Assembly: GCA_001303025.1 (NCBI GenBank)
Contig: LJNK01000014.1
Coordinates: 2,998 to 66,997 of the forward strand
From: Deltaproteobacteria bacterium SG8_13
Lineage (GTDB): Bacteria; Desulfobacterota; Desulfobacteria; Desulfobacterales; SG8-13
Length of the DNA stretch: 64,000 nt
Direction: 5' to 3'
In this document: positions 1 through 64,000 of the stretch, piece after piece
Layout: the number at the start of each line of letters is the position of its first letter
Numbering within the stretch: position 1 is the first letter of the stretch
Position numbers and translations under genes: made by a program
Notes under the pieces: model-generated
The model's database searches: none
What the model was told of the DNA's origin: nothing
What the model saw: the letters and a program-made list of their open reading frames with translations, nothing else

Positions 1-4
1 GACC

Positions 5-1846
5 TTGGACGCCGAAGGCGCCTTTCCTTCACAGAAGCATTTCTCGCCCTATGCGGGTCGCAGCTTCCCAACCCAGGTTTATTGGGGTGACACCCACCTT
101 CACACCGGCATGTCGATGGATGCGGGTGCATTCGGAGCGCGGCTTCTACCGGAAGACGCCTATCGCTTTGCACGCGGCGAAGAACTCACCTCTTCGACAG
201 GTCTCAAAGTCAAACTCGATCGGCCGCTTGATTTTCTGGTGGTAGCCGACCACTCCGACAACATGGGATTTTTCCCGCGTCTGTACGAGGGTGATCCAGA
301 GTATCTTGCCGATTCGACCGGTAAGCGGTGGTACGAGATGATCCAGGCCGGGGGACAGGAAGGCGTCAAGGCCGCTGCTGAGATCATTGTGGCTTTCTCC
401 CAGGGCACCTTCCCGGAAAAGCTTCAATCGCTTCCCGGCAGTGCAGCCTACCGTTCTGCCTGGGAAGAGACCATCGAAGCGGCCGAAAAATACAACGATC
501 CGGGCCACTTTACCGCTTTCATCGGCTACGAGTGGACCTCCAACACGGGCGGCAACAACCTGCACCGGGTCGTAATATACCGTGACGGCGGCGAAAAGGC
601 CGGCCGCTTGGAACCCTACACAACTCTCAAGCCCTTGGGCAGCGACAACCCGCGCGATCTCTGGAAATGGTTGCAAGGATACCAGGACAAAACCGGCGGC
701 CAGGTGCTCGCCATTGGCCACAACGGCAACCTGAGCAACGGGATCATGTTTCCTGTTGTCGAGTCGTTCACCGGCAAGCAGGTCGATCTCGAGTATGCCC
801 GGACGCGGTCAAAGTGGGAGCCGCTGTACGAGGTCACACAGATCAAAGGCGACGGCGAGGCTCATCCGTTCCTGTCTCCGAACGACGAATTTGCCGACTA
901 CGAGACCTGGGATCAGGGGAATCTGGACCTGAGCGTTCCGAAGAAAAACGACATGCTGCGCTACGAGTATGCCCGCAGCGCGTTGCAAACCGGCCTGGAG
1001 CTCGAAAAAAGGCTCGGCATCAACCCTTACAAGTTCGGGATGATCGGCTCCACCGACAGCCACACGGCCCTGGCAACTGCCGGTGAGGACAATTTTTTCG
1101 GCAAACACTCGGGCGCCGAGCCGGGGCCGAAACGCTGGGAGCACCCCATGGCCCAGGTGGGTGACGCAAAATATGAGGGTTGGTCCATGGTCTCATCCGG
1201 ATATGCCGCTGTTTGGGCAAAGGAGAACACCCGTGCTGCGATCTTCGATGCGATGAAACGCAAGGAGACCTATGCCACCACCGGACCGCGCATGATCGTC
1301 CGTTTTTTCGGCGGCTGGGACTTCACCGACAAGGATGCACAGAATCGGCTTCCGGCTTATGCCGGCTACTCGAAGGGTGTCCCCATGGGCAGCGACTTGC
1401 CCCCGAATTCGGATGGCAAACAACCGACGTTCCTTGTTGCGGCCCTAAAAGATCCGCTCAGCGGCAACCTCGATCGAATCCAGATCGTCAAGGGCTGGCT
1501 GGGTGCCGACGGCAAGCCCCGCGAGAGGATTTTCAACGTCGCCTGGTCCGACGGTCGCAAGGCGGATGCGAAGGGCAAACTGCCGCCGGTGGGCAACACG
1601 GTGGACGTTGCCAACGCCACTTGGACCAACACGATCGGGGCAACCGAGTTGATTACCGTTTGGAAGGACCCGGATTTCGATCCATCGCTACGGGCCTTCT
1701 ATTACGCCCGCGTGATCGAGATTCCGACGCCGCGATGGACTGCCTACGAGGCGAAGCGCTATGGCATAAAAATGCCCTCGGAGGTGCCCATGGTTACCCA
1801 GGAGCGGGCCTACACCTCGCCGATCTGGCATACACCGAAAAAATAG
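5..1846 (+). CDS. DUF3604 family metal-dependent hydrolase-like protein (probably 5'-truncated by the window edge)
   Basis: 613-aa ORF with WGDTHLHT, DHSD, GYEWT, GHNGNLSNG, GSTDSHT and C-terminal ERAYTSPIW motifs typical of DUF3604 (PHP-like fold); no signal peptide or RBS visible, frame open at the window start. Confidence 0.85.
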   Translation: MDAEGAFPSQKHFSPYAGRSFPTQVYWGDTHLHTGMSMDAGAFGARLLPEDAYRFARGEELTSSTGLKVKLDRPLDFLVVADHSDNMGFFPRLYEGDPEYLADSTGKRWYEMIQAGGQEGVKAAAEIIVAFSQGTFPEKLQSLPGSAAYRSAWEETIEAAEKYNDPGHFTAFIGYEWTSNTGGNNLHRVVIYRDGGEKAGRLEPYTTLKPLGSDNPRDLWKWLQGYQDKTGGQVLAIGHNGNLSNGIMFPVVESFTGKQVDLEYARTRSKWEPLYEVTQIKGDGEAHPFLSPNDEFADYETWDQGNLDLSVPKKNDMLRYEYARSALQTGLELEKRLGINPYKFGMIGSTDSHTALATAGEDNFFGKHSGAEPGPKRWEHPMAQVGDAKYEGWSMVSSGYAAVWAKENTRAAIFDAMKRKETYATTGPRMIVRFFGGWDFTDKDAQNRLPAYAGYSKGVPMGSDLPPNSDGKQPTFLVAALKDPLSGNLDRIQIVKGWLGADGKPRERIFNVAWSDGRKADAKGKLPPVGNTVDVANATWTNTIGATELITVWKDPDFDPSLRAFYYARVIEIPTPRWTAYEAKRYGIKMPSEVPMVTQERAYTSPIWHTPKK

Positions 1847-1907
1847 TGTCGAATTTCGAACCCTACACATCGGAGCTTACTGCGGACGGTTGCCGGGTTA
1901 CGATCAC

Positions 1908-1926
1908 TGTACCCGAATTGTGCCCG
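1908..1926 (+). repeat. Tandem direct repeat TGTACCCG-aat-TGTGCCCG, putative integrase arm-type site
   Basis: Two 8-bp near-identical repeats about 130 bp upstream of a tRNA 3' remnant. Confidence 0.4.
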
Positions 1927-2049
1927 TCAAGGTCAAAATTTCCGAACGGTTCCAAACAAAACCGACCGTCGGACGCAAAAGTTGAATAGATTTAACTATT
2001 TGTAGTTACTAAATTTCTGAATTCTAAGATACCTGCTCTTCGTATCCGC

Positions 2050-2081
2050 AGGCCGCAGGTTCGAATCCTGCCGGCCGTACC
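2050..2081 (+). mobile_element. tRNA 3'-half remnant (T-arm plus acceptor strand), probable att site at a genomic island boundary
   Basis: GCAGG-TTCGAAT-CCTGC T-arm (2055-2071) followed by CGGCCGT-A-CC; no D-arm or matching 5' acceptor strand upstream. Confidence 0.7.
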
Positions 2082-2091
2082 CGTAAATGTA

Positions 2092-2129
2092 AAGGCTTAT
2101 CGATATGATCGGTAAGCCTTTTTTCTTTT
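2092..2129 (+). terminator. Rho-independent terminator-like hairpin after the tRNA remnant
   Basis: AAGGCTTATCGAT-atg-ATCGGTAAGCCTT stem followed by a T-rich run. Confidence 0.7.
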
Positions 2130-2248
2130 GGAAAGCGAAGTGATCAACAGAGGAAGCGCTGTCTATCGTTTTGCCAGAGTTGGTGTTTTCGGATCACGCT
2201 GCATCGCGCATGGCGCAAGTTGTCAGCCGTACCGGCCGGGATGTATGT

Positions 2249-3541
2249 TTACATTATCAATATTTGTCGAATGATTCCGGCCGCAGACCCGGCGGGAACC
2301 AGATAGTGGATCGGCAGGTGAAATTTTTGAAGCAGCACGAGCGATACGACCGTAGATGCCAATGTGAATGAATCGAGCACGCCGCTGGGCAAAATCACCT
2401 TATGCCCGAACCAGACCGCCAGATTGAGAACAACGCCCACCACGGCTGCGGTGATGCCGGTAAGTGCAGCCTGCAGCCGCTGGTTGCCGGCCATGGCTTC
2501 GACAAACGGAGCTCCGGCAAATATGAAAAAAAAGCAGGGCAGGAACGTCACGTAGGTGGTGATAGCAGCACCGAAAATGGCGGCTGTTAACGGATTCATC
2601 CCTCCCGGCAGATTCCAGGCCGCCAGAAAACCGGCATACTGGGTCACCATGATCAACGGGCCGGGGGTCGATTCGGCCAGGCCAAGGCCGACCAGCATCT
2701 GCTGGGTGGAAAGCCATCCACTGGAAACTGCAAAGTCCGTTATGTAGCTCAGCACCGCATAGGCGCCGCCAAAGGTGACAAAGGCAGCCTTGGTGAAGAA
2801 CAAGCCAATTTGCGTCAGCGTATCGCCATAGCCCAAACCGATCCATAGGAGACCGACCGGAATTGCCCATAAGACGAGGCAGACGCCAAAGATCTTCAAG
2901 ACATGCGCAACCGAAGGTTGAACATCATTCTTTGCGGCCGATTGATCCGACTCGATCTGACATTCACGGGTTTGCGGGTCAAAATCGCCGATGCAAAAAA
3001 CATGCGGCAACCAGCGCTGTAAAAACAATCCACTCATCGCTGCTGTGGCGATGATGACGGGAAAAGGGACTTTGAAAAAATAGATGGTTACAAACGCAAG
3101 AGCCGCGAAGGCATACAGGATGTGATGTTTGAGCGCCTTCTTCCCGATGCGCAGCACCGCTTCGATAACCACGGCCACCACCACCGGCTGGATGCCGTAA
3201 AAGGCAGCCGCCACCGCAGGTACATCAATATGGGCCACGGCCAGGTAGCTGAGCAGCAACATGATAAAGACCGACGGTATCACGAACAGGCTGCCGGCAG
3301 CGATGCCGCCGACGGTGCCATGGAGCCGCCAGCCGATGTAGGTTGCCAGCTGCTGGGCTTCGGGGCCGGGCAGCAACATGCAAAAGTTTAGCGCCCTGAG
3401 AAACTGGTTTTCACCGATCCACTTCCGACGTTCGACCACCTCCTGGTGCATGATGGCAATCTGACCGGCCGGTCCGCCGAAGCTGATAAATCCCAGCTTG
3501 GTCCAGAATTTCAGCGCATCTGTGAAAGTTGTTTCCTGCAT
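2249..3541 (-). CDS. chrA: Chromate efflux transporter ChrA (long-chain CHR family)
   Basis: 430 aa; KLGFISFGGPAGQIA, LPGPEAQQLA and second-half FGGAY / ESTPGPL motifs; RBS AAGGA. Confidence 0.93.
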   Translation of the reverse strand: MQETTFTDALKFWTKLGFISFGGPAGQIAIMHQEVVERRKWIGENQFLRALNFCMLLPGPEAQQLATYIGWRLHGTVGGIAAGSLFVIPSVFIMLLLSYLAVAHIDVPAVAAAFYGIQPVVVAVVIEAVLRIGKKALKHHILYAFAALAFVTIYFFKVPFPVIIATAAMSGLFLQRWLPHVFCIGDFDPQTRECQIESDQSAAKNDVQPSVAHVLKIFGVCLVLWAIPVGLLWIGLGYGDTLTQIGLFFTKAAFVTFGGAYAVLSYITDFAVSSGWLSTQQMLVGLGLAESTPGPLIMVTQYAGFLAAWNLPGGMNPLTAAIFGAAITTYVTFLPCFFFIFAGAPFVEAMAGNQRLQAALTGITAAVVGVVLNLAVWFGHKVILPSGVLDSFTLASTVVSLVLLQKFHLPIHYLVPAGSAAGIIRQILIM

Positions 3542-3558
3542 GGATTTCTTCCTTATGA

Positions 3559-4803
3559 TTAAACGGTAGAGACGTCCCGGCCAAATATCCAGAACCCCAT
3601 GGTGCCGATGACGCCGAAAACGAATGCGGTTACCAGGTTCGTTTCCGGGCTGATTTGCCAGAGAAACGCACCGCCAAGCGCGGCAACGGAGACAAACACG
3701 TCGCGGATCAGGTAGTAAAGCCCGAACATGCCTGCTTTGCAGCTATCCGGGGAAAGGTCCATGATCAGCGCCTTGCGGGTGGGTTCGCCAAACTCTTTGA
3801 GCCCCCGCAGGATGAACGCCAAGATCAACCATTGAAGCGACTGGCTGAAAAGCAGCACCAGGGGAAACAAAGAGAAAAAGAAAAAGGTGACCACGACAAA
3901 CGGCTTTTTGGTGCTGCGATCCGCCAGGTACGCCACCGGGATATAGACCAGCACCGCCGTGGTCATCTCTATTGTGGTCAGTGCACCAAATTGCAGCGCG
4001 GTTACCGGCTCGGCGATGGTTTTCATGCACCAGATTACCACGAAAGCGTAGGGGATCTGCTCGCAGAACCGGACGAGAATGTCGGTTACCAGCAGACCCT
4101 TCATCGACGGGTTCATCAACTTGAACAGTTTCAGGGGGTTTTTTTCCGGTGCCGGCTTTTCGGGGTTTGCGGGATTTGCCACCGGCGCCGTGTCGGCTTC
4201 AATCATCCGCTGCTGCATGAATAGCGCGACGGTTGCCATAAAAAGGGCCGCCGCGAAAGCCAGCCTGACCCCATCGCGCTCTCCCCATATACCGATGAAG
4301 ACCCCACCGACCACAGGGCCGAGGGCCATGGGAATACGGCGAACCAGCGAGTGCATGCTGACTCCCATGGTGCGCTTGTTTTGGGGCAGCACCTTGTATA
4401 TCAGGCTCATGGTGGCCGGCAGGGAGATGGCCGACCAGGAGATAAAGAGCACGGCTCCGACCAGCACCGCCTGCCAGGTGGGAACGATGATCACGAGGGC
4501 AAAGCCGCACATGGCCACCAGGTTGAACAGGATGAGCGATTTTTTCGTGCCGATTTTATCCGACAGGTACCCTCCCGGAAATGAATAGAGGGCCGAAAGA
4601 AAGTTGTCCATGGCCTGCAGCAGACCGATGGCCAGGGCTCCGCCTCCCAGAGCCAGCATGTAAATGGGCAGAAAGCGCTCGGCCATCCGTTCTCCCATGC
4701 CCACCAGCACCACCATGGCCAGCACACCGGAGGTGCTTCGCCGCAGCCCAAGAAAACCGGTTAACCGCGAAGCATGGGATTTTACGGATTTTAAGGTGTC
4801 CAC
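3559..4803 (-). CDS. MFS transporter
   Basis: About 12 hydrophobic segments; GGYLSDKIG and AYLADRST loop motifs; GTG at 4803 with AAGGAA RBS preferred over 4848. Confidence 0.88.
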   Translation of the reverse strand: MDTLKSVKSHASRLTGFLGLRRSTSGVLAMVVLVGMGERMAERFLPIYMLALGGGALAIGLLQAMDNFLSALYSFPGGYLSDKIGTKKSLILFNLVAMCGFALVIIVPTWQAVLVGAVLFISWSAISLPATMSLIYKVLPQNKRTMGVSMHSLVRRIPMALGPVVGGVFIGIWGERDGVRLAFAAALFMATVALFMQQRMIEADTAPVANPANPEKPAPEKNPLKLFKLMNPSMKGLLVTDILVRFCEQIPYAFVVIWCMKTIAEPVTALQFGALTTIEMTTAVLVYIPVAYLADRSTKKPFVVVTFFFFSLFPLVLLFSQSLQWLILAFILRGLKEFGEPTRKALIMDLSPDSCKAGMFGLYYLIRDVFVSVAALGGAFLWQISPETNLVTAFVFGVIGTMGFWIFGRDVSTV

Positions 4804-4814
4804 GGGGCATTCCT

Positions 4815-5077
4815 TTACGCTTCGATTTTCACACTTGCCAGCCGACACCGTGTATAGGGGACGTCGCAGACTTCGAACCGACTTTCGATATGCTCCAAAT
4901 CGTCCGGATAGCGAAACATGCAGCCGACGGCGGTGGCCTCCAAACCGGATGCCGGCGGCTATGCATCCAGGTTGCCCGTGTCTGCCGCGTTGGTCACGCT
5001 GGTCATTGCCGGCAGGCCGTACCCGTTAGCTTTTCATCTTCTACCGTCGGCTCAAAGATACATCGATTGTCGCGGTG
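4815..5077 (-). pseudogene. chrB: Decayed chromate-resistance regulator ChrB (C-terminal domain), with frameshift and internal stop
   Basis: Hand translation: HRDNRCIFEPTVEDEKLT in one frame, then YGLPAMTSVTNAADTGNLDA*PPASGLEATAVGCMFRYPDDLEHIESRFEVCDVPYTRCR in another. This matches the ChrB pattern H-RC-F...ADT...GL-A...Y-DDLE...D-Y-WCR. It lies directly upstream of MFS-chrA. Confidence 0.65.
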
Positions 5078-5670
5078 TTGCCGGCCGGACCCCACCGGCT
5101 GCCATCTCCGCCAAATTTTTATCCTGAGGGCATTGGATTCGGGGAGACCCGGTGAATCGGCTCCAGCCAGCTCTTACGGGTGTTTGCTGTTATTTATTTC
5201 TCAATGAAGTTGTCGCACCCATATTGTATCAACCGTTTCATTATAGCAATGCTGTCTTTGTCCCCTTATTGTCCGGCGGTTTACCAGCCTCGACAGTGCC
5301 ATGTTGAGACCAGGGAAAGCGTGCTGTAGCTTATGGATAATAATTATATTCTGAGAAACAATATTCATGTGTATGCGGAAATGGAAAAACAGCCCGATTC
5401 GGTTACCGCCCGGCAGCGACAGAACCAGATGCTTTCATAGCCCAGAGACCCTGGTTTCCGGATCACACCCCAACGGCTGGCGGTGTTGAAAGTGCTGGCG
5501 GTCAGGGAAGACAACGTCCGGTAAGTTGAAAAGCCGGCGGAACCTGTTATAAATGCCTCGGCGATTCCTCCCGCCCACTGTTACTTTGTAAAGAGAAAAA
5601 AATTTCCTGGCGCGTCAGCCGGTGTATGCAAGCGTTTCCGAAACAGCCGCAGGATGGTTTGCGTTTTCCC

Positions 5671-5699
5671 TTGACACGTTCAACTCTGTTGAATATAGT
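5671..5699 (+). promoter_or_regulatory. sigma70 promoter of the IclR gene with an overlapping palindromic operator
   Basis: TTGACA-17 nt-TATAGT; the spacer contains TTCAAC-TCT-GTTGAA (5679-5693); second palindrome TTTCAT-TCT-ATGAAA at 5711-5725. Confidence 0.7.
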
Positions 5700-5739
5700 T
5701 TGTGTATGGTTTTCATTCTATGAAACACCTTTCAAATCC

Positions 5740-6510
5740 ATGAAATCTACATCGACCCACCAATCGCTCAAGCGAGGACTGCAGATCGTCGAAACTGTGG
5801 CCGTCATGTCCGAACCGCCGACGTTGTCGGCGATTGCCCGCAAGACCAACTTGAACCGCAGTACGACCCACCACATCCTGAAGGCGCTGGTAGAGTTCGG
5901 GTACCTGGTTCAGGCTCCCGAAACGCTGACCTACTCCCTGTCATCGAAGCTCTACCGGATCACCAAGCGGACCTGGACAACAGAGCAACTGGCAGAGATT
6001 GCCGCCTCTTATCTCGAGGAGCTGGGGAAAGTGACCGGTGAAGGCACGAGCCTGGCGGTTTTCCGGGATGGGCAGGTGATTGTCGCGGCCAAGCGGGAGC
6101 AGGAAGGCCCGTTGCGGGTGGTGCAGCGGATTGGCGAATCGAGGCCGGTTCACTGCACCGCGGTTGGCAAAGTGCTGGCGGCTGGGTTGACGGACCAGGA
6201 GTTGGAGGAGCTCATCGCACGAACCGACTTTACAAGAAAGACGCCAAAAACGATAACCTCACCGGCCGTCTTTCGCAAGGAGATGTCCAGGGTCAGAGAG
6301 AAGGGCATTGCCTACGATTACGAAGAGCATATCAAAGGCGTTCGCTGTCTTGCCGCGCCTGTCAGAGATTATTCAGGGCAGACACGGGCAGCCCTTTGTG
6401 TGCTAGGCCCCAAAGACAACCTGTCGGCGAAACGCCTCAGCAAACTGCAACACGACCTGATCAGCTCAGCAGCCGCGCTGTCGGCGCGGCTGGGATACAA
6501 GCCTCGGTAA
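5740..6510 (+). CDS. IclR family transcriptional regulator
   Basis: N-terminal HTH (QSLKRGLQIV...LNRSTTHHIL) and C-terminal HCTAVGKVL / GVRCLAAPV; ATG 5740 lies downstream of the promoter. Confidence 0.92.
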   Translation: MKSTSTHQSLKRGLQIVETVAVMSEPPTLSAIARKTNLNRSTTHHILKALVEFGYLVQAPETLTYSLSSKLYRITKRTWTTEQLAEIAASYLEELGKVTGEGTSLAVFRDGQVIVAAKREQEGPLRVVQRIGESRPVHCTAVGKVLAAGLTDQELEELIARTDFTRKTPKTITSPAVFRKEMSRVREKGIAYDYEEHIKGVRCLAAPVRDYSGQTRAALCVLGPKDNLSAKRLSKLQHDLISSAAALSARLGYKPR

Positions 6511-6863
6511 GTTTTGGGGTATTGTTCGAAACACAGGAAGTCCTGCAACAGTTTAGATGTACGGTAAATCGCCGGCCCGGAAAGGAGGGTTGGAGCCGGC
6601 GCAATGACTGGATGAACCACTCGGAAGCGGTGCAGCAGCGGCCAGAGCCGTGTGACCGATCGCCGGTCACTGTCAACGGCTGCAACTGCCGAGGCGACTC
6701 GCGGGTGCGAAAGTCTCGAGAAGGTCACGGCGGGGGACAAGAGGCGGCCGTAGGCTGCCGGAACGGTTCGGTTACACCCAGCGCAGGCGGTGGCGCCCGG
6801 GGCGGAAGGTCGGTGTACAACAAACTTACATCATTTCGATGCGTGGAGAAGGAGGCTTTTATC

Positions 6864-7859
6864 ATGAAGAATACCAGAAGAGTAATCGTGTTGGCCACAG
6901 TGGTGGCCCTGGCGTTGCTGCTTGTCTGCTCACCGGCAATGGCCAAAGCAAAATATACCTTGAAGTTTAACCATGTACTGTCGCCGAAGGACCCGTTCCA
7001 CGCTGGTTTCAAAAAGTGGGCCGAGGCCGTCGAGAAGAGGACCAACGGCGATCTGGAAGTTCAGGTTTTCCACAGCGCCCAGCTGGGGGTGGAAGAAGAC
7101 ATCATCGAGCAGATTCGTGCCGGTGCGAACCTGGGCCAAAATACCGACTCGGCCAGAATGGGCAACTATGTGCCCGAAATTGCCGTCATGAACGGTCCCT
7201 ATTTCGTCAGCGACTATAACGACGTGTTCAAGCTGGGCAACCTGCCGACAGTCAAAGCCTGGAAAGCCAGACTGGAAAATGAGTTCGGTATCAAAATTCT
7301 ATCATTTTACTGGGTCCAGGGTTTCCGCCACATGGTCACCAGCAAACCGATCCGCAAGCCCGAGGACCTGAACGGCATGCGCATCCGGACACCCGGTGCC
7401 CCGATCTGGCAGGAGTCGATCCGTTCGATCGGCGCCACTCCGGTGGCCATGGCCTTCGGCGAGATCTATCCGGCCATGCAGCAAAAGGTGATCGACGGCT
7501 GTGACAATGTTTACAACGCCACTTATGCCGGCAAACTCTACGAGGTCGCCACGCACTTCAGCGAAACGGCCCACATCCTGCTGATCAATTTTGAGATTGT
7601 CAGCGCCAAATGGTTCAACAGCCTGCCGCCCGCATACCAGAAAATTCTGGAAGAGGAAATGGAGAAGGCGGCCATCGAGACTTCCCGGCTGGTAATGGAC
7701 GTCAAGTCGGCTGAATCAAAGGAGAATTTGAAGAAGAAGGGGATGGTTATCGTAGAAGACGTCGACCTGGATGCCTTCCGGAAAGCCGGAATGAAAGCCT
7801 ACGAGGTACTGGGCATCTCCGACGCTCTCAAGCAGGTTCACAAGGAACTGGGGAAGTAG
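6864..7859 (+). CDS. dctP: TRAP transporter substrate-binding protein DctP
   Basis: Signal peptide, GMRIRTP motif, GEIYPAMQQKVIDG; RBS GGAGG before ATG 6864. Confidence 0.92.
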   Translation: MKNTRRVIVLATVVALALLLVCSPAMAKAKYTLKFNHVLSPKDPFHAGFKKWAEAVEKRTNGDLEVQVFHSAQLGVEEDIIEQIRAGANLGQNTDSARMGNYVPEIAVMNGPYFVSDYNDVFKLGNLPTVKAWKARLENEFGIKILSFYWVQGFRHMVTSKPIRKPEDLNGMRIRTPGAPIWQESIRSIGATPVAMAFGEIYPAMQQKVIDGCDNVYNATYAGKLYEVATHFSETAHILLINFEIVSAKWFNSLPPAYQKILEEEMEKAAIETSRLVMDVKSAESKENLKKKGMVIVEDVDLDAFRKAGMKAYEVLGISDALKQVHKELGK

Positions 7860-7985
7860 TCCGCTGCCGAAAAAGGAGAGTTTTATTTCGACGGAAGTCG
7901 GATGCCGCAAATCCATGTCTTCGCCGGGTGGCAGTCTACGGTGTCGACTGCGGCCGAACGGTAGACGGGCTGCACAGGTGATCTG

Positions 7986-8468
7986 ATGAAAAAGCTTTAT
8001 GAGTATCTATGTCTCGGGGAATTGTTCCTGGTGAAAGTGGCGTTTGTTTCCCTGGTGTTCCTGGTTTTTATCGCCGCTTTTACCCGCTACATCGGGTATC
8101 CGATCAACTGGTCGGTGGACATGGCCCAGTGTCTGTTTGCCTGGTGCACCTTTATCGCCGCCGATATCGCCATGCGAAGCAACAAACTCATGAGGGTCGA
8201 TTTTTTCGTCGCCAAATTGCCCGAGCGATACAGAAACCAGATCGAACTGGTGAACCTGATCATCATTCTGGCGTTTCTGCTGGCGCTGATCGGCTATGGT
8301 TCCCATCTCAGCTACACGACGCGGTTCAGAACCTTTCAGGGTATTCCCGGTTTCAGCTACACCTGGGTGACGCTCAGCGTACCGGTGGGCGGGTTGTTGA
8401 TGTCCATTACCACTGCGCTGAACATCAGGGCGATTTTTCGTAAAATCCGGGAAGTGAGCTCGGCGTAA
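7986..8468 (+). CDS. dctQ: TRAP transporter small permease DctQ
   Basis: 160 aa, 4 TM segments, lies between dctP and dctM. Confidence 0.88.
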   Translation: MKKLYEYLCLGELFLVKVAFVSLVFLVFIAAFTRYIGYPINWSVDMAQCLFAWCTFIAADIAMRSNKLMRVDFFVAKLPERYRNQIELVNLIIILAFLLALIGYGSHLSYTTRFRTFQGIPGFSYTWVTLSVPVGGLLMSITTALNIRAIFRKIREVSSA

Positions 8469-8513
8469 GACCGCCCGATAATACCGGAAGGCCTGAACAA
8501 AAGAGGGGGAACA

Positions 8514-9797
8514 GTGCTGCTGGTGGTTATATTGTTCATTGTTTTTCTGATAATGGGTATGCCGATTGCCTTTGCCATCGGAATATCCGGCGCCACTTTC
8601 TTTCTACAGTATACGGACTCGCTGCCGTTTACGATGACGGTCCAGTTGGCCATTTCCCAGACCCAGAACTTTCCGCTTCTGGCGATTCCGCTGTTTATCT
8701 TTTCGGCCAACCTGATGAACGAGACCGGTCTGACCCAGCGGCTCATCAATCTGGCATCGGTGCTCACGGGCCACATGCGCGGCGGCCTGGCGCAGGTCAG
8801 CGTGGTTCTCAGTGCCATGATGGGCGGAGTGTCCGGATCGGCCATCGCCGATGCGGCCATGGAAGCTAGAATCCTGGGACCGGAGATGGTCAACGACGGA
8901 TATTCCAAAGGATATGCTGCCTCGGTTCTGACCATTCCGTCCAACATCACCGCCATCATTCCGCCGAGCATCGGTCTCATCCTTTATGGTACCATCGGTG
9001 AGGTGTCCATCGGACGGCTGTTTGCGGCCGGTTTGCCGGTAGGCGTGCTGATGGTGTTCGCCCTGATGGGTGCCGTATCGATCACATCCAAAAAGAAGGG
9101 CTATCTGGCCAAAAGAAAACGGGCCTCGATCAAAGAGGTCGTCACCGCCTTTATCGACAGCATATGGGCTTTTTTGTTCCCCGTGCTTCTGATCGGCGGC
9201 ATCCGGTTCGGCTTTTTCACCCCGGCCGAGGCCGGTGCGTTTGCGGCCGTGTATGCTATCGGCATCGGGGTGTTTTTCTACAGGGAGCTGACGTGGGAAA
9301 AGTTCAAAAACACCCTGGTCTTCACCATTCTTGATATCGGCGCGATCATGTTCATTATCGCCATGTCCGGTATTTTCGGCTATGGCCTGGCTTACGAGCA
9401 GATGGGCGACCTGTTCGCCGAAGCGATGCTCGGCATATCCGAAAACCCGCATGTGGTGCTGCTGCTGATCCTTTCCGCCCTGCTGGTTTTGGGCATGTTT
9501 ATCGAGAGCGTGGTGATCATCCTGCTGTTTACTTCCGTGTTGCTGCCGATGGTCGACCAGGTCGGGGTCGATCCGGTCCATTTCGGTTTGATCATGATGC
9601 TCATGGTCACCCTCGGGCTGGTAACCCCGCCGGTCGGGGTGTCGATGTACACGGTCTGTAGCATATTGGAATGCCCGCTGGAGAAGTATATCCGGGCGAG
9701 CATTCCGTTCATCGTCACCATCATTCTGGTGGATATACTGATCATCTTTGTTCCGGAGATCGCCCTTTTCCTGCCGAATCTGATATTCGGCAAGTGA
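8514..9797 (+). CDS. dctM: TRAP transporter large permease DctM
   Basis: AIPLFI, GGVSGSAIADAA, IIPPSI and GLVTPPVG motifs. Confidence 0.93.
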   Translation: MLLVVILFIVFLIMGMPIAFAIGISGATFFLQYTDSLPFTMTVQLAISQTQNFPLLAIPLFIFSANLMNETGLTQRLINLASVLTGHMRGGLAQVSVVLSAMMGGVSGSAIADAAMEARILGPEMVNDGYSKGYAASVLTIPSNITAIIPPSIGLILYGTIGEVSIGRLFAAGLPVGVLMVFALMGAVSITSKKKGYLAKRKRASIKEVVTAFIDSIWAFLFPVLLIGGIRFGFFTPAEAGAFAAVYAIGIGVFFYRELTWEKFKNTLVFTILDIGAIMFIIAMSGIFGYGLAYEQMGDLFAEAMLGISENPHVVLLLILSALLVLGMFIESVVIILLFTSVLLPMVDQVGVDPVHFGLIMMLMVTLGLVTPPVGVSMYTVCSILECPLEKYIRASIPFIVTIILVDILIIFVPEIALFLPNLIFGK

Positions 9798-9914
9798 CCG
9801 ATGTCCGGACGAAACCATCCGGCCGGCGCATTTGTTCGGAGGCAGCTTCAACGGGAGGGGAGGAATCTTTCCCGTTTAAAATGATATGGCCGGAAAGCGG
9901 ATTCGGGTGGTGTT

Positions 9915-11114
9915 ATGAGCGAATCAAAACAAATTATCCGGGTCGGGTTGGTCGGCAGCCGTTTTGCAGCCGAAATCCATTATGCAGCCTATCAACGCAT
10001 TGCCGGAAATGGCGTCGAAGTGGTGGGGGTCACATCCAATACCGAGGAGCATCGACGCACGTTCGCTGAAAAAAGGGGAATCGTCGCTTTTGAGTCCCTT
10101 GAGCAGATGTTGCCGGAAGTGGATGCAATCGACAACTGCACCCCTGGTTGGGCCCACGAGCCTGTGACAGTAGCGGCCCTGCAAGCCGGCAAGCACGTAA
10201 TTGTCGAAAAACCCTTTACAGGATACTACGGCCCTGCGGAAAGAACGGGGTTCAAAGGCAATCGCTTCCCCAAAAGCGAAATGCTGGAAGGCGCCATGGG
10301 CAGCGCCCGACGCATCATCGACGCTGCTGCAAAGAGCCATACAAAGCTCTGCTACGCAGAGAACTGGGTGTATGCCCCGGCCGTCCAGAAAGAGGCAGAG
10401 ATCATCTTCAAGACCAAAGCACAAATCATGTGGGCCCTGGCCGGCCACTCCCATTCCGGCAGCCCCTCTCCGGCCTACGGCACGTGGCGGCTGTCGGGCG
10501 GAGGATCGGTCGTAGGCAAGTCCTGTCATCCGCTGACCGCCATACTGTATCTAAAGCAGGTCGAGGGACTGGCTCACAGCGGCAAACCGATACGACCCAA
10601 AACGGTCAGCGCCCGAACCCATGAACTGACCCGCAATCCCGGGTTCATCGACAAGGGCTTTATCCGGACTCAATACGACGACATCGAGGATTACTGCCAG
10701 TTGCATGTTGTTTTCGACGACGGCATGGTGGCCGACGTCTTTGCATCGGAAATCGTGATGGGAGGAGTGCACAACTGGATCGAGTTGGTGGCCAACAACC
10801 ATCGGGTCAGGTGCAACCTGAGTCCGGTTGATGCCATGCAGTTTTACAATCCCCTGGAGGAGCAATTGGATGACGTCTACATCATGGAGAGGGTCGGCAC
10901 CAAGCAGGGATGGTTAAACCCGGCTCCGGATGAAAGCTTTATGTTCGGCTACCCCCAGGAGCTTCAGGACTTTATCGAAGCGATCGTCGAGGATCGCCCA
11001 CCGAAGTCGGGCCCGCTGCTGGCATCCGATACCGTAAGCGTCCTGTATTCAGCCTATGTATCGGCTGAAGAAAAAGGACGCGAAGTCGAAATTCCCATCG
11101 ATCGGAAATTATAA
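9915..11114 (+). CDS. Gfo/Idh/MocA family oxidoreductase
   Basis: Rossmann-like VGLVGSRF; AGKHVIVEKP motif. Confidence 0.88.
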   Translation: MSESKQIIRVGLVGSRFAAEIHYAAYQRIAGNGVEVVGVTSNTEEHRRTFAEKRGIVAFESLEQMLPEVDAIDNCTPGWAHEPVTVAALQAGKHVIVEKPFTGYYGPAERTGFKGNRFPKSEMLEGAMGSARRIIDAAAKSHTKLCYAENWVYAPAVQKEAEIIFKTKAQIMWALAGHSHSGSPSPAYGTWRLSGGGSVVGKSCHPLTAILYLKQVEGLAHSGKPIRPKTVSARTHELTRNPGFIDKGFIRTQYDDIEDYCQLHVVFDDGMVADVFASEIVMGGVHNWIELVANNHRVRCNLSPVDAMQFYNPLEEQLDDVYIMERVGTKQGWLNPAPDESFMFGYPQELQDFIEAIVEDRPPKSGPLLASDTVSVLYSAYVSAEEKGREVEIPIDRKL

Positions 11115-11244
11115 CCGCATAACCGCATATACCTGTCGACGTGCAGTGCCATCGGGTGTTTCTCTCCGCTGATGGTTTCGAGTCTGCCGCCCGGCGGCGA
11201 ACAGCTCGCAGCGCAGTAAAAAACAGGAAGGGTTGAGAAAAGCA

Positions 11245-11994
11245 ATGGAATTTGAAAATCGAGTCGTGCTGGTCACCGGTGCCGCCAGGGGAATCGGCCG
11301 CGCAATTGCCGCTGCTTTTGCCCTGGAAGGAGCCCGGGTGGTCGTTAATGATATCTGTTCGGAAAAATCGCTTGCCGCCATGCTCCACACCCCCCCTTTC
11401 GACAACGGGCGAACCCGGACGATGCGGGTTGATATCGGAGATTTGGCCGAGGTCGAGCGGATGTTCGGGGAGGTCGAGTCAGTCGAAAACCGCTTGGACA
11501 TACTGGTGAACAACGCCGGTATTATCCGCCGGGGCAGCGTGGAAACCGTTACCGAACAGGAATGGGACGACGTCATCCGCGTCAACCTGAAGGGAACGTT
11601 CAACTGTTTAACGGTGGCGGCCCGGATGATGATCCGGCAGGGCCACGGAAAAATGATCAACATTTCCTCTGTAGCAGCCAAACTGGGAGATATCACTTCC
11701 GCTCCGGGCTACGGTCCCTCTAAAGCGGCCATCGATGCGTTGACCAAGACATTTGCGCGGCAGCTGGCCAGCCACGGAATCACCGTCAACGGGGTTGCAC
11801 CGCATGCCATCGAAACCGAGATGAGCGCCGAATGGCCGGAGGAAAAACGCCGGGCCATCGTCGACGCGATCCCTCTCAAACGGCTGGGGCGTCCCGAGGA
11901 AGTCGCGGGGGCCGCCCTTTTCTTGGCCTCGGACAAGGCGGATTTCATTACCGGAGAGATCATCGATGTCAACGGCGGTTTTCTGATGGATTGA
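11245..11994 (+). CDS. Short-chain dehydrogenase/reductase (FabG-like)
   Basis: TGAARGIG, NNAG, YGPSK (YxxxK) motifs. Confidence 0.9.
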   Translation: MEFENRVVLVTGAARGIGRAIAAAFALEGARVVVNDICSEKSLAAMLHTPPFDNGRTRTMRVDIGDLAEVERMFGEVESVENRLDILVNNAGIIRRGSVETVTEQEWDDVIRVNLKGTFNCLTVAARMMIRQGHGKMINISSVAAKLGDITSAPGYGPSKAAIDALTKTFARQLASHGITVNGVAPHAIETEMSAEWPEEKRRAIVDAIPLKRLGRPEEVAGAALFLASDKADFITGEIIDVNGGFLMD

Positions 11995-12302
11995 ATTTTC
12001 ACTTCTTCGACATCGACGACCGGAAGTGGCGAACCGACAGGTTGTCCTACCACCGGCCTTGCATGCTGACCAGCCCGGCCGGACTCGGTGTTTCCGGATG
12101 TAAGGCCGCATTTGAGTGCAGCAGGCATTCGATATTTCCGTTTCCCTTTACGGCACCTCCCGTACCCTATCCCCATCACGATTTTCTTCTGGTTTGCCGC
12201 CCTGTGACATAGCCCCCATGAGCTTTGCCCACCAAGGGTTTTCCGGCTCCGGCGGGTTGCCGTGCCCAGCCTGACATATTCACTGTAGCTCCGATAAAAT
12301 GG

Positions 12303-12331
12303 TTGACACCACGGCGATGGTCACTTATATA
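12303..12331 (+). promoter_or_regulatory. sigma70 promoter upstream of the selenoprotein gene
   Basis: TTGACA-17 nt-TATATA. Confidence 0.65.
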
Positions 12332-12335
12332 AATA

Positions 12336-12351
12336 ATGAGCATATACTCAT
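12336..12351. promoter_or_regulatory. Palindromic operator ATGAG-CATATA-CTCAT (copy 1)
   Basis: Inverted repeat just downstream of the -10 box; near-identical copy at 14471-14494. Confidence 0.6.
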
Positions 12352-12482
12352 AACATAACGGGTTCGTTGGCGCCTCGGAAAGTACCGGTGCATTGCCGGC
12401 AGCAAGATCTTGGATGCTTGCAGCCGCTTTTCAGCAGGAGGCGGTACGGTGGTTGAAACGTTCACGTGAAAGGGGGGACCCC

Positions 12483-13802
12483 ATGTCTGATCAAGTCGTT
12501 TCGCTCGGCGGTAAAAAACGGTCGACCTTTATCGACAAGGTAAAAGAACTCCTTCCGGAAGGCGGCAATTTAAGTCTATGCCTGACCTGCGGCGCCTGCT
12601 CTTCCGGATGCCCGGCAACGGGTCTGGATGGCATGGATCCGCGCAAGTTTCTGCGCATGGCCGCGCTGGGCATGGATGAGGAAATCGAAAAGTCGGACTG
12701 GCCCTGGATGTGCACGATGTGCCAGCGCTGCATTTATGTTTGCCCCATGAAGATCGATATCCCCCAGCTGGTCTTCAATGCGCGGGCGCTCAGACCAAGG
12801 GAGCAGCGGCCCAAGGGGATATTGGGATCCTGTGATCTGGCGCTGAAAAATCCGAGCACCAGCGCTATGGGGGCAACACCGGAAGACTTTGCCTTCGTGG
12901 TGGAAGATGTCCTGGAAGAATACCGGGAAGCGCAGCCCGAATTTGCCGACATGCAGGCGCCCATCGACAAACAGGGGGCCGAGTTTTTTGTGAACCAGAA
13001 TTCGCGGGAGCCGGTGACCGAGCCCGATGAACTGGTTCCGCTGTGGAAAGTTCTGCATCTTGCCGGGGTGGACTGGACGTACGGCAGTCACGGCTGGGCC
13101 GGGGAGAACTACTGCATGTTCCTGGCAGACAACGACGCCTGGGAGCACATCACCCGCACCACCGCCAATCAGGCCGATAAGCTGGGCTGTAAAATCTTTC
13201 TCAACACCGAGTGAGGGCATGTGACCTTTTCGGTCCGGGCCGGACTGAAAAAATTCAACATCGACTATAATTTTGAAGTCAAAAACATTTACGAATATTA
13301 CGCCAAATGGATCCGTGAAGGTAAACTGAAGGTCAATTCCGACTGGAACAAGGACCTTCAAATCAAGTTTACCGTCCAGGATCCCTGCCAGATCGTGCGC
13401 AAAAGTTATGGGGATCCCATCGCCGAAGACCTCCGGTTTGTGGTCAAGACGATGGTGGGGGAAGAAAATTTTATCGAGATGCATCCCAACCGCTCCAACA
13501 ACTATTGCTGCGGCGGCGGAGGTGGCTTCCTGCAATCCGGGTACAAGGAACAGCGACTCGAATTCGGGAAACTGAAGGACCAGCAGATTCAAAAGACCGG
13601 GGCGGCCTATTGCATCGCCGGCTGCCACAACTGCCACGCCCAGATTCACGAGCTCAGCGATCATTACGGGGCAGGCTACCACGTGGTGCACCTGTGGACC
13701 ATTCTCTGTCTGGCCATGGGCGTGCTCGGACCCAACGAACGCGAGTACCTGGGAGACGATCTCAAGGAAGTGAACGTCTTTCATCCGGAGACGGCCATGT
13801 AG
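12483..13802 (+). CDS. HdrD/DsrK/TmcB-like (Fe-S)-binding CCG-domain oxidoreductase, selenoprotein (Sec244), 439 aa
   Basis: ORFs 12393-13214 and 13221-13802 are in the same frame, separated only by TGA (13212-13214) in N-T-E-[TGA]-G-H, the usual TECGH site. Two CxxCxxCxxxCP ferredoxin motifs, QDPCQ, NYCCGGGGG and GCHNC are present; a SECIS-like hairpin follows. Confidence 0.88.
13227..13251 (+). promoter_or_regulatory. Bacterial SECIS-like stem-loop
   Basis: TTTTCGGTCCG-GGC-CGGACTGAAAA: 11-bp stem with one G-U pair; G-containing apical loop 23 nt after the in-frame UGA. Confidence 0.75.
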
Positions 13803-13948
13803 TCTGTTTACCATCGAGCAAGTGCATCACCGCCGCCGGCCGGGTCCTTGGCAATGTGCGTGCAGGGGCACCCTTTGCGGGAAAAATCGCAACAAGGTGA
13901 CTGCCCGCTGCAGCAATACCTGCCATCTGAAAACATTGGGGCGATCCG

Positions 13949-14314
13949 ATGGATGACAGAATGACGGTTGAGGAATTGGAGCAGCGCTGGAAAAATGCGT
14001 TGGCCACGACCCAGTCCGCTGTTACCCGGCATCCAGGCGAATACCGTGAACTGAAGTCCCTGGCCGCCGAAATTGTCGCCAGGCCACTGGATATCGGTGA
14101 TTACCTGCCTGCCACGAAGAAGCTCGTTGCGCTGCTCCAGAAGATGGACCCCGGCGGAAAAGGTACGATTTTTTACTTTTTCAACAAGCGCTTCGCACCG
14201 TCGAGCATCTGGGATGTCTGCTGGCTGCGGCTGGAGTGCAGGGACCTGTTGGCCCATCTGGCGGTATTCGACAAGTGGCATATGAATACCTGCCGGCTGA
14301 AGGTCGTTAAATAA
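13949..14314 (+). CDS. Hypothetical protein (121 aa)
   Basis: ATG start, protein-like composition, fills the gap between the selenoprotein and TRAP operon 2; no family recognised. Confidence 0.6.
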   Translation: MDDRMTVEELEQRWKNALATTQSAVTRHPGEYRELKSLAAEIVARPLDIGDYLPATKKLVALLQKMDPGGKGTIFYFFNKRFAPSSIWDVCWLRLECRDLLAHLAVFDKWHMNTCRLKVVK

Positions 14315-14470
14315 AAATACCCCGATCCGAATGCGGGTGTTCTCGTGACACCTTTCGTTGTATGGCCGACCTTGCGCATGTCCTGCTGTTACTACCATTT
14401 TTGATATCATTTCCGTAAGTTCTGAATCTCCAGGTTTTTCCCTCATTTTGACGATGGTGCTTGACAAACA

Positions 14471-14494
14471 TATTATGAGAATATACTCATAATA
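14471..14494. promoter_or_regulatory. Palindromic operator TATTATGAG-AATATA-CTCATAATA (copy 2) next to TTGACA (14461-14466)
   Basis: Perfect 9-bp arms; same core as 12336-12351; upstream of the second dctP. Confidence 0.65.
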
Positions 14495-14704
14495 ATAGTG
14501 TCGGAGTTGAACGGGACGAATCCGGCAACCTCCCGTGCTGATGTTGAACCGATCGCGCGGATTTTCAAACAATATCGCCATTTCACACCCCATCCAGATC
14601 AGTCGGATCGAGATAAAACGATTTTAGCCCCGGATTCCGCAGGAAAGACAGGCAACCATCCGACAACGAAATGAACCAAATCGGGCACTGAAAGGAGGTC
14701 CTAA

Positions 14705-15712
14705 ATGAAAAGAAGAAGGGTACGGTTGTCAGCGCTGCTGCTGGCATTGGTAGCGATGCTTGCCGTCGAGCCGGCCACGGCGGCGGCCGATCAGTATCTG
14801 TTCAAGTACGCCAATACCCAATCGGAAAACCATCCCCGCAGCAAGTCGATGGTCTTTTTCAAAAACACACTCGAGAAAGCGTCCCAGGGGAAAATAAAAG
14901 TGGAGCTCTATTTTTCGGGGGTACTGGGAAAAGAGGCCGAAGTGCTGGACATGGTAAAAATGGGAACCGTGCAGGGTTGCCGCGGCGGGCTTTTCGAGAG
15001 GGCTAACAAGAAATACCTAATGTACACGCTGCCCTTTATGTTCGAAGATGCAGACACGGTGGTGGCGGTCATGCGCAGTGATCTCGGCAAGCGGATCAAC
15101 AAGGGTGCCATGGCCAACGGGTTTTATATTCCTGCCACGGGAGTGGCCGGCGGGATGCGCAACATTACCTGCAGCAAGCGGCCGGTTCGGACGGTGGCGG
15201 ATTTAAAAGGCTTGAAAATGAGGACGCCGCCGATCGATGTGACCATCCGAACCTTCAAGGCCCTGGGGGCCAATCCTCAACAGGTGGCTTACACCGAAAC
15301 GTACATGGCGTTGAAAACCGGTGTGGTGGACGGTCAGGAGAACCCATTTTCCAATGCGGTCGATATGAAATTTTACGAAGCCCAAAAATATCTTTCCGTG
15401 GTGAACTGGCAGGTTCATCCGGATCCGCTGTATGTCAATCCGGCATGGTACAACCGCCTGCCGAACGATCTGAAGGCCGTTTTCGATGCGGTGGCAGAAG
15501 CGACCATGATTTACAGCGATACGATCTGGTTGAATTCCGAACAGAATTATTTCAATACCCTCAAAGAGAAACTCGAGGTAAACCACTGCGATCCAAGTGC
15601 ACGGAAGGATTTTGTCAAAGGAGTCAAGAGCGTCTGGCAGTATTATGTCGACGAAGGCTATTTCACCTGGGATGAAATCAACGAGGCGCTGACGATCGCC
15701 GCAAAGCAGTAG
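14705..15712 (+). CDS. dctP: TRAP substrate-binding protein DctP
   Basis: Signal peptide, GLKMRTPP, ETYMALKTGVVDGQENP; RBS AGGAGG. Confidence 0.92.
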   Translation: MKRRRVRLSALLLALVAMLAVEPATAAADQYLFKYANTQSENHPRSKSMVFFKNTLEKASQGKIKVELYFSGVLGKEAEVLDMVKMGTVQGCRGGLFERANKKYLMYTLPFMFEDADTVVAVMRSDLGKRINKGAMANGFYIPATGVAGGMRNITCSKRPVRTVADLKGLKMRTPPIDVTIRTFKALGANPQQVAYTETYMALKTGVVDGQENPFSNAVDMKFYEAQKYLSVVNWQVHPDPLYVNPAWYNRLPNDLKAVFDAVAEATMIYSDTIWLNSEQNYFNTLKEKLEVNHCDPSARKDFVKGVKSVWQYYVDEGYFTWDEINEALTIAAKQ

Positions 15713-15787
15713 CGGATGTGTAATTTGACCGGTGCGCCGAATTCACGGCGAATTTGGCGCACAATTTGTCGATGAGGCAGAACCGGC

Positions 15788-16279
15788 ATGCAAGACCTGA
15801 TGAAGATCGAACAATTTGCCAATCGGATTCTGGAATTCCTGGTGACCGCACTCTTTTTCGCCATTCTCGTTCTGACCATTATCCTCGTAATCCTGCGATA
15901 CGGTTTCAATGCCGCCATCATCGGGGGCAATGAAGCCATGGAATACATGTTCATCTATACCACAGCCATCGGAGCGGCGGTCTCGCTGGGCAAAGGAGAG
16001 CACATAAAAATTTCCTTCCTCCTGGATCGATGGAAGCGACCGCTTCGGAATGCAATCAACATTGTCAATTACGTGTTGATCGCCTTCATCAACACCGTAA
16101 TGATCAAATACAGTTTCGGTTGGATCCGCTCGGCCGGCGGTTTCGAATCCCCGGTTTTGCGCATACCCAACTGGATCGTACAGGTCAGTGTGCCGATCGG
16201 CTGCGGGTTGGCCGTTTTGTACTGCCTCAACCACGTTTGCATTGAAATCCGCAACTGCAGGTCGTCCGCTAAGGATTAG
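15788..16279 (+). CDS. dctQ: TRAP small permease DctQ
   Basis: 163 aa, 4 TM segments, GEHIKIS motif. Confidence 0.88.
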   Translation: MQDLMKIEQFANRILEFLVTALFFAILVLTIILVILRYGFNAAIIGGNEAMEYMFIYTTAIGAAVSLGKGEHIKISFLLDRWKRPLRNAINIVNYVLIAFINTVMIKYSFGWIRSAGGFESPVLRIPNWIVQVSVPIGCGLAVLYCLNHVCIEIRNCRSSAKD

Positions 16280-16281
16280 CC

Positions 16282-17559
16282 ATGTTCATTCTGCTCGCAA
16301 GCCTGGCGGTCTGCCTGGCCCTGGGGATTCCCATCGCTTACTCACTCGGCTTGTCCGGGTTTGTGTACTTTGCGGTAGTGCATCCGGATATCCTTTCCAT
16401 CCTGCCCCAGCGCTTTCTCGCCGGCATGGACTCCTATGCAATGATCGCATTGCCGTTGTTTGTACTGATGGGTCTGCTGATGAATGCCGGTGGAATAACC
16501 AGCCGCCTGATCGATTTCAGCCTTCTTTTCGTCGGTCGCCTGCGCGGCGGATTGGGTGCGGTGAATGTGTTTGCCAGCATGGTATTCGGAGGCATTTCCG
16601 GTTCATCGGTATCCGATACGGCTTCGATCGGCGCGGTACTGATTCCCGAAATGAAGAAAAAGGGCTACACGGCGGAATTCGCCAGTGGGATCACCGTGGC
16701 TTCCTCGACGATGGGGATGATTATACCGCCGAGCGTTCCGATGATCATTTACGCTCTCGTTTCCGAAGAGTCGGTCGGTAAGCTCTTTCTCGGAAGCCTG
16801 ATCCCGGGTGTGGTGATCGGCGTGCTGATGCTCGGAATCACCATAATGGTTTCATACTATAAAAAATATCCGCGCGAAGAAATCACTCTGACCCGCAAGC
16901 AGAAGATCGATCGTACGCGTCAGTCGATACTCGCATTGATCATGCCGGTGTTTGTCGTAGGGGCTGTGGTTTTTGGGATTGCCACTGCTACCGAATCGGC
17001 TGGCGTCGGGGTGTTGTACGCTTTTCTTATCGGAACGTTTGTTCTCCGCCAACTGAAATTCAGGGCAATCCCTCCGCTGATGCGGGACTCCATCATGACC
17101 AGTGCCAACGTCATGATCATCATCGCCCTGTCCAAGCTTTACATCTGGATACTCGCACTGGAAAGGGTCCCCCAGGCTGTTGCCCTGTTTATCTCCGGGC
17201 TCGAACTGCCGACTTTCGTCATTTTGTTGTCTATCGACCTGATCATTTTGATCACCGGTACTTTCGTAGACGTCAGTCCGGCCATATTGCTTCTTACACC
17301 GGTATTTCTTCCCAGCATGGCCGTCCTCGGCGTATCCAGAGTTCAATTCGGAGTGATCCTGATCACAGGCCTTGCCGTCGGGCTGGTGACACCGCCGGTG
17401 GGCATGTGTCTGAACGTGGCATCGGCCATATCAAAGCTGGGTATCGGCACGATATTCCGAGCGGCGATTCCCTTTCTGCTGGCAAACATCATCACGCTGA
17501 TTTTAATTACGTACGTTCCGCAGCTGAGCGGCTGGCTGCCGTCACTATTTTTTGAGTAA
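16282..17559 (+). CDS. dctM: TRAP large permease DctM
   Basis: GGISGSSVSDTAS, IIPPSVP, GLVTPPVG motifs. Confidence 0.93.
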   Translation: MFILLASLAVCLALGIPIAYSLGLSGFVYFAVVHPDILSILPQRFLAGMDSYAMIALPLFVLMGLLMNAGGITSRLIDFSLLFVGRLRGGLGAVNVFASMVFGGISGSSVSDTASIGAVLIPEMKKKGYTAEFASGITVASSTMGMIIPPSVPMIIYALVSEESVGKLFLGSLIPGVVIGVLMLGITIMVSYYKKYPREEITLTRKQKIDRTRQSILALIMPVFVVGAVVFGIATATESAGVGVLYAFLIGTFVLRQLKFRAIPPLMRDSIMTSANVMIIIALSKLYIWILALERVPQAVALFISGLELPTFVILLSIDLIILITGTFVDVSPAILLLTPVFLPSMAVLGVSRVQFGVILITGLAVGLVTPPVGMCLNVASAISKLGIGTIFRAAIPFLLANIITLILITYVPQLSGWLPSLFFE

Positions 17560-17885
17560 CGAGACCTCAGAACCCTGGTAGTATCTTCAAGTGTTTTTCA
17601 GTATGCAAAAGCACCTGATTTCACTGCTTCGACGAGTACATCGCAACATCTCGCATCCGGGGTGTGCGTTGGTTGACAAGCAAATAATTGGTTTGTATTT
17701 TTGAATATACCCGATTTCCTGTGCAGCGGGTTCTCTGCCGAGAAGTCTCCTGCCACTCATTATGCTTCTTGCACCTGTTTTCGTTATCCGGTTGTCCGCA
17801 AACCAGCCTACTTTGTATCTTCATACCTCGCAGGGATATCCGGCGGGCAAGCTGTCTGAAAACCGTCAAGCGAAAGGAGAGCGGA

Positions 17886-18377
17886 ATGTATGAAAAAATC
17901 TTGGTTCCATTGGACGGATCGGACCTGGCCGAATGCGTTCTGCCGCATGTGGAAAAATTTGTTGCGAGCGGACTGGTTCGTACGGTTGTATTCGTTCGGG
18001 TCGTAGAACCGGCACCCACCCGGTTCGATGACACGGCGGCACTGAGCAGCAAGAGTCGCGACCAGATCATCGCAGGTGCCAGGATCATAGAGGAAAACAG
18101 GAAAACCCGTGCGGCCGAATATCTGGATTCGACGTTGAGCCGACTAAAGCGCGACAGCGTGGAGCTGAAGACCGAGGTCCTTTTCGGCAGTGTGGCCGAC
18201 AGCCTTGCGGATTATACCGAAACCAATGCCATCAATCTGATTATTATCGCAACGCACGGGCGTTCCGGAATCAGCCGCTGGGTGCGCGGCAGTGTGGCCG
18301 ACAGGGTTCTGCGGTTTTCGCGGGTTCCGGTATTGATGGTGCAGGCCGACAGAGCCGGGCAGCGAAAAGACGTGTAA
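17886..18377 (+). CDS. Universal stress protein (UspA family)
   Basis: YEKILVPLDGS and IIIATHGRSGISRWVRGSVADRVLR; RBS AAGGAG. Confidence 0.92.
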   Translation: MYEKILVPLDGSDLAECVLPHVEKFVASGLVRTVVFVRVVEPAPTRFDDTAALSSKSRDQIIAGARIIEENRKTRAAEYLDSTLSRLKRDSVELKTEVLFGSVADSLADYTETNAINLIIIATHGRSGISRWVRGSVADRVLRFSRVPVLMVQADRAGQRKDV

Positions 18378-18845
18378 ACCGATCGGGTTGCGCCGGAATT
18401 GAATCCGCGACATCCGTCCGGTTGCACCGGTACGCTCTGCTAAAGGGGATGGCGCTCCCCGGATTTTATTATCCACCTTTCTAGATTCTCTCCGATCACC
18501 TCTTGACAGAAATGTTCTGAGACGATTAACTCGACTACCACACCTTTTTCGGTCGTTGTTTTCATCGAAAATAGGTGTTACAAGGCGATTGGGCGGATTT
18601 GCGTCAAGTGCCCGTTTTCTTTACCCTGAACAATAACGTCCGTAACCGCATCCGTTTTTCATCACCTGCAGCCATAAATCGAATTCCCGGGCGAGTTGTT
18701 TCAGGTCGAAATGTTCGCCATACCATCCCACTCAGCCCCGAGCGATAGTCGACGACCGTTCGGCAAGGAGGCGGGGTTTTTCGCAAGCGGATACCCTGAT
18801 CCTGTCCGCCGTTTATCTGTTGAACTGAAATGAGGAAGGAGTCGC

Positions 18846-20066
18846 GTGGCAATGGAAAATGTTTGTAAAGGCCGGGTGATTATCAACGCGGAGGATTTCC
18901 GCGATATCAACCCCGGTGATCGAATATTGATGGGACCCGGTCCCAGCGATGTTCACGCAAGAACGCTGCAGGCGATGGCAGCCCCGTGTATCGGGCATCT
19001 TGATCCTTACTTTCTGGCGATCATGAATGAGGCGCAGCAACTGCTGCGGCACCTGTTTCAAACCGAAAATCAGCTGACGATTCCGGTGTCGGGTACCGGC
19101 AGTGCCGGCATGGAAACCTGTTTCGTAAATCTGGTGGAGCCCGGCGACGAAGTGGCGGTATGCGTCAACGGTGTTTTCGGCACGCGCATGGCCGATATCG
19201 TTCAGCGGATCGGCGGCAAACTGATCCGTATCGATGCCGAGTGGGGAACGGCGATAGACCCCCAGGCACTGAAGCACGCCATAAAAGACCGGGATCCGAA
19301 AGTGATCGCCGTTGTGCATGCCGAAACTTCCACCGGGGTCTGCCAGCCTTTGGAGGAACTGGCCCGGATCACCCACGATGCCGGGGCGCTTTTCCTGGTG
19401 GACTGCGTGACCTCTCTGGCCGGCATGCCCGTGGCGATTGATGAGATGAAAATCGATGCGGCCTACAGCGGCACGCAGAAATGCATCAGCGGACCTCCCG
19501 GTCTTTCACCGCTGACTTTCAGTCCGGCGGCTGTCAAAGCCCTCGAAGAGCGCAAAACCCCTGTTTTCAGCTGGTATTTAGACATGAGCATGGTTCGAGA
19601 CTACTGGGGCAGTGAACGAAAATATCATCACACCGCTCCCATCAACATGATTTACGGTCTGCGGGAGGCGCTTCGCCTGATTGCCGAAGAAGGACTGGAG
19701 GAGCGGTTTGCTCGACACCGCTTGAATCATCGTGCGCTGGTAGCCGGTATCGAGGCCATGGGGCTTTCCATGCTTGTTCCGGAGTCTATCCGGCTGCCGA
19801 TGCTAAACGCGGTGCAAATACCGCAAGGTGTCGATGACCTCAAGGTGCGGAAAACGCTCCTGGCCCACTATGGCATCGAGATCGGGGGCGGCCTGGGGCA
19901 ATTCGCCGGAAAAGTCTGGAGGATCGGATTAATGGGACAGTCCTGCCGTCGTAAAAACGTGTTTCTCCTGCTGGCGGCCCTCGAAACCGTTCTTCGCGCC
20001 GAAGGTTATCAGGCCAAACCGGGGGCACTCGCGGCAGCCACTGCTTTGTACGACCAGACATGCTGA
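18846..20066 (+). CDS. Alanine/serine-glyoxylate aminotransferase (class V PLP)
   Basis: [28 protein letters not shown] (PLP lysine), YHHTAP and WRIGLMG motifs. Confidence 0.92.
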
Positions 20067-20113
20067 GCCGGCAGATGTTCTAAACGAAACGGGAAGAGAC
20101 AGAGGGCCAGTAG

Positions 20114-22732
20114 ATGATAACCGATAGCTTCATTCGCGATTTACGCCGTATTGTCGGTGACACCCATGTGTCGGTGAACCGGGCGGCAGCCGAACTGTAT
20201 TCCTATGATGCCTCACTGGCCAGAGGCCAGCCGGGTGTTGTGGCATTTCCAGCCGACACCGGCGAAGCAGCCAAGATCGTCCGCACGGCATATCAGGCCG
20301 GTGTCCCGTTCGTCCCTCGCGGTTTCGGAACGAATCTTTCAGGCGGAACGGTGCTGCCTTCCGGCGGCCTGGTGGTCTGCCTGTCCCGTTTCAACCGCAT
20401 CCTCGGCATTTTTCCGCAAAGCCGCTATGCCGTAGTTCAACCCGGTGTCACCAATCTCGAACTTCAAAACGCGTTGGCTCCGCTCGGTTTTTTCTATGCC
20501 CCGGATCCCGCCAGTCAAAAAGTGGCCACCCTCGGCGGCAACGTGGGTGAAAATTCCGGGGGGCCCCGCTGTCTGAAATACGGCGTGACCACCAACCACG
20601 TGCTGGGAGTGGAACTGATACTGCCGGATGGAGAACTCGTTCGCATCGGCGGTCCGGCTCTCGACCCGCCGGGCTATGATCTGCGCGGTGCGATCGTCGG
20701 CAGCGAGGGGACCTTTGGTGTGGTTACCGAAGTTACGGTTCGCATTCTCCCCTCTCCGGCAGATATCATTACCATGCTCGCCATATACAACGATATCGGC
20801 GATGCCGCCCGCAGCGTATCGGACATCATTGCGGCCGGGATGGTGCCGACCACCCTGGAGATGATGGATGCACCTATCATCAAGGCGGTGGAGGACAGCT
20901 ATGCCTGCGGTTATCCCCGGGACGCTGCAGCGGTATTGATCATCGAGGTGGAGGGCGCGCATACCGGACTGAGAGAGCAGGCTCGGCAGATCGATGAAAT
21001 CTGCATGCGCAACCGCTGTCGCAGCATACGGGAAGCCAAGGACAATGCCGAGCGGAATCGACTCTGGGAAGGCAGGCGCGGTGCGTTTGGAGCAGTGGCC
21101 CGGTTGGCGCCGAATTATCTGGTAAACGACTGTACAGTGCCGCGAAATAAACTGCCGCAGGCGCTGGCCACGGTAGCGGACATCACCAAGAAATACCGCT
21201 TCGAACATGGAAACGTGTTTCACGCGGGGGACGGAAATCTGCATCCGCTGATATTCTTCGATTCCCGGGATCCGGATCAGCTCGAACGTGTGAAAAAGGC
21301 CGGCTGGGAAATCATGGTCGCCTGTGTCGATCTGGGTGGAACCATCTCCGGAGAGCACGGTATCGGCCTGGAAAAAATGGATGCCATGGGCCTGGTGTTT
21401 ACCGAAGAAGATTTTGAGGCGCAGCGAAGTCTCAAGCGTGCCTTTGACCCCGACAACCGGCTCAACCCCGGCAAAGTGATACCCGCACCGGCGACCCCTG
21501 CCGGATCGGATCCGCATCAGGCTGCAACGGCGGGTTTTTCGCCACCGCAGCCCGGTGCGGTAACGGCGGCCGAACAGGAGCTGCTGGAGAAAATACGGGA
21601 AGCCATTTCAGCCCGACAGCCGGTGCTGCCGCTCGGATGCGGAACATATCCGGATTTCGGAAATCTTACGGATCACCGGACCCTGCCGCTGCCTGCCAGC
21701 GGATTGAGCGAAATCATCGACTATGACCCACCCAACCAGGTTGTAACGGTCGGCGCCGGTGTTCCCCTGGCGGCACTGCAGAACGAGCTGCGGGCCAATG
21801 ACCAGTGGCTGCCGCTGCGTCCTCCGGTGTCGCTGCAGCAACATTCGATCGGCGGATTGGTTGCCCTGGCAGCCTGCGGTCCGGAGCGCATGGTCTATGG
21901 CGCTCCCCGGGATCTTTTGTTGGGGCTGCGGTTTATCAGTGGCAAAGGGAGTGTTATTTCGGCCGGCGGCAAAGTGGTGAAAAATGTGGCCGGCTACGAT
22001 ATGACGCGATTGATTACCGGTTCGGCGGGGACCCTCGGGTGTATCGTCCGGGCAACCCTGCGAGTGGCGACGATCCCTGAGTGTTGCATGGCGGTGACGG
22101 TCGCCGGCGATTTGGATACCTGCGCAGCTGTGGCCACCACCATCATCACTTCGAGCCATCTGCCGGCATTTACCGTCGCGACGCCTCCCGACAACGGCAG
22201 TGATTCCGCCACACACGGAAAGCCGGACTGGCATCTTCACATAGGCTTCGAGGGGTTTGGCGATACGGTTCGGGATCAAGCCGACCGGGTTGCCGAGCTG
22301 TGTGAGGCGGAGGGGCTGCGAAAGGTCGGCCTGGAGGAATACGATGTGTATGACGGCAAATTCAGCCGATTTTTCCGCCGCATCGACCGGCAGGCTTATA
22401 TTCTTAGAGCGGATTTACCGCTTGCCCATATTGCGGATTTTATCCGGTCCGGGAACGGTCGGCTTCCCCGTTCGGGCGTGATGCTCGATTTGGGATGCGG
22501 TCGGGTTCTGGGTGGATTGGATCAACTCAGCGATACCGACTGGACGCAATTGTGCGGCCGTGCGAAACAGTGCGGCGGACACCTGCTGCTGGAAAAGGCG
22601 CCTGTCGAATTTAAACGGCGCCATGACGTCTTCGGTCCCAAACGTTCCGCCTGGCAGGTCATGCACAAAGTCAAGGGCGAACTCGATCCCCAACGACTGT
22701 TCGCCCCCGGCAGGCTCCCCGGCAAAGTATGA
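20114..22732 (+). CDS. FAD-linked oxidoreductase, fused GlcD-like plus GlcE-like glycolate/D-lactate dehydrogenase subunits
   Basis: First about 460 aa: GFGTNLSGG, PDPAS, GGNVGENSGGP, HAGDGNLHP, GEHGIG, LNPGK. After a Pro/Ala linker, a second FAD domain: GGKVVKNVAGYD, LFAPGR. Confidence 0.88.
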   Translation: MITDSFIRDLRRIVGDTHVSVNRAAAELYSYDASLARGQPGVVAFPADTGEAAKIVRTAYQAGVPFVPRGFGTNLSGGTVLPSGGLVVCLSRFNRILGIFPQSRYAVVQPGVTNLELQNALAPLGFFYAPDPASQKVATLGGNVGENSGGPRCLKYGVTTNHVLGVELILPDGELVRIGGPALDPPGYDLRGAIVGSEGTFGVVTEVTVRILPSPADIITMLAIYNDIGDAARSVSDIIAAGMVPTTLEMMDAPIIKAVEDSYACGYPRDAAAVLIIEVEGAHTGLREQARQIDEICMRNRCRSIREAKDNAERNRLWEGRRGAFGAVARLAPNYLVNDCTVPRNKLPQALATVADITKKYRFEHGNVFHAGDGNLHPLIFFDSRDPDQLERVKKAGWEIMVACVDLGGTISGEHGIGLEKMDAMGLVFTEEDFEAQRSLKRAFDPDNRLNPGKVIPAPATPAGSDPHQAATAGFSPPQPGAVTAAEQELLEKIREAISARQPVLPLGCGTYPDFGNLTDHRTLPLPASGLSEIIDYDPPNQVVTVGAGVPLAALQNELRANDQWLPLRPPVSLQQHSIGGLVALAACGPERMVYGAPRDLLLGLRFISGKGSVISAGGKVVKNVAGYDMTRLITGSAGTLGCIVRATLRVATIPECCMAVTVAGDLDTCAAVATTIITSSHLPAFTVATPPDNGSDSATHGKPDWHLHIGFEGFGDTVRDQADRVAELCEAEGLRKVGLEEYDVYDGKFSRFFRRIDRQAYILRADLPLAHIADFIRSGNGRLPRSGVMLDLGCGRVLGGLDQLSDTDWTQLCGRAKQCGGHLLLEKAPVEFKRRHDVFGPKRSAWQVMHKVKGELDPQRLFAPGRLPGKV

Positions 22733-22861
22733 TCCTGCGACGCGCAAGGTCAGGCGATGCAGGAATGTTGCAGGGCAAGGCGATGATCGACCGTTCCCGC
22801 CACCGGGAGAGACGCACGGGTTACACCAACCATTTGCACATGGGTATTGGATCGGTGTCCA

Positions 22862-24106
22862 ATGGAAATTACTGCCTTTTACGATGAAATAGCACATTGC
22901 AATAAATGCGGGTTTTGCCAGGTAGCATGCCCGATCTTTCGATCCACCGGGCACGAGTCCGGAGTCGCGCGCGGCCGTCTGGCGCTGCTGCGCGGGATCA
23001 TCGAGGGGCGGTTGGACTGGACCGACAACCTCCAGGGGCCGCTCTTCGACTGCCTGCTCTGCGGCGCCTGCACAGCCAACTGCTTTCCAGCCATTCCCAC
23101 TTCCGACCTGGTCATACGGGCGCGAGCCCAGTACCTGGAGCGGGTGGGTCGCAAACCGGTTCACCGGCTGCTCTTCGAGCAGTTGCTGCCCCATCCGAGC
23201 CGGCTCCACATGGCTGCGCGGGCCGTCGCCCTGACGAAAAAAACCGGACTTTCGAGCCTGGCGCGTGCGTTGGGATTGTTGCGCATCTTCGGACGCGATT
23301 TCGCCAGTGCGGAGGGTATTGTCGAGACGTTTCCGCTGAAAGAACTGCGCGATAAAATCCGCCCCGGCATTTATGAAGGCAGCGGAAAAGATCATACCGT
23401 CGGTTACTTCATCGGCTGCGGCGTCGATATCGTTCAGCAGGAAACCGGCGCTGCCACCCTGCAGTTGCTTCGAAAAACAGCTCGACAGGTGCACGTATTA
23501 GACAACTGCTGCTGCGGTCTGCCGGCCTGGTCTTACGGGGATTTGCAGATCGCACGGAAACTGGCACAAAAAAACCTCCAAGCACTCGCTTCCGACCGGC
23601 TGGATGTCATCGTCACCGATTGTTCGAGCTGCGCATCCTTTTTGAAAAAGTATCCGGTGCTGTTTGCGGAAGATGACCGGCAGGAGGCAGCGGCAAAAAC
23701 TTTTTCCGCCAAAATTCGCGACATGGTTGAATGGCTCGACGACGTTGCGGACCCGCTGCCGGCGTCTGAAGCCCCCATCCGGGTAACCTATCACGATCCC
23801 TGCCACGCCGTCCGGGGGCAGGGTATTGTAAAGCAGCCCAGAGAAATGTTGAAAAAACTTCCGGGTATCGATTATGTCGAGTTGCCCGAAGCAGACTGGT
23901 GCTGCGGAGGTGCCGGCGCTTATGCACTGTCCCAGTATGATTTGTACCGCCAGGTGTTGGACCGTAAAATCGCCAACCTGAAGAAGACCGGAGCCGATGT
24001 GATCGCCACTTCCTGTCCGGCCTGCATTATTCACCTTTCCTATGGCGTTCGAAAGCACGGTCTGACAACGCGTGTCTGTCACCTGTCGGAAATTATCAAC
24101 CGATAG
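22862..24106 (+). CDS. glcF: Glycolate oxidase iron-sulfur subunit GlcF-like
   Basis: CNKCGFCQVACP, CLLCGACTANC, CCG, YHDPCH, WCCGGAG, TSCPAC. Confidence 0.85.
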   Translation: MEITAFYDEIAHCNKCGFCQVACPIFRSTGHESGVARGRLALLRGIIEGRLDWTDNLQGPLFDCLLCGACTANCFPAIPTSDLVIRARAQYLERVGRKPVHRLLFEQLLPHPSRLHMAARAVALTKKTGLSSLARALGLLRIFGRDFASAEGIVETFPLKELRDKIRPGIYEGSGKDHTVGYFIGCGVDIVQQETGAATLQLLRKTARQVHVLDNCCCGLPAWSYGDLQIARKLAQKNLQALASDRLDVIVTDCSSCASFLKKYPVLFAEDDRQEAAAKTFSAKIRDMVEWLDDVADPLPASEAPIRVTYHDPCHAVRGQGIVKQPREMLKKLPGIDYVELPEADWCCGGAGAYALSQYDLYRQVLDRKIANLKKTGADVIATSCPACIIHLSYGVRKHGLTTRVCHLSEIINR

Positions 24107-24142
24107 GATGAAAATCCCACTTTAACCAAACGGAGGGCAATT

Positions 24143-25741
24143 ATGGAGGCCACCATAAAAGTCAACGGCATTGAAGTTTTTGGCCCTGTTTCGCCGTCAT
24201 TTCAACAGATTCTAACTCTCGAGGCACTTCAGTTCGTCGGGGAGCTGGCCAGAGAGTTCGAATCCCGTAGAAAAGAACTGCTGCAGCGCCGCAAAGAGGT
24301 TCAAAAGGCGATCGACGGCGGGTCGTTTCCCGATTTTCTGCCCGAAACCCAGCACATCCGCGACGGTGACTGGAAAATAGCACCGGTCCCCGCGGATCTT
24401 CAGGACCGTCGGGTGGAAATTACCGGGCCGGTGGAACGCAAAATGGTGATCAATGCACTCAATTCCGGTGCTTCGACCTATATGGCCGACTTCGAAGATT
24501 CGCACTCGCCGACCTGGGAGGCCACGATTCAAGGCCAGATCAATCTCGTCGATGCGGTCAATGGAACCATCGAATTCGCCAGCCCGGAAGGCAAGCAGTA
24601 TCGCCTGGGCGACAAAACCGCGACCCTGATCGTGCGCCCCCGGGGATGGCACCTGGTGGAAAAGAACGTGCATGTGGACGGTGAGCCGATTTCGGCAAGC
24701 CTGTTCGATTTTGGCCTGTTCTTCTTTCACAATGCGAAGACCTTGATCAGCAAAGGAACCGGGCCGTACTTTTACCTGCCCAAACTGGAAAGTCACCTGG
24801 AAGCCCGCCTGTGGAATGACGTCTTCGTTCGCGCCCAGCAGCAGATGAACATCCCGGTGGGCACCATCAAAGCCACGGTGCTGATCGAAACCATCCTGGC
24901 GGCTTTTGAGATCGATGAAATCCTGTACGAGTTGCGCGATCACATGGCCGGCCTGAACTGCGGCCGGTGGGATTATATCTTCAGCTTTATCAAAAAGTTT
25001 AAAAACGTGCCGGACTATATCTTCCCGGACCGGGCGCAAATCACCATGACGCGCCATTGCATGCACGCGTATTCCCTGTTGGTGATCCAAACCTGCCATC
25101 GTCGCGGTGCTCACGCTATTGGCGGCATGGCGGCTCAAATTCCGATTAAGGGCGACCCGCAGCAAAACGAGGCCGCATTGCGCAAGGTGCGGGAGGATAA
25201 AACCCGCGAGGCCACCGATGGCCACGACGGAACCTGGGTCGCTCACCCCGGCCTGGTACACATCGCCCGTGAGGAGTTCGACAAAGCCATGCCGACCCCC
25301 AACCAGGTTTCCAAACTGCGCGAAGACGTCGTGGTCACGGCCAAGGATCTGCTCAAACTGCCCAAAGGCACCATTACCGAAGAAGGATTGCGCACCAACA
25401 TCAGTGTCGGAGTTCAGTACATGGCTTCCTGGCTGAACAACAACGGTTGCGTGCCGCTCTACAACCTGATGGAAGATGCCGCCACAGCGGAGATTTCGCG
25501 CACCCAGGTCTGGCAATGGGTTCATCATCCCAAAGGGATCCTTGAAGATGGGCGCAACGTTACGCTGGAGCTGTTCCGCCAGGTGATGGCCGAAGAAATG
25601 GACAAGATCAAGCAGTCGGTCGGAGAGGATCGTTTTGTCGGCGAGAAGTACGCCTTGGCGGCGCAACTGTTCGATGAGATTATTGCCGGCGATACGCTGG
25701 AAGAGTTTTTGACCTTGCGGGCGTACGACCATCTGGATTGA
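24143..25741 (+). CDS. aceB: Malate synthase A
   Basis: 532 aa; [51 protein letters not shown]. Confidence 0.96.
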
Positions 25742-25767
25742 TGAATCGGCGCCTGATGTTGTTGCGC

Positions 25768-26535
25768 CTATCCCCGGCCGATAAACGGCATCTTGGTCGC
25801 CATGATGGTCATAAACAGCACGTTCGCCTCCAGCGGCAGGCTTGCCATCTGCACGATGGCGCGCGCCACGTGATCCAGCTCCAGGCTCGGTTCGACGGCA
25901 ACCGAGCCGTCTGCCTGGGCGGCGCCCTTACCGTCCTGCATGATGGCCTTGATCAGATCGGTGGCCGCGTTGCCGATGTCTATCTGGCAGCAGGCGATGT
26001 CGTACTTGCGCCCGTCCAGAGACAACGATTTGGTCAGACCGGTGATGGCATGTTTGGTGGTGGTGTAGGCTGCAGAATTGGGCCGGGGTGAATGCGCCGA
26101 AATGGAGCCGTTGTTGATGATCCGCCCTCCCATCGGTTTCTGGGCCTTCATGATTCGGAAAGCCTCCCGGGCACAAAGAAACGCCCCGGTAACGTTGATG
26201 TCCACCACCGCTTTCCACTCTTCGTAGGGGATGTCTTCAAAAAGAACCGACGGTCCGAAAATCCCCGCGTTGTTGAACAGAACATCGATCCGCCCGAAAA
26301 AGCCTTTTGTCCGGGAGAACAGATCGCGAACCGCTTGTCGATCGGCCACGTCGGTGGGGACCACCAGCGACTTTGATCCGCTCGCTGCGGCCTCCGTCGC
26401 GGTTTTTTCCAACGGTGCCTTGCGGCGTCCGGCCAGGGCAACCGAATAACCGGCTTCGAGAAAGGCCAGCGCCGTTTGTTTGCCGATCCCGGATCCGGCT
26501 CCGGTGACAACCGCGACTTTAGGGTTCGAACTCAT
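25768..26535 (-). CDS. Short-chain dehydrogenase/reductase
   Basis: [23 protein letters not shown]; start reassigned to ATG 26535. Confidence 0.9.
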
Positions 26536-26578
26536 TTCCAACTCCTTTTCCCGCAGCGTGTGGGAGCTGTTCGCTTCC

Positions 26579-28108
26579 TTAGTCCGACATGGCTGCCATG
26601 GTGCCGTCCCAGGTGTCGACCGCTTTGCCTGCCTGCGCATCCTCTGAAAACCAGGTGCTGGTGACACACTTGGTCTCGGTAAAAAAGGCGAATCCGTCCC
26701 GTCCCATCACATGCAGGTCACCGAAAAAGGATTGCTTGTGTCCGGTAAAACCGAAGATGCCCACGGGTACGGGAATGCCGACGTTGATCCCCACCATCCC
26801 GGCATCGGTGCGTTTGGCGAACTCTCTGGCGTAATAGCCGCTTTGGGTGTAGATGGTCGAGCCGTTGGCAAACCGGCTGGCATTCATGATCGCAAGGCCC
26901 TCTTCGAAATCGTCGACGCGCTTGATGCACAGCACCGGTCCAAAAATTTCTTCCCTTCCCACCGACATTTCCTCGGTAACATGGTCAAAGATGGTGGGTC
27001 CGATGTAAAAACCGCCCTCATAACCGGGGACCGTTGGATTGCGTCCGTCCAGAATCAGCTTGGCTCCCTCGTCCACGCCGGTTTGAATCCAATCGGTCAC
27101 GAATTTCAAATGACCGGCATTGACCACCGGGCCCATGTCCGTGTCTTTTTCATAAGCGGGACCGAGTTTCATCTGGGAGGCGAGCTTTACCAGCAGTTCG
27201 GCCAGCTGGTCGGCAATGGCGTTTTCCACCACGATGGTCGGCAGCGCCATGCAGCGCTCTCCGGCGCAGCCGCAGAAAGCGTTAATGATACCTGAAGCGG
27301 TTCGCTCCAGTTTGCTGTCCCTCAGCACCAGCGCATGGTTCTTGGCTTCACACAAGGCCTGAACGCGTTTTCCGTTGGCCGCCGCCGTAGCGTAAATGTG
27401 CCGCCCCACCGAGGTGGAACCCACAAAGGAGACCCCCTTTACGGCCGGATGATTGAGCAGGATTTCCGCCTGCTGGCGCCCGGCGGTGATCACGTTCAGC
27501 ACGCCGCCGGGCAGACCGGCTTGCTGCCACAGTTCCATCAACCGCAGGGAGCTCTGGGGCACAAAGCTGGCCGCTTTCAAAACCATCGTATTTCCGGTTG
27601 CCAGACAAATGGGCGTCATCCAGCCATGGGGGATCATGGCCGGAAAGTTCCAGGGTGCGATTCCCGCAAAAACGCCGACGGGGTGATGATACAGGGTCGT
27701 ATCATAGTCTGTGGAGGCGTCCATCAAAGACTCACCTTTCATCAGATGGGGTGCTCCGCAGGCGAATTCGATCACCTCATTGACCTTGAGAACGTCGCCC
27801 ATGGCTTCGTCCCACTTTTTTCCGTGCTCCTGTGCCAGCAGATAGGTCAACTCATCCAGGTGCTTTTCCACCAGGGCCTTCATACGGTAAAGGACCTGCA
27901 CCCGTTTGATGACCGGTGTGTTCGACCAGCCGGCAAAGGCTTGCTGGGCGGCGCTGATGGCCGATTCCACTTCATCGGCCGTGCACTGGGGAGCCCGTGC
28001 GATCACTTCCCCCGTGGACGGGTTGAAGCAGTCCATGTATGCGTCGGTTTTGGATTCGTGCCATTGGCCCCCGACGCAATATTTCAGTTTTTTCGCTTCG
28101 GTCGTCAT
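26579..28108 (-). CDS. mmsA: CoA-acylating methylmalonate/malonate-semialdehyde dehydrogenase
   Basis: [49 protein letters not shown]. Confidence 0.9.
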
Positions 28109-28311
28109 TTCAAGCCCCCTTTGCAGATGAGTCGGTGCGCTGTCGAACGATGGTTCTGGTTTTTGACAGAATTTAATTCAATATCCGATCAAATCGATTA
28201 TGGCAATATAAATATTATAATATTTCGATATTTTAATATTTATTGACAATCGATTTGGGCCTTGATAGAAGCAAAAAATAAAATAATATTATTAGTAGGT
28301 TATTTGAAATA

Positions 28312-29061
28312 ATGTTCACGCCGATCGCCAGCCGTAAAGCTCCCCAGCTGATTATCAACCAGATCCGGGGCGCAATTTTGCAGGGGAAAATTGCGCCGGG
28401 GCAGAAACTGCCTTCTTCCGCTGAGCTGACGGAACGATTCGGCGTCAGCAAGGCCACCTTGAGGGAAGCCCTGCGGGCTTTGGAGTTTCTGGGGCTGATC
28501 GACATCAGAAAGGGCGCCAAAGGGGGCATATATGCCAGCGAGGTGGACATTCGGGTTTCCCGGGACAGTCTGATCAATTTCTTCCACTTTCAAAATGTAT
28601 CGGTACAGAACCTGTCCGAGGTCCGCAAGGTCCTGGAACCCTATGCGGCAAAGGTCGCCGCGCAAAGGATTATGGACGATGATATTGAAGTGCTGAAGAA
28701 AATTAACCAGGACTGCGAACTGGCGCTGGCGAACGATCAACACGATAGGATCAGCAAGGAGATGGTCAATTTCCATCGGGTGATTGCACGATGCACGGCA
28801 AACCCGGTTTTGATATTCATTCTGACGTTCGTCGAGGACCTGCTGCAGGACACCAAGGACCTGTTGAGACCGGACAGACGATTTTTCCAGACGGTCGTCG
28901 AGGCGCACAAGCGCATCGTTAGCGCCTTGGTGAAACGCGACGCTGAAAAGGCATCTGTAGAAATGTATAAAGATGTTTCCAAAGTGGAAGAATATCTGAT
29001 ATCGATGAAAAACGATTCCCGGTTTGCACGACCGAAAAAGAGACACGTGAAAGCAAAATAG
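28312..29061 (+). CDS. GntR/FadR family transcriptional regulator
   Basis: Winged HTH LPSSAELTERFGVSKATLREAL plus FCD-like domain; divergent from mmsA. Confidence 0.92.
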   Translation: MFTPIASRKAPQLIINQIRGAILQGKIAPGQKLPSSAELTERFGVSKATLREALRALEFLGLIDIRKGAKGGIYASEVDIRVSRDSLINFFHFQNVSVQNLSEVRKVLEPYAAKVAAQRIMDDDIEVLKKINQDCELALANDQHDRISKEMVNFHRVIARCTANPVLIFILTFVEDLLQDTKDLLRPDRRFFQTVVEAHKRIVSALVKRDAEKASVEMYKDVSKVEEYLISMKNDSRFARPKKRHVKAK

Positions 29062-29219
29062 AAATCGAAGTTTTGCAAAACGATTCTGTGCATCGGGTTT
29101 TCGCTTTGATTTGACTGGGGACGGGCAACATTCTATACCGGCAGTAAATGGACGGGAATTGGAATGGCTTGCTGTTTTGGATTCATTAACCATTAATGCT
29201 CAGTGAGGAGGATTCGGTT

Positions 29220-30377
29220 ATGAAGAAGGAAAAAGCAAAAAAGACCGTCGACAAAAAAGAGAATGTGAAAATTGGTCGCCGCAAATTTCTGAAGAAGGCG
29301 GCAGTGGCAGGCGCCGCCGGTGCGGCCACCATCGGTTTCCCGATGGTCTCGCGGGCCCAGACCACCGTCTTGAAGATGCAGGGAGCCTGGGGCGCGAAGG
29401 ACATTTTCAACGATTACGCCACAGACTACGTCAAACGCGTCAATGAGATGGCCGGTGGTCGGCTGAAAATCCAGTATCTGATCTCCGGCGCCGTGGTCAA
29501 GGCCTTTCGCGTGCAGGACGCCGTTCACAAGGGCGTGCTCGACGCCGGGCACCAGGTAACCGTTTACTGGTACGGCAAGAGCAAGGTGGCCTCGCTGTTC
29601 GGCTCGGGACCCGTCTTCGGCCAGAATGCCCACCAGGGCCTGGCCTGGATCTATTACGGCGGCGGACAGGAGCTCTATGACGAGCTCATCCAAAAACTGG
29701 GAATCAATACCGTCGGGTTCTTCTGCATGCCGATGCCGACCCAGCCGCTCGGGTGGTTCAAAAAACCGGTGAATAACGCCGATGATCTGGTGGGCCTCAA
29801 ATACCGCACGGTGGGTCTGGCGGCCGACTTGATGCAGGAGATGGGGGTTAAGGTGACCCAGCTTCCCGGTGGTGAGATTGTACCGGCCCTGGAACGCGGC
29901 GTGATCGAGGCCTTCGAGTTTAACAACCCGACTTCCGACAGAAGCTTCGGGGCCCAGGACGTGAGCAAGGTCTACATGCTGGGCAGCTACCATCAGGCGG
30001 CGGAGTACTTCGAGATCATTTTCAACAAGGACAAATTCAACGCCCTGGAGAAGGAACACCAGGCCATCCTGAAGTACGCGGCCGAGGCTGCCTCTTCGAA
30101 CAACTACTGGAGGGGGCTGGATCAGTACTCCAAAGACCTGCAGTGGCTGAAAGGCAGTGCCGGCGTGAAGGTTTACCGCACGCCGACGTCGGTTATGGAG
30201 GCCCAGTTGAAGGCATGGGACAAGCTCCTGGTAGAACTGGACAAGGACCCGTATTTCAAAAAGGTCGTAGCATCGCAGAAGGCATTCGCGCGCCGCTGTG
30301 CATATTACGATATCCTCAACTCTTGCGACTACAAACTGGCCTACGATCACCACTTCCCGGGCGAACTGGGATTCTAA
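29220..30377 (+). CDS. dctP: TRAP substrate-binding protein (TakP-like) with twin-arginine signal
   Basis: GRRKFLK Tat motif; GLKYRTVG, GEIVPALERGVIEAFEFNNP. Confidence 0.9.
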   Translation: MKKEKAKKTVDKKENVKIGRRKFLKKAAVAGAAGAATIGFPMVSRAQTTVLKMQGAWGAKDIFNDYATDYVKRVNEMAGGRLKIQYLISGAVVKAFRVQDAVHKGVLDAGHQVTVYWYGKSKVASLFGSGPVFGQNAHQGLAWIYYGGGQELYDELIQKLGINTVGFFCMPMPTQPLGWFKKPVNNADDLVGLKYRTVGLAADLMQEMGVKVTQLPGGEIVPALERGVIEAFEFNNPTSDRSFGAQDVSKVYMLGSYHQAAEYFEIIFNKDKFNALEKEHQAILKYAAEAASSNNYWRGLDQYSKDLQWLKGSAGVKVYRTPTSVMEAQLKAWDKLLVELDKDPYFKKVVASQKAFARRCAYYDILNSCDYKLAYDHHFPGELGF

Positions 30378-30419
30378 TGCGACGGTTCGTCCCGTATCGC
30401 ATTGGTTTACTATAAATCA

Positions 30420-30445
30420 GGCGCGGCGCTTACGAGCGCCGCGCC
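30420..30445 (+). terminator. GC-rich hairpin between dctP and dctQ (mRNA stabiliser or partial terminator)
   Basis: GGCGCGGCGCT-TACG-AGCGCCGCGCC perfect 11-bp stem. Confidence 0.55.
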
Positions 30446-30493
30446 GCCTTCTATATTCGGTAAGTCGCTGAAATCCCATTAAAGGATGATAAA

Positions 30494-31138
30494 ATGAATC
30501 AGTTTCTTTTTTTCATCGATCGCTTGAGCGCGTGGGTGGGAAAGGCTTTTGCCTGGTGCATCCTGATTCTGGCCTTTGCTACCACCTACGAGGTGTTTGT
30601 CCGCTACGTTCTGAGGGCTCCCACCTCGTGGGCTTTCGACATCAGCTACATCATGTACGGGACGTTGTTTATGATGGCAGGCGGCTATGCCCTTTCCCGC
30701 AACGCGCATGTGCGCGGGGACTTCGTTTATCGGCTCTGGCCCCCTCGTGTTCAGGCAGCGGTCGAGTTTGTGCTCTACTTCGTCTTTTTCTTTCCCGGGA
30801 TGATAGCCCTGATCTATGCTGGAATCGATTATGCCGCCGAGTCATGGTCGTTTAGACCCTATGGTCCCGAAGGACCCTTCGGTGAGATCAGCATCAACAG
30901 CCCAGCCGGGGTACCGGTGTTTCCTCTGAAAACCATCCTTCCCATCGCCGCGTTCATTCTGCTGCTGCAGGGGATTGCAGAAACCATCCGCTGTGTGCAG
31001 TGCCTGAAAACCGGTAAGTGGCCGACGCGGCTGCACGATGTGGAGGAATTGGAAAAAGAACTGGTCGAAAAGAAGCGTCGGGAAGAGGCCGAGATGGCCG
31101 CCCGGGAGGGTGGCGAGGGAAAGGAGGATGCGATATGA
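30494..31138 (+). CDS. dctQ: TRAP small permease DctQ
   Basis: 4 TM segments, AHVRGD motif. Confidence 0.88.
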   Translation: MNQFLFFIDRLSAWVGKAFAWCILILAFATTYEVFVRYVLRAPTSWAFDISYIMYGTLFMMAGGYALSRNAHVRGDFVYRLWPPRVQAAVEFVLYFVFFFPGMIALIYAGIDYAAESWSFRPYGPEGPFGEISINSPAGVPVFPLKTILPIAAFILLLQGIAETIRCVQCLKTGKWPTRLHDVEELEKELVEKKRREEAEMAAREGGEGKEDAI

Positions 31139-32490
31139 CCGATCCTCAAGTTGCAATGCTGATGATGGGGTCCTTTATTTTCTGTATTCTCCTGGGTTTT
31201 CCCATCTGCTTCACGCTGATCGCCATGGGTACGGGTTTTGGCTATTATGCATACGCCACGTCCGACCAGCTCAGCCACATTTTTCTAAACAACATCTTCG
31301 ACCTGCTGGTCAACCAGACCTACTCTGTCATGATCAACGACGTTCTGGTGGCGGTGCCGCTGTTTCTGTTCATGGGCTATATCGTCGAGCGCGCCAATAT
31401 CGTCGAGCGGCTGTTTTACAGTCTGAACATCGCCGCCCGCATGGTGCCCGGCGCTATGGCCGTCGCGGCGTTGATGACCTGTGCGATCTTTGCCACGGCG
31501 GTGGGCATTGTCGGTGCCGTGGTGACCCTGATGGGGTTGCTGGCCTTCCCGGCCCTGCTGAAAGCGGGCTATGACGAGAAGTTGTCCGCCGGTGTCGTCT
31601 GCGCCGGAGGGTGCCTCGGTATTCTGATCCCGCCGAGCATCATGCTGATCGTCTACGGAGCGGTGTCCGGCGTTTCCGTGGTCAGGCTTTATGCCGGGGC
31701 GTTGATCCCCGGGTTCGTGCTGGCCGGCCTCTATATCATCTACGTGATCGGGCGAGCCTACCTGAACCCCAAATTGGCACCGAAGCCGCCCAAAGAGCAG
31801 TGGGATATTCCGAAAAAAGAGCTGTTCTTGATGCTGTTGACCTCCTTCGTTCCGCTGGCCGTCCTGATTCTGGCCGTGCTGGGGGCCATTTTGTTCGGGC
31901 TGGCAACACCGTCGGAGGCGGCCTCTGTGGGCGCGTTCGGCAGCCTGGCCCTGGCTGCGGCCTATCGCGAGCTGACCTGGGACCGCCTGAAGCAATCGGT
32001 CTACCTGACGGTGCGCACATCGGCCATGGTGTGCTGGCTGTTCGTCGGCTCCTGGACGTTCTCGTCGGTGTTTTCGTACCTCGGCGGCCACATGGTAATC
32101 GAGGAGTTTGTGATCGGCCTCAACCTCTCCCCCATCTTCTTTCTGATCCTGGCCCAGATCATCATCTTCCTTCTGGGATGGCCGCTGGAGTGGAGCGAGA
32201 TCATCATCATATTCGTGCCGATCTTTCTGCCGCTGCTGGACGCCTTTAACATCGATCCGCTCTTTTTTGGGATCCTGGTGGCGCTCAATTTGCAGACCTC
32301 TTTTCTGACGCCGCCGATGGCGATGTCGTGCTACTACCTCAAGGGGATTGCGCCGCCGCATATTCAGCTCACGACGATCTTCAAGGGGGCGTTGCCGTTT
32401 TTAGCAATGGTGCTGATTGCCATGGTCATTTTGTATAACTTCCCGGTGATCACGACCTGGCTGCCCGGCTTAGTGTACGGCTCCCACTAA
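31135..32490 (+). CDS. dctM: TRAP large permease DctM
   Basis: ATGA overlap with dctQ; AVPLFLFMG, LIPPSIMLI, SFLTPP. Confidence 0.92.
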   Translation: MTDPQVAMLMMGSFIFCILLGFPICFTLIAMGTGFGYYAYATSDQLSHIFLNNIFDLLVNQTYSVMINDVLVAVPLFLFMGYIVERANIVERLFYSLNIAARMVPGAMAVAALMTCAIFATAVGIVGAVVTLMGLLAFPALLKAGYDEKLSAGVVCAGGCLGILIPPSIMLIVYGAVSGVSVVRLYAGALIPGFVLAGLYIIYVIGRAYLNPKLAPKPPKEQWDIPKKELFLMLLTSFVPLAVLILAVLGAILFGLATPSEAASVGAFGSLALAAAYRELTWDRLKQSVYLTVRTSAMVCWLFVGSWTFSSVFSYLGGHMVIEEFVIGLNLSPIFFLILAQIIIFLLGWPLEWSEIIIIFVPIFLPLLDAFNIDPLFFGILVALNLQTSFLTPPMAMSCYYLKGIAPPHIQLTTIFKGALPFLAMVLIAMVILYNFPVITTWLPGLVYGSH

Positions 32491-32530
32491 CGGGGGCAAA
32501 GGCCTCTTTGCGGCCTGCCTGGAGCAAGAT

Positions 32531-33856
32531 ATGCAGTTACACCTGATGAGTGCCACTGAAGCGGCAGCGGCGATGCGCGCCGGCGAGATTACATCCGCAG
32601 AGCTGGTGCGCGCTTGCCTCGATCACATCGCAGCGCTTGAGGAACAAGTCGGCGCCTGGGAATTTTTAGACCCCGAGCATGCCCTCAAACAGGCGAGTGA
32701 AGCAGACAAGGCCATGCGGGAGGGCAGGGGCTTGGGGCCGCTGAACGGCATCCCGGTGGGCGTAAAAGATATCTTCGACACCAGGGACATGCCCACCGAG
32801 GATGGTACGGTTTTGCACGCCGGTCGCCAGCCGGCCGAGGATGCCACCGCCGTCTCGCGGCTGCGTGCGGCCGGTGCGGTCGTTCTGGGCAAAACCGTCA
32901 CCACCGAGCTGGCAGTCTACTCACCGGGCAAGACCCGCAATCCGCACGATCTGCAGTGCACTCCCGGCGGCTCTTCGAGCGGTTCTGCCGCTGCCGTTGC
33001 GGCGGCTATGGTGCCCCTGGCCCTTGGCACCCAGACCAACGGGTCGGTAATCCGTCCGGCCTCTTACTGCGGGGTCTATGGATACAAGCCGACCTACGGT
33101 CTGATCCCCCGGCATCGTGTGCTGCAGCAGTCGCGACCGTTGGATCAGATCGGTGTGTTTGCCCGCACTATCGAGGACGCGGCCTTGATTGCCGAACAGA
33201 TCATGGCATACGACGACCGTGATCCCGACACGGTTCTGCGGGCACGGCCGGCCCTGGTTGAGATGCTGGCCGAGGAGCCTCCGGTCCAGCCGCGCCTGGC
33301 TTTTGTCAAATCGCCGGTGTGGGATCAGGCAGAAACAGATACGAAAGAAGCCTTTGCGGAGTTGGTTGCGCATCTGGGCGAAAACATTGTCGAGGTCGAA
33401 CTGCCGGAAATATTCACTGACGCCGTCGAACAGCACCGCAGGATCATGGAGGCAGACCTCGCCAGAAGTTTCGCGCGCGAATATGCGCGCGGCAAAGACA
33501 AGCTGAGCTCCATTTTGCGGGAAATGATCGAACGCGGGCAGAAGGTTCTGGCCGTAGATTACAACAGTGCGGTGAGCCGAATACCGATTTTCAACCGTGC
33601 GCTGGACAAATTGTTTGAATGGCATGACGCCATTTTAACCCCCGCCACTACCGGCGAGGCCCCCGTCGGCCTGGAATCGACGGGAAGCCCGATTTTTTGT
33701 ACCCTGTGGACCCTGTGCGGTATGCCCGCGATCACCCTTCCGATCCTGCAGGGCGCGCGCGGCATGCCGCTGGGGGTGCAACTGGTGGGACCCAGATTTG
33801 ACGACGCGCGACTGCTGCAAACCGCGCGCTGGCTTCAGCATGTCGCCGCTCGATAA
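32531..33856 (+). CDS. Amidase (amidase-signature family)
   Basis: GVKD, GKTVTTE, TPGGSSSGSAAAVAA, GTQTNGSVIRPASYCG. Confidence 0.93.
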   Translation: MQLHLMSATEAAAAMRAGEITSAELVRACLDHIAALEEQVGAWEFLDPEHALKQASEADKAMREGRGLGPLNGIPVGVKDIFDTRDMPTEDGTVLHAGRQPAEDATAVSRLRAAGAVVLGKTVTTELAVYSPGKTRNPHDLQCTPGGSSSGSAAAVAAAMVPLALGTQTNGSVIRPASYCGVYGYKPTYGLIPRHRVLQQSRPLDQIGVFARTIEDAALIAEQIMAYDDRDPDTVLRARPALVEMLAEEPPVQPRLAFVKSPVWDQAETDTKEAFAELVAHLGENIVEVELPEIFTDAVEQHRRIMEADLARSFAREYARGKDKLSSILREMIERGQKVLAVDYNSAVSRIPIFNRALDKLFEWHDAILTPATTGEAPVGLESTGSPIFCTLWTLCGMPAITLPILQGARGMPLGVQLVGPRFDDARLLQTARWLQHVAAR

Positions 33857-33915
33857 CATTTTTTGCGGCAGTAGAAGCGGCTGGGAAAAAATATTGAAAG
33901 GAGTTTGGTGACGGT

Positions 33916-34089
33916 ATGAGCAACATAATCACTGGATCGATCGCAGTATTGATGGCCACGGTGTTCTTGCTTTTTTACGCCATACGGCTGCAATCTGTTG
34001 TGCTTTGGATCATTATCGTCGGAAACCTTGTACTGCTGGTATACGACCTTTACAAGGGGATTAAAGAAGGCGAGGATCCAATTTATTAA
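33916..34089 (+). CDS. 57-aa small two-helix membrane protein (not in the ORF track)
   Basis: MSNIITGSIAVLMATVFLLFYAIRLQSVVLWIIIVGNLVLLVYDLYKGIKEGEDPIY; AGGAG upstream; fits between the amidase and dehydrogenase genes on the same strand. Confidence 0.7.
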   Translation: MSNIITGSIAVLMATVFLLFYAIRLQSVVLWIIIVGNLVLLVYDLYKGIKEGEDPIY

Positions 34090-34128
34090 GGCGGAAACAG
34101 GTCGCACATTTTCCCGGAGAATAAAACC

Positions 34129-35088
34129 ATGAAGCCCGTCGTTCTCGTTACCCGCAAACTGCCGGATGCCGTAGAAGACCGTCTCAGGCGGGAATACGAA
34201 CCGATTTTAAATCCTGACGACACACTGTACACCAGCGATCAGATCATCGAGCGTGCCAAGGGCGCCGATGCCATTTTGCCCTGTCACACAGAGAAGTTTA
34301 CCGCCGAAGTGATTGCCCGATTGCCGGAAAGCGTGCGGGTCATTGCGAACTATTCCGTCGGCTACGACCACGTGGACACCGAAGCGGCCACAGCCAGGGG
34401 GTTGATTGTCACCAACACGCCCGAAGTGCTGTCCGACGCCACGGCCGAATTGACCATCATGCTGATGCTGGGTGCAGCGCGGCGTGCCAGCGAAGGCGAG
34501 CAACTGGTCCGCTCCCGGCAGTGGAAGGATTGGAGCCCCAGTTTTATGGTGGGTACCCAGATGACGGGCAAGCGGCTGGGTATCATCGGATTCGGCCGTG
34601 TCGGGCGGGTGGTTGCCAGGCGAGCCCGCGGATTCGACATGCAGATCCACTACCACAACCGCAAACGCGTGCCGACCGAGTTCGAGGAGGGTGCCGTATA
34701 TCACGAAACCTGCGAGCAGCTGATGCCCCACTGTGATTTTCTGACGATCCACTGCGTGGCGTCGCCGGAGACCACCAAGCTGCTGAACGCCGAGCGCATC
34801 GCCCTGCTGCCGGATGGCGCCATCGTCGTCAATGCCGCCCGCGGTGTCGTGATCGACGACGAAGCCCTGATTGCGGCTCTGAAATCGGGCAAGCTGGCTG
34901 CCGCGGGTCTGGACGTTTACAATGACGAGCCCGACATCCATCCGCAATACCGCAAGTTGCCCAACGTCTTTTTGATGCCGCATATCGGCAGCGCCACGAA
35001 GGAAACGAGAGATGCCATGGGCTTCCGGGCGCTCGATAACCTGGATGCGTTTTTTGCAGGGCGCGAACCCCGCGACCGCGTGGCCTGA
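34129..35088 (+). CDS. D-2-hydroxyacid dehydrogenase (glyoxylate/hydroxypyruvate reductase-like)
   Basis: SVGYDHVD, NTPEVL, GIIGFGRVG, NAARG, GLDVY, PHIGSAT. Confidence 0.9.
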   Translation: MKPVVLVTRKLPDAVEDRLRREYEPILNPDDTLYTSDQIIERAKGADAILPCHTEKFTAEVIARLPESVRVIANYSVGYDHVDTEAATARGLIVTNTPEVLSDATAELTIMLMLGAARRASEGEQLVRSRQWKDWSPSFMVGTQMTGKRLGIIGFGRVGRVVARRARGFDMQIHYHNRKRVPTEFEEGAVYHETCEQLMPHCDFLTIHCVASPETTKLLNAERIALLPDGAIVVNAARGVVIDDEALIAALKSGKLAAAGLDVYNDEPDIHPQYRKLPNVFLMPHIGSATKETRDAMGFRALDNLDAFFAGREPRDRVA

Positions 35089-35162
35089 AGCTGCCTTTTT
35101 TTCGTTTCGCGCTTTTCACGAATATCGCGGGCAGTCCGCCAGAAGATGCCCCCCACCGATCA

Positions 35163-37388
35163 TCATTGACCGCCCGCAGGATTTTTTTCTAACATCGTGC
35201 TGCGGACGCCATTTCGATAAAACGATCGCGCTATCAACTGTCCGTCTGCGCTCCATTCCATCGCTACGCCGTGGGGCACCCCGTTGGAATAGTCGACATA
35301 GCGTTTTAGCTCTCCACTTTCATACCACTGCGTCCAGGCCCCTTCAGGAATGTACCGTCCTTCGGCGTTGGGCTGCACCTGTGTGATGCTGTGCGGCATC
35401 CCGGACCGGTATCTTTTGAGGGAGATTTTCGGGGGATGAATCGTTTGGATTTCCGGCCCGAGTCGTTTCCGCACTAAAGAAAGCAGCGCTTCGGTCTCAT
35501 CGTTCTGGGGATTCAACCGCTGGGCCTCCAGCAGGTTCGAATATGCCGCCGCAAATCGATTCCGCTGGGCCATGATACGACCCAGCAGTTGATGTGGCAG
35601 GTCCCGGTGGCTTTCCGACCAAAAAACACTGGCAAACAGGATGTGGGAAGCGGCTGTCTCGAGTTCCCGCCGCCGGTTTTTCAGAATCTGCAACCCGAGC
35701 TGGAAGTGCACGTCCGGGTTGTCCGGTTTGGCATTCAGGGCGATTCGGAAATACTTTTTTTCCTGTTCGACATCGCCCTGCTGGGCATAATAGATGGCCA
35801 GAATATTCGCCGACTCAACGATGACGGCCGGATTATTGCTTCCGGAAGCGATTGCCTGGTGGGCGAGCCGGCTGGCATCCTCGAACTTGCCGGCCCAAGC
35901 CAGCACTTTGGCCAGGTTCGACATTGCCTTCGATCGCAGCTCGACGTCCACCCGACCCTCGACTTGCGATGCGACGGCAGCGATCGCTTCGTCGTTCCAG
36001 GTGGGGGCGGGATGCACGATACCGCGCGCGATCATTGTCTCCACCAGCTGCAGGGCCAGTATGCGGTTGCCTTCGATCGTCGGGTGAACGTGGTCAAGGA
36101 AGTACTCCTCGCCAAGAATGGGATGGCCTTTTTCGGCCCGGAGGCGCTGTTCGAGATGATCGATAAAGTCAACCAGCGCGGCGTCTGATTGCTGTGCGAC
36201 CTCCGCAAGGGTTGCGCGCATCGGTGACAAGGCGCGCAAGGGACACACGTCCTCATCCCGGGCCCTTACAAAGGCTGCCTTAGCCTCCGGGTAGCGGCCC
36301 AGCTCGAACAGGCCCTTTCCGCGACGGTAATGGATTTCTGCGTAGCGAGGATCGACGGTGACCGCTCGGTCTAAGATGTCCAGGGCTTCGGATGTTTTGT
36401 CTTCCCGCATCCGTGCCAGTGCATCTGACAGCATCTGGTTTACGCGGGATTGATCCGCTTGGCTCAGCCCTTCCGTGTGTTCGCTTTTAAACGGAGAGCT
36501 GTCTTTGAGATTCGAGGCCGGCGTGACGAAGATGATATCCGCACCTGCCGATCGTGCGATCTCGACCATGCGCTCGAGGCTGATCTGGTAGTGAAGCAGA
36601 ACTTGATCGCGCAGCGGATCGTTGCGCTGATAGATGTCGGGCCCAAACCGCCGGAGCATGGTGTCCGCCTCTGCGCTGAGCTGGGCGCGCTCTTTCGGGT
36701 CCATACGCGAGGATGCGCCCATTCGGGCCAGCAGGTTTTTCATCGCTGCCCATGTTCGAGTGCGGGCGAGCACCGCCGCCGTCGATTTGACTGGAGCCGG
36801 AATGTCCCGCAGTGCGCCGTAACTTCGCTCTTCCAGAAACTCGTTGTGCCCCGAGTATACGATAAACAGGTCCGGCTGATACCGGACCAGCTCCTCCATC
36901 AAATGAGCCACACGGTAGCTGGCATAGCTGATGCCGCCGGCATTGATGACCTCCCAGCGGAGTCGCGGGTCGGCGACGGGCAGCAGTTCCCGCAGCCAGC
37001 CGCTAAAAGAGGTTGTGTCTTCGTAAGGGCGCCCATAAGTGGTCGATCCGCCCACGCAGAAGATGCGGTAGGTAGCGGGCTGCTTATCCATGGAAAACTG
37101 TTGGCGGTTGAACAGGTTCTTGTTCTCGCTGGTTACCAGGATCTGCCGGCCGTCAGGCCCCGTATTTTTGACGAACAGGGGGACATTGGCAGCGAATCCC
37201 ACGAAGGGGTCTTCCCGGCGCAGTGTCGGCTGCACGCCAGCTAGGGCCAGCAGCGCCTCCAGCAGTCCAAAAAACAGGCCGACTGCCGCAGCCGACAAGA
37301 CGATCCCTTTCCACAAGGGAAGTGCGCGCGGCGCCGGCTGTTTTCCAGCCGCAGTTTTTTCGGTCGGTGTCTTCGATGGCATATCCAT
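35163..37388 (-). CDS. Membrane-anchored SGNH/GDSL-like hydrolase with TPR repeats and C-terminal MORN-variant repeats
   Basis: N-terminal TM; GGSTT, NAGG, GHNE, DHVHP blocks; TPR helices; C-terminal GAWTQWYESGELKRYVDYSNGVPHG; RBS CAGGAG. Confidence 0.8.
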   Translation of the reverse strand: MDMPSKTPTEKTAAGKQPAPRALPLWKGIVLSAAAVGLFFGLLEALLALAGVQPTLRREDPFVGFAANVPLFVKNTGPDGRQILVTSENKNLFNRQQFSMDKQPATYRIFCVGGSTTYGRPYEDTTSFSGWLRELLPVADPRLRWEVINAGGISYASYRVAHLMEELVRYQPDLFIVYSGHNEFLEERSYGALRDIPAPVKSTAAVLARTRTWAAMKNLLARMGASSRMDPKERAQLSAEADTMLRRFGPDIYQRNDPLRDQVLLHYQISLERMVEIARSAGADIIFVTPASNLKDSSPFKSEHTEGLSQADQSRVNQMLSDALARMREDKTSEALDILDRAVTVDPRYAEIHYRRGKGLFELGRYPEAKAAFVRARDEDVCPLRALSPMRATLAEVAQQSDAALVDFIDHLEQRLRAEKGHPILGEEYFLDHVHPTIEGNRILALQLVETMIARGIVHPAPTWNDEAIAAVASQVEGRVDVELRSKAMSNLAKVLAWAGKFEDASRLAHQAIASGSNNPAVIVESANILAIYYAQQGDVEQEKKYFRIALNAKPDNPDVHFQLGLQILKNRRRELETAASHILFASVFWSESHRDLPHQLLGRIMAQRNRFAAAYSNLLEAQRLNPQNDETEALLSLVRKRLGPEIQTIHPPKISLKRYRSGMPHSITQVQPNAEGRYIPEGAWTQWYESGELKRYVDYSNGVPHGVAMEWSADGQLIARSFYRNGVRSTMLEKNPAGGQ

Positions 37389-37645
37389 TGGCTCCTGATG
37401 ACCGCGAATATAGGGGGGTTTGTCATTCGTGTCAATCAGCGGGATCCAGATCCACCATACGACCGGCGAGCTACCGCAGCCGGGACGGTTATCGATAAAG
37501 GGAAACGGTGAATGAACCCCGGACAAAACGGCTGATTCGATAAAGGTGAAAAAACCGGCGTCAGAAATTGAATCTATGCTGAAAGTGGTTATAGAGTTAA
37601 TTCAGGTATGAGAATCATTGCATCGGTTTTCCGGGGAACAACAGT

Positions 37646-39463
37646 ATGAACCTTCTTGGCATATCGGCATTTTATCACGACAGCGCTGCCTGCCTGCTCA
37701 CAGACGGCAAAATCGTTTCTGCCGCCCAGGAAGAGCGTTTTACGCGAAAAAAGCATGACGCTTCATTTCCGTCGAATGCAATCGCTTACTGCCTGGAGAG
37801 CGGCGGCATCAGCGGTTGCGATCTGGATCTGGTTGCTTTTTACGACAAGCCCTTTCTCAAATTTGAACGCATTTTAGAAACCTATTTATCGTATTCACCG
37901 TTCGGCATTCGATCGTTTCTGAAAGCCATACCCCTCTGGATCAAGAAAAAGCTCTGGATCAAAGACCTGATCAAAAGCGAAATTGATTATCCCGGCACGA
38001 TCCTCTTCCCCCAGCATCACGAATCTCACGCCGCCTCGGCTTTTTTCCCTTCACCTTTTCAGCAAGCCGCCTTTGTCACAATGGACGGCGTGGGAGAGTG
38101 GGCGACCACCAGTTTTGGGTTTGGGGAAAATAACCGGATTGAATTGATGGCAGACATCCGATTCCCGCATTCCCTGGGGCTGCTCTATTCTGCATTTACC
38201 TATTATGCCGGCTTCAAGGTAAATTCCGGCGAGTACAAGCTGATGGGCCTGGCTCCCTATGGCCAACCTGCCTACAAGGATTTGATTTACCGGCACCTGA
38301 TCGATGTGAAAGACGATGGTTCTTTCAAATTGAATATGGACTACTTTGATTACGGTGTCGGCCTGACCATGACGAGTTCAGCGTTTCACCGGCTTTTTGA
38401 TGGTCCACCCCGGAAACCGGAATCCAGGCTTACCCAAAAAGAAATGGACATCGCTGCATCCATCCAGAAAGTAACCGAAGAAATTGTACTCAAAATTGCA
38501 CGGCATGTAAAAAAAGAAACCGGAATGAAACATTTATGTCTGGCAGGCGGCGTTGCCTTGAACTGCGTTGCCAACGGGAAACTCCTGCGCGAGGAGCTCT
38601 TCGACGATATCTGGATTCAACCCGCTGCCGGTGACGCCGGCGGCGCTGTTGGGGCCGCGTTGTTGAGCTGGTATCAGTATCTGGGCAACGAGCGAAAGAC
38701 CGACGGGCGCACCGATTTTGTCAACGGCGCATATTTGGGTCCCGAATTCAGCGATGCAAGCATTGAGCATTTTCTGTCAAATAACGGATACCCGTTTTTA
38801 AAGATGGAAGATGCAGCACTGTTTGAAAAAGTGGCCGATTTAATCGCCGATGAAAAAGTGATCGGCTGGTTTCGCGGCCGAATGGAATTCGGCCCACGGG
38901 CCCTTGGCGCGCGCTCGATTATCGGTGATGCCCGCTCCCCGGTAATGCAGGAAAAAATGAACCGCAAAATAAAATTTCGGGAAAGCTTCCGGCCGTTTGC
39001 CCCCTCGGTCATGAAAGAGTACGTCTCGGATTATTTTGACATCGATCGCGAGAGCCCTTACATGCTGCTGGTTGCAAAGGTCAAAGAAGACAAGCGGGTA
39101 AAGGTGACCGACCTGCAAAAAGGTCCTTTCGGACTTGAAAGGCTCAATGTTGTGCGATCCGTGCTGCCCGCCATCACGCATGTAGATTATTCGGCTAGAA
39201 TTCAATCCGTCGATGAAAAAACAAATCCCGCCTATCACCAGCTGATTTCCACATTTCATGAAAGACACGGCTGCCCGGTTATTGTCAATACATCTTTCAA
39301 CGTGCGCGGGGAGCCGATTGTCTGCAGCCCTGAAGATGCCTATCTGTGTTTCATGCGTACGGATATGGATTATCTGGTTATGGGCAATTATTTATTGGAC
39401 AAAACAAGACAAAAACCGTTAGGGTCCGATGTGAATTGGCGCAGCACGTTTGAATTGGATTGA
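37646..39463 (+). CDS. Carbamoyltransferase (NodU/CmcH/SxtI family)
   Basis: HDSAA, QEERFTRKKH, HHESHAASAF, GEYKLMGLAPYG, EFGPRALGARS, FRPFAPS, NTSFNVRGEPIV. Confidence 0.93.
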   Translation: MNLLGISAFYHDSAACLLTDGKIVSAAQEERFTRKKHDASFPSNAIAYCLESGGISGCDLDLVAFYDKPFLKFERILETYLSYSPFGIRSFLKAIPLWIKKKLWIKDLIKSEIDYPGTILFPQHHESHAASAFFPSPFQQAAFVTMDGVGEWATTSFGFGENNRIELMADIRFPHSLGLLYSAFTYYAGFKVNSGEYKLMGLAPYGQPAYKDLIYRHLIDVKDDGSFKLNMDYFDYGVGLTMTSSAFHRLFDGPPRKPESRLTQKEMDIAASIQKVTEEIVLKIARHVKKETGMKHLCLAGGVALNCVANGKLLREELFDDIWIQPAAGDAGGAVGAALLSWYQYLGNERKTDGRTDFVNGAYLGPEFSDASIEHFLSNNGYPFLKMEDAALFEKVADLIADEKVIGWFRGRMEFGPRALGARSIIGDARSPVMQEKMNRKIKFRESFRPFAPSVMKEYVSDYFDIDRESPYMLLVAKVKEDKRVKVTDLQKGPFGLERLNVVRSVLPAITHVDYSARIQSVDEKTNPAYHQLISTFHERHGCPVIVNTSFNVRGEPIVCSPEDAYLCFMRTDMDYLVMGNYLLDKTRQKPLGSDVNWRSTFELD

Positions 39464-39466
39464 CCG

Positions 39467-39880
39467 GTGCTAGAGGAATTAAAAAACATCCAGGACTCCA
39501 GGAAAAACCTGCGGAATTTCGGGCTGTCCGTCGGATCGGTCTGCATGGCAGTCGGCGGCTTTCTTTTCTGGAAAGAGATGGGTGCATACCCTTACTTGCT
39601 TGCCATCGGCCTGATGCTGGCATGTTGCGGCAGCATATGGCCGCTTATCCTTAAGCCCGTATATCTGGCTTGGATGGGGCTTGCCGTTGTCCTTGGCTCG
39701 ATTATGACCCGGCTGATTCTGGGTCTGCTTTTTTATCTGATCATAACGCCGATTGCCCTGGTTTCGAAACTAACAGGCAACCGCTTCATCGATTTGCGGT
39801 GGGGTTTCAGGCAACCCACCTACTGGAACGATCTCAAATCGAAGCGGCCGACGCGCGAAAGGTACGAAAAGCAATTCTAA
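39467..39880 (+). CDS. SxtJ family membrane protein
   Basis: LRNFGL...YLAWMGLAVVLG...ITPIALV...YW...ERYEKQF pattern; follows the carbamoyltransferase. Confidence 0.82.
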   Translation: MLEELKNIQDSRKNLRNFGLSVGSVCMAVGGFLFWKEMGAYPYLLAIGLMLACCGSIWPLILKPVYLAWMGLAVVLGSIMTRLILGLLFYLIITPIALVSKLTGNRFIDLRWGFRQPTYWNDLKSKRPTRERYEKQF

Positions 39881-40039
39881 ATGTCCAAACTCGCAATTAT
39901 TGTCGAATTCTGGGATTTTTTGAAACATCGAAAAAAATGGTGGCTGGCGCCCATCATTTTGGTGTTACTCATCTTTGGCGCTCTGATCATTCTGACAGAA
40001 GGATCGGCCATCGCCCCGTTTATTTATACACTGTTTTAG
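39881..40039 (+). CDS. DUF5989 / SxtK-like small membrane protein (52 aa, not in the ORF track)
   Basis: MSKLAIIVEFWDFLKHRKKWWLAPIILVLLIFGALIILTEGSAIAPFIYTLF, with the characteristic RKKWWLAP...APFIYTLF motif. Confidence 0.88.
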   Translation: MSKLAIIVEFWDFLKHRKKWWLAPIILVLLIFGALIILTEGSAIAPFIYTLF

Positions 40040-40376
40040 CGAGCGAACCCTCCGCAGCGTGAAGCGGCGGGCGGAGCCAAATGGCTCCCGCAACATGCTT
40101 GAGGGTCGAATTTGTTTTTCCGGCGACCCATCGGGTCGGTGATCCCGAAAGACGATTCGGCAGTCATAACGTGGCGAACCGACAAATGGGGAAGCGGATT
40201 TACCGCATATAAAATGCGTCGCAGCTCTCTTCGAGCAAGGGGCTGCACGCAACGGCCATTTCGTGCCATTGCAGGTTATGGCAGCCCACCATTCGCCAGC
40301 TGGCCGTTGGCCTGCGCACAGACCCGTCAGAGGAAAGCGCCTTTCCGAACATCGATTGCGACAGTGGGGTGTGACA

Positions 40377-41276
40377 ATGCCGCAGGAGCCAGGTTACGCT
40401 ATCGTTTTGTTTGCCGATATCGCTCGCAGCACGCAAATGTATGAGCAACTCGGCGACCGGTTGGCCCAGAAGGTGGTGGACGACTGCCTTACCAGGCTGT
40501 CGGAGACGACCCGCAAACACCGGGGAGATGTGATCAAGACCATCGGCGACGAAATCCTGTGCACCTTCAAAGAGGCCGACGATGCGATCCAGGCAGCCGT
40601 TGAGATGAATCGGGGTTTCGATCAGAAGCAGGGAAAAGAGAATGCGGATTCGCCGTCCCCTCAGGTCGCCATCGGAATGCACTGCGGTCCGTTGATCCAG
40701 ACACGCAGAGATGTTTTCGGCGACACGGTTAACGTGGCGGCCCGGATCGTCAAGCTGGCCAAGCCACGGCAGATTCTTCTCACCGAGCCGGTGGCCCAAT
40801 CCGTTCAGCCCTCCTTGCGAGGCAAGATCCGTTATGTCGATACGCAAACCCTCAGAGGTAAAAGCGGACGGATGAGCATACAGGAGTATCTCTGGGAACC
40901 GGGGGATGCCACGGTGCTGCTGAAACGATCGGCATTGCCGAAAAATGCGCAGTCCGGGCTGGTGCTGACATGGGCAGAGAACACCATCCGGTTGGACCCC
41001 GACCGACCGGCGGTTTCCCTGGGCCGCCAGGATCACAACGATCTGATCCTAAATTACGAGCGGGTTTCCAGATTCCATGCGCGGATTGAGTATCGTCGCG
41101 GGAAATTTCACCTTATCGACCACAGCTCCAACGGCACTTACCTGCAGCGTCCCGGAACAGATGCCGTCTTCATCAAAAGAGATGAAACCCTGCTGTCGGG
41201 CAGCGGCATCATCAGTCTCGGCAGGCTCGCAACCCCGGGATCGCCCGGTGCCGTCCACTTTGCCGTAGAAGCGTAA
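40377..41276 (+). CDS. Class III adenylate/guanylate cyclase domain plus FHA domain protein
   Basis: FADIARST, KTIGDEILC, DVFGDTVNVAARI; C-terminal LGRQDHND...VSRFHARI...DHSSNGT. Confidence 0.88.
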   Translation: MPQEPGYAIVLFADIARSTQMYEQLGDRLAQKVVDDCLTRLSETTRKHRGDVIKTIGDEILCTFKEADDAIQAAVEMNRGFDQKQGKENADSPSPQVAIGMHCGPLIQTRRDVFGDTVNVAARIVKLAKPRQILLTEPVAQSVQPSLRGKIRYVDTQTLRGKSGRMSIQEYLWEPGDATVLLKRSALPKNAQSGLVLTWAENTIRLDPDRPAVSLGRQDHNDLILNYERVSRFHARIEYRRGKFHLIDHSSNGTYLQRPGTDAVFIKRDETLLSGSGIISLGRLATPGSPGAVHFAVEA

Positions 41277-41313
41277 ACACCGCCTGCATGCCTTCAGTGC
41301 GATCTGGGCATCT

Positions 41314-41676
41314 TCAAAGCTGCACGCTCAGGCATTCGACCTCATGGGATCCAACGACTTTCGTGACATGACCCCGTCCGCGGGTGTCTTCCAGCACAAC
41401 GGCTTCTCCCGGACCGAAGCGGCGCGACTGGCCGCCGTCGACGGTCATTTCGAACTGTCCGGACAAACAGACGATTAGCTGGCGCACCGGCGTAGGGTGC
41501 CAGCTGCCGTCCCAGCCGACCGGAAGGCGCAGGATACCCCATCGACTTGCCGGATGAAATTCGGAAACCTGCAGTGGTGCCGCCGGCGGGGCAAAATCCT
41601 TGCGTTCCATTTCCACATCCGTTTCCGCAAATCGGGAGCGCTCTTCATCATCGATGACAATGCGTACAATCTTCAA
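41314..41676 (-). CDS. Cupin domain protein
   Basis: WHPTPVRQLIVCLSG...LEDTRGRGH cupin motifs; TTG start. Confidence 0.8.
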   Translation of the reverse strand: MKIVRIVIDDEERSRFAETDVEMERKDFAPPAAPLQVSEFHPASRWGILRLPVGWDGSWHPTPVRQLIVCLSGQFEMTVDGGQSRRFGPGEAVVLEDTRGRGHVTKVVGSHEVECLSVQL

Positions 41677-41747
41677 AACGATTCTCCTGTTCGATAAATA
41701 AGGCGGCGTTGCGAATTTGGTGAGGCCGGGACATTACCAACGGCTGC

Positions 41748-41825
41748 TGGCGTCCCCAAGAGGATTTGAACCTCTGTCTTCCCGCTGAGAACGGGATATC
41801 CTGGGCCTGGCTAGACGATGGGGAC
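41748..41825 (-). tRNA. tRNA-Glu (anticodon CUC), encoded CCA
   Basis: GTCCCCA/TGGGGAC acceptor stem, TCCCG-TTCTCAG-CGGGA anticodon arm, AGAGG-TTCAAAT-CCTCT T-arm, short variable loop, 78 nt. Confidence 0.93.
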
Positions 41826-41830
41826 GCGTA

Positions 41831-41859
41831 AAGATAAATCGGTTTTAGTCGGGTCGCAA
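41831..41859 (-). promoter_or_regulatory. sigma70 promoter of tRNA-Glu, overlapping the end of the 18-heme cytochrome gene
   Basis: TTGCGA-17 nt-TATCTT on the minus strand, 5 nt before the tRNA 5' end. Confidence 0.55.
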
Positions 41860-44112
41860 GATCCGCTTGTCCGGTTGATGAAAATAGAGGTAGCGAAAGG
41901 GGGCTTCTTCCGCGTGGCAGTTTACACAAACGGTTTTGTAGCTTGCCGTCCGCAAAAATTTACTGGCCCCCGACCCTTGCAGGATTTTCACAGGGCGTGC
42001 GGCATTTCCGAGAAAACCCCACCGGTGGCTGTCGTGACAGGACGGGCAAGAGATATTTCCGATATCGACCCTGTGGCCATTGCCGTCAAACAGGGGCGTA
42101 TAAAAACCACGGCGTTTGTCAAACAGGGCCGTATTGATAATCAACCGGTCCGTCGGGTGGGAAGCGATGCGGGGGATCTTTTTTTCTGCGATATTTCCCC
42201 TGGAATGACAGCTGGTGCACAGCGAATCGACAACGCTGTCGGATCTGTCGGCCGGGCCGGCGCGTCTCACCCAGAGCCGGATCCGACCGGGGCTGTTGTG
42301 AACGACGTGACACGCGCCGCACGGACCAGATTGTCGTACCGTCTGATTCCGCAAATTTTTTTCCAACGGAGCGGTGACGTTCAGATCGTGGGCGGTGCCG
42401 ATGATCTGCGCCTGATCCCTATGACAGCTGTTGCAAAGTGCGGACGAAGGCGCGTTCGCCATCCGAAGGAAGCTGTCGGCAGGGCTTCCCTCCACATTCT
42501 CAAACGAATAAGAGCCGCCGGCGTTCGTCGTTTTCGGATCCCAGCGATGGGGCTCGTGGCAGGTCAGACAGGCGATTTTTTCATCCGCCTTACGGTTTCC
42601 GTCACTGTCGTACAAGGGAAGATCACCGGTCGTTGGATCCGTGGATACGGTTATGGCCTGCAGGTCGGGCTTTACTTCGATCGGGTGATCACTGCCGCCG
42701 ACAATTTTTAACTTGGCCGCACCGCCTCGATTGTGACAGCCGGTGCACATTTGCATCGCAAAACTGCTGCCGGCGGAGCGATCTTTGGCCCAGAGTCTGG
42801 TGCCGACGGCATGGTGGGGGAGGTGACACGCGCTGCAGGGACCGGATACGTTCGGGGTGAGACCGGAAACATTTTTTTCATCCGGTGCCGTCACACTCAG
42901 GTTGTGATCGGAGGCCAGCACCGGCTTGTTGTCGCGGTGACAGGTCACACAAAGGGTGGATATACCGCTGTTGGATATCCGTAAAAAGCTGTTGTTCGCA
43001 TCGCCGGCAACATCTCTGTCGGCGAAATAAACGGGTTTTTCCGGCGCCCACTGATGAACATCATGGCAGGTGAAACACTGCATCCTGCCCGCCGGATTTC
43101 GGGTTGCATCATCGGCAAACAACGGCAAGTCGGTGGGGATCGAGCTGTTTGAAAGGGGCTCGACGTTGACGGGGTGAGAATAAACCCCCACTTGCCTGAT
43201 GTTGCCGTTGCTTGGGTGATCGTGGCACACCAGGCACATCTGCGATGGATTGTTGACGATAGCAAAGGGTCTGGCCCATAGTTTTTTATTGGCCGCATGA
43301 TGCGGAACATGGCACGCACCGCAGGGGCCGGATTCAGCCGGCAGCTGCTGCTTGAGGTTCTTTGATTCGGACATCGTCAATCGCAGGTCGTGCTTTGAAT
43401 GTAATACCTGCTTTTGCTTCCGATGGCATTCGGTGCACAACTCGGAGCTGTAGTTTTCGATGGCGACGATCTTTTTGCCTTTTGCGCCGTGCACCTTGTG
43501 GCACGTCTGACAGACGATGTTGGGATTGTCTGCCGCTTCGCTGCCCTGCAGATTCAGCGATGCGGTCGATATGCGACCGCGGGGCACTTGCAGGGGGTGA
43601 CCGTTGGTGAGGGTAAAACGCGCTTCGTTTCGGTGGCACATCGCACAGAGGCTCGAATCTACGTTTTTTTCCCGGAAAAACGATGTGATCCCCTCCACGC
43701 CGCCTTTGGGGGCCGATCCGGCACCATGAGGAGAATGGCAGGTTCCGCAGTAAAGTTCATCCTTGTTGCTTAGCGGAAGAGATTTCGGCACGTTCACTTT
43801 TCGAGAAGGTTTTACAAATGTTTTGTGGCTGTTGTGTTTCCACACCAGATGCCGGGAGTCCTGGACATAGCCGTCATGGCAGCTGTAGCAGATATCCTCG
43901 GAGCTCACTACTCCCTGCGTGTCCTTCATGAGCACATTGCCGGGCTGCCAGTCGATCAGGGTTTCTTTGTCGGTGCGAAAATCATCCAGCCACATGACGT
44001 GGCAGATGGCGCAGTCCCTTTTGGAAGACATTTCAAATGCCGGCGCAGCCGAAGGAAGCATCAGAAGTGCCATTATGGCAAACAGGAGCATGGTGGGCGT
44101 TGATTTGACCAT
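41845..44112 (-). CDS. Multiheme cytochrome c, 18 CXXCH (paired-CXXCH type)
   Basis: Signal peptide; 18 CXXCH motifs counted, CAICH through CVNCH. Confidence 0.93.
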   Translation of the reverse strand: MVKSTPTMLLFAIMALLMLPSAAPAFEMSSKRDCAICHVMWLDDFRTDKETLIDWQPGNVLMKDTQGVVSSEDICYSCHDGYVQDSRHLVWKHNSHKTFVKPSRKVNVPKSLPLSNKDELYCGTCHSPHGAGSAPKGGVEGITSFFREKNVDSSLCAMCHRNEARFTLTNGHPLQVPRGRISTASLNLQGSEAADNPNIVCQTCHKVHGAKGKKIVAIENYSSELCTECHRKQKQVLHSKHDLRLTMSESKNLKQQLPAESGPCGACHVPHHAANKKLWARPFAIVNNPSQMCLVCHDHPSNGNIRQVGVYSHPVNVEPLSNSSIPTDLPLFADDATRNPAGRMQCFTCHDVHQWAPEKPVYFADRDVAGDANNSFLRISNSGISTLCVTCHRDNKPVLASDHNLSVTAPDEKNVSGLTPNVSGPCSACHLPHHAVGTRLWAKDRSAGSSFAMQMCTGCHNRGGAAKLKIVGGSDHPIEVKPDLQAITVSTDPTTGDLPLYDSDGNRKADEKIACLTCHEPHRWDPKTTNAGGSYSFENVEGSPADSFLRMANAPSSALCNSCHRDQAQIIGTAHDLNVTAPLEKNLRNQTVRQSGPCGACHVVHNSPGRIRLWVRRAGPADRSDSVVDSLCTSCHSRGNIAEKKIPRIASHPTDRLIINTALFDKRRGFYTPLFDGNGHRVDIGNISCPSCHDSHRWGFLGNAARPVKILQGSGASKFLRTASYKTVCVNCHAEEAPFRYLYFHQPDKRILRPD

Positions 44113-44239
44113 TTGCTGTACCGCAATGAAGTCGACCGTCCAGTGTCTGTCAGGGGTCGTGCAAATCCCGTCGGGCCGGGATCGATTCTTTTTTCGATTG
44201 TTTCAGGTACCGGTGGATTTCATGGAAACACCTGCGGCA

Positions 44240-45232
44240 TCAATCAGCTATCGACAATACACTGATCTTGTTCGCACGCATTTCCACCACATACAGCCGT
44301 CGGTGCCGGCTGTCGAATGCAATTCCGACAGGAGTCGTAAATTGTTTTTTGCCGCTGTTTTCACAAACAACACCGAGGAATCGTCCCGGGGCAGTAAACA
44401 CCTGGATGAGGCCCATGTAACTGTCACTGACAAATATGCGGTCGTTTTCATCGATGGTCACGCCTTTGGGCCTGAAGAGATTTCCAGGGAGCACACCCCA
44501 TGAACCGATTTCGCTCAGAAAATTTCCGTGGGGATCAAAGACCTGGACGCGTGTATTGAGAACATCGACGACAAAAACCTGGTTGTACTGGTTAACCGCC
44601 AGCATGCCCGGGTACCTGAATTCACCAGGCCCCTCACCGAATTTGCCCCATTCGAATTCAAACCGGCCATCTTGCGAAAAAACCCGTATTTTGTGATTGT
44701 CGTTATCGGATACGTACAAGTAGCTGTTAAAATCCGATACGAGCACATCGACCGGATCGGCCGGCTTTTCGCCCGGTTTTGTTTCCACCCGAAACTGGTA
44801 TAAAAACTTCCCCGTCAGATCGAACGCCTGAATGCGATGATTGCCCGTATCGGCGATAAACACCTTGCCGTCTGCGGATATGTCGATCCCCAGCGGGCGT
44901 GCGAATTCACCGTTCCCACTGCCGTCTTTGCCGAAAGAAAAATGCCGACTGCCGTTGCTGCCGATCACCAGGATTCGGCTGTTGACGCCGTCGACCAGGT
45001 ACAGATCGCCGTTGGGCCCGATCGCGATATCGCTGGGCTGGTCGGAATCCGGTTGTATATCGAAAAGCAATCGGCCGGTGGTGCATTCCACGGCATCGGA
45101 TAGACCCGGCAGGATCAGGATAGAAAGGCTGACGATCAGATATTGTAAGATGCGGTAGGGCCGATACAAATCTTCACCTGCACCATCATCTGGATTGCCC
45201 GGGTGTCCGGATGGTTGATTTTCATGCGACAT
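44240..45232 (-). CDS. NHL-repeat beta-propeller protein
   Basis: Repeated F..P.GI...G..YV.D..N.RIQVF units after a hydrophobic N-terminal segment. Confidence 0.9.
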   Translation of the reverse strand: MSHENQPSGHPGNPDDGAGEDLYRPYRILQYLIVSLSILILPGLSDAVECTTGRLLFDIQPDSDQPSDIAIGPNGDLYLVDGVNSRILVIGSNGSRHFSFGKDGSGNGEFARPLGIDISADGKVFIADTGNHRIQAFDLTGKFLYQFRVETKPGEKPADPVDVLVSDFNSYLYVSDNDNHKIRVFSQDGRFEFEWGKFGEGPGEFRYPGMLAVNQYNQVFVVDVLNTRVQVFDPHGNFLSEIGSWGVLPGNLFRPKGVTIDENDRIFVSDSYMGLIQVFTAPGRFLGVVCENSGKKQFTTPVGIAFDSRHRRLYVVEMRANKISVLSIAD

Positions 45233-45262
45233 TCAGGCAGCCGTGTTCGCGGGCCCGGTTAT

Positions 45263-46093
45263 TTACTTGAACAGGGCCGGCAAGTGAAATTCCTTATATT
45301 TGGTGATCATGCCCTTGATGTTCATCTGCTGTAAATCGACCGCCCGGTTGGCCTCGAATCCGAGCGCTTCAAAATCGAGCACGCCGGTTTTCGAATGGCA
45401 AACTTCGCATTCATATCCTTTGGGCTTGATGTTTTCATGAAATTTCATCTTGAAAACATCCCGCTGTTCGGGGGAAAGTGAATCTCTGACCTTGACGAAA
45501 TCCCTGGCCAGGGGGGCATCCTGCGCCTGAATGGCCGAAACCAGCTTATCCTCTTTTTTAAAGTAGGGGGCAATCTTGGACAGAAGATCGGTCCCGGTTG
45601 CAAGGGCTCCCGTTTCGGGGTCATAGCGGGTGCCGAAAAACGGCCCGGTCGGATTTTCGTCGCCGGGATTGTACCATTTGTAAACGACGGTCTTCTCTTC
45701 GCTTTCCTTGATGTGACAGGTTTCACACACAAAGTATTGGGTGTGCATGTTGAGCAGAGAGCGTATTTTTTTGTTTTTTACGTGCGGGTAGTCGGAATGA
45801 CAGATGTAACAGGCGGGACGCTGGCCTTCAGCGAGCTGCGGGAAGTCGACGATATTGTGAAAATGCCGGTGGATTTCCAGCTCCTGAAGCCGCTTGGCTT
45901 CTTCCAAAACGGCCGATTTGTGTTCGGTGAAGTATTTTTCGACCACCGGTTTCAACAGCTCGGGACCGTGCGGAGATACGGCCAGGTGGTGCAACACACC
46001 AATGAACACCAGAAAGGTGACCGTTAGCACCACAAATCCGATGAGGTAGGCAATTTTCGGATGATCCGTTCTCTTATCGGTTGTTTGGCTCAA
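45263..46093 (-). CDS. Membrane-anchored triheme cytochrome c
   Basis: N-terminal TM; CYICH, CETCH, CEVCH; TTG start at 46093 after AGGGG, downstream of the cytochrome b stop. Confidence 0.82.
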   Translation of the reverse strand: MSQTTDKRTDHPKIAYLIGFVVLTVTFLVFIGVLHHLAVSPHGPELLKPVVEKYFTEHKSAVLEEAKRLQELEIHRHFHNIVDFPQLAEGQRPACYICHSDYPHVKNKKIRSLLNMHTQYFVCETCHIKESEEKTVVYKWYNPGDENPTGPFFGTRYDPETGALATGTDLLSKIAPYFKKEDKLVSAIQAQDAPLARDFVKVRDSLSPEQRDVFKMKFHENIKPKGYECEVCHSKTGVLDFEALGFEANRAVDLQQMNIKGMITKYKEFHLPALFK

Positions 46094-46143
46094 TTTGAGA
46101 GTCCCCCTATGACGGTTGACATGCAGTGGTGTTGCTGTCCGGT

Positions 46144-47103
46144 TTAGTGAATACGGGACAAATCGGCAATCGATACGCTTGCCGGTTTGGAAAATCCCTT
46201 CTCCTTTAGCAGGTTTTTCATATACTCTTTTTCCTCGGGGATTTCCTCGAGATTGCGAATATACTCCAGAAAGTGCTCTTCGATCTGATGTTCCCGTGTG
46301 ATCTTTCCGGTCAAAAACGCCCATTGAAATGGAAAACGACCCGGGACGAAGTGAACGTTCAGCAAATGCCAGAATGATATCACCAGCAGCGCCATCACCG
46401 CTTCATCGGCGTGCATGAGCCTTGCGAGCTCCTGAAAAAAAGCCGGGAAGGATCCCGCGCTTTTACCGGCTGCCGGCAGCAACCGTGCCAATGTTTCGGG
46501 AAATATTTTGGCCATCAAATCGGGGAAAAGCAAGGCCGCTCCGGCGGTGATCAGCACGGTATTTCCCCAGATGATGGCCAGATAATGCAGCTTTTGTTTG
46601 TACATGAATTTTTCCATTTTCGGCCGATAAGGGGCCAGGCCGAAAAAATACTTCATGTCGTGAATCAGATCGAACAGATCTTTCGGCACGGGGATTTGCG
46701 TTCTTTTGTAATCGAACTGGTTTTTCAGCAGTTTTCGAGCGGTCCCGCCGACAATGGTAATGACATGGTACAGGCAGGTAAATATCATCAAAAATGCCGC
46801 TACCCGGTGAACGATTCGGGCCGTGTCGGCGCCGCCGAACATCGATATCAAGTGAGGGGCCCAGAACAGGTCGCTGTAATACAGCGGCAGCCCTGTGAGC
46901 ACCAATACCAAAAAAGTGACGACCACCAGAAAGTGCTGGATCACGATGTGCACAGAATACCTGGGCAGATCCCCCAAAGGGTCCGAGGTCACGTATTTGT
47001 AAATGTCCCTGGGGATGTTGCCCACACCTTCCACGTGGGTGTAGTATTCTTCAGCGTCCGCCCGCTGGTCCGGCACGGCCATTGCTTCCGATGGATTCGA
47101 CAT
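46144..47103 (-). CDS. Cytochrome b subunit (FdnI/CbcB-like), quinone-interacting membrane protein
   Basis: 4 TM segments with His in QHFL, VHRV and MHADEAVMALLVISFWHLL; KFMYKQKLHY loop. Confidence 0.85.
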   Translation of the reverse strand: MSNPSEAMAVPDQRADAEEYYTHVEGVGNIPRDIYKYVTSDPLGDLPRYSVHIVIQHFLVVVTFLVLVLTGLPLYYSDLFWAPHLISMFGGADTARIVHRVAAFLMIFTCLYHVITIVGGTARKLLKNQFDYKRTQIPVPKDLFDLIHDMKYFFGLAPYRPKMEKFMYKQKLHYLAIIWGNTVLITAGAALLFPDLMAKIFPETLARLLPAAGKSAGSFPAFFQELARLMHADEAVMALLVISFWHLLNVHFVPGRFPFQWAFLTGKITREHQIEEHFLEYIRNLEEIPEEKEYMKNLLKEKGFSKPASVSIADLSRIH

Positions 47104-47121
47104 GGTACATCTCCCGGGTAG

Positions 47122-48192
47122 TTATCGGTTTTTGGGGTTTCCCCGCCATGCGGTTCCGCGGCGCAGCAGAAACTTGACACCGTCTTTCCTCCTGCCGTAG
47201 GTTTCAACGGCCATCAGTCCGACCATGCTGAACAGCGAACCATAGAGCGCCAGTCGGAAAAAAATGCTCGCGAAATAGACAATCGGATTTTTCTCCCGTT
47301 CAATGCGCGGATGGACGGCTATTTTAATAAACCAGCTGTTTGTTTGCTCATGGCATTGTCTGCAGGTGGTCATCAGGTTGTCTTTGTGAATCGTGGCCTT
47401 CACATTGTCTTTTTTGTAAATATCATGCAGTGCGTTGGAGGCGTGACAGCTAATACAATCCGCTGTCATTTCAGATCCCAGCGCGATCGATTTACCGTGG
47501 ATCGATCGGTTGTAGGTTTCCACCGCCAGCAGGGCTTCCTCGGAAACGTTTATCTTTTTCATCATTTCCCTGTCGTCGTGGCACTTGCTGCACAGCTGCA
47601 CGATTTGCTGGGGGGAGCGGGAGGTCTTTTTGCGCAGCCGGTGGGTTACGTGCATGTACGCCACTGTAACCCCCTTTTGCTCATGACAATTCAGGCAGCG
47701 CTGCAAGGTCTTTTCGTAGTCGATCAGTTTTTCTTCGACCCGTGTGTACAACGGGTTGAGATGACAGAACTTGCAATTCGGCTTGGCGGCTTTTACCTCG
47801 GGAGGATCTTCCGGTCTAACCGCATGCGCGCTTTGACTGTAGATATCGATGATCTTCGTGTGGGAGAATTTCTCCTGTGAATGGGGCGGTTTGAGATGAC
47901 ATGCGTTGGCGCAGTTTACGTCCTCGGTAACCGGATCGTGCGGTATCTTCTTGATGGAAGCGTGGCATTCGCGGCAGGCAATATTTCGGTGAACACTGCC
48001 GGCGAAGAAATGCTCATCCACATTGTAGTTGAACTGTTTGCCGTTTTCGTCGATCCGACCCAGATAGCGATATTTATGGCACATCAAACAGTTTTCTTTG
48101 TCTTGCGCCTCAGCCGGAAGGCCGATAATTAGTGTGATCCAAACGGCAGTAAAAACAAGGCAGAAATTTAGGAAGAACCTGGTTGGTCTCAA
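47122..48192 (-). CDS. Multiheme cytochrome c with C-terminal membrane anchor (CbcA-like), 7 CXXCH plus 1 CX3CH
   Basis: Signal peptide; CLMCH, CRECH, CANACH, CKFCH, CLNCH, CSKCH, CISCH, CRQCH; C-terminal TM; TTG start with GGAG (start uncertain). Confidence 0.85.
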   Translation of the reverse strand: MRPTRFFLNFCLVFTAVWITLIIGLPAEAQDKENCLMCHKYRYLGRIDENGKQFNYNVDEHFFAGSVHRNIACRECHASIKKIPHDPVTEDVNCANACHLKPPHSQEKFSHTKIIDIYSQSAHAVRPEDPPEVKAAKPNCKFCHLNPLYTRVEEKLIDYEKTLQRCLNCHEQKGVTVAYMHVTHRLRKKTSRSPQQIVQLCSKCHDDREMMKKINVSEEALLAVETYNRSIHGKSIALGSEMTADCISCHASNALHDIYKKDNVKATIHKDNLMTTCRQCHEQTNSWFIKIAVHPRIEREKNPIVYFASIFFRLALYGSLFSMVGLMAVETYGRRKDGVKFLLRRGTAWRGNPKNR

Positions 48193-48497
48193 TTTTCTTC
48201 TCCATGAAGTTTCGAAAAAGGGTGAGCCAAACAAACCGCACAACCAAAAACAAGGTGGCAAAACAATGAGCGAAAAACGGAGCCGGCGGCAAAGAACAGG
48301 TTTCGATGTGCAGGGTCAAACCGCCCCTCGGGCGCTGTGGGGTCATTGCCGGCAACTTATTCTACCCGGGAGTGCTCCTGTTGTTGCGCTACCACTTTGT
48401 GGTTTTCCTGTCAAGCAGCAGATTCTATCCAATCTGCTTTCGGACACACGGTTTTCGATTGACGATGGAAACGATACCCGGCGAACCGTGCGTGTTC

Positions 48498-49481
48498 TCA
48501 GAGCTGCCTCATCGGATGACACTTCAGGCACATGTTTCCGGTCAGCCGGTGACGGTGAGCCTCTCCGGCGCCGGCCGCCCCTGCCCGTTTGTCCGGGATT
48601 AATCCTTTTTGATGCGGGTTGTGGCAGGTCACGCACGTGACCCTGCCTTCCTGGTCGAGCGGCAAAACGATGTTGAACCGTATCTGCATCTGGGTGATCT
48701 GCGCCAGCACATCATCGGACGGTTTGCGCAGGTGTCTCTGATGCAGTGGCTGTTTGGCGGCGGTGTTGTGACATCCGATGCAAATCGCCCCGTAATTGCC
48801 GATGAGCTTCACATCCTCGGCCCCGGTCTTTTTCTCGTCTGGCACCTCCGAATGGCAGTACAAACATTTTTCTTTAACGATTTCCCCGTTTGCATTTAGT
48901 TGCTGATGGGGGTTGTACTTCGGGTACTTGTTTTTATCGTGGCATCGGAAGCAGATGTCGATTTGGTTGCCGTACGGCGCTCCCCGCAAAATTCCCTGCT
49001 TCAATATTTTGTCCGAGGGGCTGTCCTGGCACTGCTGAACGATATCGTGGCAGGTGATGCAGGTCATCTTTTTGTCTTGAAGCGGAAACCCGGTGGCGAT
49101 TTTTACATCGCCGGACGGCGGATAGTCAACCGGGTGCGGGTGCATTTTCCCGCTGTTATAATGACAGCTGCACAGGTATTGCGTGTTTCCGTCGTATTTC
49201 AAGTACGGTTCCGATTTTGCGATGGGCAGTTTTTCATGACACTCCAGGCAATATCTGCTGTCAAAGTGAATATTGGTCGTGTCGGGTATGCTGCGTTGAA
49301 CGATGACCGCTTCCTGTGAACCGGCTTGGGGGGCAGCGCCGACTTTTCGAGAAAATATGGAATCTTTCTGGTTGTACTGGCAACCGTAAACACCCCAGAT
49401 CAGCACCACGGGAGTCAACAGCGCGAGGCACCATTTGAACCGCGGCCGGTTATCGTTTTGCCGGGAAGTGAAAGTACTCAT
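48498..49481 (-). CDS. Lipoprotein multiheme cytochrome c, 7 CXXCH plus 1 CXCH
   Basis: Lipobox-like VYG-C; CLECH, CSCH, CITCH, CFRCH, CLYCH, CIGCH, CVTCH, CLKCH; start reassigned to MSTFTSRQ. Confidence 0.82.
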   Translation of the reverse strand: MSTFTSRQNDNRPRFKWCLALLTPVVLIWGVYGCQYNQKDSIFSRKVGAAPQAGSQEAVIVQRSIPDTTNIHFDSRYCLECHEKLPIAKSEPYLKYDGNTQYLCSCHYNSGKMHPHPVDYPPSGDVKIATGFPLQDKKMTCITCHDIVQQCQDSPSDKILKQGILRGAPYGNQIDICFRCHDKNKYPKYNPHQQLNANGEIVKEKCLYCHSEVPDEKKTGAEDVKLIGNYGAICIGCHNTAAKQPLHQRHLRKPSDDVLAQITQMQIRFNIVLPLDQEGRVTCVTCHNPHQKGLIPDKRAGAAGAGEAHRHRLTGNMCLKCHPMRQL

Positions 49482-51936
49482 ATTTGAATAATGCCTCCGG
49501 ACCGTGACAGTCCATGCAGATCGTGTTGTAACTCCTGTTTCGCAAAAAGCTGCTCGCGACGCTGCCAGCCGGCTTGACGGAGCCCCTGTTTTGCATTTCC
49601 CCCAAACTCCAGCGGTGCACATTATGACACGACGGGCAGGAAAGGGGGCCGTTGCCAACCTGTTTGCCGGATGCGGGGTCGAAAAGCGGAAAATAGATGC
49701 TTTCGTCTTTGATGTTTCGGCCGGTGTTGTGAATGGCGATGTCCTCCGGGTGGTAGCTGATCGCGGGAATCTTGCCCGGTGCGGATCCACGCTTGGAATG
49801 GCAACCGGTGCACATTTTTTCCATTATACTGCTTCCGGGCCCAAACCGCTGGCCCCATCGCAGCAGTTGGTTCTTGCTGTTGTGCGGCAGATGACAAACA
49901 CCGCACGGTCCTGACTCGACAGGAGTTTGGCCGGACGTGTTTTTCGCCTGCGGAGCAGCTGCAAGCAGGTTGTGATCGGTCGGCTCGATCAGGGCCTGGC
50001 TGCCGTGGCAGTCGCCGCAAAGTTGTGAGGACGGGGAAGCCGGCAGCCGCAGGAAGCTGCTGCGGGCATCTCCCTCTGTTTCGGTACCGGACATGGTTTT
50101 ACTATCGGCGGGCTGCCAGCGGTGTGGATCATGGCAGGTGTAACAGGACATTCGACCGTCCGCAGACGGGCGAACGGACGGGTCAAATACCGGCAGACGG
50201 GTCCTCATACCCATATCCCGCGGAGAAACCTGTAGCGGATGAGAATGGTCGTGAAGCTGCTTTTTGGTTGCCGGGCCGTCTTTGACATGACAACTGAAGC
50301 ACACCGGCCGCTGCTTGTTATCCTCGACCGGGGGCTGCTGTTTGGCCCACAGAAAAACCCGCCCGCCACCGTGCACCAGGTGACAGTTGTCGCACAGACC
50401 GGCTTCCGATGCTCTGCGGCCCAGCAAATTGGTTTCGGTCGGGGCACTGCGGCGCAGGTTGTGTCGGGTATCGGCGACAAGGAACTTGGCGTCGTGGCAT
50501 TGCCGGCAGATCTCCGGAGACGGTTTGCGTAAATACTGATTTTGGTTTTTGGTGCGGGGTCTTTCCCCGGTCGGTTCGGTGGCCGTATCCAGCGGAAGCC
50601 GGTGCGGATCGTGACAGGTGGCGCAGGTGATACCCCCGCCTTGGGATCGAACGCCAAAGGCAGTAAAAAGGGGAAGGATCATCTGATCCGGATCGGCCTG
50701 AGCCGATGTCAGCAGAAGTTCGTCGTCTTTTTTTTCGAAAGGATTGACGGCAAGGGGGTGGTTGTTTCCGAGCAGTTTCTCTCGGACCGCAAAAGTGCCT
50801 TCGCCGTGGCAGCTCATGCACATTTGGGTCGTGAAATCAGCGCTGCCGCTGTGTTCCCGGGCCGGTTTGTGTGGCAGGTGGCAGGCCGAACAGACGCCGG
50901 CTTCGGCAACGCTTTGTCCCTGGAGGTTTTTCGACTGCGGGGCCGATTTGTCCAGATTGTGTCCGGTCTCGGCCACTGTCTGCTTGTCGGCATGGCAGCT
51001 CAGACACAGGGTGGATTGGTTGTCATCGACCATCAGCAGCAAATGGCTGTCGGTTGGGCTGCCGTGTGTCTTGTGGCAGGTGGTGCAGATGATTTCGCCA
51101 CCTGCACCCGTGCGGGCCCCCTTTTCCATGAAAGATGCAGGAATCGAAGCGGTTGTCGGTCGGACGTTGACTACATGGCCGGGATTTCGTCGGCCGTCCG
51201 GGGTGATCAGCCCTTTATCATGGTGGCAGGCCAGGCAAAGACTCGAGTTTCGGGAGCTCTGGATCAGATAGGCTTCATGCGTCGATCCATGGGCCGTGTG
51301 ACAGGTCTCGCATGCGATGCGGCTCGGTTTCTGGCCGGCTGCCGTGCTCAATTCAAGCATGTTGTCCGGGATCCGGGTTTTCACGGGACCGACGGTGTGG
51401 TTGCGGGCCGATTTGCCGCCGTTTTTCCCGGGATGGCACATCCAGCACATGGCAGAGTCTTTGTTGGATATGCGCATGAAAATGGTGGTGTCTTCCCCGA
51501 CTCCGCTCGGAACGCCGTGGGCCGTGTGGCACGTGGCGCATTGCACCATGCCGTTGTCATCCAGCGGGAAGACGGCCGGGATGTTCATCCCTTCCGGCGG
51601 GCGGGTATTGGTCTTATGTCCGGCTCCGATCGTCATGCGTGCTCGGGAATCCATAACGCTTCCGTCATGACAGGAGATGCACATATCAGGGGTGGCGACC
51701 ACTTTTTCCGATTGATACGGCACCAGATCCGATCCTGTGCCTTCGACGAAAAAGGTGTCGACCCAGCGGTAGTGACAGATTGCGCAGCCCTTGGCCGATT
51801 TGGGGTTCTGGGGTGCAGCGGTGATCGCCCCGGCCTCAGACAGCGGCAAAAAGCCGATCGAAATGATCAGGAAAATCAGCGTTCGCATCGAATGCGGTTC
51901 GTTTCGTATGTTATGCCTGGTTGCCGGTGCGGTCAC
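49450..51936 (-). CDS. Multiheme cytochrome c, 20 CXXCH (paired-CXXCH type)
   Basis: Signal peptide (alternative start 51888); 20 CXXCH motifs counted, CAICH through CMDCH; paralog of 41845-44112. Confidence 0.93.
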   Translation of the reverse strand: MTAPATRHNIRNEPHSMRTLIFLIISIGFLPLSEAGAITAAPQNPKSAKGCAICHYRWVDTFFVEGTGSDLVPYQSEKVVATPDMCISCHDGSVMDSRARMTIGAGHKTNTRPPEGMNIPAVFPLDDNGMVQCATCHTAHGVPSGVGEDTTIFMRISNKDSAMCWMCHPGKNGGKSARNHTVGPVKTRIPDNMLELSTAAGQKPSRIACETCHTAHGSTHEAYLIQSSRNSSLCLACHHDKGLITPDGRRNPGHVVNVRPTTASIPASFMEKGARTGAGGEIICTTCHKTHGSPTDSHLLLMVDDNQSTLCLSCHADKQTVAETGHNLDKSAPQSKNLQGQSVAEAGVCSACHLPHKPAREHSGSADFTTQMCMSCHGEGTFAVREKLLGNNHPLAVNPFEKKDDELLLTSAQADPDQMILPLFTAFGVRSQGGGITCATCHDPHRLPLDTATEPTGERPRTKNQNQYLRKPSPEICRQCHDAKFLVADTRHNLRRSAPTETNLLGRRASEAGLCDNCHLVHGGGRVFLWAKQQPPVEDNKQRPVCFSCHVKDGPATKKQLHDHSHPLQVSPRDMGMRTRLPVFDPSVRPSADGRMSCYTCHDPHRWQPADSKTMSGTETEGDARSSFLRLPASPSSQLCGDCHGSQALIEPTDHNLLAAAPQAKNTSGQTPVESGPCGVCHLPHNSKNQLLRWGQRFGPGSSIMEKMCTGCHSKRGSAPGKIPAISYHPEDIAIHNTGRNIKDESIYFPLFDPASGKQVGNGPLSCPSCHNVHRWSLGEMQNRGSVKPAGSVASSFLRNRSYNTICMDCHGPEALFKYEYFHFPAKR

Positions 51937-51951
51937 GCGCGATTGTCACCA

Positions 51952-52953
51952 TCACTTCGATTCGCCGTTGATGCGGTAGACACTCACCTTGTTGGCGAGC
52001 ATCTCCACGACATATAATCGACGGTTGTGATCGATAAACAAACCGACCGGCGTTCTGAATTTTTTTACGGCACGATTCGAAGGCTCCCCCGCGACAGCGT
52101 GAAATTCGCCCATGGGGTTGAAAATCTGAATGACCCCCATATAGCTGTCGGATATGAAAACCCTGCCGGCTGGATCGATCGCAATCCCCTTGGGCCGGAA
52201 AAACTCTCCCGGTTCGACTCCCCAGTCGCCAATGGTGCCGGCGTATGTTCCTCCGGGTTTGAGCACCTGAACCCTCGTGTTGGTGACATCCACCACGTAG
52301 AGTCGTTTTTGTTTGTCCAGGGTGATCAGAAACGGATATTTGAATTCCAGTTTCGCGGTGCCCGGTTTCCCGTAGACGTCGATCAACTGTAGGTCCGACA
52401 GCCGATAGTCGAGAACGCGATGGTTGTCGTTATCGACCACGTAGCACCGGTTTCCGGCCTCATCCACAACCACGTCGGTCGGGTCCGCCGCGTGCTTGGC
52501 AGTGCCGGTGATGTTGATTTGGGCGATGAAATCACCGTCGGGTCCGAGGATTTGCACCCGATGATTTCCTGAATCGGCGATGAAGACCCTGCCGGAAGTG
52601 TCGATGTCGATTCCGAGCGGTTGACGAAATTCTCCGCTGCCGGAGCCCTCGCGGCCGAAAGAAGAGATGAACCCTCCGCTGTAGTTGAAAATTTTGATCT
52701 GGTTGTTGACACCGTCGACGACGTAAATGCGGTCGGTTGTCGATACCGCCACATCGCTGGGGGCATTGAACCGATAGGCAACATCAAACAGGTGATCGAC
52801 ATAGGTCAGACGGATTGCTTGCACCGGCGACGCGAACAACCAGAAGACGGCCAGCGCCGGAATGAGAAGGCTGCTAGCGCAAGATCGCCCGGGTTTGCCG
52901 CGGGGTTCTTTCCGGTGAAAAACCGCCTTATTGGTTTCTGAGCGGTGTTGCAT
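51952..52953 (-). CDS. NHL-repeat beta-propeller protein
   Basis: NHL units; hydrophobic signal; paralog of 44240-45232. Confidence 0.9.
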   Translation of the reverse strand: MQHRSETNKAVFHRKEPRGKPGRSCASSLLIPALAVFWLFASPVQAIRLTYVDHLFDVAYRFNAPSDVAVSTTDRIYVVDGVNNQIKIFNYSGGFISSFGREGSGSGEFRQPLGIDIDTSGRVFIADSGNHRVQILGPDGDFIAQINITGTAKHAADPTDVVVDEAGNRCYVVDNDNHRVLDYRLSDLQLIDVYGKPGTAKLEFKYPFLITLDKQKRLYVVDVTNTRVQVLKPGGTYAGTIGDWGVEPGEFFRPKGIAIDPAGRVFISDSYMGVIQIFNPMGEFHAVAGEPSNRAVKKFRTPVGLFIDHNRRLYVVEMLANKVSVYRINGESK

Positions 52954-52975
52954 CCGATCGGGTTACCCTTTCAGC

Positions 52976-53977
52976 TTAGTTTTCAAACAGCTTGGGAAAG
53001 TAAAACGTTTTGTATTTGGTCACCAATCCCTTGATGTTCAGATTGACAAGGTTGTTCGTTGTTTTTTCATCGAAGCCGAGTTTTTGAAAATCAAGGATGC
53101 TGCTGGCCGAATGGCATTCATCGCAGGCGACGCTGATCTCTTTTCTGTTGATGTTTCGGTGAAAGAATTCCAGGCGTTTTTCTTTTTCAGCCGGCATTAA
53201 GCTGGTTACCGACCGAACAAAGTCCTTCGCTTCGACGGAGTCCTGGGTGTTGACCAATGATTTTTTCTGTCCGCCGACCGGCAGAAAGACGGAGATCCTG
53301 GAGATAAAATGTTTTGATTTGCGGGCTTTTTTTAAATTGGGATTGTAGAAAGTGCCGTAAGGCTCACCGCTGAACTCGGCAATTTCGGCTCCATTCCAGT
53401 CAAAGTAGGCCCCCGGGAATTTGGCCTTGTTCAAATGGCAGACCTCGCAGACCATAAACCCGGTATGCAGGTTCAGCAGGCCGCGAACCATGTTGTTTTC
53501 ACTGTGGGGGTAGAGCTCATGACAGATCCTGCAGGAGGAGGGGTCCTGCAAAGTGGTGATCGCGGACTGTTCTTTGCGGTGAAACCGGCTCAACGGATGT
53601 TTGGCGACCAGGCGCTTTTCCTTGTCGGTAAGGTGGCATTCGGTGGTGCAGTCCACCTGCAGCTGCCCGGTGTGCGGAATCTTTTCGATGGTTGTATGGC
53701 ATTTCCGGCAGGCAAATTTTCCGTGTGACGATGCGGTGTACCTGGATTCATCGATGTGCAAAATGCTAAGCGTTTTGTCCTCTTTCACCGTGGCCAGCCC
53801 CGGATACTGGTGGCATGTCAAACATCCTTCCGGGTCCATGGCGAGGCTGCTGCCGGTAAAACCCAGCCATATCCAGACGGCGGCTGTCAGCAGGATCGGC
53901 ATGCAGTGGGGTTTCATCTCATCCACATCCATGGTCCGTATTTTCTTCTGAATGTCGTGCGTGGTGGGTTTTTTCAC
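52976..53977 (-). CDS. Periplasmic multiheme cytochrome c, 5 CXXCH plus 1 CX3CH
   Basis: Signal peptide; CLTCH, CRKCH, CTTECH, CRICH, CEVCH, CDECH. Confidence 0.87.
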   Translation of the reverse strand: MKKPTTHDIQKKIRTMDVDEMKPHCMPILLTAAVWIWLGFTGSSLAMDPEGCLTCHQYPGLATVKEDKTLSILHIDESRYTASSHGKFACRKCHTTIEKIPHTGQLQVDCTTECHLTDKEKRLVAKHPLSRFHRKEQSAITTLQDPSSCRICHELYPHSENNMVRGLLNLHTGFMVCEVCHLNKAKFPGAYFDWNGAEIAEFSGEPYGTFYNPNLKKARKSKHFISRISVFLPVGGQKKSLVNTQDSVEAKDFVRSVTSLMPAEKEKRLEFFHRNINRKEISVACDECHSASSILDFQKLGFDEKTTNNLVNLNIKGLVTKYKTFYFPKLFEN

Positions 53978-54031
53978 GCGATAGCTTCTCTTGCCTTTTT
54001 ATACCGGATTCAAGCCTCCATCCCCGGATAA

Positions 54032-54048
54032 GGCAAATACCATACCAG
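54032..54048 (-). promoter_or_regulatory. sigma54 -24/-12 promoter for the leftward cytochrome operon
   Basis: Minus strand CTGGTAT-GGTAT-TTGCC (GG-N10-GC), about 55 nt upstream of the GTG at 53977. Confidence 0.7.
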
Positions 54049-54331
54049 ATTTTGTTCCGCTTCTCTTTATGACGGCGCCCGCCACATTCTGCTCAAAAAC
54101 AGTCCCATTTTTGAGCCCACACCGGCCGGGAACCTGGGCCGCCCTTCGATCGGATGCGGGGCATACTGACCTCTGCCAACCGGCAAACCTGGTGAAATGC
54201 CCAACCGCTGGTGGGGATATCACCAGATAGATGTGGTCCTTTCGTCGGTTTTCCGTGCAGATCGCTGACAAATACTCTGGAAAGTGTACAGTGAACAAAG
54301 TGTTATCGTATGATTTTCTGCAAATTGCCAT

Positions 54332-54348
54332 TTGGCATATTCATTGCA
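54332..54348 (+). promoter_or_regulatory. sigma54 -24/-12 promoter for the rightward cytochrome operon
   Basis: TTGGCAT-ATTCA-TTGCA (GG-N10-GC), about 65 nt upstream of the TTG at 54414. Confidence 0.78.
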
Positions 54349-54413
54349 GAATGTATTACATCCTGTATGCACACGCTTCAAGTGTTTTTTGATTCCGTTC
54401 AAGGAGAAATCCA

Positions 54414-55580
54414 TTGCGGCTGAGCGCATTTATGATTGGCACAATTTTATTGGTCACGGCCTTTTGGCTGGTGGCGGGCTCCGGCACCGCCATGTCCGCC
54501 ACCGAGGCCCTGCCGGACACGGAAAACTGTTTGTTCTGCCACCGATACCCCGGCATGGGCCGGTTCGACGAATCCGGCGCCAAACGAATTTTTTATGTAA
54601 ACGACCAGCTCTTCGCCCGTTCGAACCACGGCAAACTCAAATGCACCAACTGTCACGTGGGATTGGACAAGATTCCGCACACCGACGTCAAGAAGGTCGA
54701 CTGCACCACCCAATGCCACCTGACCGAGCCCTCCACCGACCGAGAGTTTTCCCACAGCAACATGGTAAACAAATATATGGCGAGCGTGCACGGTGCGGGC
54801 GATGCCGACAATCCAAAACCTTTTCCAGAAGATTTGCCCACCTGCAAGTACTGTCACCAAAACAAGGTTCAGATGCCGATGGCAGGCTTGTGGGGAAAAA
54901 GCGAAGCGCTGGCCAATGAAACGCTGTCGCGCTGTGTCGGCTGCCACACCAAGCATCCGTGGGCCCAGAATTTTTACCTGCATTTTACCCATCGCATGCG
55001 GCGTGTCCGCAGCCAGCAGGAGATCGTCGCGCTTTGCACCAGCTGCCATGAAGACAGCGAAAAAATGGCCCGTCACGGCCTGGAAAGCATCGCGACGTTC
55101 AAGGACACTTTTCATTGGAACCTGGTCAAATACGGCGTCAAGGATGCTCCCGACTGTATCAGCTGCCACGTGCCGGTCGGCTACACGACCCACGATATCC
55201 GCCCGAAAACCGATCCGGCATCGTCCATCAACACCTTCAACCGGATCAGCACCTGCAGCAACCAGGGCGGTATCCAGTCCTGCCACCCCGGAGCGACGGC
55301 CGGCTTTGCCACCGGCCGGGTGCATGCGTACGGCACGAAAGTGCAGGTGGCCGCCGGCAAAACGAACGCCGTCGTTGAGGGTGTCGACAACACGCTGTTG
55401 ATCGAGCGGGCCGGCAAAGAAATGACCGAGGAGGAAATCTTCCGGCACACGGTGCTGTCCTACATTCGACTCTTCTACAAAGTGTTTATCCCCCTCGTTG
55501 TCGGATTTATGTTCTACCACCAGTGGATGGATTTTCTGGCAGCGCTGCGCAGAAGAAGAAAATCCCGAAAAGCGAAATGA
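54414..55580 (+). CDS. Multiheme cytochrome c with C-terminal anchor (CbcA-like), 6 CXXCH plus CX3CH and CX8CH
   Basis: AAGGAG RBS, TTG start, signal peptide; CLFCH, CTNCH, CTTQCH, CKYCH, CVGCH, CTSCH, CISCH, CSNQGGIQSCH; C-terminal TM. Confidence 0.87.
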   Translation: MRLSAFMIGTILLVTAFWLVAGSGTAMSATEALPDTENCLFCHRYPGMGRFDESGAKRIFYVNDQLFARSNHGKLKCTNCHVGLDKIPHTDVKKVDCTTQCHLTEPSTDREFSHSNMVNKYMASVHGAGDADNPKPFPEDLPTCKYCHQNKVQMPMAGLWGKSEALANETLSRCVGCHTKHPWAQNFYLHFTHRMRRVRSQQEIVALCTSCHEDSEKMARHGLESIATFKDTFHWNLVKYGVKDAPDCISCHVPVGYTTHDIRPKTDPASSINTFNRISTCSNQGGIQSCHPGATAGFATGRVHAYGTKVQVAAGKTNAVVEGVDNTLLIERAGKEMTEEEIFRHTVLSYIRLFYKVFIPLVVGFMFYHQWMDFLAALRRRRKSRKAK

Positions 55581-55596
55581 TTGGTTGCATGCAAAA

Positions 55597-56358
55597 ATGG
55601 AAGAAGCCGCCGTTGCAGAAAAAATAGACGAACCCCGCGAAGAAACCCTTCCCGCGGAGCAGCAGAAATTGCTGTTCGTGCGGTTGAACAAGCCTGAAAG
55701 ATGGCAGCATACGGTTTTCATGGGGTGTTTTATCGTGCTGGCTGTTACCGGATTTATGCTGAAGATTCCGGAAGACATTGTCCAAAAACTCGGAGGGTTT
55801 GGCGAAACCGTCTTTTTTATTCGAAGTCTTTTGCACCGAATTGCCGGCACCGTCATGATTCTCACCGCAATTTATCATCTGTTCTACCTCGTTTTCCATC
55901 CAGCCGGCCGCCGGTGGCTCTTCGATATGCTGCCGCGTCCCAAAGATCTCTTCGACCTGGTTCACAACATGCTCTATTTCATCAATGTGAAAAAAGAGCC
56001 CCCGGAATTTGACCGCTTCTCGTACAAGCACAAGATGGAATACGGCGCACTGATCCTTGGAACCACCCTGATGTCTGTAACCGGGCTGCTTTTGTGGAGC
56101 GAGTGGAGGTGGAGCAAATTTATTCTGGATATCTCCGCCCTGGTGCATGGGATGGAAGCTGTGCTGGCGTGCCTGGCCATCATCGTGTGGCACATGTACG
56201 ATATCCACTTCAAATTCCACAAATCACCTGTGGATGATGTGTGGATTACCGGAGTCATCGACGAAGAGGAGATGAAAGAGGAGCATTTGCTGCACTACAG
56301 AAAGATCATGGCAGATCCACGCCTGCAGGAGATCTACATTAAAAGAGAGAATCAATGA
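55597..56358 (+). CDS. Cytochrome b subunit (FdnI/CbcB-like)
   Basis: WQHTV, LHRIAG, VHGMEAVLACLAIIVWHMY; RFSYKHKMEY loop; paralog of 46144-47103. Confidence 0.85.
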   Translation: MEEAAVAEKIDEPREETLPAEQQKLLFVRLNKPERWQHTVFMGCFIVLAVTGFMLKIPEDIVQKLGGFGETVFFIRSLLHRIAGTVMILTAIYHLFYLVFHPAGRRWLFDMLPRPKDLFDLVHNMLYFINVKKEPPEFDRFSYKHKMEYGALILGTTLMSVTGLLLWSEWRWSKFILDISALVHGMEAVLACLAIIVWHMYDIHFKFHKSPVDDVWITGVIDEEEMKEEHLLHYRKIMADPRLQEIYIKRENQ

Positions 56359-57200
56359 AGAAAGACATCATCAAACGGGTTATCGGCAGATCGGGTCCGG
56401 GCGGGCAAAAGGATAGAAAACCGCCTTCGAAAACGGCGAAGCTGGTAATCAAAACAGCGTTCGTATTGCCGATCATTCTTTTTGCCCTGTGGCTGCTCAA
56501 GCTGGTCTACTTTCCCCATGCCGAAGCCCGCAAACATGAGTCGGTCGCCAAGCCAGCGGCAGAGCAGGGCATTTTTACGCAAATACTGCGTGACGACGGG
56601 CCGATTCCGAAAGAGCATTTTCATATCATAGACGAACACATTTCGCAGGCCGAACCCTACCACCCGATATGCCTGGAGTGTCACGGATCCTATCCCCACA
56701 GCAAGGAGAAAAAAGTTCGGGCCATCCTCAATTTTCACAACGGATTTCTCGCCTGCATGGTCTGTCATGTCCGCAAAAAACCTGACGATAAAAGTTTTTC
56801 TTTCGTGTGGGTCGACCGGCAGACCGGTGCGACTTCGATGAGAGTCGAGGGCGGATTCGGCAAGTATCCGGCCAAAATCTTTCCCATCAGGGAAACTGCC
56901 GGAAGACGCCTGGAGATCATCCACCCCGTCGATGAGAAGGCCGCCGCCGAGTTCATGAGGCTGAAAAATCAATTCTCCGCCGACCAGATGGCCAAAGCGA
57001 AGATCAAGCTGCATGAAAACATTTCCAAGAAACCGGTGTTCTGCAACGAATGCCACAAAAAAGACGGATATTTCGATTTTGCCAAACTCGGGTTTCCGGG
57101 CAACCGTGTCGATCATCTGACCTCGACGGAAATTACCGGTATGATCGAGAAATACGAAACCTTTTACATGCCGGAGACCATCGACTTTGGCTCCAAGTAA
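56355..57200 (+). CDS. Membrane-anchored triheme cytochrome c
   Basis: N-terminal TM; CLECH, CMVCH, CNECH; paralog of 45263-46093; ATGA overlap. Confidence 0.87.
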   Translation: MKKDIIKRVIGRSGPGGQKDRKPPSKTAKLVIKTAFVLPIILFALWLLKLVYFPHAEARKHESVAKPAAEQGIFTQILRDDGPIPKEHFHIIDEHISQAEPYHPICLECHGSYPHSKEKKVRAILNFHNGFLACMVCHVRKKPDDKSFSFVWVDRQTGATSMRVEGGFGKYPAKIFPIRETAGRRLEIIHPVDEKAAAEFMRLKNQFSADQMAKAKIKLHENISKKPVFCNECHKKDGYFDFAKLGFPGNRVDHLTSTEITGMIEKYETFYMPETIDFGSK

Positions 57201-57355
57201 GGCTTCCCCCGGGAGCTCGTCGCCAGCATCCGAAGCTCGACAAACCATTAAACCGTTGGTAAAAGATGTGACGCTGTGGTAGAGAGGCATGAGGGGGTGA
57301 TCGCCCATCGGGGCCACCCCGAATCCTAAAAAAATGAACACCAACCGACCTTCCC

Positions 57356-59557
57356 ATGAAAAAGCGTATTGCCATCGTTCTAAGTGTCTGTATTTTGCTT
57401 TTTATTGCCGGCGGCATTTACATCGTCGTCACCATCAGTTCCAGCACCGCTAAGCTCGACCACCTCATTATGCTCCACCAGGTCGAAATCCTGAGAGAGC
57501 ATCTCCTGTTGCAGATTCGCAAGGTCCAATCCGATCTGATGCTCAAAGACAGTGCCTTTGCCAGCAGCGACGAAACGATTGCGGCCAACGTGCGCGCCAT
57601 GCAGATGATATCCACCACCTGCAAGGACTGTCACCACCGGCAGTCCGTGCAGAAACGGCTCGATGTGCTGATCAACGATGTCGCCGACTACAAGATGTCT
57701 CAACAGATGTTCATGGATTCCCGGAATCCGTCGAAACGCTCAGAACTTCAATCCGTAGCCTTCCGTAAAACCGAAAAACTGGAATCGATGGTCAACGGCA
57801 TGATCCACATTGCCAACAGCAAGCTCGCCGACAGCACCCAGGCATCGCTTGCCGATATCGCGCGATCAAAGACCATCCTGTACGTGCTGGTCGCCATCAC
57901 CCCGCTGATTGCCGGCGGGCTGGGTTTTTTTTTCATACGCGATCTGGCCAAACCGGTCGGTGTTCTGTTGAATGCCACCCGCCGGCTGAAAAGCGGTGAT
58001 CTGGACTATCGGGTAGAGGGGCTTTCCAAAGAGTTCGCTGAAGTGGCTACATCCTTTAACCAGATGTCCGAAGCACTGAAGCAACAATTGCTGCAGCTGC
58101 AGGAGAGCGAAAAGCGCTACCGGATGCTGTTCGAAAGTGCCGGGGATGCGATCTTCATCCTCGAGGCAGAAGGTGCGAATCGGGGCAGGATCGTGGCTGC
58201 CAACCGGGCTGCCGCAACCATGCACGGGTACACCGTGGAAGAAATGCTGAAGATGTCGATTCAGGACCTGGATGCCCCTGCCGCTGCCGAACAGGCCTCT
58301 AGAAGAATTCAGCAGATCCTTTCCGGAAAATGGATTACGGCCGAGATCGAACACATCCGACGGGACGGATCGGTTTTTCCGGTTGAAATCAGTGCGGGCC
58401 TGCTGGAACTGGAAGGCCGGAAGTATGTCCTGGCTTTTGACCGAGACATCACCGAGCGCAAGCAGATGGAGGACATGCTCCGACAGACCAAGCAGGAATG
58501 GGAAGACACCTTTGACACCATTACCGACATGATCTCCATCCACGATCGAGAATTTAACATCGTCAGGGCCAACAAGGCCGCCCAAGAGATTCTCGGCTTG
58601 CCCCTGCTGGACCACACCCGGGCCAAGTGCTACGAATACTATCACGGTAAAAACGCTCCGCCGGAGGGCTGTATCAGCTGCGAGTGTTTCAGAACCGGAG
58701 AGCCGGCCTCCTTCGAGGTGTTCGAGCCGCATCTGGACCGGCTGTTCGAGGTCCGGGCCATGCCGCGTTTCGACTCCGACCGCCGCCTGACTGCCGTGAT
58801 CCATGTGCTGCGGGACATCACCGAACGCAAACGGATCGAAGAGACGCTCCAGCGGGCCGAACAGATGAAGCTGGTCGGCGAGTGGGCCACTGCCCTGGCC
58901 CATGAAATCAAAAATCCGCTGGCCGGCATCAAGGTGTCGGTGGAAGTGCTGTCCGAGGAGCTGGAGCTGAAGGAAGACAAACAAGTGGTGAAACGGGCGG
59001 TGGAAGAAATCAAGCGAATCGAGAATCTGCTCAAGAGCCTGCTCAACTTTGCCAAACCGCCCAAACCACAGTTGAGCCAGACCGATCTAAACGACCTGCT
59101 GGACAAAACCGCGGCCTTTTCCCTAAAACAGCCGACCGTGTCAAAAAATACAGAGGGTATCATCCACATCGTCAAGGAATTCACGCCCGGCTTGCCCCAC
59201 ATTCTAGCGGACCCGATGCAGCTGCAGCAAATCTTTCTCAACCTGCTGCTTAACAGCATCGAGGCCATGCCCGACGGCGGCACCTTGCTGCTAAAAACCG
59301 ATCTCGATCCGGCCGCCAAGGCCGCCCGGATCGAGATCGCCGACACCGGCAAGGGGATCGAACTGCAGGTGCAGGAGAAGATTTTCGAACCGTTCTTCAC
59401 CACCAAAAAGAAAGGCAGCGGACTGGGGCTGGCGGTTACCAAGCGCTTGATCGAACAGCACAGGGGCGACATTCACCTGACCAGCGAACCCGGCAAGGGG
59501 ACGGTGTTTACCATCACCTTTCCCATTGAAGTCGACAGGGAGGAACAGGCCGCATGA
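57356..59557 (+). CDS. Sensor histidine kinase: periplasmic CXXCH domain, HAMP, two PAS, HisKA, HATPase
   Basis: Two TM segments flank CKDCH; HAMP (PVGVLLNATRRLKSGDL); PAS/PAC; H-box AHEIKNPL; N/G1/F/G2 boxes. Confidence 0.93.
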   Translation: MKKRIAIVLSVCILLFIAGGIYIVVTISSSTAKLDHLIMLHQVEILREHLLLQIRKVQSDLMLKDSAFASSDETIAANVRAMQMISTTCKDCHHRQSVQKRLDVLINDVADYKMSQQMFMDSRNPSKRSELQSVAFRKTEKLESMVNGMIHIANSKLADSTQASLADIARSKTILYVLVAITPLIAGGLGFFFIRDLAKPVGVLLNATRRLKSGDLDYRVEGLSKEFAEVATSFNQMSEALKQQLLQLQESEKRYRMLFESAGDAIFILEAEGANRGRIVAANRAAATMHGYTVEEMLKMSIQDLDAPAAAEQASRRIQQILSGKWITAEIEHIRRDGSVFPVEISAGLLELEGRKYVLAFDRDITERKQMEDMLRQTKQEWEDTFDTITDMISIHDREFNIVRANKAAQEILGLPLLDHTRAKCYEYYHGKNAPPEGCISCECFRTGEPASFEVFEPHLDRLFEVRAMPRFDSDRRLTAVIHVLRDITERKRIEETLQRAEQMKLVGEWATALAHEIKNPLAGIKVSVEVLSEELELKEDKQVVKRAVEEIKRIENLLKSLLNFAKPPKPQLSQTDLNDLLDKTAAFSLKQPTVSKNTEGIIHIVKEFTPGLPHILADPMQLQQIFLNLLLNSIEAMPDGGTLLLKTDLDPAAKAARIEIADTGKGIELQVQEKIFEPFFTTKKKGSGLGLAVTKRLIEQHRGDIHLTSEPGKGTVFTITFPIEVDREEQAA

Positions 59558-60948
59558 AAGAGATGCGCAAGGTGTTCTTGCTCGACGACGACGACCTGAT
59601 TATCTCCATGCTCAGCAGGGCCTTGCAAAAGGCCGGTTTCGAGGTTCAGACGGAAACCGAATCCGGCGGTGCATTGCAGAAAATCAGATCCTTCAGCCCG
59701 GATGTCGTTATGCTCGACATCAAGATGCCGAAACCCGATGGAATGGACATCTTACGGGAAATTCAGGATCTACGGATCGATACCCAGGTCGTGATGCTGA
59801 CCTCCGACGACACCGCCGAAACAGCGGTCAAGGCGATGAAACTCGGTGCGGCCGATTACCTCACCAAGCCGTTTCACACCGATGAGGTCAAGATCGTCAT
59901 CAACAACGTGATCGAAAAAGAGCGCCTGAAGCAGGAGGTGCGCTTTCTGCGCAAGGCCTACTCCGATTTTGTCGAAAAGGACATCATCGGCAGCTCCGGA
60001 GCCATTGAGAGCCTGTTGGAGAAGGTGGATCGCATCGCCAAGGCCCGGGTCAACAACATCCTGATTACCGGGGAGAGCGGAACGGGCAAGGAAGTCGTGG
60101 CCCGGCACATTCACAACCTGATGTTCGAGCAGAGCGGCAGCGGGCATGCGCCGTTTATCTCCGTCAACTGTGCAGCAATGCCCGAATCACTGTTGGAAAG
60201 TGAGTTGTTCGGTTACATCAAGGGCTCTTTTACCGATGCGAAGTCCGACAAGAAAGGCCTGTTCGAACTGGCCTCCGGCGGTTCGATCCTGCTGGACGAG
60301 ATCGGTGAGATGAAAATGGATTTGCAGAGCAAACTGCTGCGGGTGCTGGAAGATCGAACCATCCGAAGAATCGGTGGAAAAAGCGAGATGCCCATCGATG
60401 CCACGGTGATTGCCACCACCAACAAAAACCTTTCCGATGCGGTGAGCAATGGAGAGTTTCGTAAAGACCTGTTTTTCCGCCTCAGCACGTTTTACCTGCA
60501 TATCGTCCCCCTGCGGGAGCGAAGGGAGGACATTGCGCCGCTGGCCGATCACTTCCTGAAAATTTTTACGACCAAATACAACAACCGTTGTATTAAGGGC
60601 TTTACCCCGGAGGCCGGGCGGGTGCTCCGGTCCGCCAGCTGGCCCGGGAATGTGCGCGAGTTGAAAAACCTGATCGAACGGATCGTTGTGCTGGAAAACA
60701 CGGAAATGATCGGTCCCGAACACATACCCGGCTGGATCACCGGTGGGACCATGTACAACGGACCCAAACCCAGCAACGGGTTTCAGCTTCCGGATTCGGG
60801 CATCGACTTGGAAAACCTGGAGAAAAACCTGATTCAGCAGGCCCTGAAAAAGGCGGAAAACAACAAGGCCCTTGCCGCCAAGCTGCTGAACATCAGCTAC
60901 GACAGCCTTCGCTACCAGGTAAAAAAATTCGGCCTGGAAGGCGGTTAA
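59554..60948 (+). CDS. sigma54-dependent response regulator (NtrC family)
   Basis: Receiver (LLDDDD, MLDIKMP, KPF); AAA+ (GESGTGKE, ESELFG-GSFTDA, LDEIGE, WPGNVREL); Fis-type HTH. Confidence 0.95.
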   Translation: MKEMRKVFLLDDDDLIISMLSRALQKAGFEVQTETESGGALQKIRSFSPDVVMLDIKMPKPDGMDILREIQDLRIDTQVVMLTSDDTAETAVKAMKLGAADYLTKPFHTDEVKIVINNVIEKERLKQEVRFLRKAYSDFVEKDIIGSSGAIESLLEKVDRIAKARVNNILITGESGTGKEVVARHIHNLMFEQSGSGHAPFISVNCAAMPESLLESELFGYIKGSFTDAKSDKKGLFELASGGSILLDEIGEMKMDLQSKLLRVLEDRTIRRIGGKSEMPIDATVIATTNKNLSDAVSNGEFRKDLFFRLSTFYLHIVPLRERREDIAPLADHFLKIFTTKYNNRCIKGFTPEAGRVLRSASWPGNVRELKNLIERIVVLENTEMIGPEHIPGWITGGTMYNGPKPSNGFQLPDSGIDLENLEKNLIQQALKKAENNKALAAKLLNISYDSLRYQVKKFGLEGG

Positions 60949-60984
60949 GCCGGGTTCACTTTACGGAAGGGATACTCCCCAACT

Positions 60985-62118
60985 TTATCGTTCCAGGGTG
61001 GCCACCGCCCCGTTTACCATGGCCGCGGCCAGGCCATGGGCCGTGCGGATGGTCCCCCAGTCGAAAACAACCACCCCGTCGTCTCCGTCCCGGCAACTGC
61101 TGGCAGCCCATGCGGACTCTCGGGTCTGATGCTCGATAAGCGATGCCGAGAAACAGACTTTGGCCGGTCCTCCGGCTCCCTGGTAATCCTCGTAGTCGAA
61201 TACCCGCCCTGAGAGAATCAGATCGACGTTCATACGGCTGAACAATGCGGTGGCATCGGCCAGCGACAGACCGTCTTGCATCACGATTCGGAAATTCAGC
61301 AGTGTCTGCCGCACCTGGCCCGGTTCCACGGGCTGCATATTGGCAAGCCCCTTCAGCGCGGCCGTGAAATGGTGCGTCATCATCTGCCCGGCGTGCCTGC
61401 GAGTGCTCAGATTCAAAAAGGGCAGCACCACAACGCTGTAAGTTCTGTTCGGCAGCAGCAGACGGCTGTTGAACACGATTTGGGGTTCGAAGGTACGCCG
61501 GGTTTCCGCCGCTGTCGCATGTTGACCGGACAGATGGCCCACCAGTGATGTCGTCAGTTGAAATATCGCGCGGCGCAGCAGTATGTCGGGGTCTTCCACC
61601 AGGGAGAGTTCCAGGAAACCGGGTGCATCGTCACCGGCTGCACCCACCCCGTCCATCCACAGAATCCGCGGCCGGTCTCCGGCGGTCACCAGCCTTGCAG
61701 AAAGGGCAATTTTTGGAGGGGGCTGGCCATTGTAATATTCCAGTGCGGTGAACAGGACCGCATCTGCACCGATCTCCTCTTTGAGCAGCCGGGCCGTTTC
61801 GTTGTCCATTCCGCCGGTATAGCGAAGGCGGTGCCGGACGATAAAGCCCTCGATTTGATCATCTGGAACGACGCTCACCGCGCTTTTTTCCAGGTGAAAT
61901 ACGATTTCGCTGCGGATGCCGATCAGCGGAGCCGCGATACCGCTCAGATTGTCGATGGGCATGACGGCAATGACCGGCGAATCCTGAACTTTCTCAACGG
62001 TGGTCGCAGGGCCGCTGGTCGAACACCCGGCTATGCAGAGAAGCAGGCAGCATCCCGCCAGCGTGATTTTAGTAAAGGAGTTTGTTGATGAGATCATTGA
62101 CTGCTGCCTGGGTGACAT
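60985..62118 (-). CDS. Lipoprotein with two tandem PelC/CsgG-like (GNA1162/DUF799-like) domains
   Basis: Lipobox IAG-C; AVMPIDNLS...ILWMD and VVLPFLNLS...SAWAA repeats. Confidence 0.7.
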   Translation of the reverse strand: MSPRQQSMISSTNSFTKITLAGCCLLLCIAGCSTSGPATTVEKVQDSPVIAVMPIDNLSGIAAPLIGIRSEIVFHLEKSAVSVVPDDQIEGFIVRHRLRYTGGMDNETARLLKEEIGADAVLFTALEYYNGQPPPKIALSARLVTAGDRPRILWMDGVGAAGDDAPGFLELSLVEDPDILLRRAIFQLTTSLVGHLSGQHATAAETRRTFEPQIVFNSRLLLPNRTYSVVVLPFLNLSTRRHAGQMMTHHFTAALKGLANMQPVEPGQVRQTLLNFRIVMQDGLSLADATALFSRMNVDLILSGRVFDYEDYQGAGGPAKVCFSASLIEHQTRESAWAASSCRDGDDGVVVFDWGTIRTAHGLAAAMVNGAVATLER

Positions 62119-62659
62119 CGTTCATGGGCCTCCCGCCGCCTCCGAGCAGACGGTCTGCCATAGAGATCCCACCGCGCGTGGCGGATGCCGTCCACACCAC
62201 CCGCTGGGTGCTGGATTCAAACATCTGCAATCCAACGGAAACGACGTTGGCGGACGTGGCCCCGGAACGGACTTCGCCGTATTCTCGAACGACACCGGTA
62301 ATCAGGGCGTCGGCCTGGACGATGGCGGCGATTTTGGTGACGTCGTCCTTCGAGGGCGATGACGGATTGGTAATGCCGGCCCTGGCGATGCCCCGGGCAA
62401 CCTCTCCGGGGGGCACCACGTACAATGCGCCGGTTGACATGAGGCTGTTGATAAAGGTGTCGCGCACGCGGTCGGCGGCCTGTTGATCCCGCGAAAGATT
62501 GGCAAGCGGCATCACGGCAATGCTGCGCAGGGCCGAAAAATCGATGTCGGGGTCGTGAAAGCTCTCGGGTACGGACTTCGCGCCGCAGCCCGTCAGCAGC
62601 AAAGCCGCTGCCATCCAAATACAGCATATCCATCGCATGAGGGGAGACGTTGGGTTCAT
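62069..62659 (-). CDS. PelC/GNA1162-like lipoprotein
   Basis: Lipobox LTG-C; AVMPLANLS, LITGVVREY, RVVWTAS; start reassigned to ATG 62659. Confidence 0.75.
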   Translation of the reverse strand: MNPTSPLMRWICCIWMAAALLLTGCGAKSVPESFHDPDIDFSALRSIAVMPLANLSRDQQAADRVRDTFINSLMSTGALYVVPPGEVARGIARAGITNPSSPSKDDVTKIAAIVQADALITGVVREYGEVRSGATSANVVSVGLQMFESSTQRVVWTASATRGGISMADRLLGGGGRPMNDVTQAAVNDLINKLLY

Positions 62660-62787
62660 CCGAAGTTCCTTTACGCTGTCAGCGCCGGTCATCCCGGAGC
62701 AGGTTTGTTTTCCGGTCTTCCTATTTTTATCCCAATCCGCACCCGGGGTCAACACCAACGGAAACCTCATACGGCAGGTTTCGCCGT

Positions 62788-64000
62788 TCACCAGGTAAAG
62801 ATCAGTTCCGAGCGAAAGGTGCGCGAGTCAATATTCTGCAGCGGATCCTCCGAGTCTGTCAATGTGTACTGGGACTCCAACAGCAGATGGCGACTGATGT
62901 TCCAGGCCAGAAACGGTCCATAGTTGCGGTCCCGGCGACCTTCCTCCAGCCGCAGAATTTCAGCGTACGTGAGAGAAAACTGGATCGCACCGTCCGGAAA
63001 CGGCGACCAGCTTACCGAGTAGTTCTGCACGGTGGTGGTTTCATCATCCCGATCCCGGATCGTGACCTTGCCGAACAAAGACAGGGCCGGGTAGGGAGTG
63101 AAGAACATCTGGAGGTTGTAGGCGTTGTCGGTGTAATCTCCTCCCTGGTCTTCGAGGTTTTCCACCAGCCGCAGCGTCGCATCCAGGTTGAATGTAAGGG
63201 TTCGGTGCGGTACCAGGTTGGTTCCGAGTCGGACGGTCGCCGTGTCCTGCCGGCCGATCGCCAAAAGGTCTTCCCGGCTGTAGCCGAGATCCAGATATGC
63301 GCTCCAGTCGCGGTACAAAATGGCGTTGCTGCGCAAAAAAACCGAATCGGTGGTGCCGGTGCCTTCGTCGAGTTCCGTGCGTGTGCCGCTGAAGGTCAGG
63401 ATTTGATTGAAAGTTCTCAGATAGTCGGCCCGCAATGATAAACCGTAGGTGTAGTCGATTACCGTATCATCGTTTACCGTTGTGTCCGTGCGCAGCAGGC
63501 GGGCGTTGGTGGAAAAAACCGGGTTGAAGATGTGGCGCAAAAACAGCCCGTTGGCGAGCTCGGACCGCTCGTCGGTAACGGCCGAAAAGGCAAATTCCTG
63601 TTTCCGGGTCCGCCAGTTGAGATCGTACCCGGTCGACGTTCGCGGCGAGATGCGACCGGTGAGGGTGAGGTTGACATTATGATCGACCGTTTCCTGCTCG
63701 GCGGTGACGGGCAGCCCCGATAGGGTCAGGAAGGGCTCCATTTCGGTGACGAAGATGTTGGGAAAGCTGGCTGCGCCGGGAACGAGCGGCGATAGAGGGC
63801 GTACAACCACCTTGAGGTAGCGGGTCGTCACCGTCGGGAAGGTGATGTCGAATCGGAATTCGAAGGTGTCGAACAGGGCCGGGAACACGGTGGCCACCTG
63901 GGTCCAGGTGCTGGTGTCGAGATTGTCGGGACTGGTGTACACCGCCCAGGAGAACGAATTGGACACTGCGGCGGTCAGTCTTTGATCGACCCACACCCGT
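62788..64000 (-). CDS. Outer-membrane beta-barrel protein with an inserted discoidin-like domain (5'-truncated)
   Basis: About 300 aa of alternating amphipathic beta-strands ending in RSELIFTW (aromatic C-terminus), preceded by a ...TRYLKVVV... segment; frame open at the window edge. Confidence 0.72.
   Translation of the reverse strand, partial: RVWVDQRLTAAVSNSFSWAVYTSPDNLDTSTWTQVATVFPALFDTFEFRFDITFPTVTTRYLKVVVRPLSPLVPGAASFPNIFVTEMEPFLTLSGLPVTAEQETVDHNVNLTLTGRISPRTSTGYDLNWRTRKQEFAFSAVTDERSELANGLFLRHIFNPVFSTNARLLRTDTTVNDDTVIDYTYGLSLRADYLRTFNQILTFSGTRTELDEGTGTTDSVFLRSNAILYRDWSAYLDLGYSREDLLAIGRQDTATVRLGTNLVPHRTLTFNLDATLRLVENLEDQGGDYTDNAYNLQMFFTPYPALSLFGKVTIRDRDDETTTVQNYSVSWSPFPDGAIQFSLTYAEILRLEEGRRDRNYGPFLAWNISRHLLLESQYTLTDSEDPLQNIDSRTFRSELIFTW

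Follow-up and report, generated by a model that had tools for sequence, protein, structure and literature searches.

A predicted four-helix-bundle sensor kinase with a candidate heme c site, encoded beside multiheme cytochrome genes in Deltaproteobacteria bacterium SG8_13

The sensor histidine kinase described here is encoded in a stretch of 64,000 nucleotides of contig LJNK01000014.1 from Deltaproteobacteria bacterium SG8_13 (hereafter ‘the window’), and it carries, in a periplasmic domain predicted to be an up-down four-helix bundle, a CxxCHH motif that is invariant among its relatives. It is probably a heme-c redox (or gas) sensor that controls, through a sigma-54 partner, the Cbc-like genes and multiheme cytochrome island beside which it lies. 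More tentatively, it may represent an undescribed class of sensor: a Tar/NarX-type bundle with its own covalent heme c at CxxCHH, convergent with the Cache_heme domains, in which the heme alone reads periplasmic redox and sets the expression of an island of some 15 kb (69 CXXCH motifs between 41.8 and 57.2 kb of the window) by way of a sigma-54 activator and a palindromic enhancer. This fuller reading we regard as quite possible rather than probable; under it, a quinol-oxidising Cbc-like module would be part of the cytochrome island under control. Signal-transduction proteins known to contain c-type heme are very few, and those that have been characterised have the PAS-like/Cache fold (PMC8396549). 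The features of the locus are collected in Table 1.

Table 1. Features of the kinase locus, in positions of the window
Feature	Position	Strand	Basis
Divergent cytochrome/NHL operon	49450..53977	-	ORFs, Pfam, motif count
20-CXXCH cytochrome, divergent operon	49450-51936	-	ORF, motif count
NHL beta-propeller, divergent operon	51952-52953	-	ORF, Pfam
5-CXXCH cytochrome, divergent operon	52976-53977	-	ORF, motif count
Sigma-54 promoter-like element TGGTATGGTATTTGC, facing the divergent cytochrome/NHL operon	54033..54047	-	consensus match
Tandem palindromic enhancer-like sites TGGTGAAATGCCCA and TGGGGATATCACCA, 22 bp apart	54190..54225	.	divergent intergenic region
Sigma-54 promoter-like element TGGCATATTCATTGC, 67 bp upstream of the CbcA-like start	54333..54347	+	sigma-54 scan
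CbcA-like multiheme cytochrome c, C-terminal membrane anchor	54414..55580	+	ORF, Pfam, motif count
CbcB-like membrane cytochrome b (Ni_hydr_CYTB)	55498..56358	+	Pfam
N-anchored cytochrome c, 3 CXXCH, 281 aa, directly upstream of the kinase	56355..57200	+	ORF, motif count
Sensor histidine kinase gene (733 aa)	57356..59557	+	open ORF and translation, Pfam domains
TM1 (aa 5-27), with cytoplasmic MKKR N-terminal to it	57368..57436	+	hydropathy
Periplasmic sensor domain (aa 28-173), predicted up-down four-helix bundle	57437..57874	+	AF2, Foldseek
CKDCHH (aa 89-94), candidate heme c attachment site	57620..57637	+	family alignment
TM2 (aa 174-195), then HAMP	57875..57940	+	hydropathy, Pfam
Cytoplasmic PAS_4 (aa 386-493) with C425-x4-H430-x8-C439-x2-C442-x-C444	58511..58834	+	Pfam
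NtrC-type response regulator (464 aa): REC (D54), sigma-54 AAA+, HTH_8	59554..60948	+	Pfam/NCBIfam

The kinase consists, in order, of TM1, the periplasmic four-helix bundle with CxxCHH, TM2, HAMP, PAS, PAS_4, HisKA and HATPase_c. TM1 and TM2 are its only hydrophobic segments by Kyte–Doolittle hydropathy, and since the N-terminus is MKKR and HAMP (aa 192-243, Pfam) follows TM2, the loop between them is periplasmic. An earlier note on this DNA, made without database searches, had put the heme motif in a periplasmic region between two TM helices, where it does lie; the region itself, which the note called short, is a domain of 146 aa, predicted to be a four-helix bundle. In the transmitter, HisKA (aa 508-567, E 5e-14) has its H-box histidine, H516, within HEIKNPL, and HATPase_c (aa 619-725, E 3e-27) follows; the protein therefore has the two marks of a HisKA-type sensor histidine kinase, a DHp phospho-accepting His and a GHKL ATPase domain. 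The Cys/His set of the cytoplasmic PAS_4 domain—C425, H430, C439, C442 and C444—is kept in 97, 92, 97, 91 and 71, respectively, of 98 full-length homologs, and is a possible second input site for a metal or an Fe-S cluster. A search of the SG8_13 genome found a single copy of the sensor domain, without paralogs.

Profile searches gave no Pfam, NCBIfam or PDB sequence match over the sensor domain, the search against PDB sequences yielding nothing meaningful, and the fold comes from an AF2 model (mean pLDDT 88.3; helices 2-63, 72-90, 96-121 and 125-198) in which TM1 runs on into alpha1 as one helix. The best Foldseek match is 4k0d (Adeh_2942; TM 0.79, rmsd 2.5 Å), and others are NarQ, Tsr, PcaY and KinB. 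From this model, the domain is predicted to be a four-helix bundle of the Tar/NarQ/Adeh_2942 type, continuous with TM1 and TM2, and CKDCHH spans the alpha2 C-terminus and the turn into alpha3. The literature that we searched, mostly outside subscription journals and so weak evidence, holds no account of a helical-bundle heme-c sensor or of ‘CXXCHH’.

CKDCH itself occupies aa 89-93 (bases 57620-57634), and the next residue is His94. CXXCH is present in all 120 close homologs (43-88% identity) and, at identities down to 24%, in each of the 145 distant representatives that reach 120 aa; C89, C92, H93 and H94 are invariant in each of the 120 aligned representatives of at least 200 aa. The probability of one CXXCH arising in the sensor loop from the protein's own composition is ~3e-4, and the motif is not a chance occurrence, because it is kept in all of the 120 and 145 relatives. 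Conservation in orthologs, on which the earlier note had staked its reading, is thus complete across the family, and on the periplasmic side of the membrane. Cytochrome c maturation systems require little beyond a CXXCH motif in the periplasm, and their proteins are encoded in the kinase's own genome (a PF01578 match of 143.8 bits), as the note's idea of heme attachment presupposed, and in all 19 other carrier genomes. At the level of sequence, then, the kinase resembles a c-type heme protein both in its periplasmic CXXCH and in the maturation machinery of its genome, and heme c would be attached at this motif.

The axial ligands are less certain. Across the representatives, H41 is 90% conserved, R47 97% and M149 70%, and axial ligation is uncertain because M149 varies and because ~5 of the 120 have neither H41 nor M149. 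This bears on a first alternative, that heme c is present but reports a small ligand (NO, CO, O2 or sulfide) and not the redox poise of the cytochrome pool; cytochrome c' or the Cache_heme receptors would be the model, a ligand at an open or labile distal site switching the kinase. The position of M149 is Ile or Leu in ~26% of representatives, resembling the hydrophobic distal pocket of cytochromes c', and Cache_heme domains of the same topology bind NO (PMC12889525). There is also a weak local match to the helix-CXXCH segment of cytochrome c' (PF01322), but at 13-14 bits against a cut-off of 26.5 (E 0.12-0.19, over 24 residues around the motif) it is not significant, and we treat the likeness as analogy, not kinship. 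H41, H49 and M149, moreover, are all invariant in this kinase and its close subfamily, which favors a six-coordinate heme, and the genes under proposed control are electron-transfer cytochromes, not detoxification genes. We consider a small-ligand sensor unlikely, although a serious contender.

The sensor domain belongs to a family of ~200 sequence clusters (E ≤ 0.001, one representative per 50%-identity cluster) from Desulfobacterota, Nitrospirota, Acidobacteriota and other anaerobes. All members found are metagenome-derived: among the records with an organism title, Bacterium BMS3Abin06 is the only one without the label MAG, and the remaining records are anonymous contigs from metagenomes or read assemblies. 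In 76 of 76 representatives the domain sits at aa ~29-176 and is followed by HAMP. What comes after varies—HisKA (60), REC hybrids (13), GGDEF (7), EAL (5) and direct sigma-54 AAA+ fusions (2)—as would be expected of a modular sensor. Among the 79 family loci with enough upstream sequence, a gene for a PhnD-like (PF12974-type) binding protein abuts the kinase in 59 (~75%), a rate that hints that the ancestral input was a chemical ligand rather than redox state.

Accordingly, the cytochrome pool, which the earlier note proposed as the signal, is one of several possible inputs to a family that usually works with a PhnD-like protein, and a second alternative makes the heme secondary. On this view the kinase would respond chiefly to a chemical ligand, which in the ancestral system, as in AioX/AioS/AioR, would have been brought by the PhnD-like protein; in the present clade the bundle would either bind that ligand itself or take its signal from a new partner, for which the upstream 3-CXXCH cytochrome is one candidate. 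The layout common in the wider family—PhnD-like binding protein, two-TM kinase, sigma-54 activator—matches that of AioXSR (PMC5908839, PMC7565993), and in the binding-protein-less clade a cytochrome gene takes the place immediately upstream of the kinase in 8 of 17 loci. Against this, the genome search (91% completeness) found the PhnD-like binding protein neither at the locus nor elsewhere in the SG8_13 genome, yet the sensor domain keeps every invariant residue. The Desulfobacterota clade to which the kinase belongs has lost the protein, its kinases lying directly behind cytochrome genes, and this subclade is coherent and found in several genera; the domain evidently senses something without the binding protein. 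With no PhnD-like co-sensor in its clade, the heme domain seems to act as a sensor by itself, and we give the chemical-ligand reading a rather low probability. The kinase of SG8_13 differs from AioXSR in this absence, and in that its targets read as cytochromes, not arsenite oxidase. To our knowledge, AioS has no heme motif.

The genes around the kinase point to what it might control. Preceding it on the same strand, as the earlier note had it, is a three-gene Cbc-like module. The CbcA-like cytochrome has 6 CXXCH and one longer-spaced C-X3-4-CH motif; the CbcB-like gene probably starts in truth at the ATG at 55597, its homologs being ~250 aa and covering 78-92% of the ORF; and a 3-CXXCH cytochrome gene like the third also stands directly upstream of the kinase in three fetched loci (L004, L006 and L007). 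A Ni_hydr_CYTB cytochrome b, a C-anchored multiheme cytochrome c and a nearby sigma-54 regulator together give this the make-up of a CbcBA-like bc module. The divergent cytochrome/NHL operon probably runs on into a second paralogous module, to 41845. Downstream, the kinase stop and the regulator start overlap as ATGA (59554-59557), the overlap with an NtrC activator that the note described, and the regulator is complete: Sigma54_activat matches at E 6e-63, Response_reg and HTH_8 are also matched (Pfam), though its GAFTGA loop reads GSFTDA, which tells against the proposed mechanism. An ortholog of the regulator lies directly downstream of the kinase in 67 of 85 fetched homolog loci, and the SG8_13 genome has two rpoN genes, so that the REC, sigma-54 AAA+ and HTH_8 domains and the sigma-54 of an NtrC-class pair are all present.

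Between the two cytochrome operons, and common to both, is a tandem palindrome, TGGTGA-N2-TCACCA, its 22-bp-spaced pair of sites flanked by back-to-back sigma-54 elements. On one side, a 15-mer that equals or nearly equals TGGCATATTCATTGC precedes multiheme cytochrome genes in seven fetched loci (L003, L004, L010, L017, L027, L029 and L032); on the other, TGGTATGGTATTTGC lies 56 bp before the start at 53977 and has the correct GG/GC spacing but, as a point against the proposed mechanism, two mismatches to the consensus. The palindrome has 34 matches in the 1.1 Mb of homolog loci, where shuffled sequence gives 1-6; in 27 of the 34 cases a sigma-54 element follows 85-221 bp downstream and leads into a gene for a multiheme cytochrome or an NHL-like protein. 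This spacing is found in the window and in 17 fetched loci (15 once duplicate fetches of one contig are removed), often with 22-bp pairs. By co-occurrence, then, the palindrome would be the site of this particular regulator, and the earlier note's suggestion that the kinase feeds back on cytochrome expression gains sigma-54 promoters and an enhancer-like palindrome whose arrangement is conserved beside orthologous kinases.

A third alternative holds that the kinase/regulator pair merely adjoins the cytochrome genes and has its targets elsewhere. A gap of 155 bp and a weak sigma-70-like site precede the kinase gene, and among Nitrospirota relatives it is a membrane protein of 42 aa, not a cytochrome, that forms the nearest sigma-54 target. 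The gap, however, contains no terminator-like site; the only palindrome flanked by sigma-54 elements in the 3.8-Mb genome adjoins the pair; and the same composite travels with orthologous pairs across phyla. We judge targets elsewhere to be improbable. Least probable is that CxxCHH is a periplasmic metal site or a thiol-disulfide switch (Cys2His2-like) and not a heme site: the invariant second His (H94) is unusual for c-type cytochromes, the heme assignment of the family rests on sequence and four-helix-bundle sensors are normally cofactor-free (PMC3831638), but the exact spacing with His directly after the second Cys in 265 of 265 relatives, the maturation genes in every carrier genome tested and the family's occurrence in cytochrome-rich anaerobes, beside cytochrome genes, argue against it.

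If the kinase is a heme-c redox sensor, it might work as follows. The protein would be dimeric, a Tar/NarQ-type bundle that has gained a site for covalent heme c where the alpha2-alpha3 hairpin comes closest to the membrane, which would place the heme between alpha1 and alpha4, the helices that run on as TM1 and TM2. The iron would have His93 as its proximal ligand, and the candidates for the distal ligand are the core-facing His41 and/or Met149, which appear to be at the same height as CxxCH by helix register, heights being estimated from helix boundaries and heptad phase only. A change in the oxidation state of the iron, set off when electrons pass between the heme and the periplasmic cytochrome pool or, with lower likelihood, when a diatomic ligand binds, would shift the packing of alpha1 against alpha4, and the shift would pass through TM2 to the HAMP and PAS domains and on to the kinase core. 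The kinase would then phosphorylate the translationally coupled NtrC-type activator, which would bind the tandem palindromic sites and switch on both back-to-back sigma-54 promoters, that of the CbcA/CbcB-like operon—which probably takes in the kinase and regulator genes themselves—and that of the divergent multiheme-cytochrome/NHL operon.

Were this so, the kinase would be a candidate ‘redox-potential sensor’ for electron-exporting bacteria choosing among inner-membrane cytochromes. The family would be a second, structurally unrelated family of heme-c sensors, meaning that periplasmic heme sensing arose more than once, and it would offer a handle on how metal-reducing, syntrophic and sulfate-reducing bacteria sense extracytoplasmic redox and tune the cytochromes with which they export electrons. 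With a single kinase and regulator, one enhancer and two promoters, the locus is a compact experimental system.

Several known systems resemble parts of this one. AtoS/AtoC and ZraS/ZraR are the best NCBIfam matches of the pair and share with it the transmitter half (PAS, HisKA, HATPase_c) and a regulator of the NtrC-class type. The matches leave out the sensor domain, however, and score far under the equivalog cut-offs (295 vs 646 and 418 vs 714), which rules them out as orthologs. A falling redox potential leads BccR, a sigma-54 regulator of Geobacter sulfurreducens, to induce the bc-type cytochrome operon cbcBA (bioRxiv 10.1101/2021.04.15.440034). There, too, the sigma-54 regulator lies beside an operon whose products are a membrane cytochrome b and a multiheme cytochrome c anchored at its C-terminus; the likeness of the window's Cbc-like genes to GSU0593/GSU0594 is one of architecture. 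A signal transducer with heme-c motifs, GSU0599, is encoded nearby (PMC8396549, PMC3831638). BccR differs in being divergently transcribed and in having its kinase left undefined (bioRxiv 10.1101/2021.04.15.440034), and GSU0599 in having two heme motifs and in being grouped with the PAS-like/Cache type (PMC8396549, PMC3831638).

Among heme proteins, cytochromes c' are also four-helix bundles with heme c at a CXXCH on the C-terminal end of a helix. They bind NO and CO, and they are soluble with the motif on the last helix, whereas that of the kinase is on alpha2 of a membrane receptor. Among receptors, Adeh_2942 (PDB 4k0d), NarX/NarQ and Tar/Tsr share the predicted fold and the TM1-alpha1...alpha4-TM2 topology, but are cofactor-free, bind small ligands at the dimer interface and have no CXXCH (PMC3831638). 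Sequence similarity between them and the kinase domain is undetectable. NarX has its P-box on alpha1, which is also where the most conserved segment of the kinase domain lies. Close in general plan are the Cache_heme/sCache_heme domains (PF11845, DUF3365/Tll0287-like), which include GSU0582 and GSU0935 of G. sulfurreducens and are proposed redox or NO sensors: like the domain described here, they lie in the periplasm between two TMs, have a single conserved CXXCH and are followed by HAMP and modular outputs (kinase, GGDEF/EAL; PMC12889525, PMC8396549). Theirs is an alpha/beta Cache fold in which an inserted helix carries the motif, whereas the kinase domain is modelled as an all-alpha four-helix bundle with the signature CxxCHH, has no sequence similarity to them and gives no PF11845 match even at E ≤ 10. 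Heme c would here have been gained by another sensor fold, independently of Cache_heme.

The kinase gene is open throughout, and its product has exactly two hydrophobic segments by hydropathy. Because the N-terminus reads MKKR and a HAMP domain follows the second segment, the stretch between them is placed in the periplasm, and CKDCH, followed directly by His94, lies within it, as the earlier note proposed. That note called the loop 'short'; its actual length is 146 aa. The gene order it described holds as well: three cytochrome genes precede the kinase on the same strand, and an ATGA joins the kinase to the gene for an NtrC-type regulator. The sigma-54 contact loop of the regulator (aa 224-229) is GSFTDA; the canonical form is GAFTGA. 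NCBIfam matches of the kinase are limited to its transmitter half. The second, cytoplasmic PAS domain contains a Cys/His cluster whose residues C425, H430, C439, C442 and C444 are kept in 97, 92, 97, 91 and 71, respectively, of 98 full-length homologs. The cluster resembles a binding site for a metal or an iron-sulfur center and may provide a second redox input, on the cytoplasmic side.

Features of the kinase, its regulator and the neighboring cytochrome genes
Feature	Position	Strand	Detail
Kinase gene	57356-59557	+	733 aa
Hydrophobic segments	kinase aa 5-27, 174-195		TM1, TM2
Predicted periplasmic loop	kinase aa 28-173
CKDCH	57620-57634 (kinase aa 89-93)	+
HAMP	kinase aa 192-243		Pfam
PAS domains	kinase aa 254-367, 386-493		Pfam
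Cys/His cluster	58628-58687 (kinase aa 425-444)	+	C425-x4-H430-x8-C439-x2-C442-x-C444
HisKA	kinase aa 508-567		Pfam
HATPase_c	kinase aa 619-725		Pfam
ATGA	59554-59557	+	Kinase stop codon overlapping regulator start codon
Regulator gene	59554-60948	+	REC, sigma-54 AAA+, HTH_8
Cbc-like operon	54414-57200	+	Upstream of kinase
C-anchored cytochrome c		+	6 CXXCH and one longer-spaced motif
Cytochrome b		+	Ni_hydr_CYTB
Third cytochrome		+	3 CXXCH
Divergent operon	49450-53977	-	5-CXXCH cytochrome, NHL propeller, 20-CXXCH cytochrome
Sigma-54 element TGGCATATTCATTGC	54333-54347	+	67 bp before CbcA-like start
Weaker sigma-54 element TGGTATGGTATTTGC	54047-54033	-	56 bp before 5-CXXCH cytochrome start
Palindromic sites TGGTGAAATGCCCA, TGGGGATATCACCA	54190-54225		22 bp apart, between the sigma-54 elements
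Convergent trio	60985-63996	-	377-aa protein without family match, GNA1162-like lipoprotein, 402-aa protein without family match

Given the protein's own composition, the chance of one CXXCH in the loop is ~3e-4. The earlier note had left conservation of the motif to be checked, and it proves general. CxxCH stands at the aligned position in all 120 close homologs (43-88% identity) returned by a word-indexed search limited to kinase aa 1-200. An exhaustive phmmer search with aa 28-175 against 1.84 billion cluster representatives found 202 proteins at E<=0.001; among the best 150, of which 149 were new sequences, the motif occurs in all 145 of at least 120 aa, at identities down to 24%. In an alignment of 120 representatives, the only fully invariant domain positions are C89, C92, H93 and H94. 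R47 (97%), H41 (90%) and M149 (70%, otherwise Ile or Leu) are conserved, Q58 and Y112 likewise strongly, and only ~5 of the 120 lack both H41 and M149. The domain's signature is thus CxxCHH together with a conserved box on alpha1 (LHQVEILRE).

A 25-sequence alignment was used for an AlphaFold2 model of kinase aa 1-200 (mean pLDDT 88.3), which has four helices (2-63, 72-90, 96-121 and 125-198). The sensor domain is thus modeled as an up-down four-helix bundle: helices one and four extend into TM1 and TM2, and alpha2 carries the motif at its C-terminal end. Its best PDB match by Foldseek is the Adeh_2942 kinase sensor (4k0d; TM 0.79, rmsd 2.5 A), and further top matches are NarQ, Tsr, PcaY and KinB—all four-helix-bundle sensor domains without cofactor (PMC3831638). 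A profile search of PDB sequences gave no match, and Pfam assigned no domain to aa 1-190; to E<=10 nothing was significant, the sole suggestive match being a local one of 24 residues to the helix-CXXCH end of cytochrome c' (E 0.12-0.19). Judged from helix lengths and heptad phase, H41, E44, R47, C89-H94 and M149 probably lie at about equal height, at the end of the shorter alpha2-alpha3 hairpin, beyond which the alpha1/alpha4 stalk alone would reach the membrane.

On the best-supported of the readings considered, C89 and C92 hold heme c, whose iron would be ligated by H93 on the proximal side and by H41, M149 or both on the distal side. The heme would sit against the stalk helices at the base of the bundle, and exchange with the periplasmic cytochrome pool would set the oxidation state of its iron. 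A change in that state would alter alpha1/alpha4 packing, and the kinase would receive the signal by way of TM2, HAMP and the PAS domains. As a rival, the domain might be a gas or small-ligand sensor; a diatomic ligand is the less likely trigger for the same change in packing.

HAMP comes next after the sensor domain in all 76 distant members; the outputs vary (HisKA/HATPase in ~60, REC hybrids in 13, GGDEF in 7, EAL in 5, direct sigma-54 AAA+ fusions in 2), so the domain appears to be a modular sensor. Family representatives, P0170 and P0204 among them, join the CxxCHH bundle to GGDEF/EAL outputs or, in two cases, straight to a sigma-54 AAA+/HTH module; these two would be one-component membrane-bound enhancer-binding proteins. 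Members come from uncultured Desulfobacterota, Nitrospirota, Acidobacteriota, Deferrimicrobiaceae, Anaeromyxobacteraceae and Chloroflexota.

A gene for a PhnD-like (PF12974-type) binding protein abuts the kinase in 59 of the 79 loci with enough upstream sequence, in the same order as AioX/AioS/AioR (PMC5908839). Such a partner would suit a chemical-ligand sensor with the heme as a secondary element. None is encoded at the window's locus, nor is there a homolog in the whole genome, a 91%-complete MAG. In a tree of the sensor-HAMP region, the kinase belongs to a Desulfobacterota clade of 14 with good support (SH-aLRT 99). Ten of these form a subclade (support 92): nine of their loci lack the binding protein, and the tenth has too little upstream sequence to judge. 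The basal members, loci L010 and L016, retain that protein. In eight of the 17 loci without the binding protein, the gene just before the kinase, and on its strand, encodes a cytochrome. The window's kinase is thus a derived, two-component version within a cytochrome operon, which argues that the heme bundle can sense alone.

The conserved cysteines and histidines might instead form a non-heme metal or thiol site. The source genome (3.8 Mb) encodes a Cytochrom_C_asm protein, and nine cytochrome genes of the window alone account for 69 CXXCH motifs. The sensor domain occurs in 20 of 301 sampled genomes of the phylum, this one included, and all 19 other carriers have maturation genes, which would provide a necessary condition for heme attachment at the candidate site. 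The 69 motifs fall in two paralogous modules (41845-57200), each with a giant cytochrome (18 or 20 CXXCH), an NHL propeller, a small cytochrome, a cytochrome b and a multiheme cytochrome. Homologs of the kinase-proximal cytochrome b (~250 aa) align from about residue 34; its ORF was probably called too long (at 55498-55597), and a start at the ATG at 55597 is likely, whereupon the overlap with the preceding gene disappears. Synteny of the trio beyond the regulator with the kinase extends to 9-13 homolog loci, and its products may build an outer-membrane assembly associated with the cytochromes.

The two cytochrome operons are separated by a 436-bp gap. Among 85 relative loci (80 from named genomes, 5 from contig look-ups), the kinase is followed by a sigma-54 regulator in 67. 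Near-identical sigma-54 elements precede 5-8-CXXCH cytochromes, NHL-like proteins or a 42-aa membrane protein in the fetched loci, and the palindrome TGGTGA-WW-TCACCA has 34 matches there, versus 1-6 in shuffled sequence; 27 of these precede a sigma-54 element by 85-221 bp, often as 22-bp pairs. The window's own genome has four matches, and only the site in the gap has flanking sigma-54 elements. From this co-occurrence we infer that the regulator binds the palindrome; the palindromes would serve both sigma-54 promoters, which the regulator would turn on once phosphorylated. Beside these recurrent elements, incidental adjacency of the pair to the cytochrome genes is a weaker reading. On the minus strand, a single 12-kb operon driven by the sigma-54 promoter there may extend from 53977 to 41845, and since no terminator-like site was found between the last cytochrome gene and the kinase, autoregulation of the pair is plausible. 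The earlier note's view of a redox or gas sensor with feedback on the cytochromes is supported at the sequence level. The genome has two full-length rpoN genes (474 and 480 aa, on separate contigs, C56 and C121). In four Nitrospirota loci (L001, 11670-11798; L012; L013; L019), the gene for the conserved 42-aa single-TM protein (MKNSKTKGSFKS...VATYVA) lies just past the regulator gene and runs opposite to it. It has a sigma-54 promoter of its own, joined by the palindrome in L001 and L012; the window has no counterpart.

Heme-c periplasmic sensors are known, and all those characterized are of PAS-like/Cache type (PMC12889525, PMC8396549). For a four-helix-bundle heme-c sensor, we found neither a Pfam or NCBIfam model nor a solved structure, and no description in the literature, coverage of which was incomplete, so that absence is not proof. 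Geobacter sulfurreducens offers the functional precedent for the proposed mechanism: its bc-type cytochrome CbcBA is induced at falling potential by BccR, a sigma-54 regulator (bioRxiv 10.1101/2021.04.15.440034), and a neighboring gene encodes GSU0599, a sensor protein with a heme motif (PMC8396549, PMC3831638). The window's Cbc-like genes are likened to this system by type.
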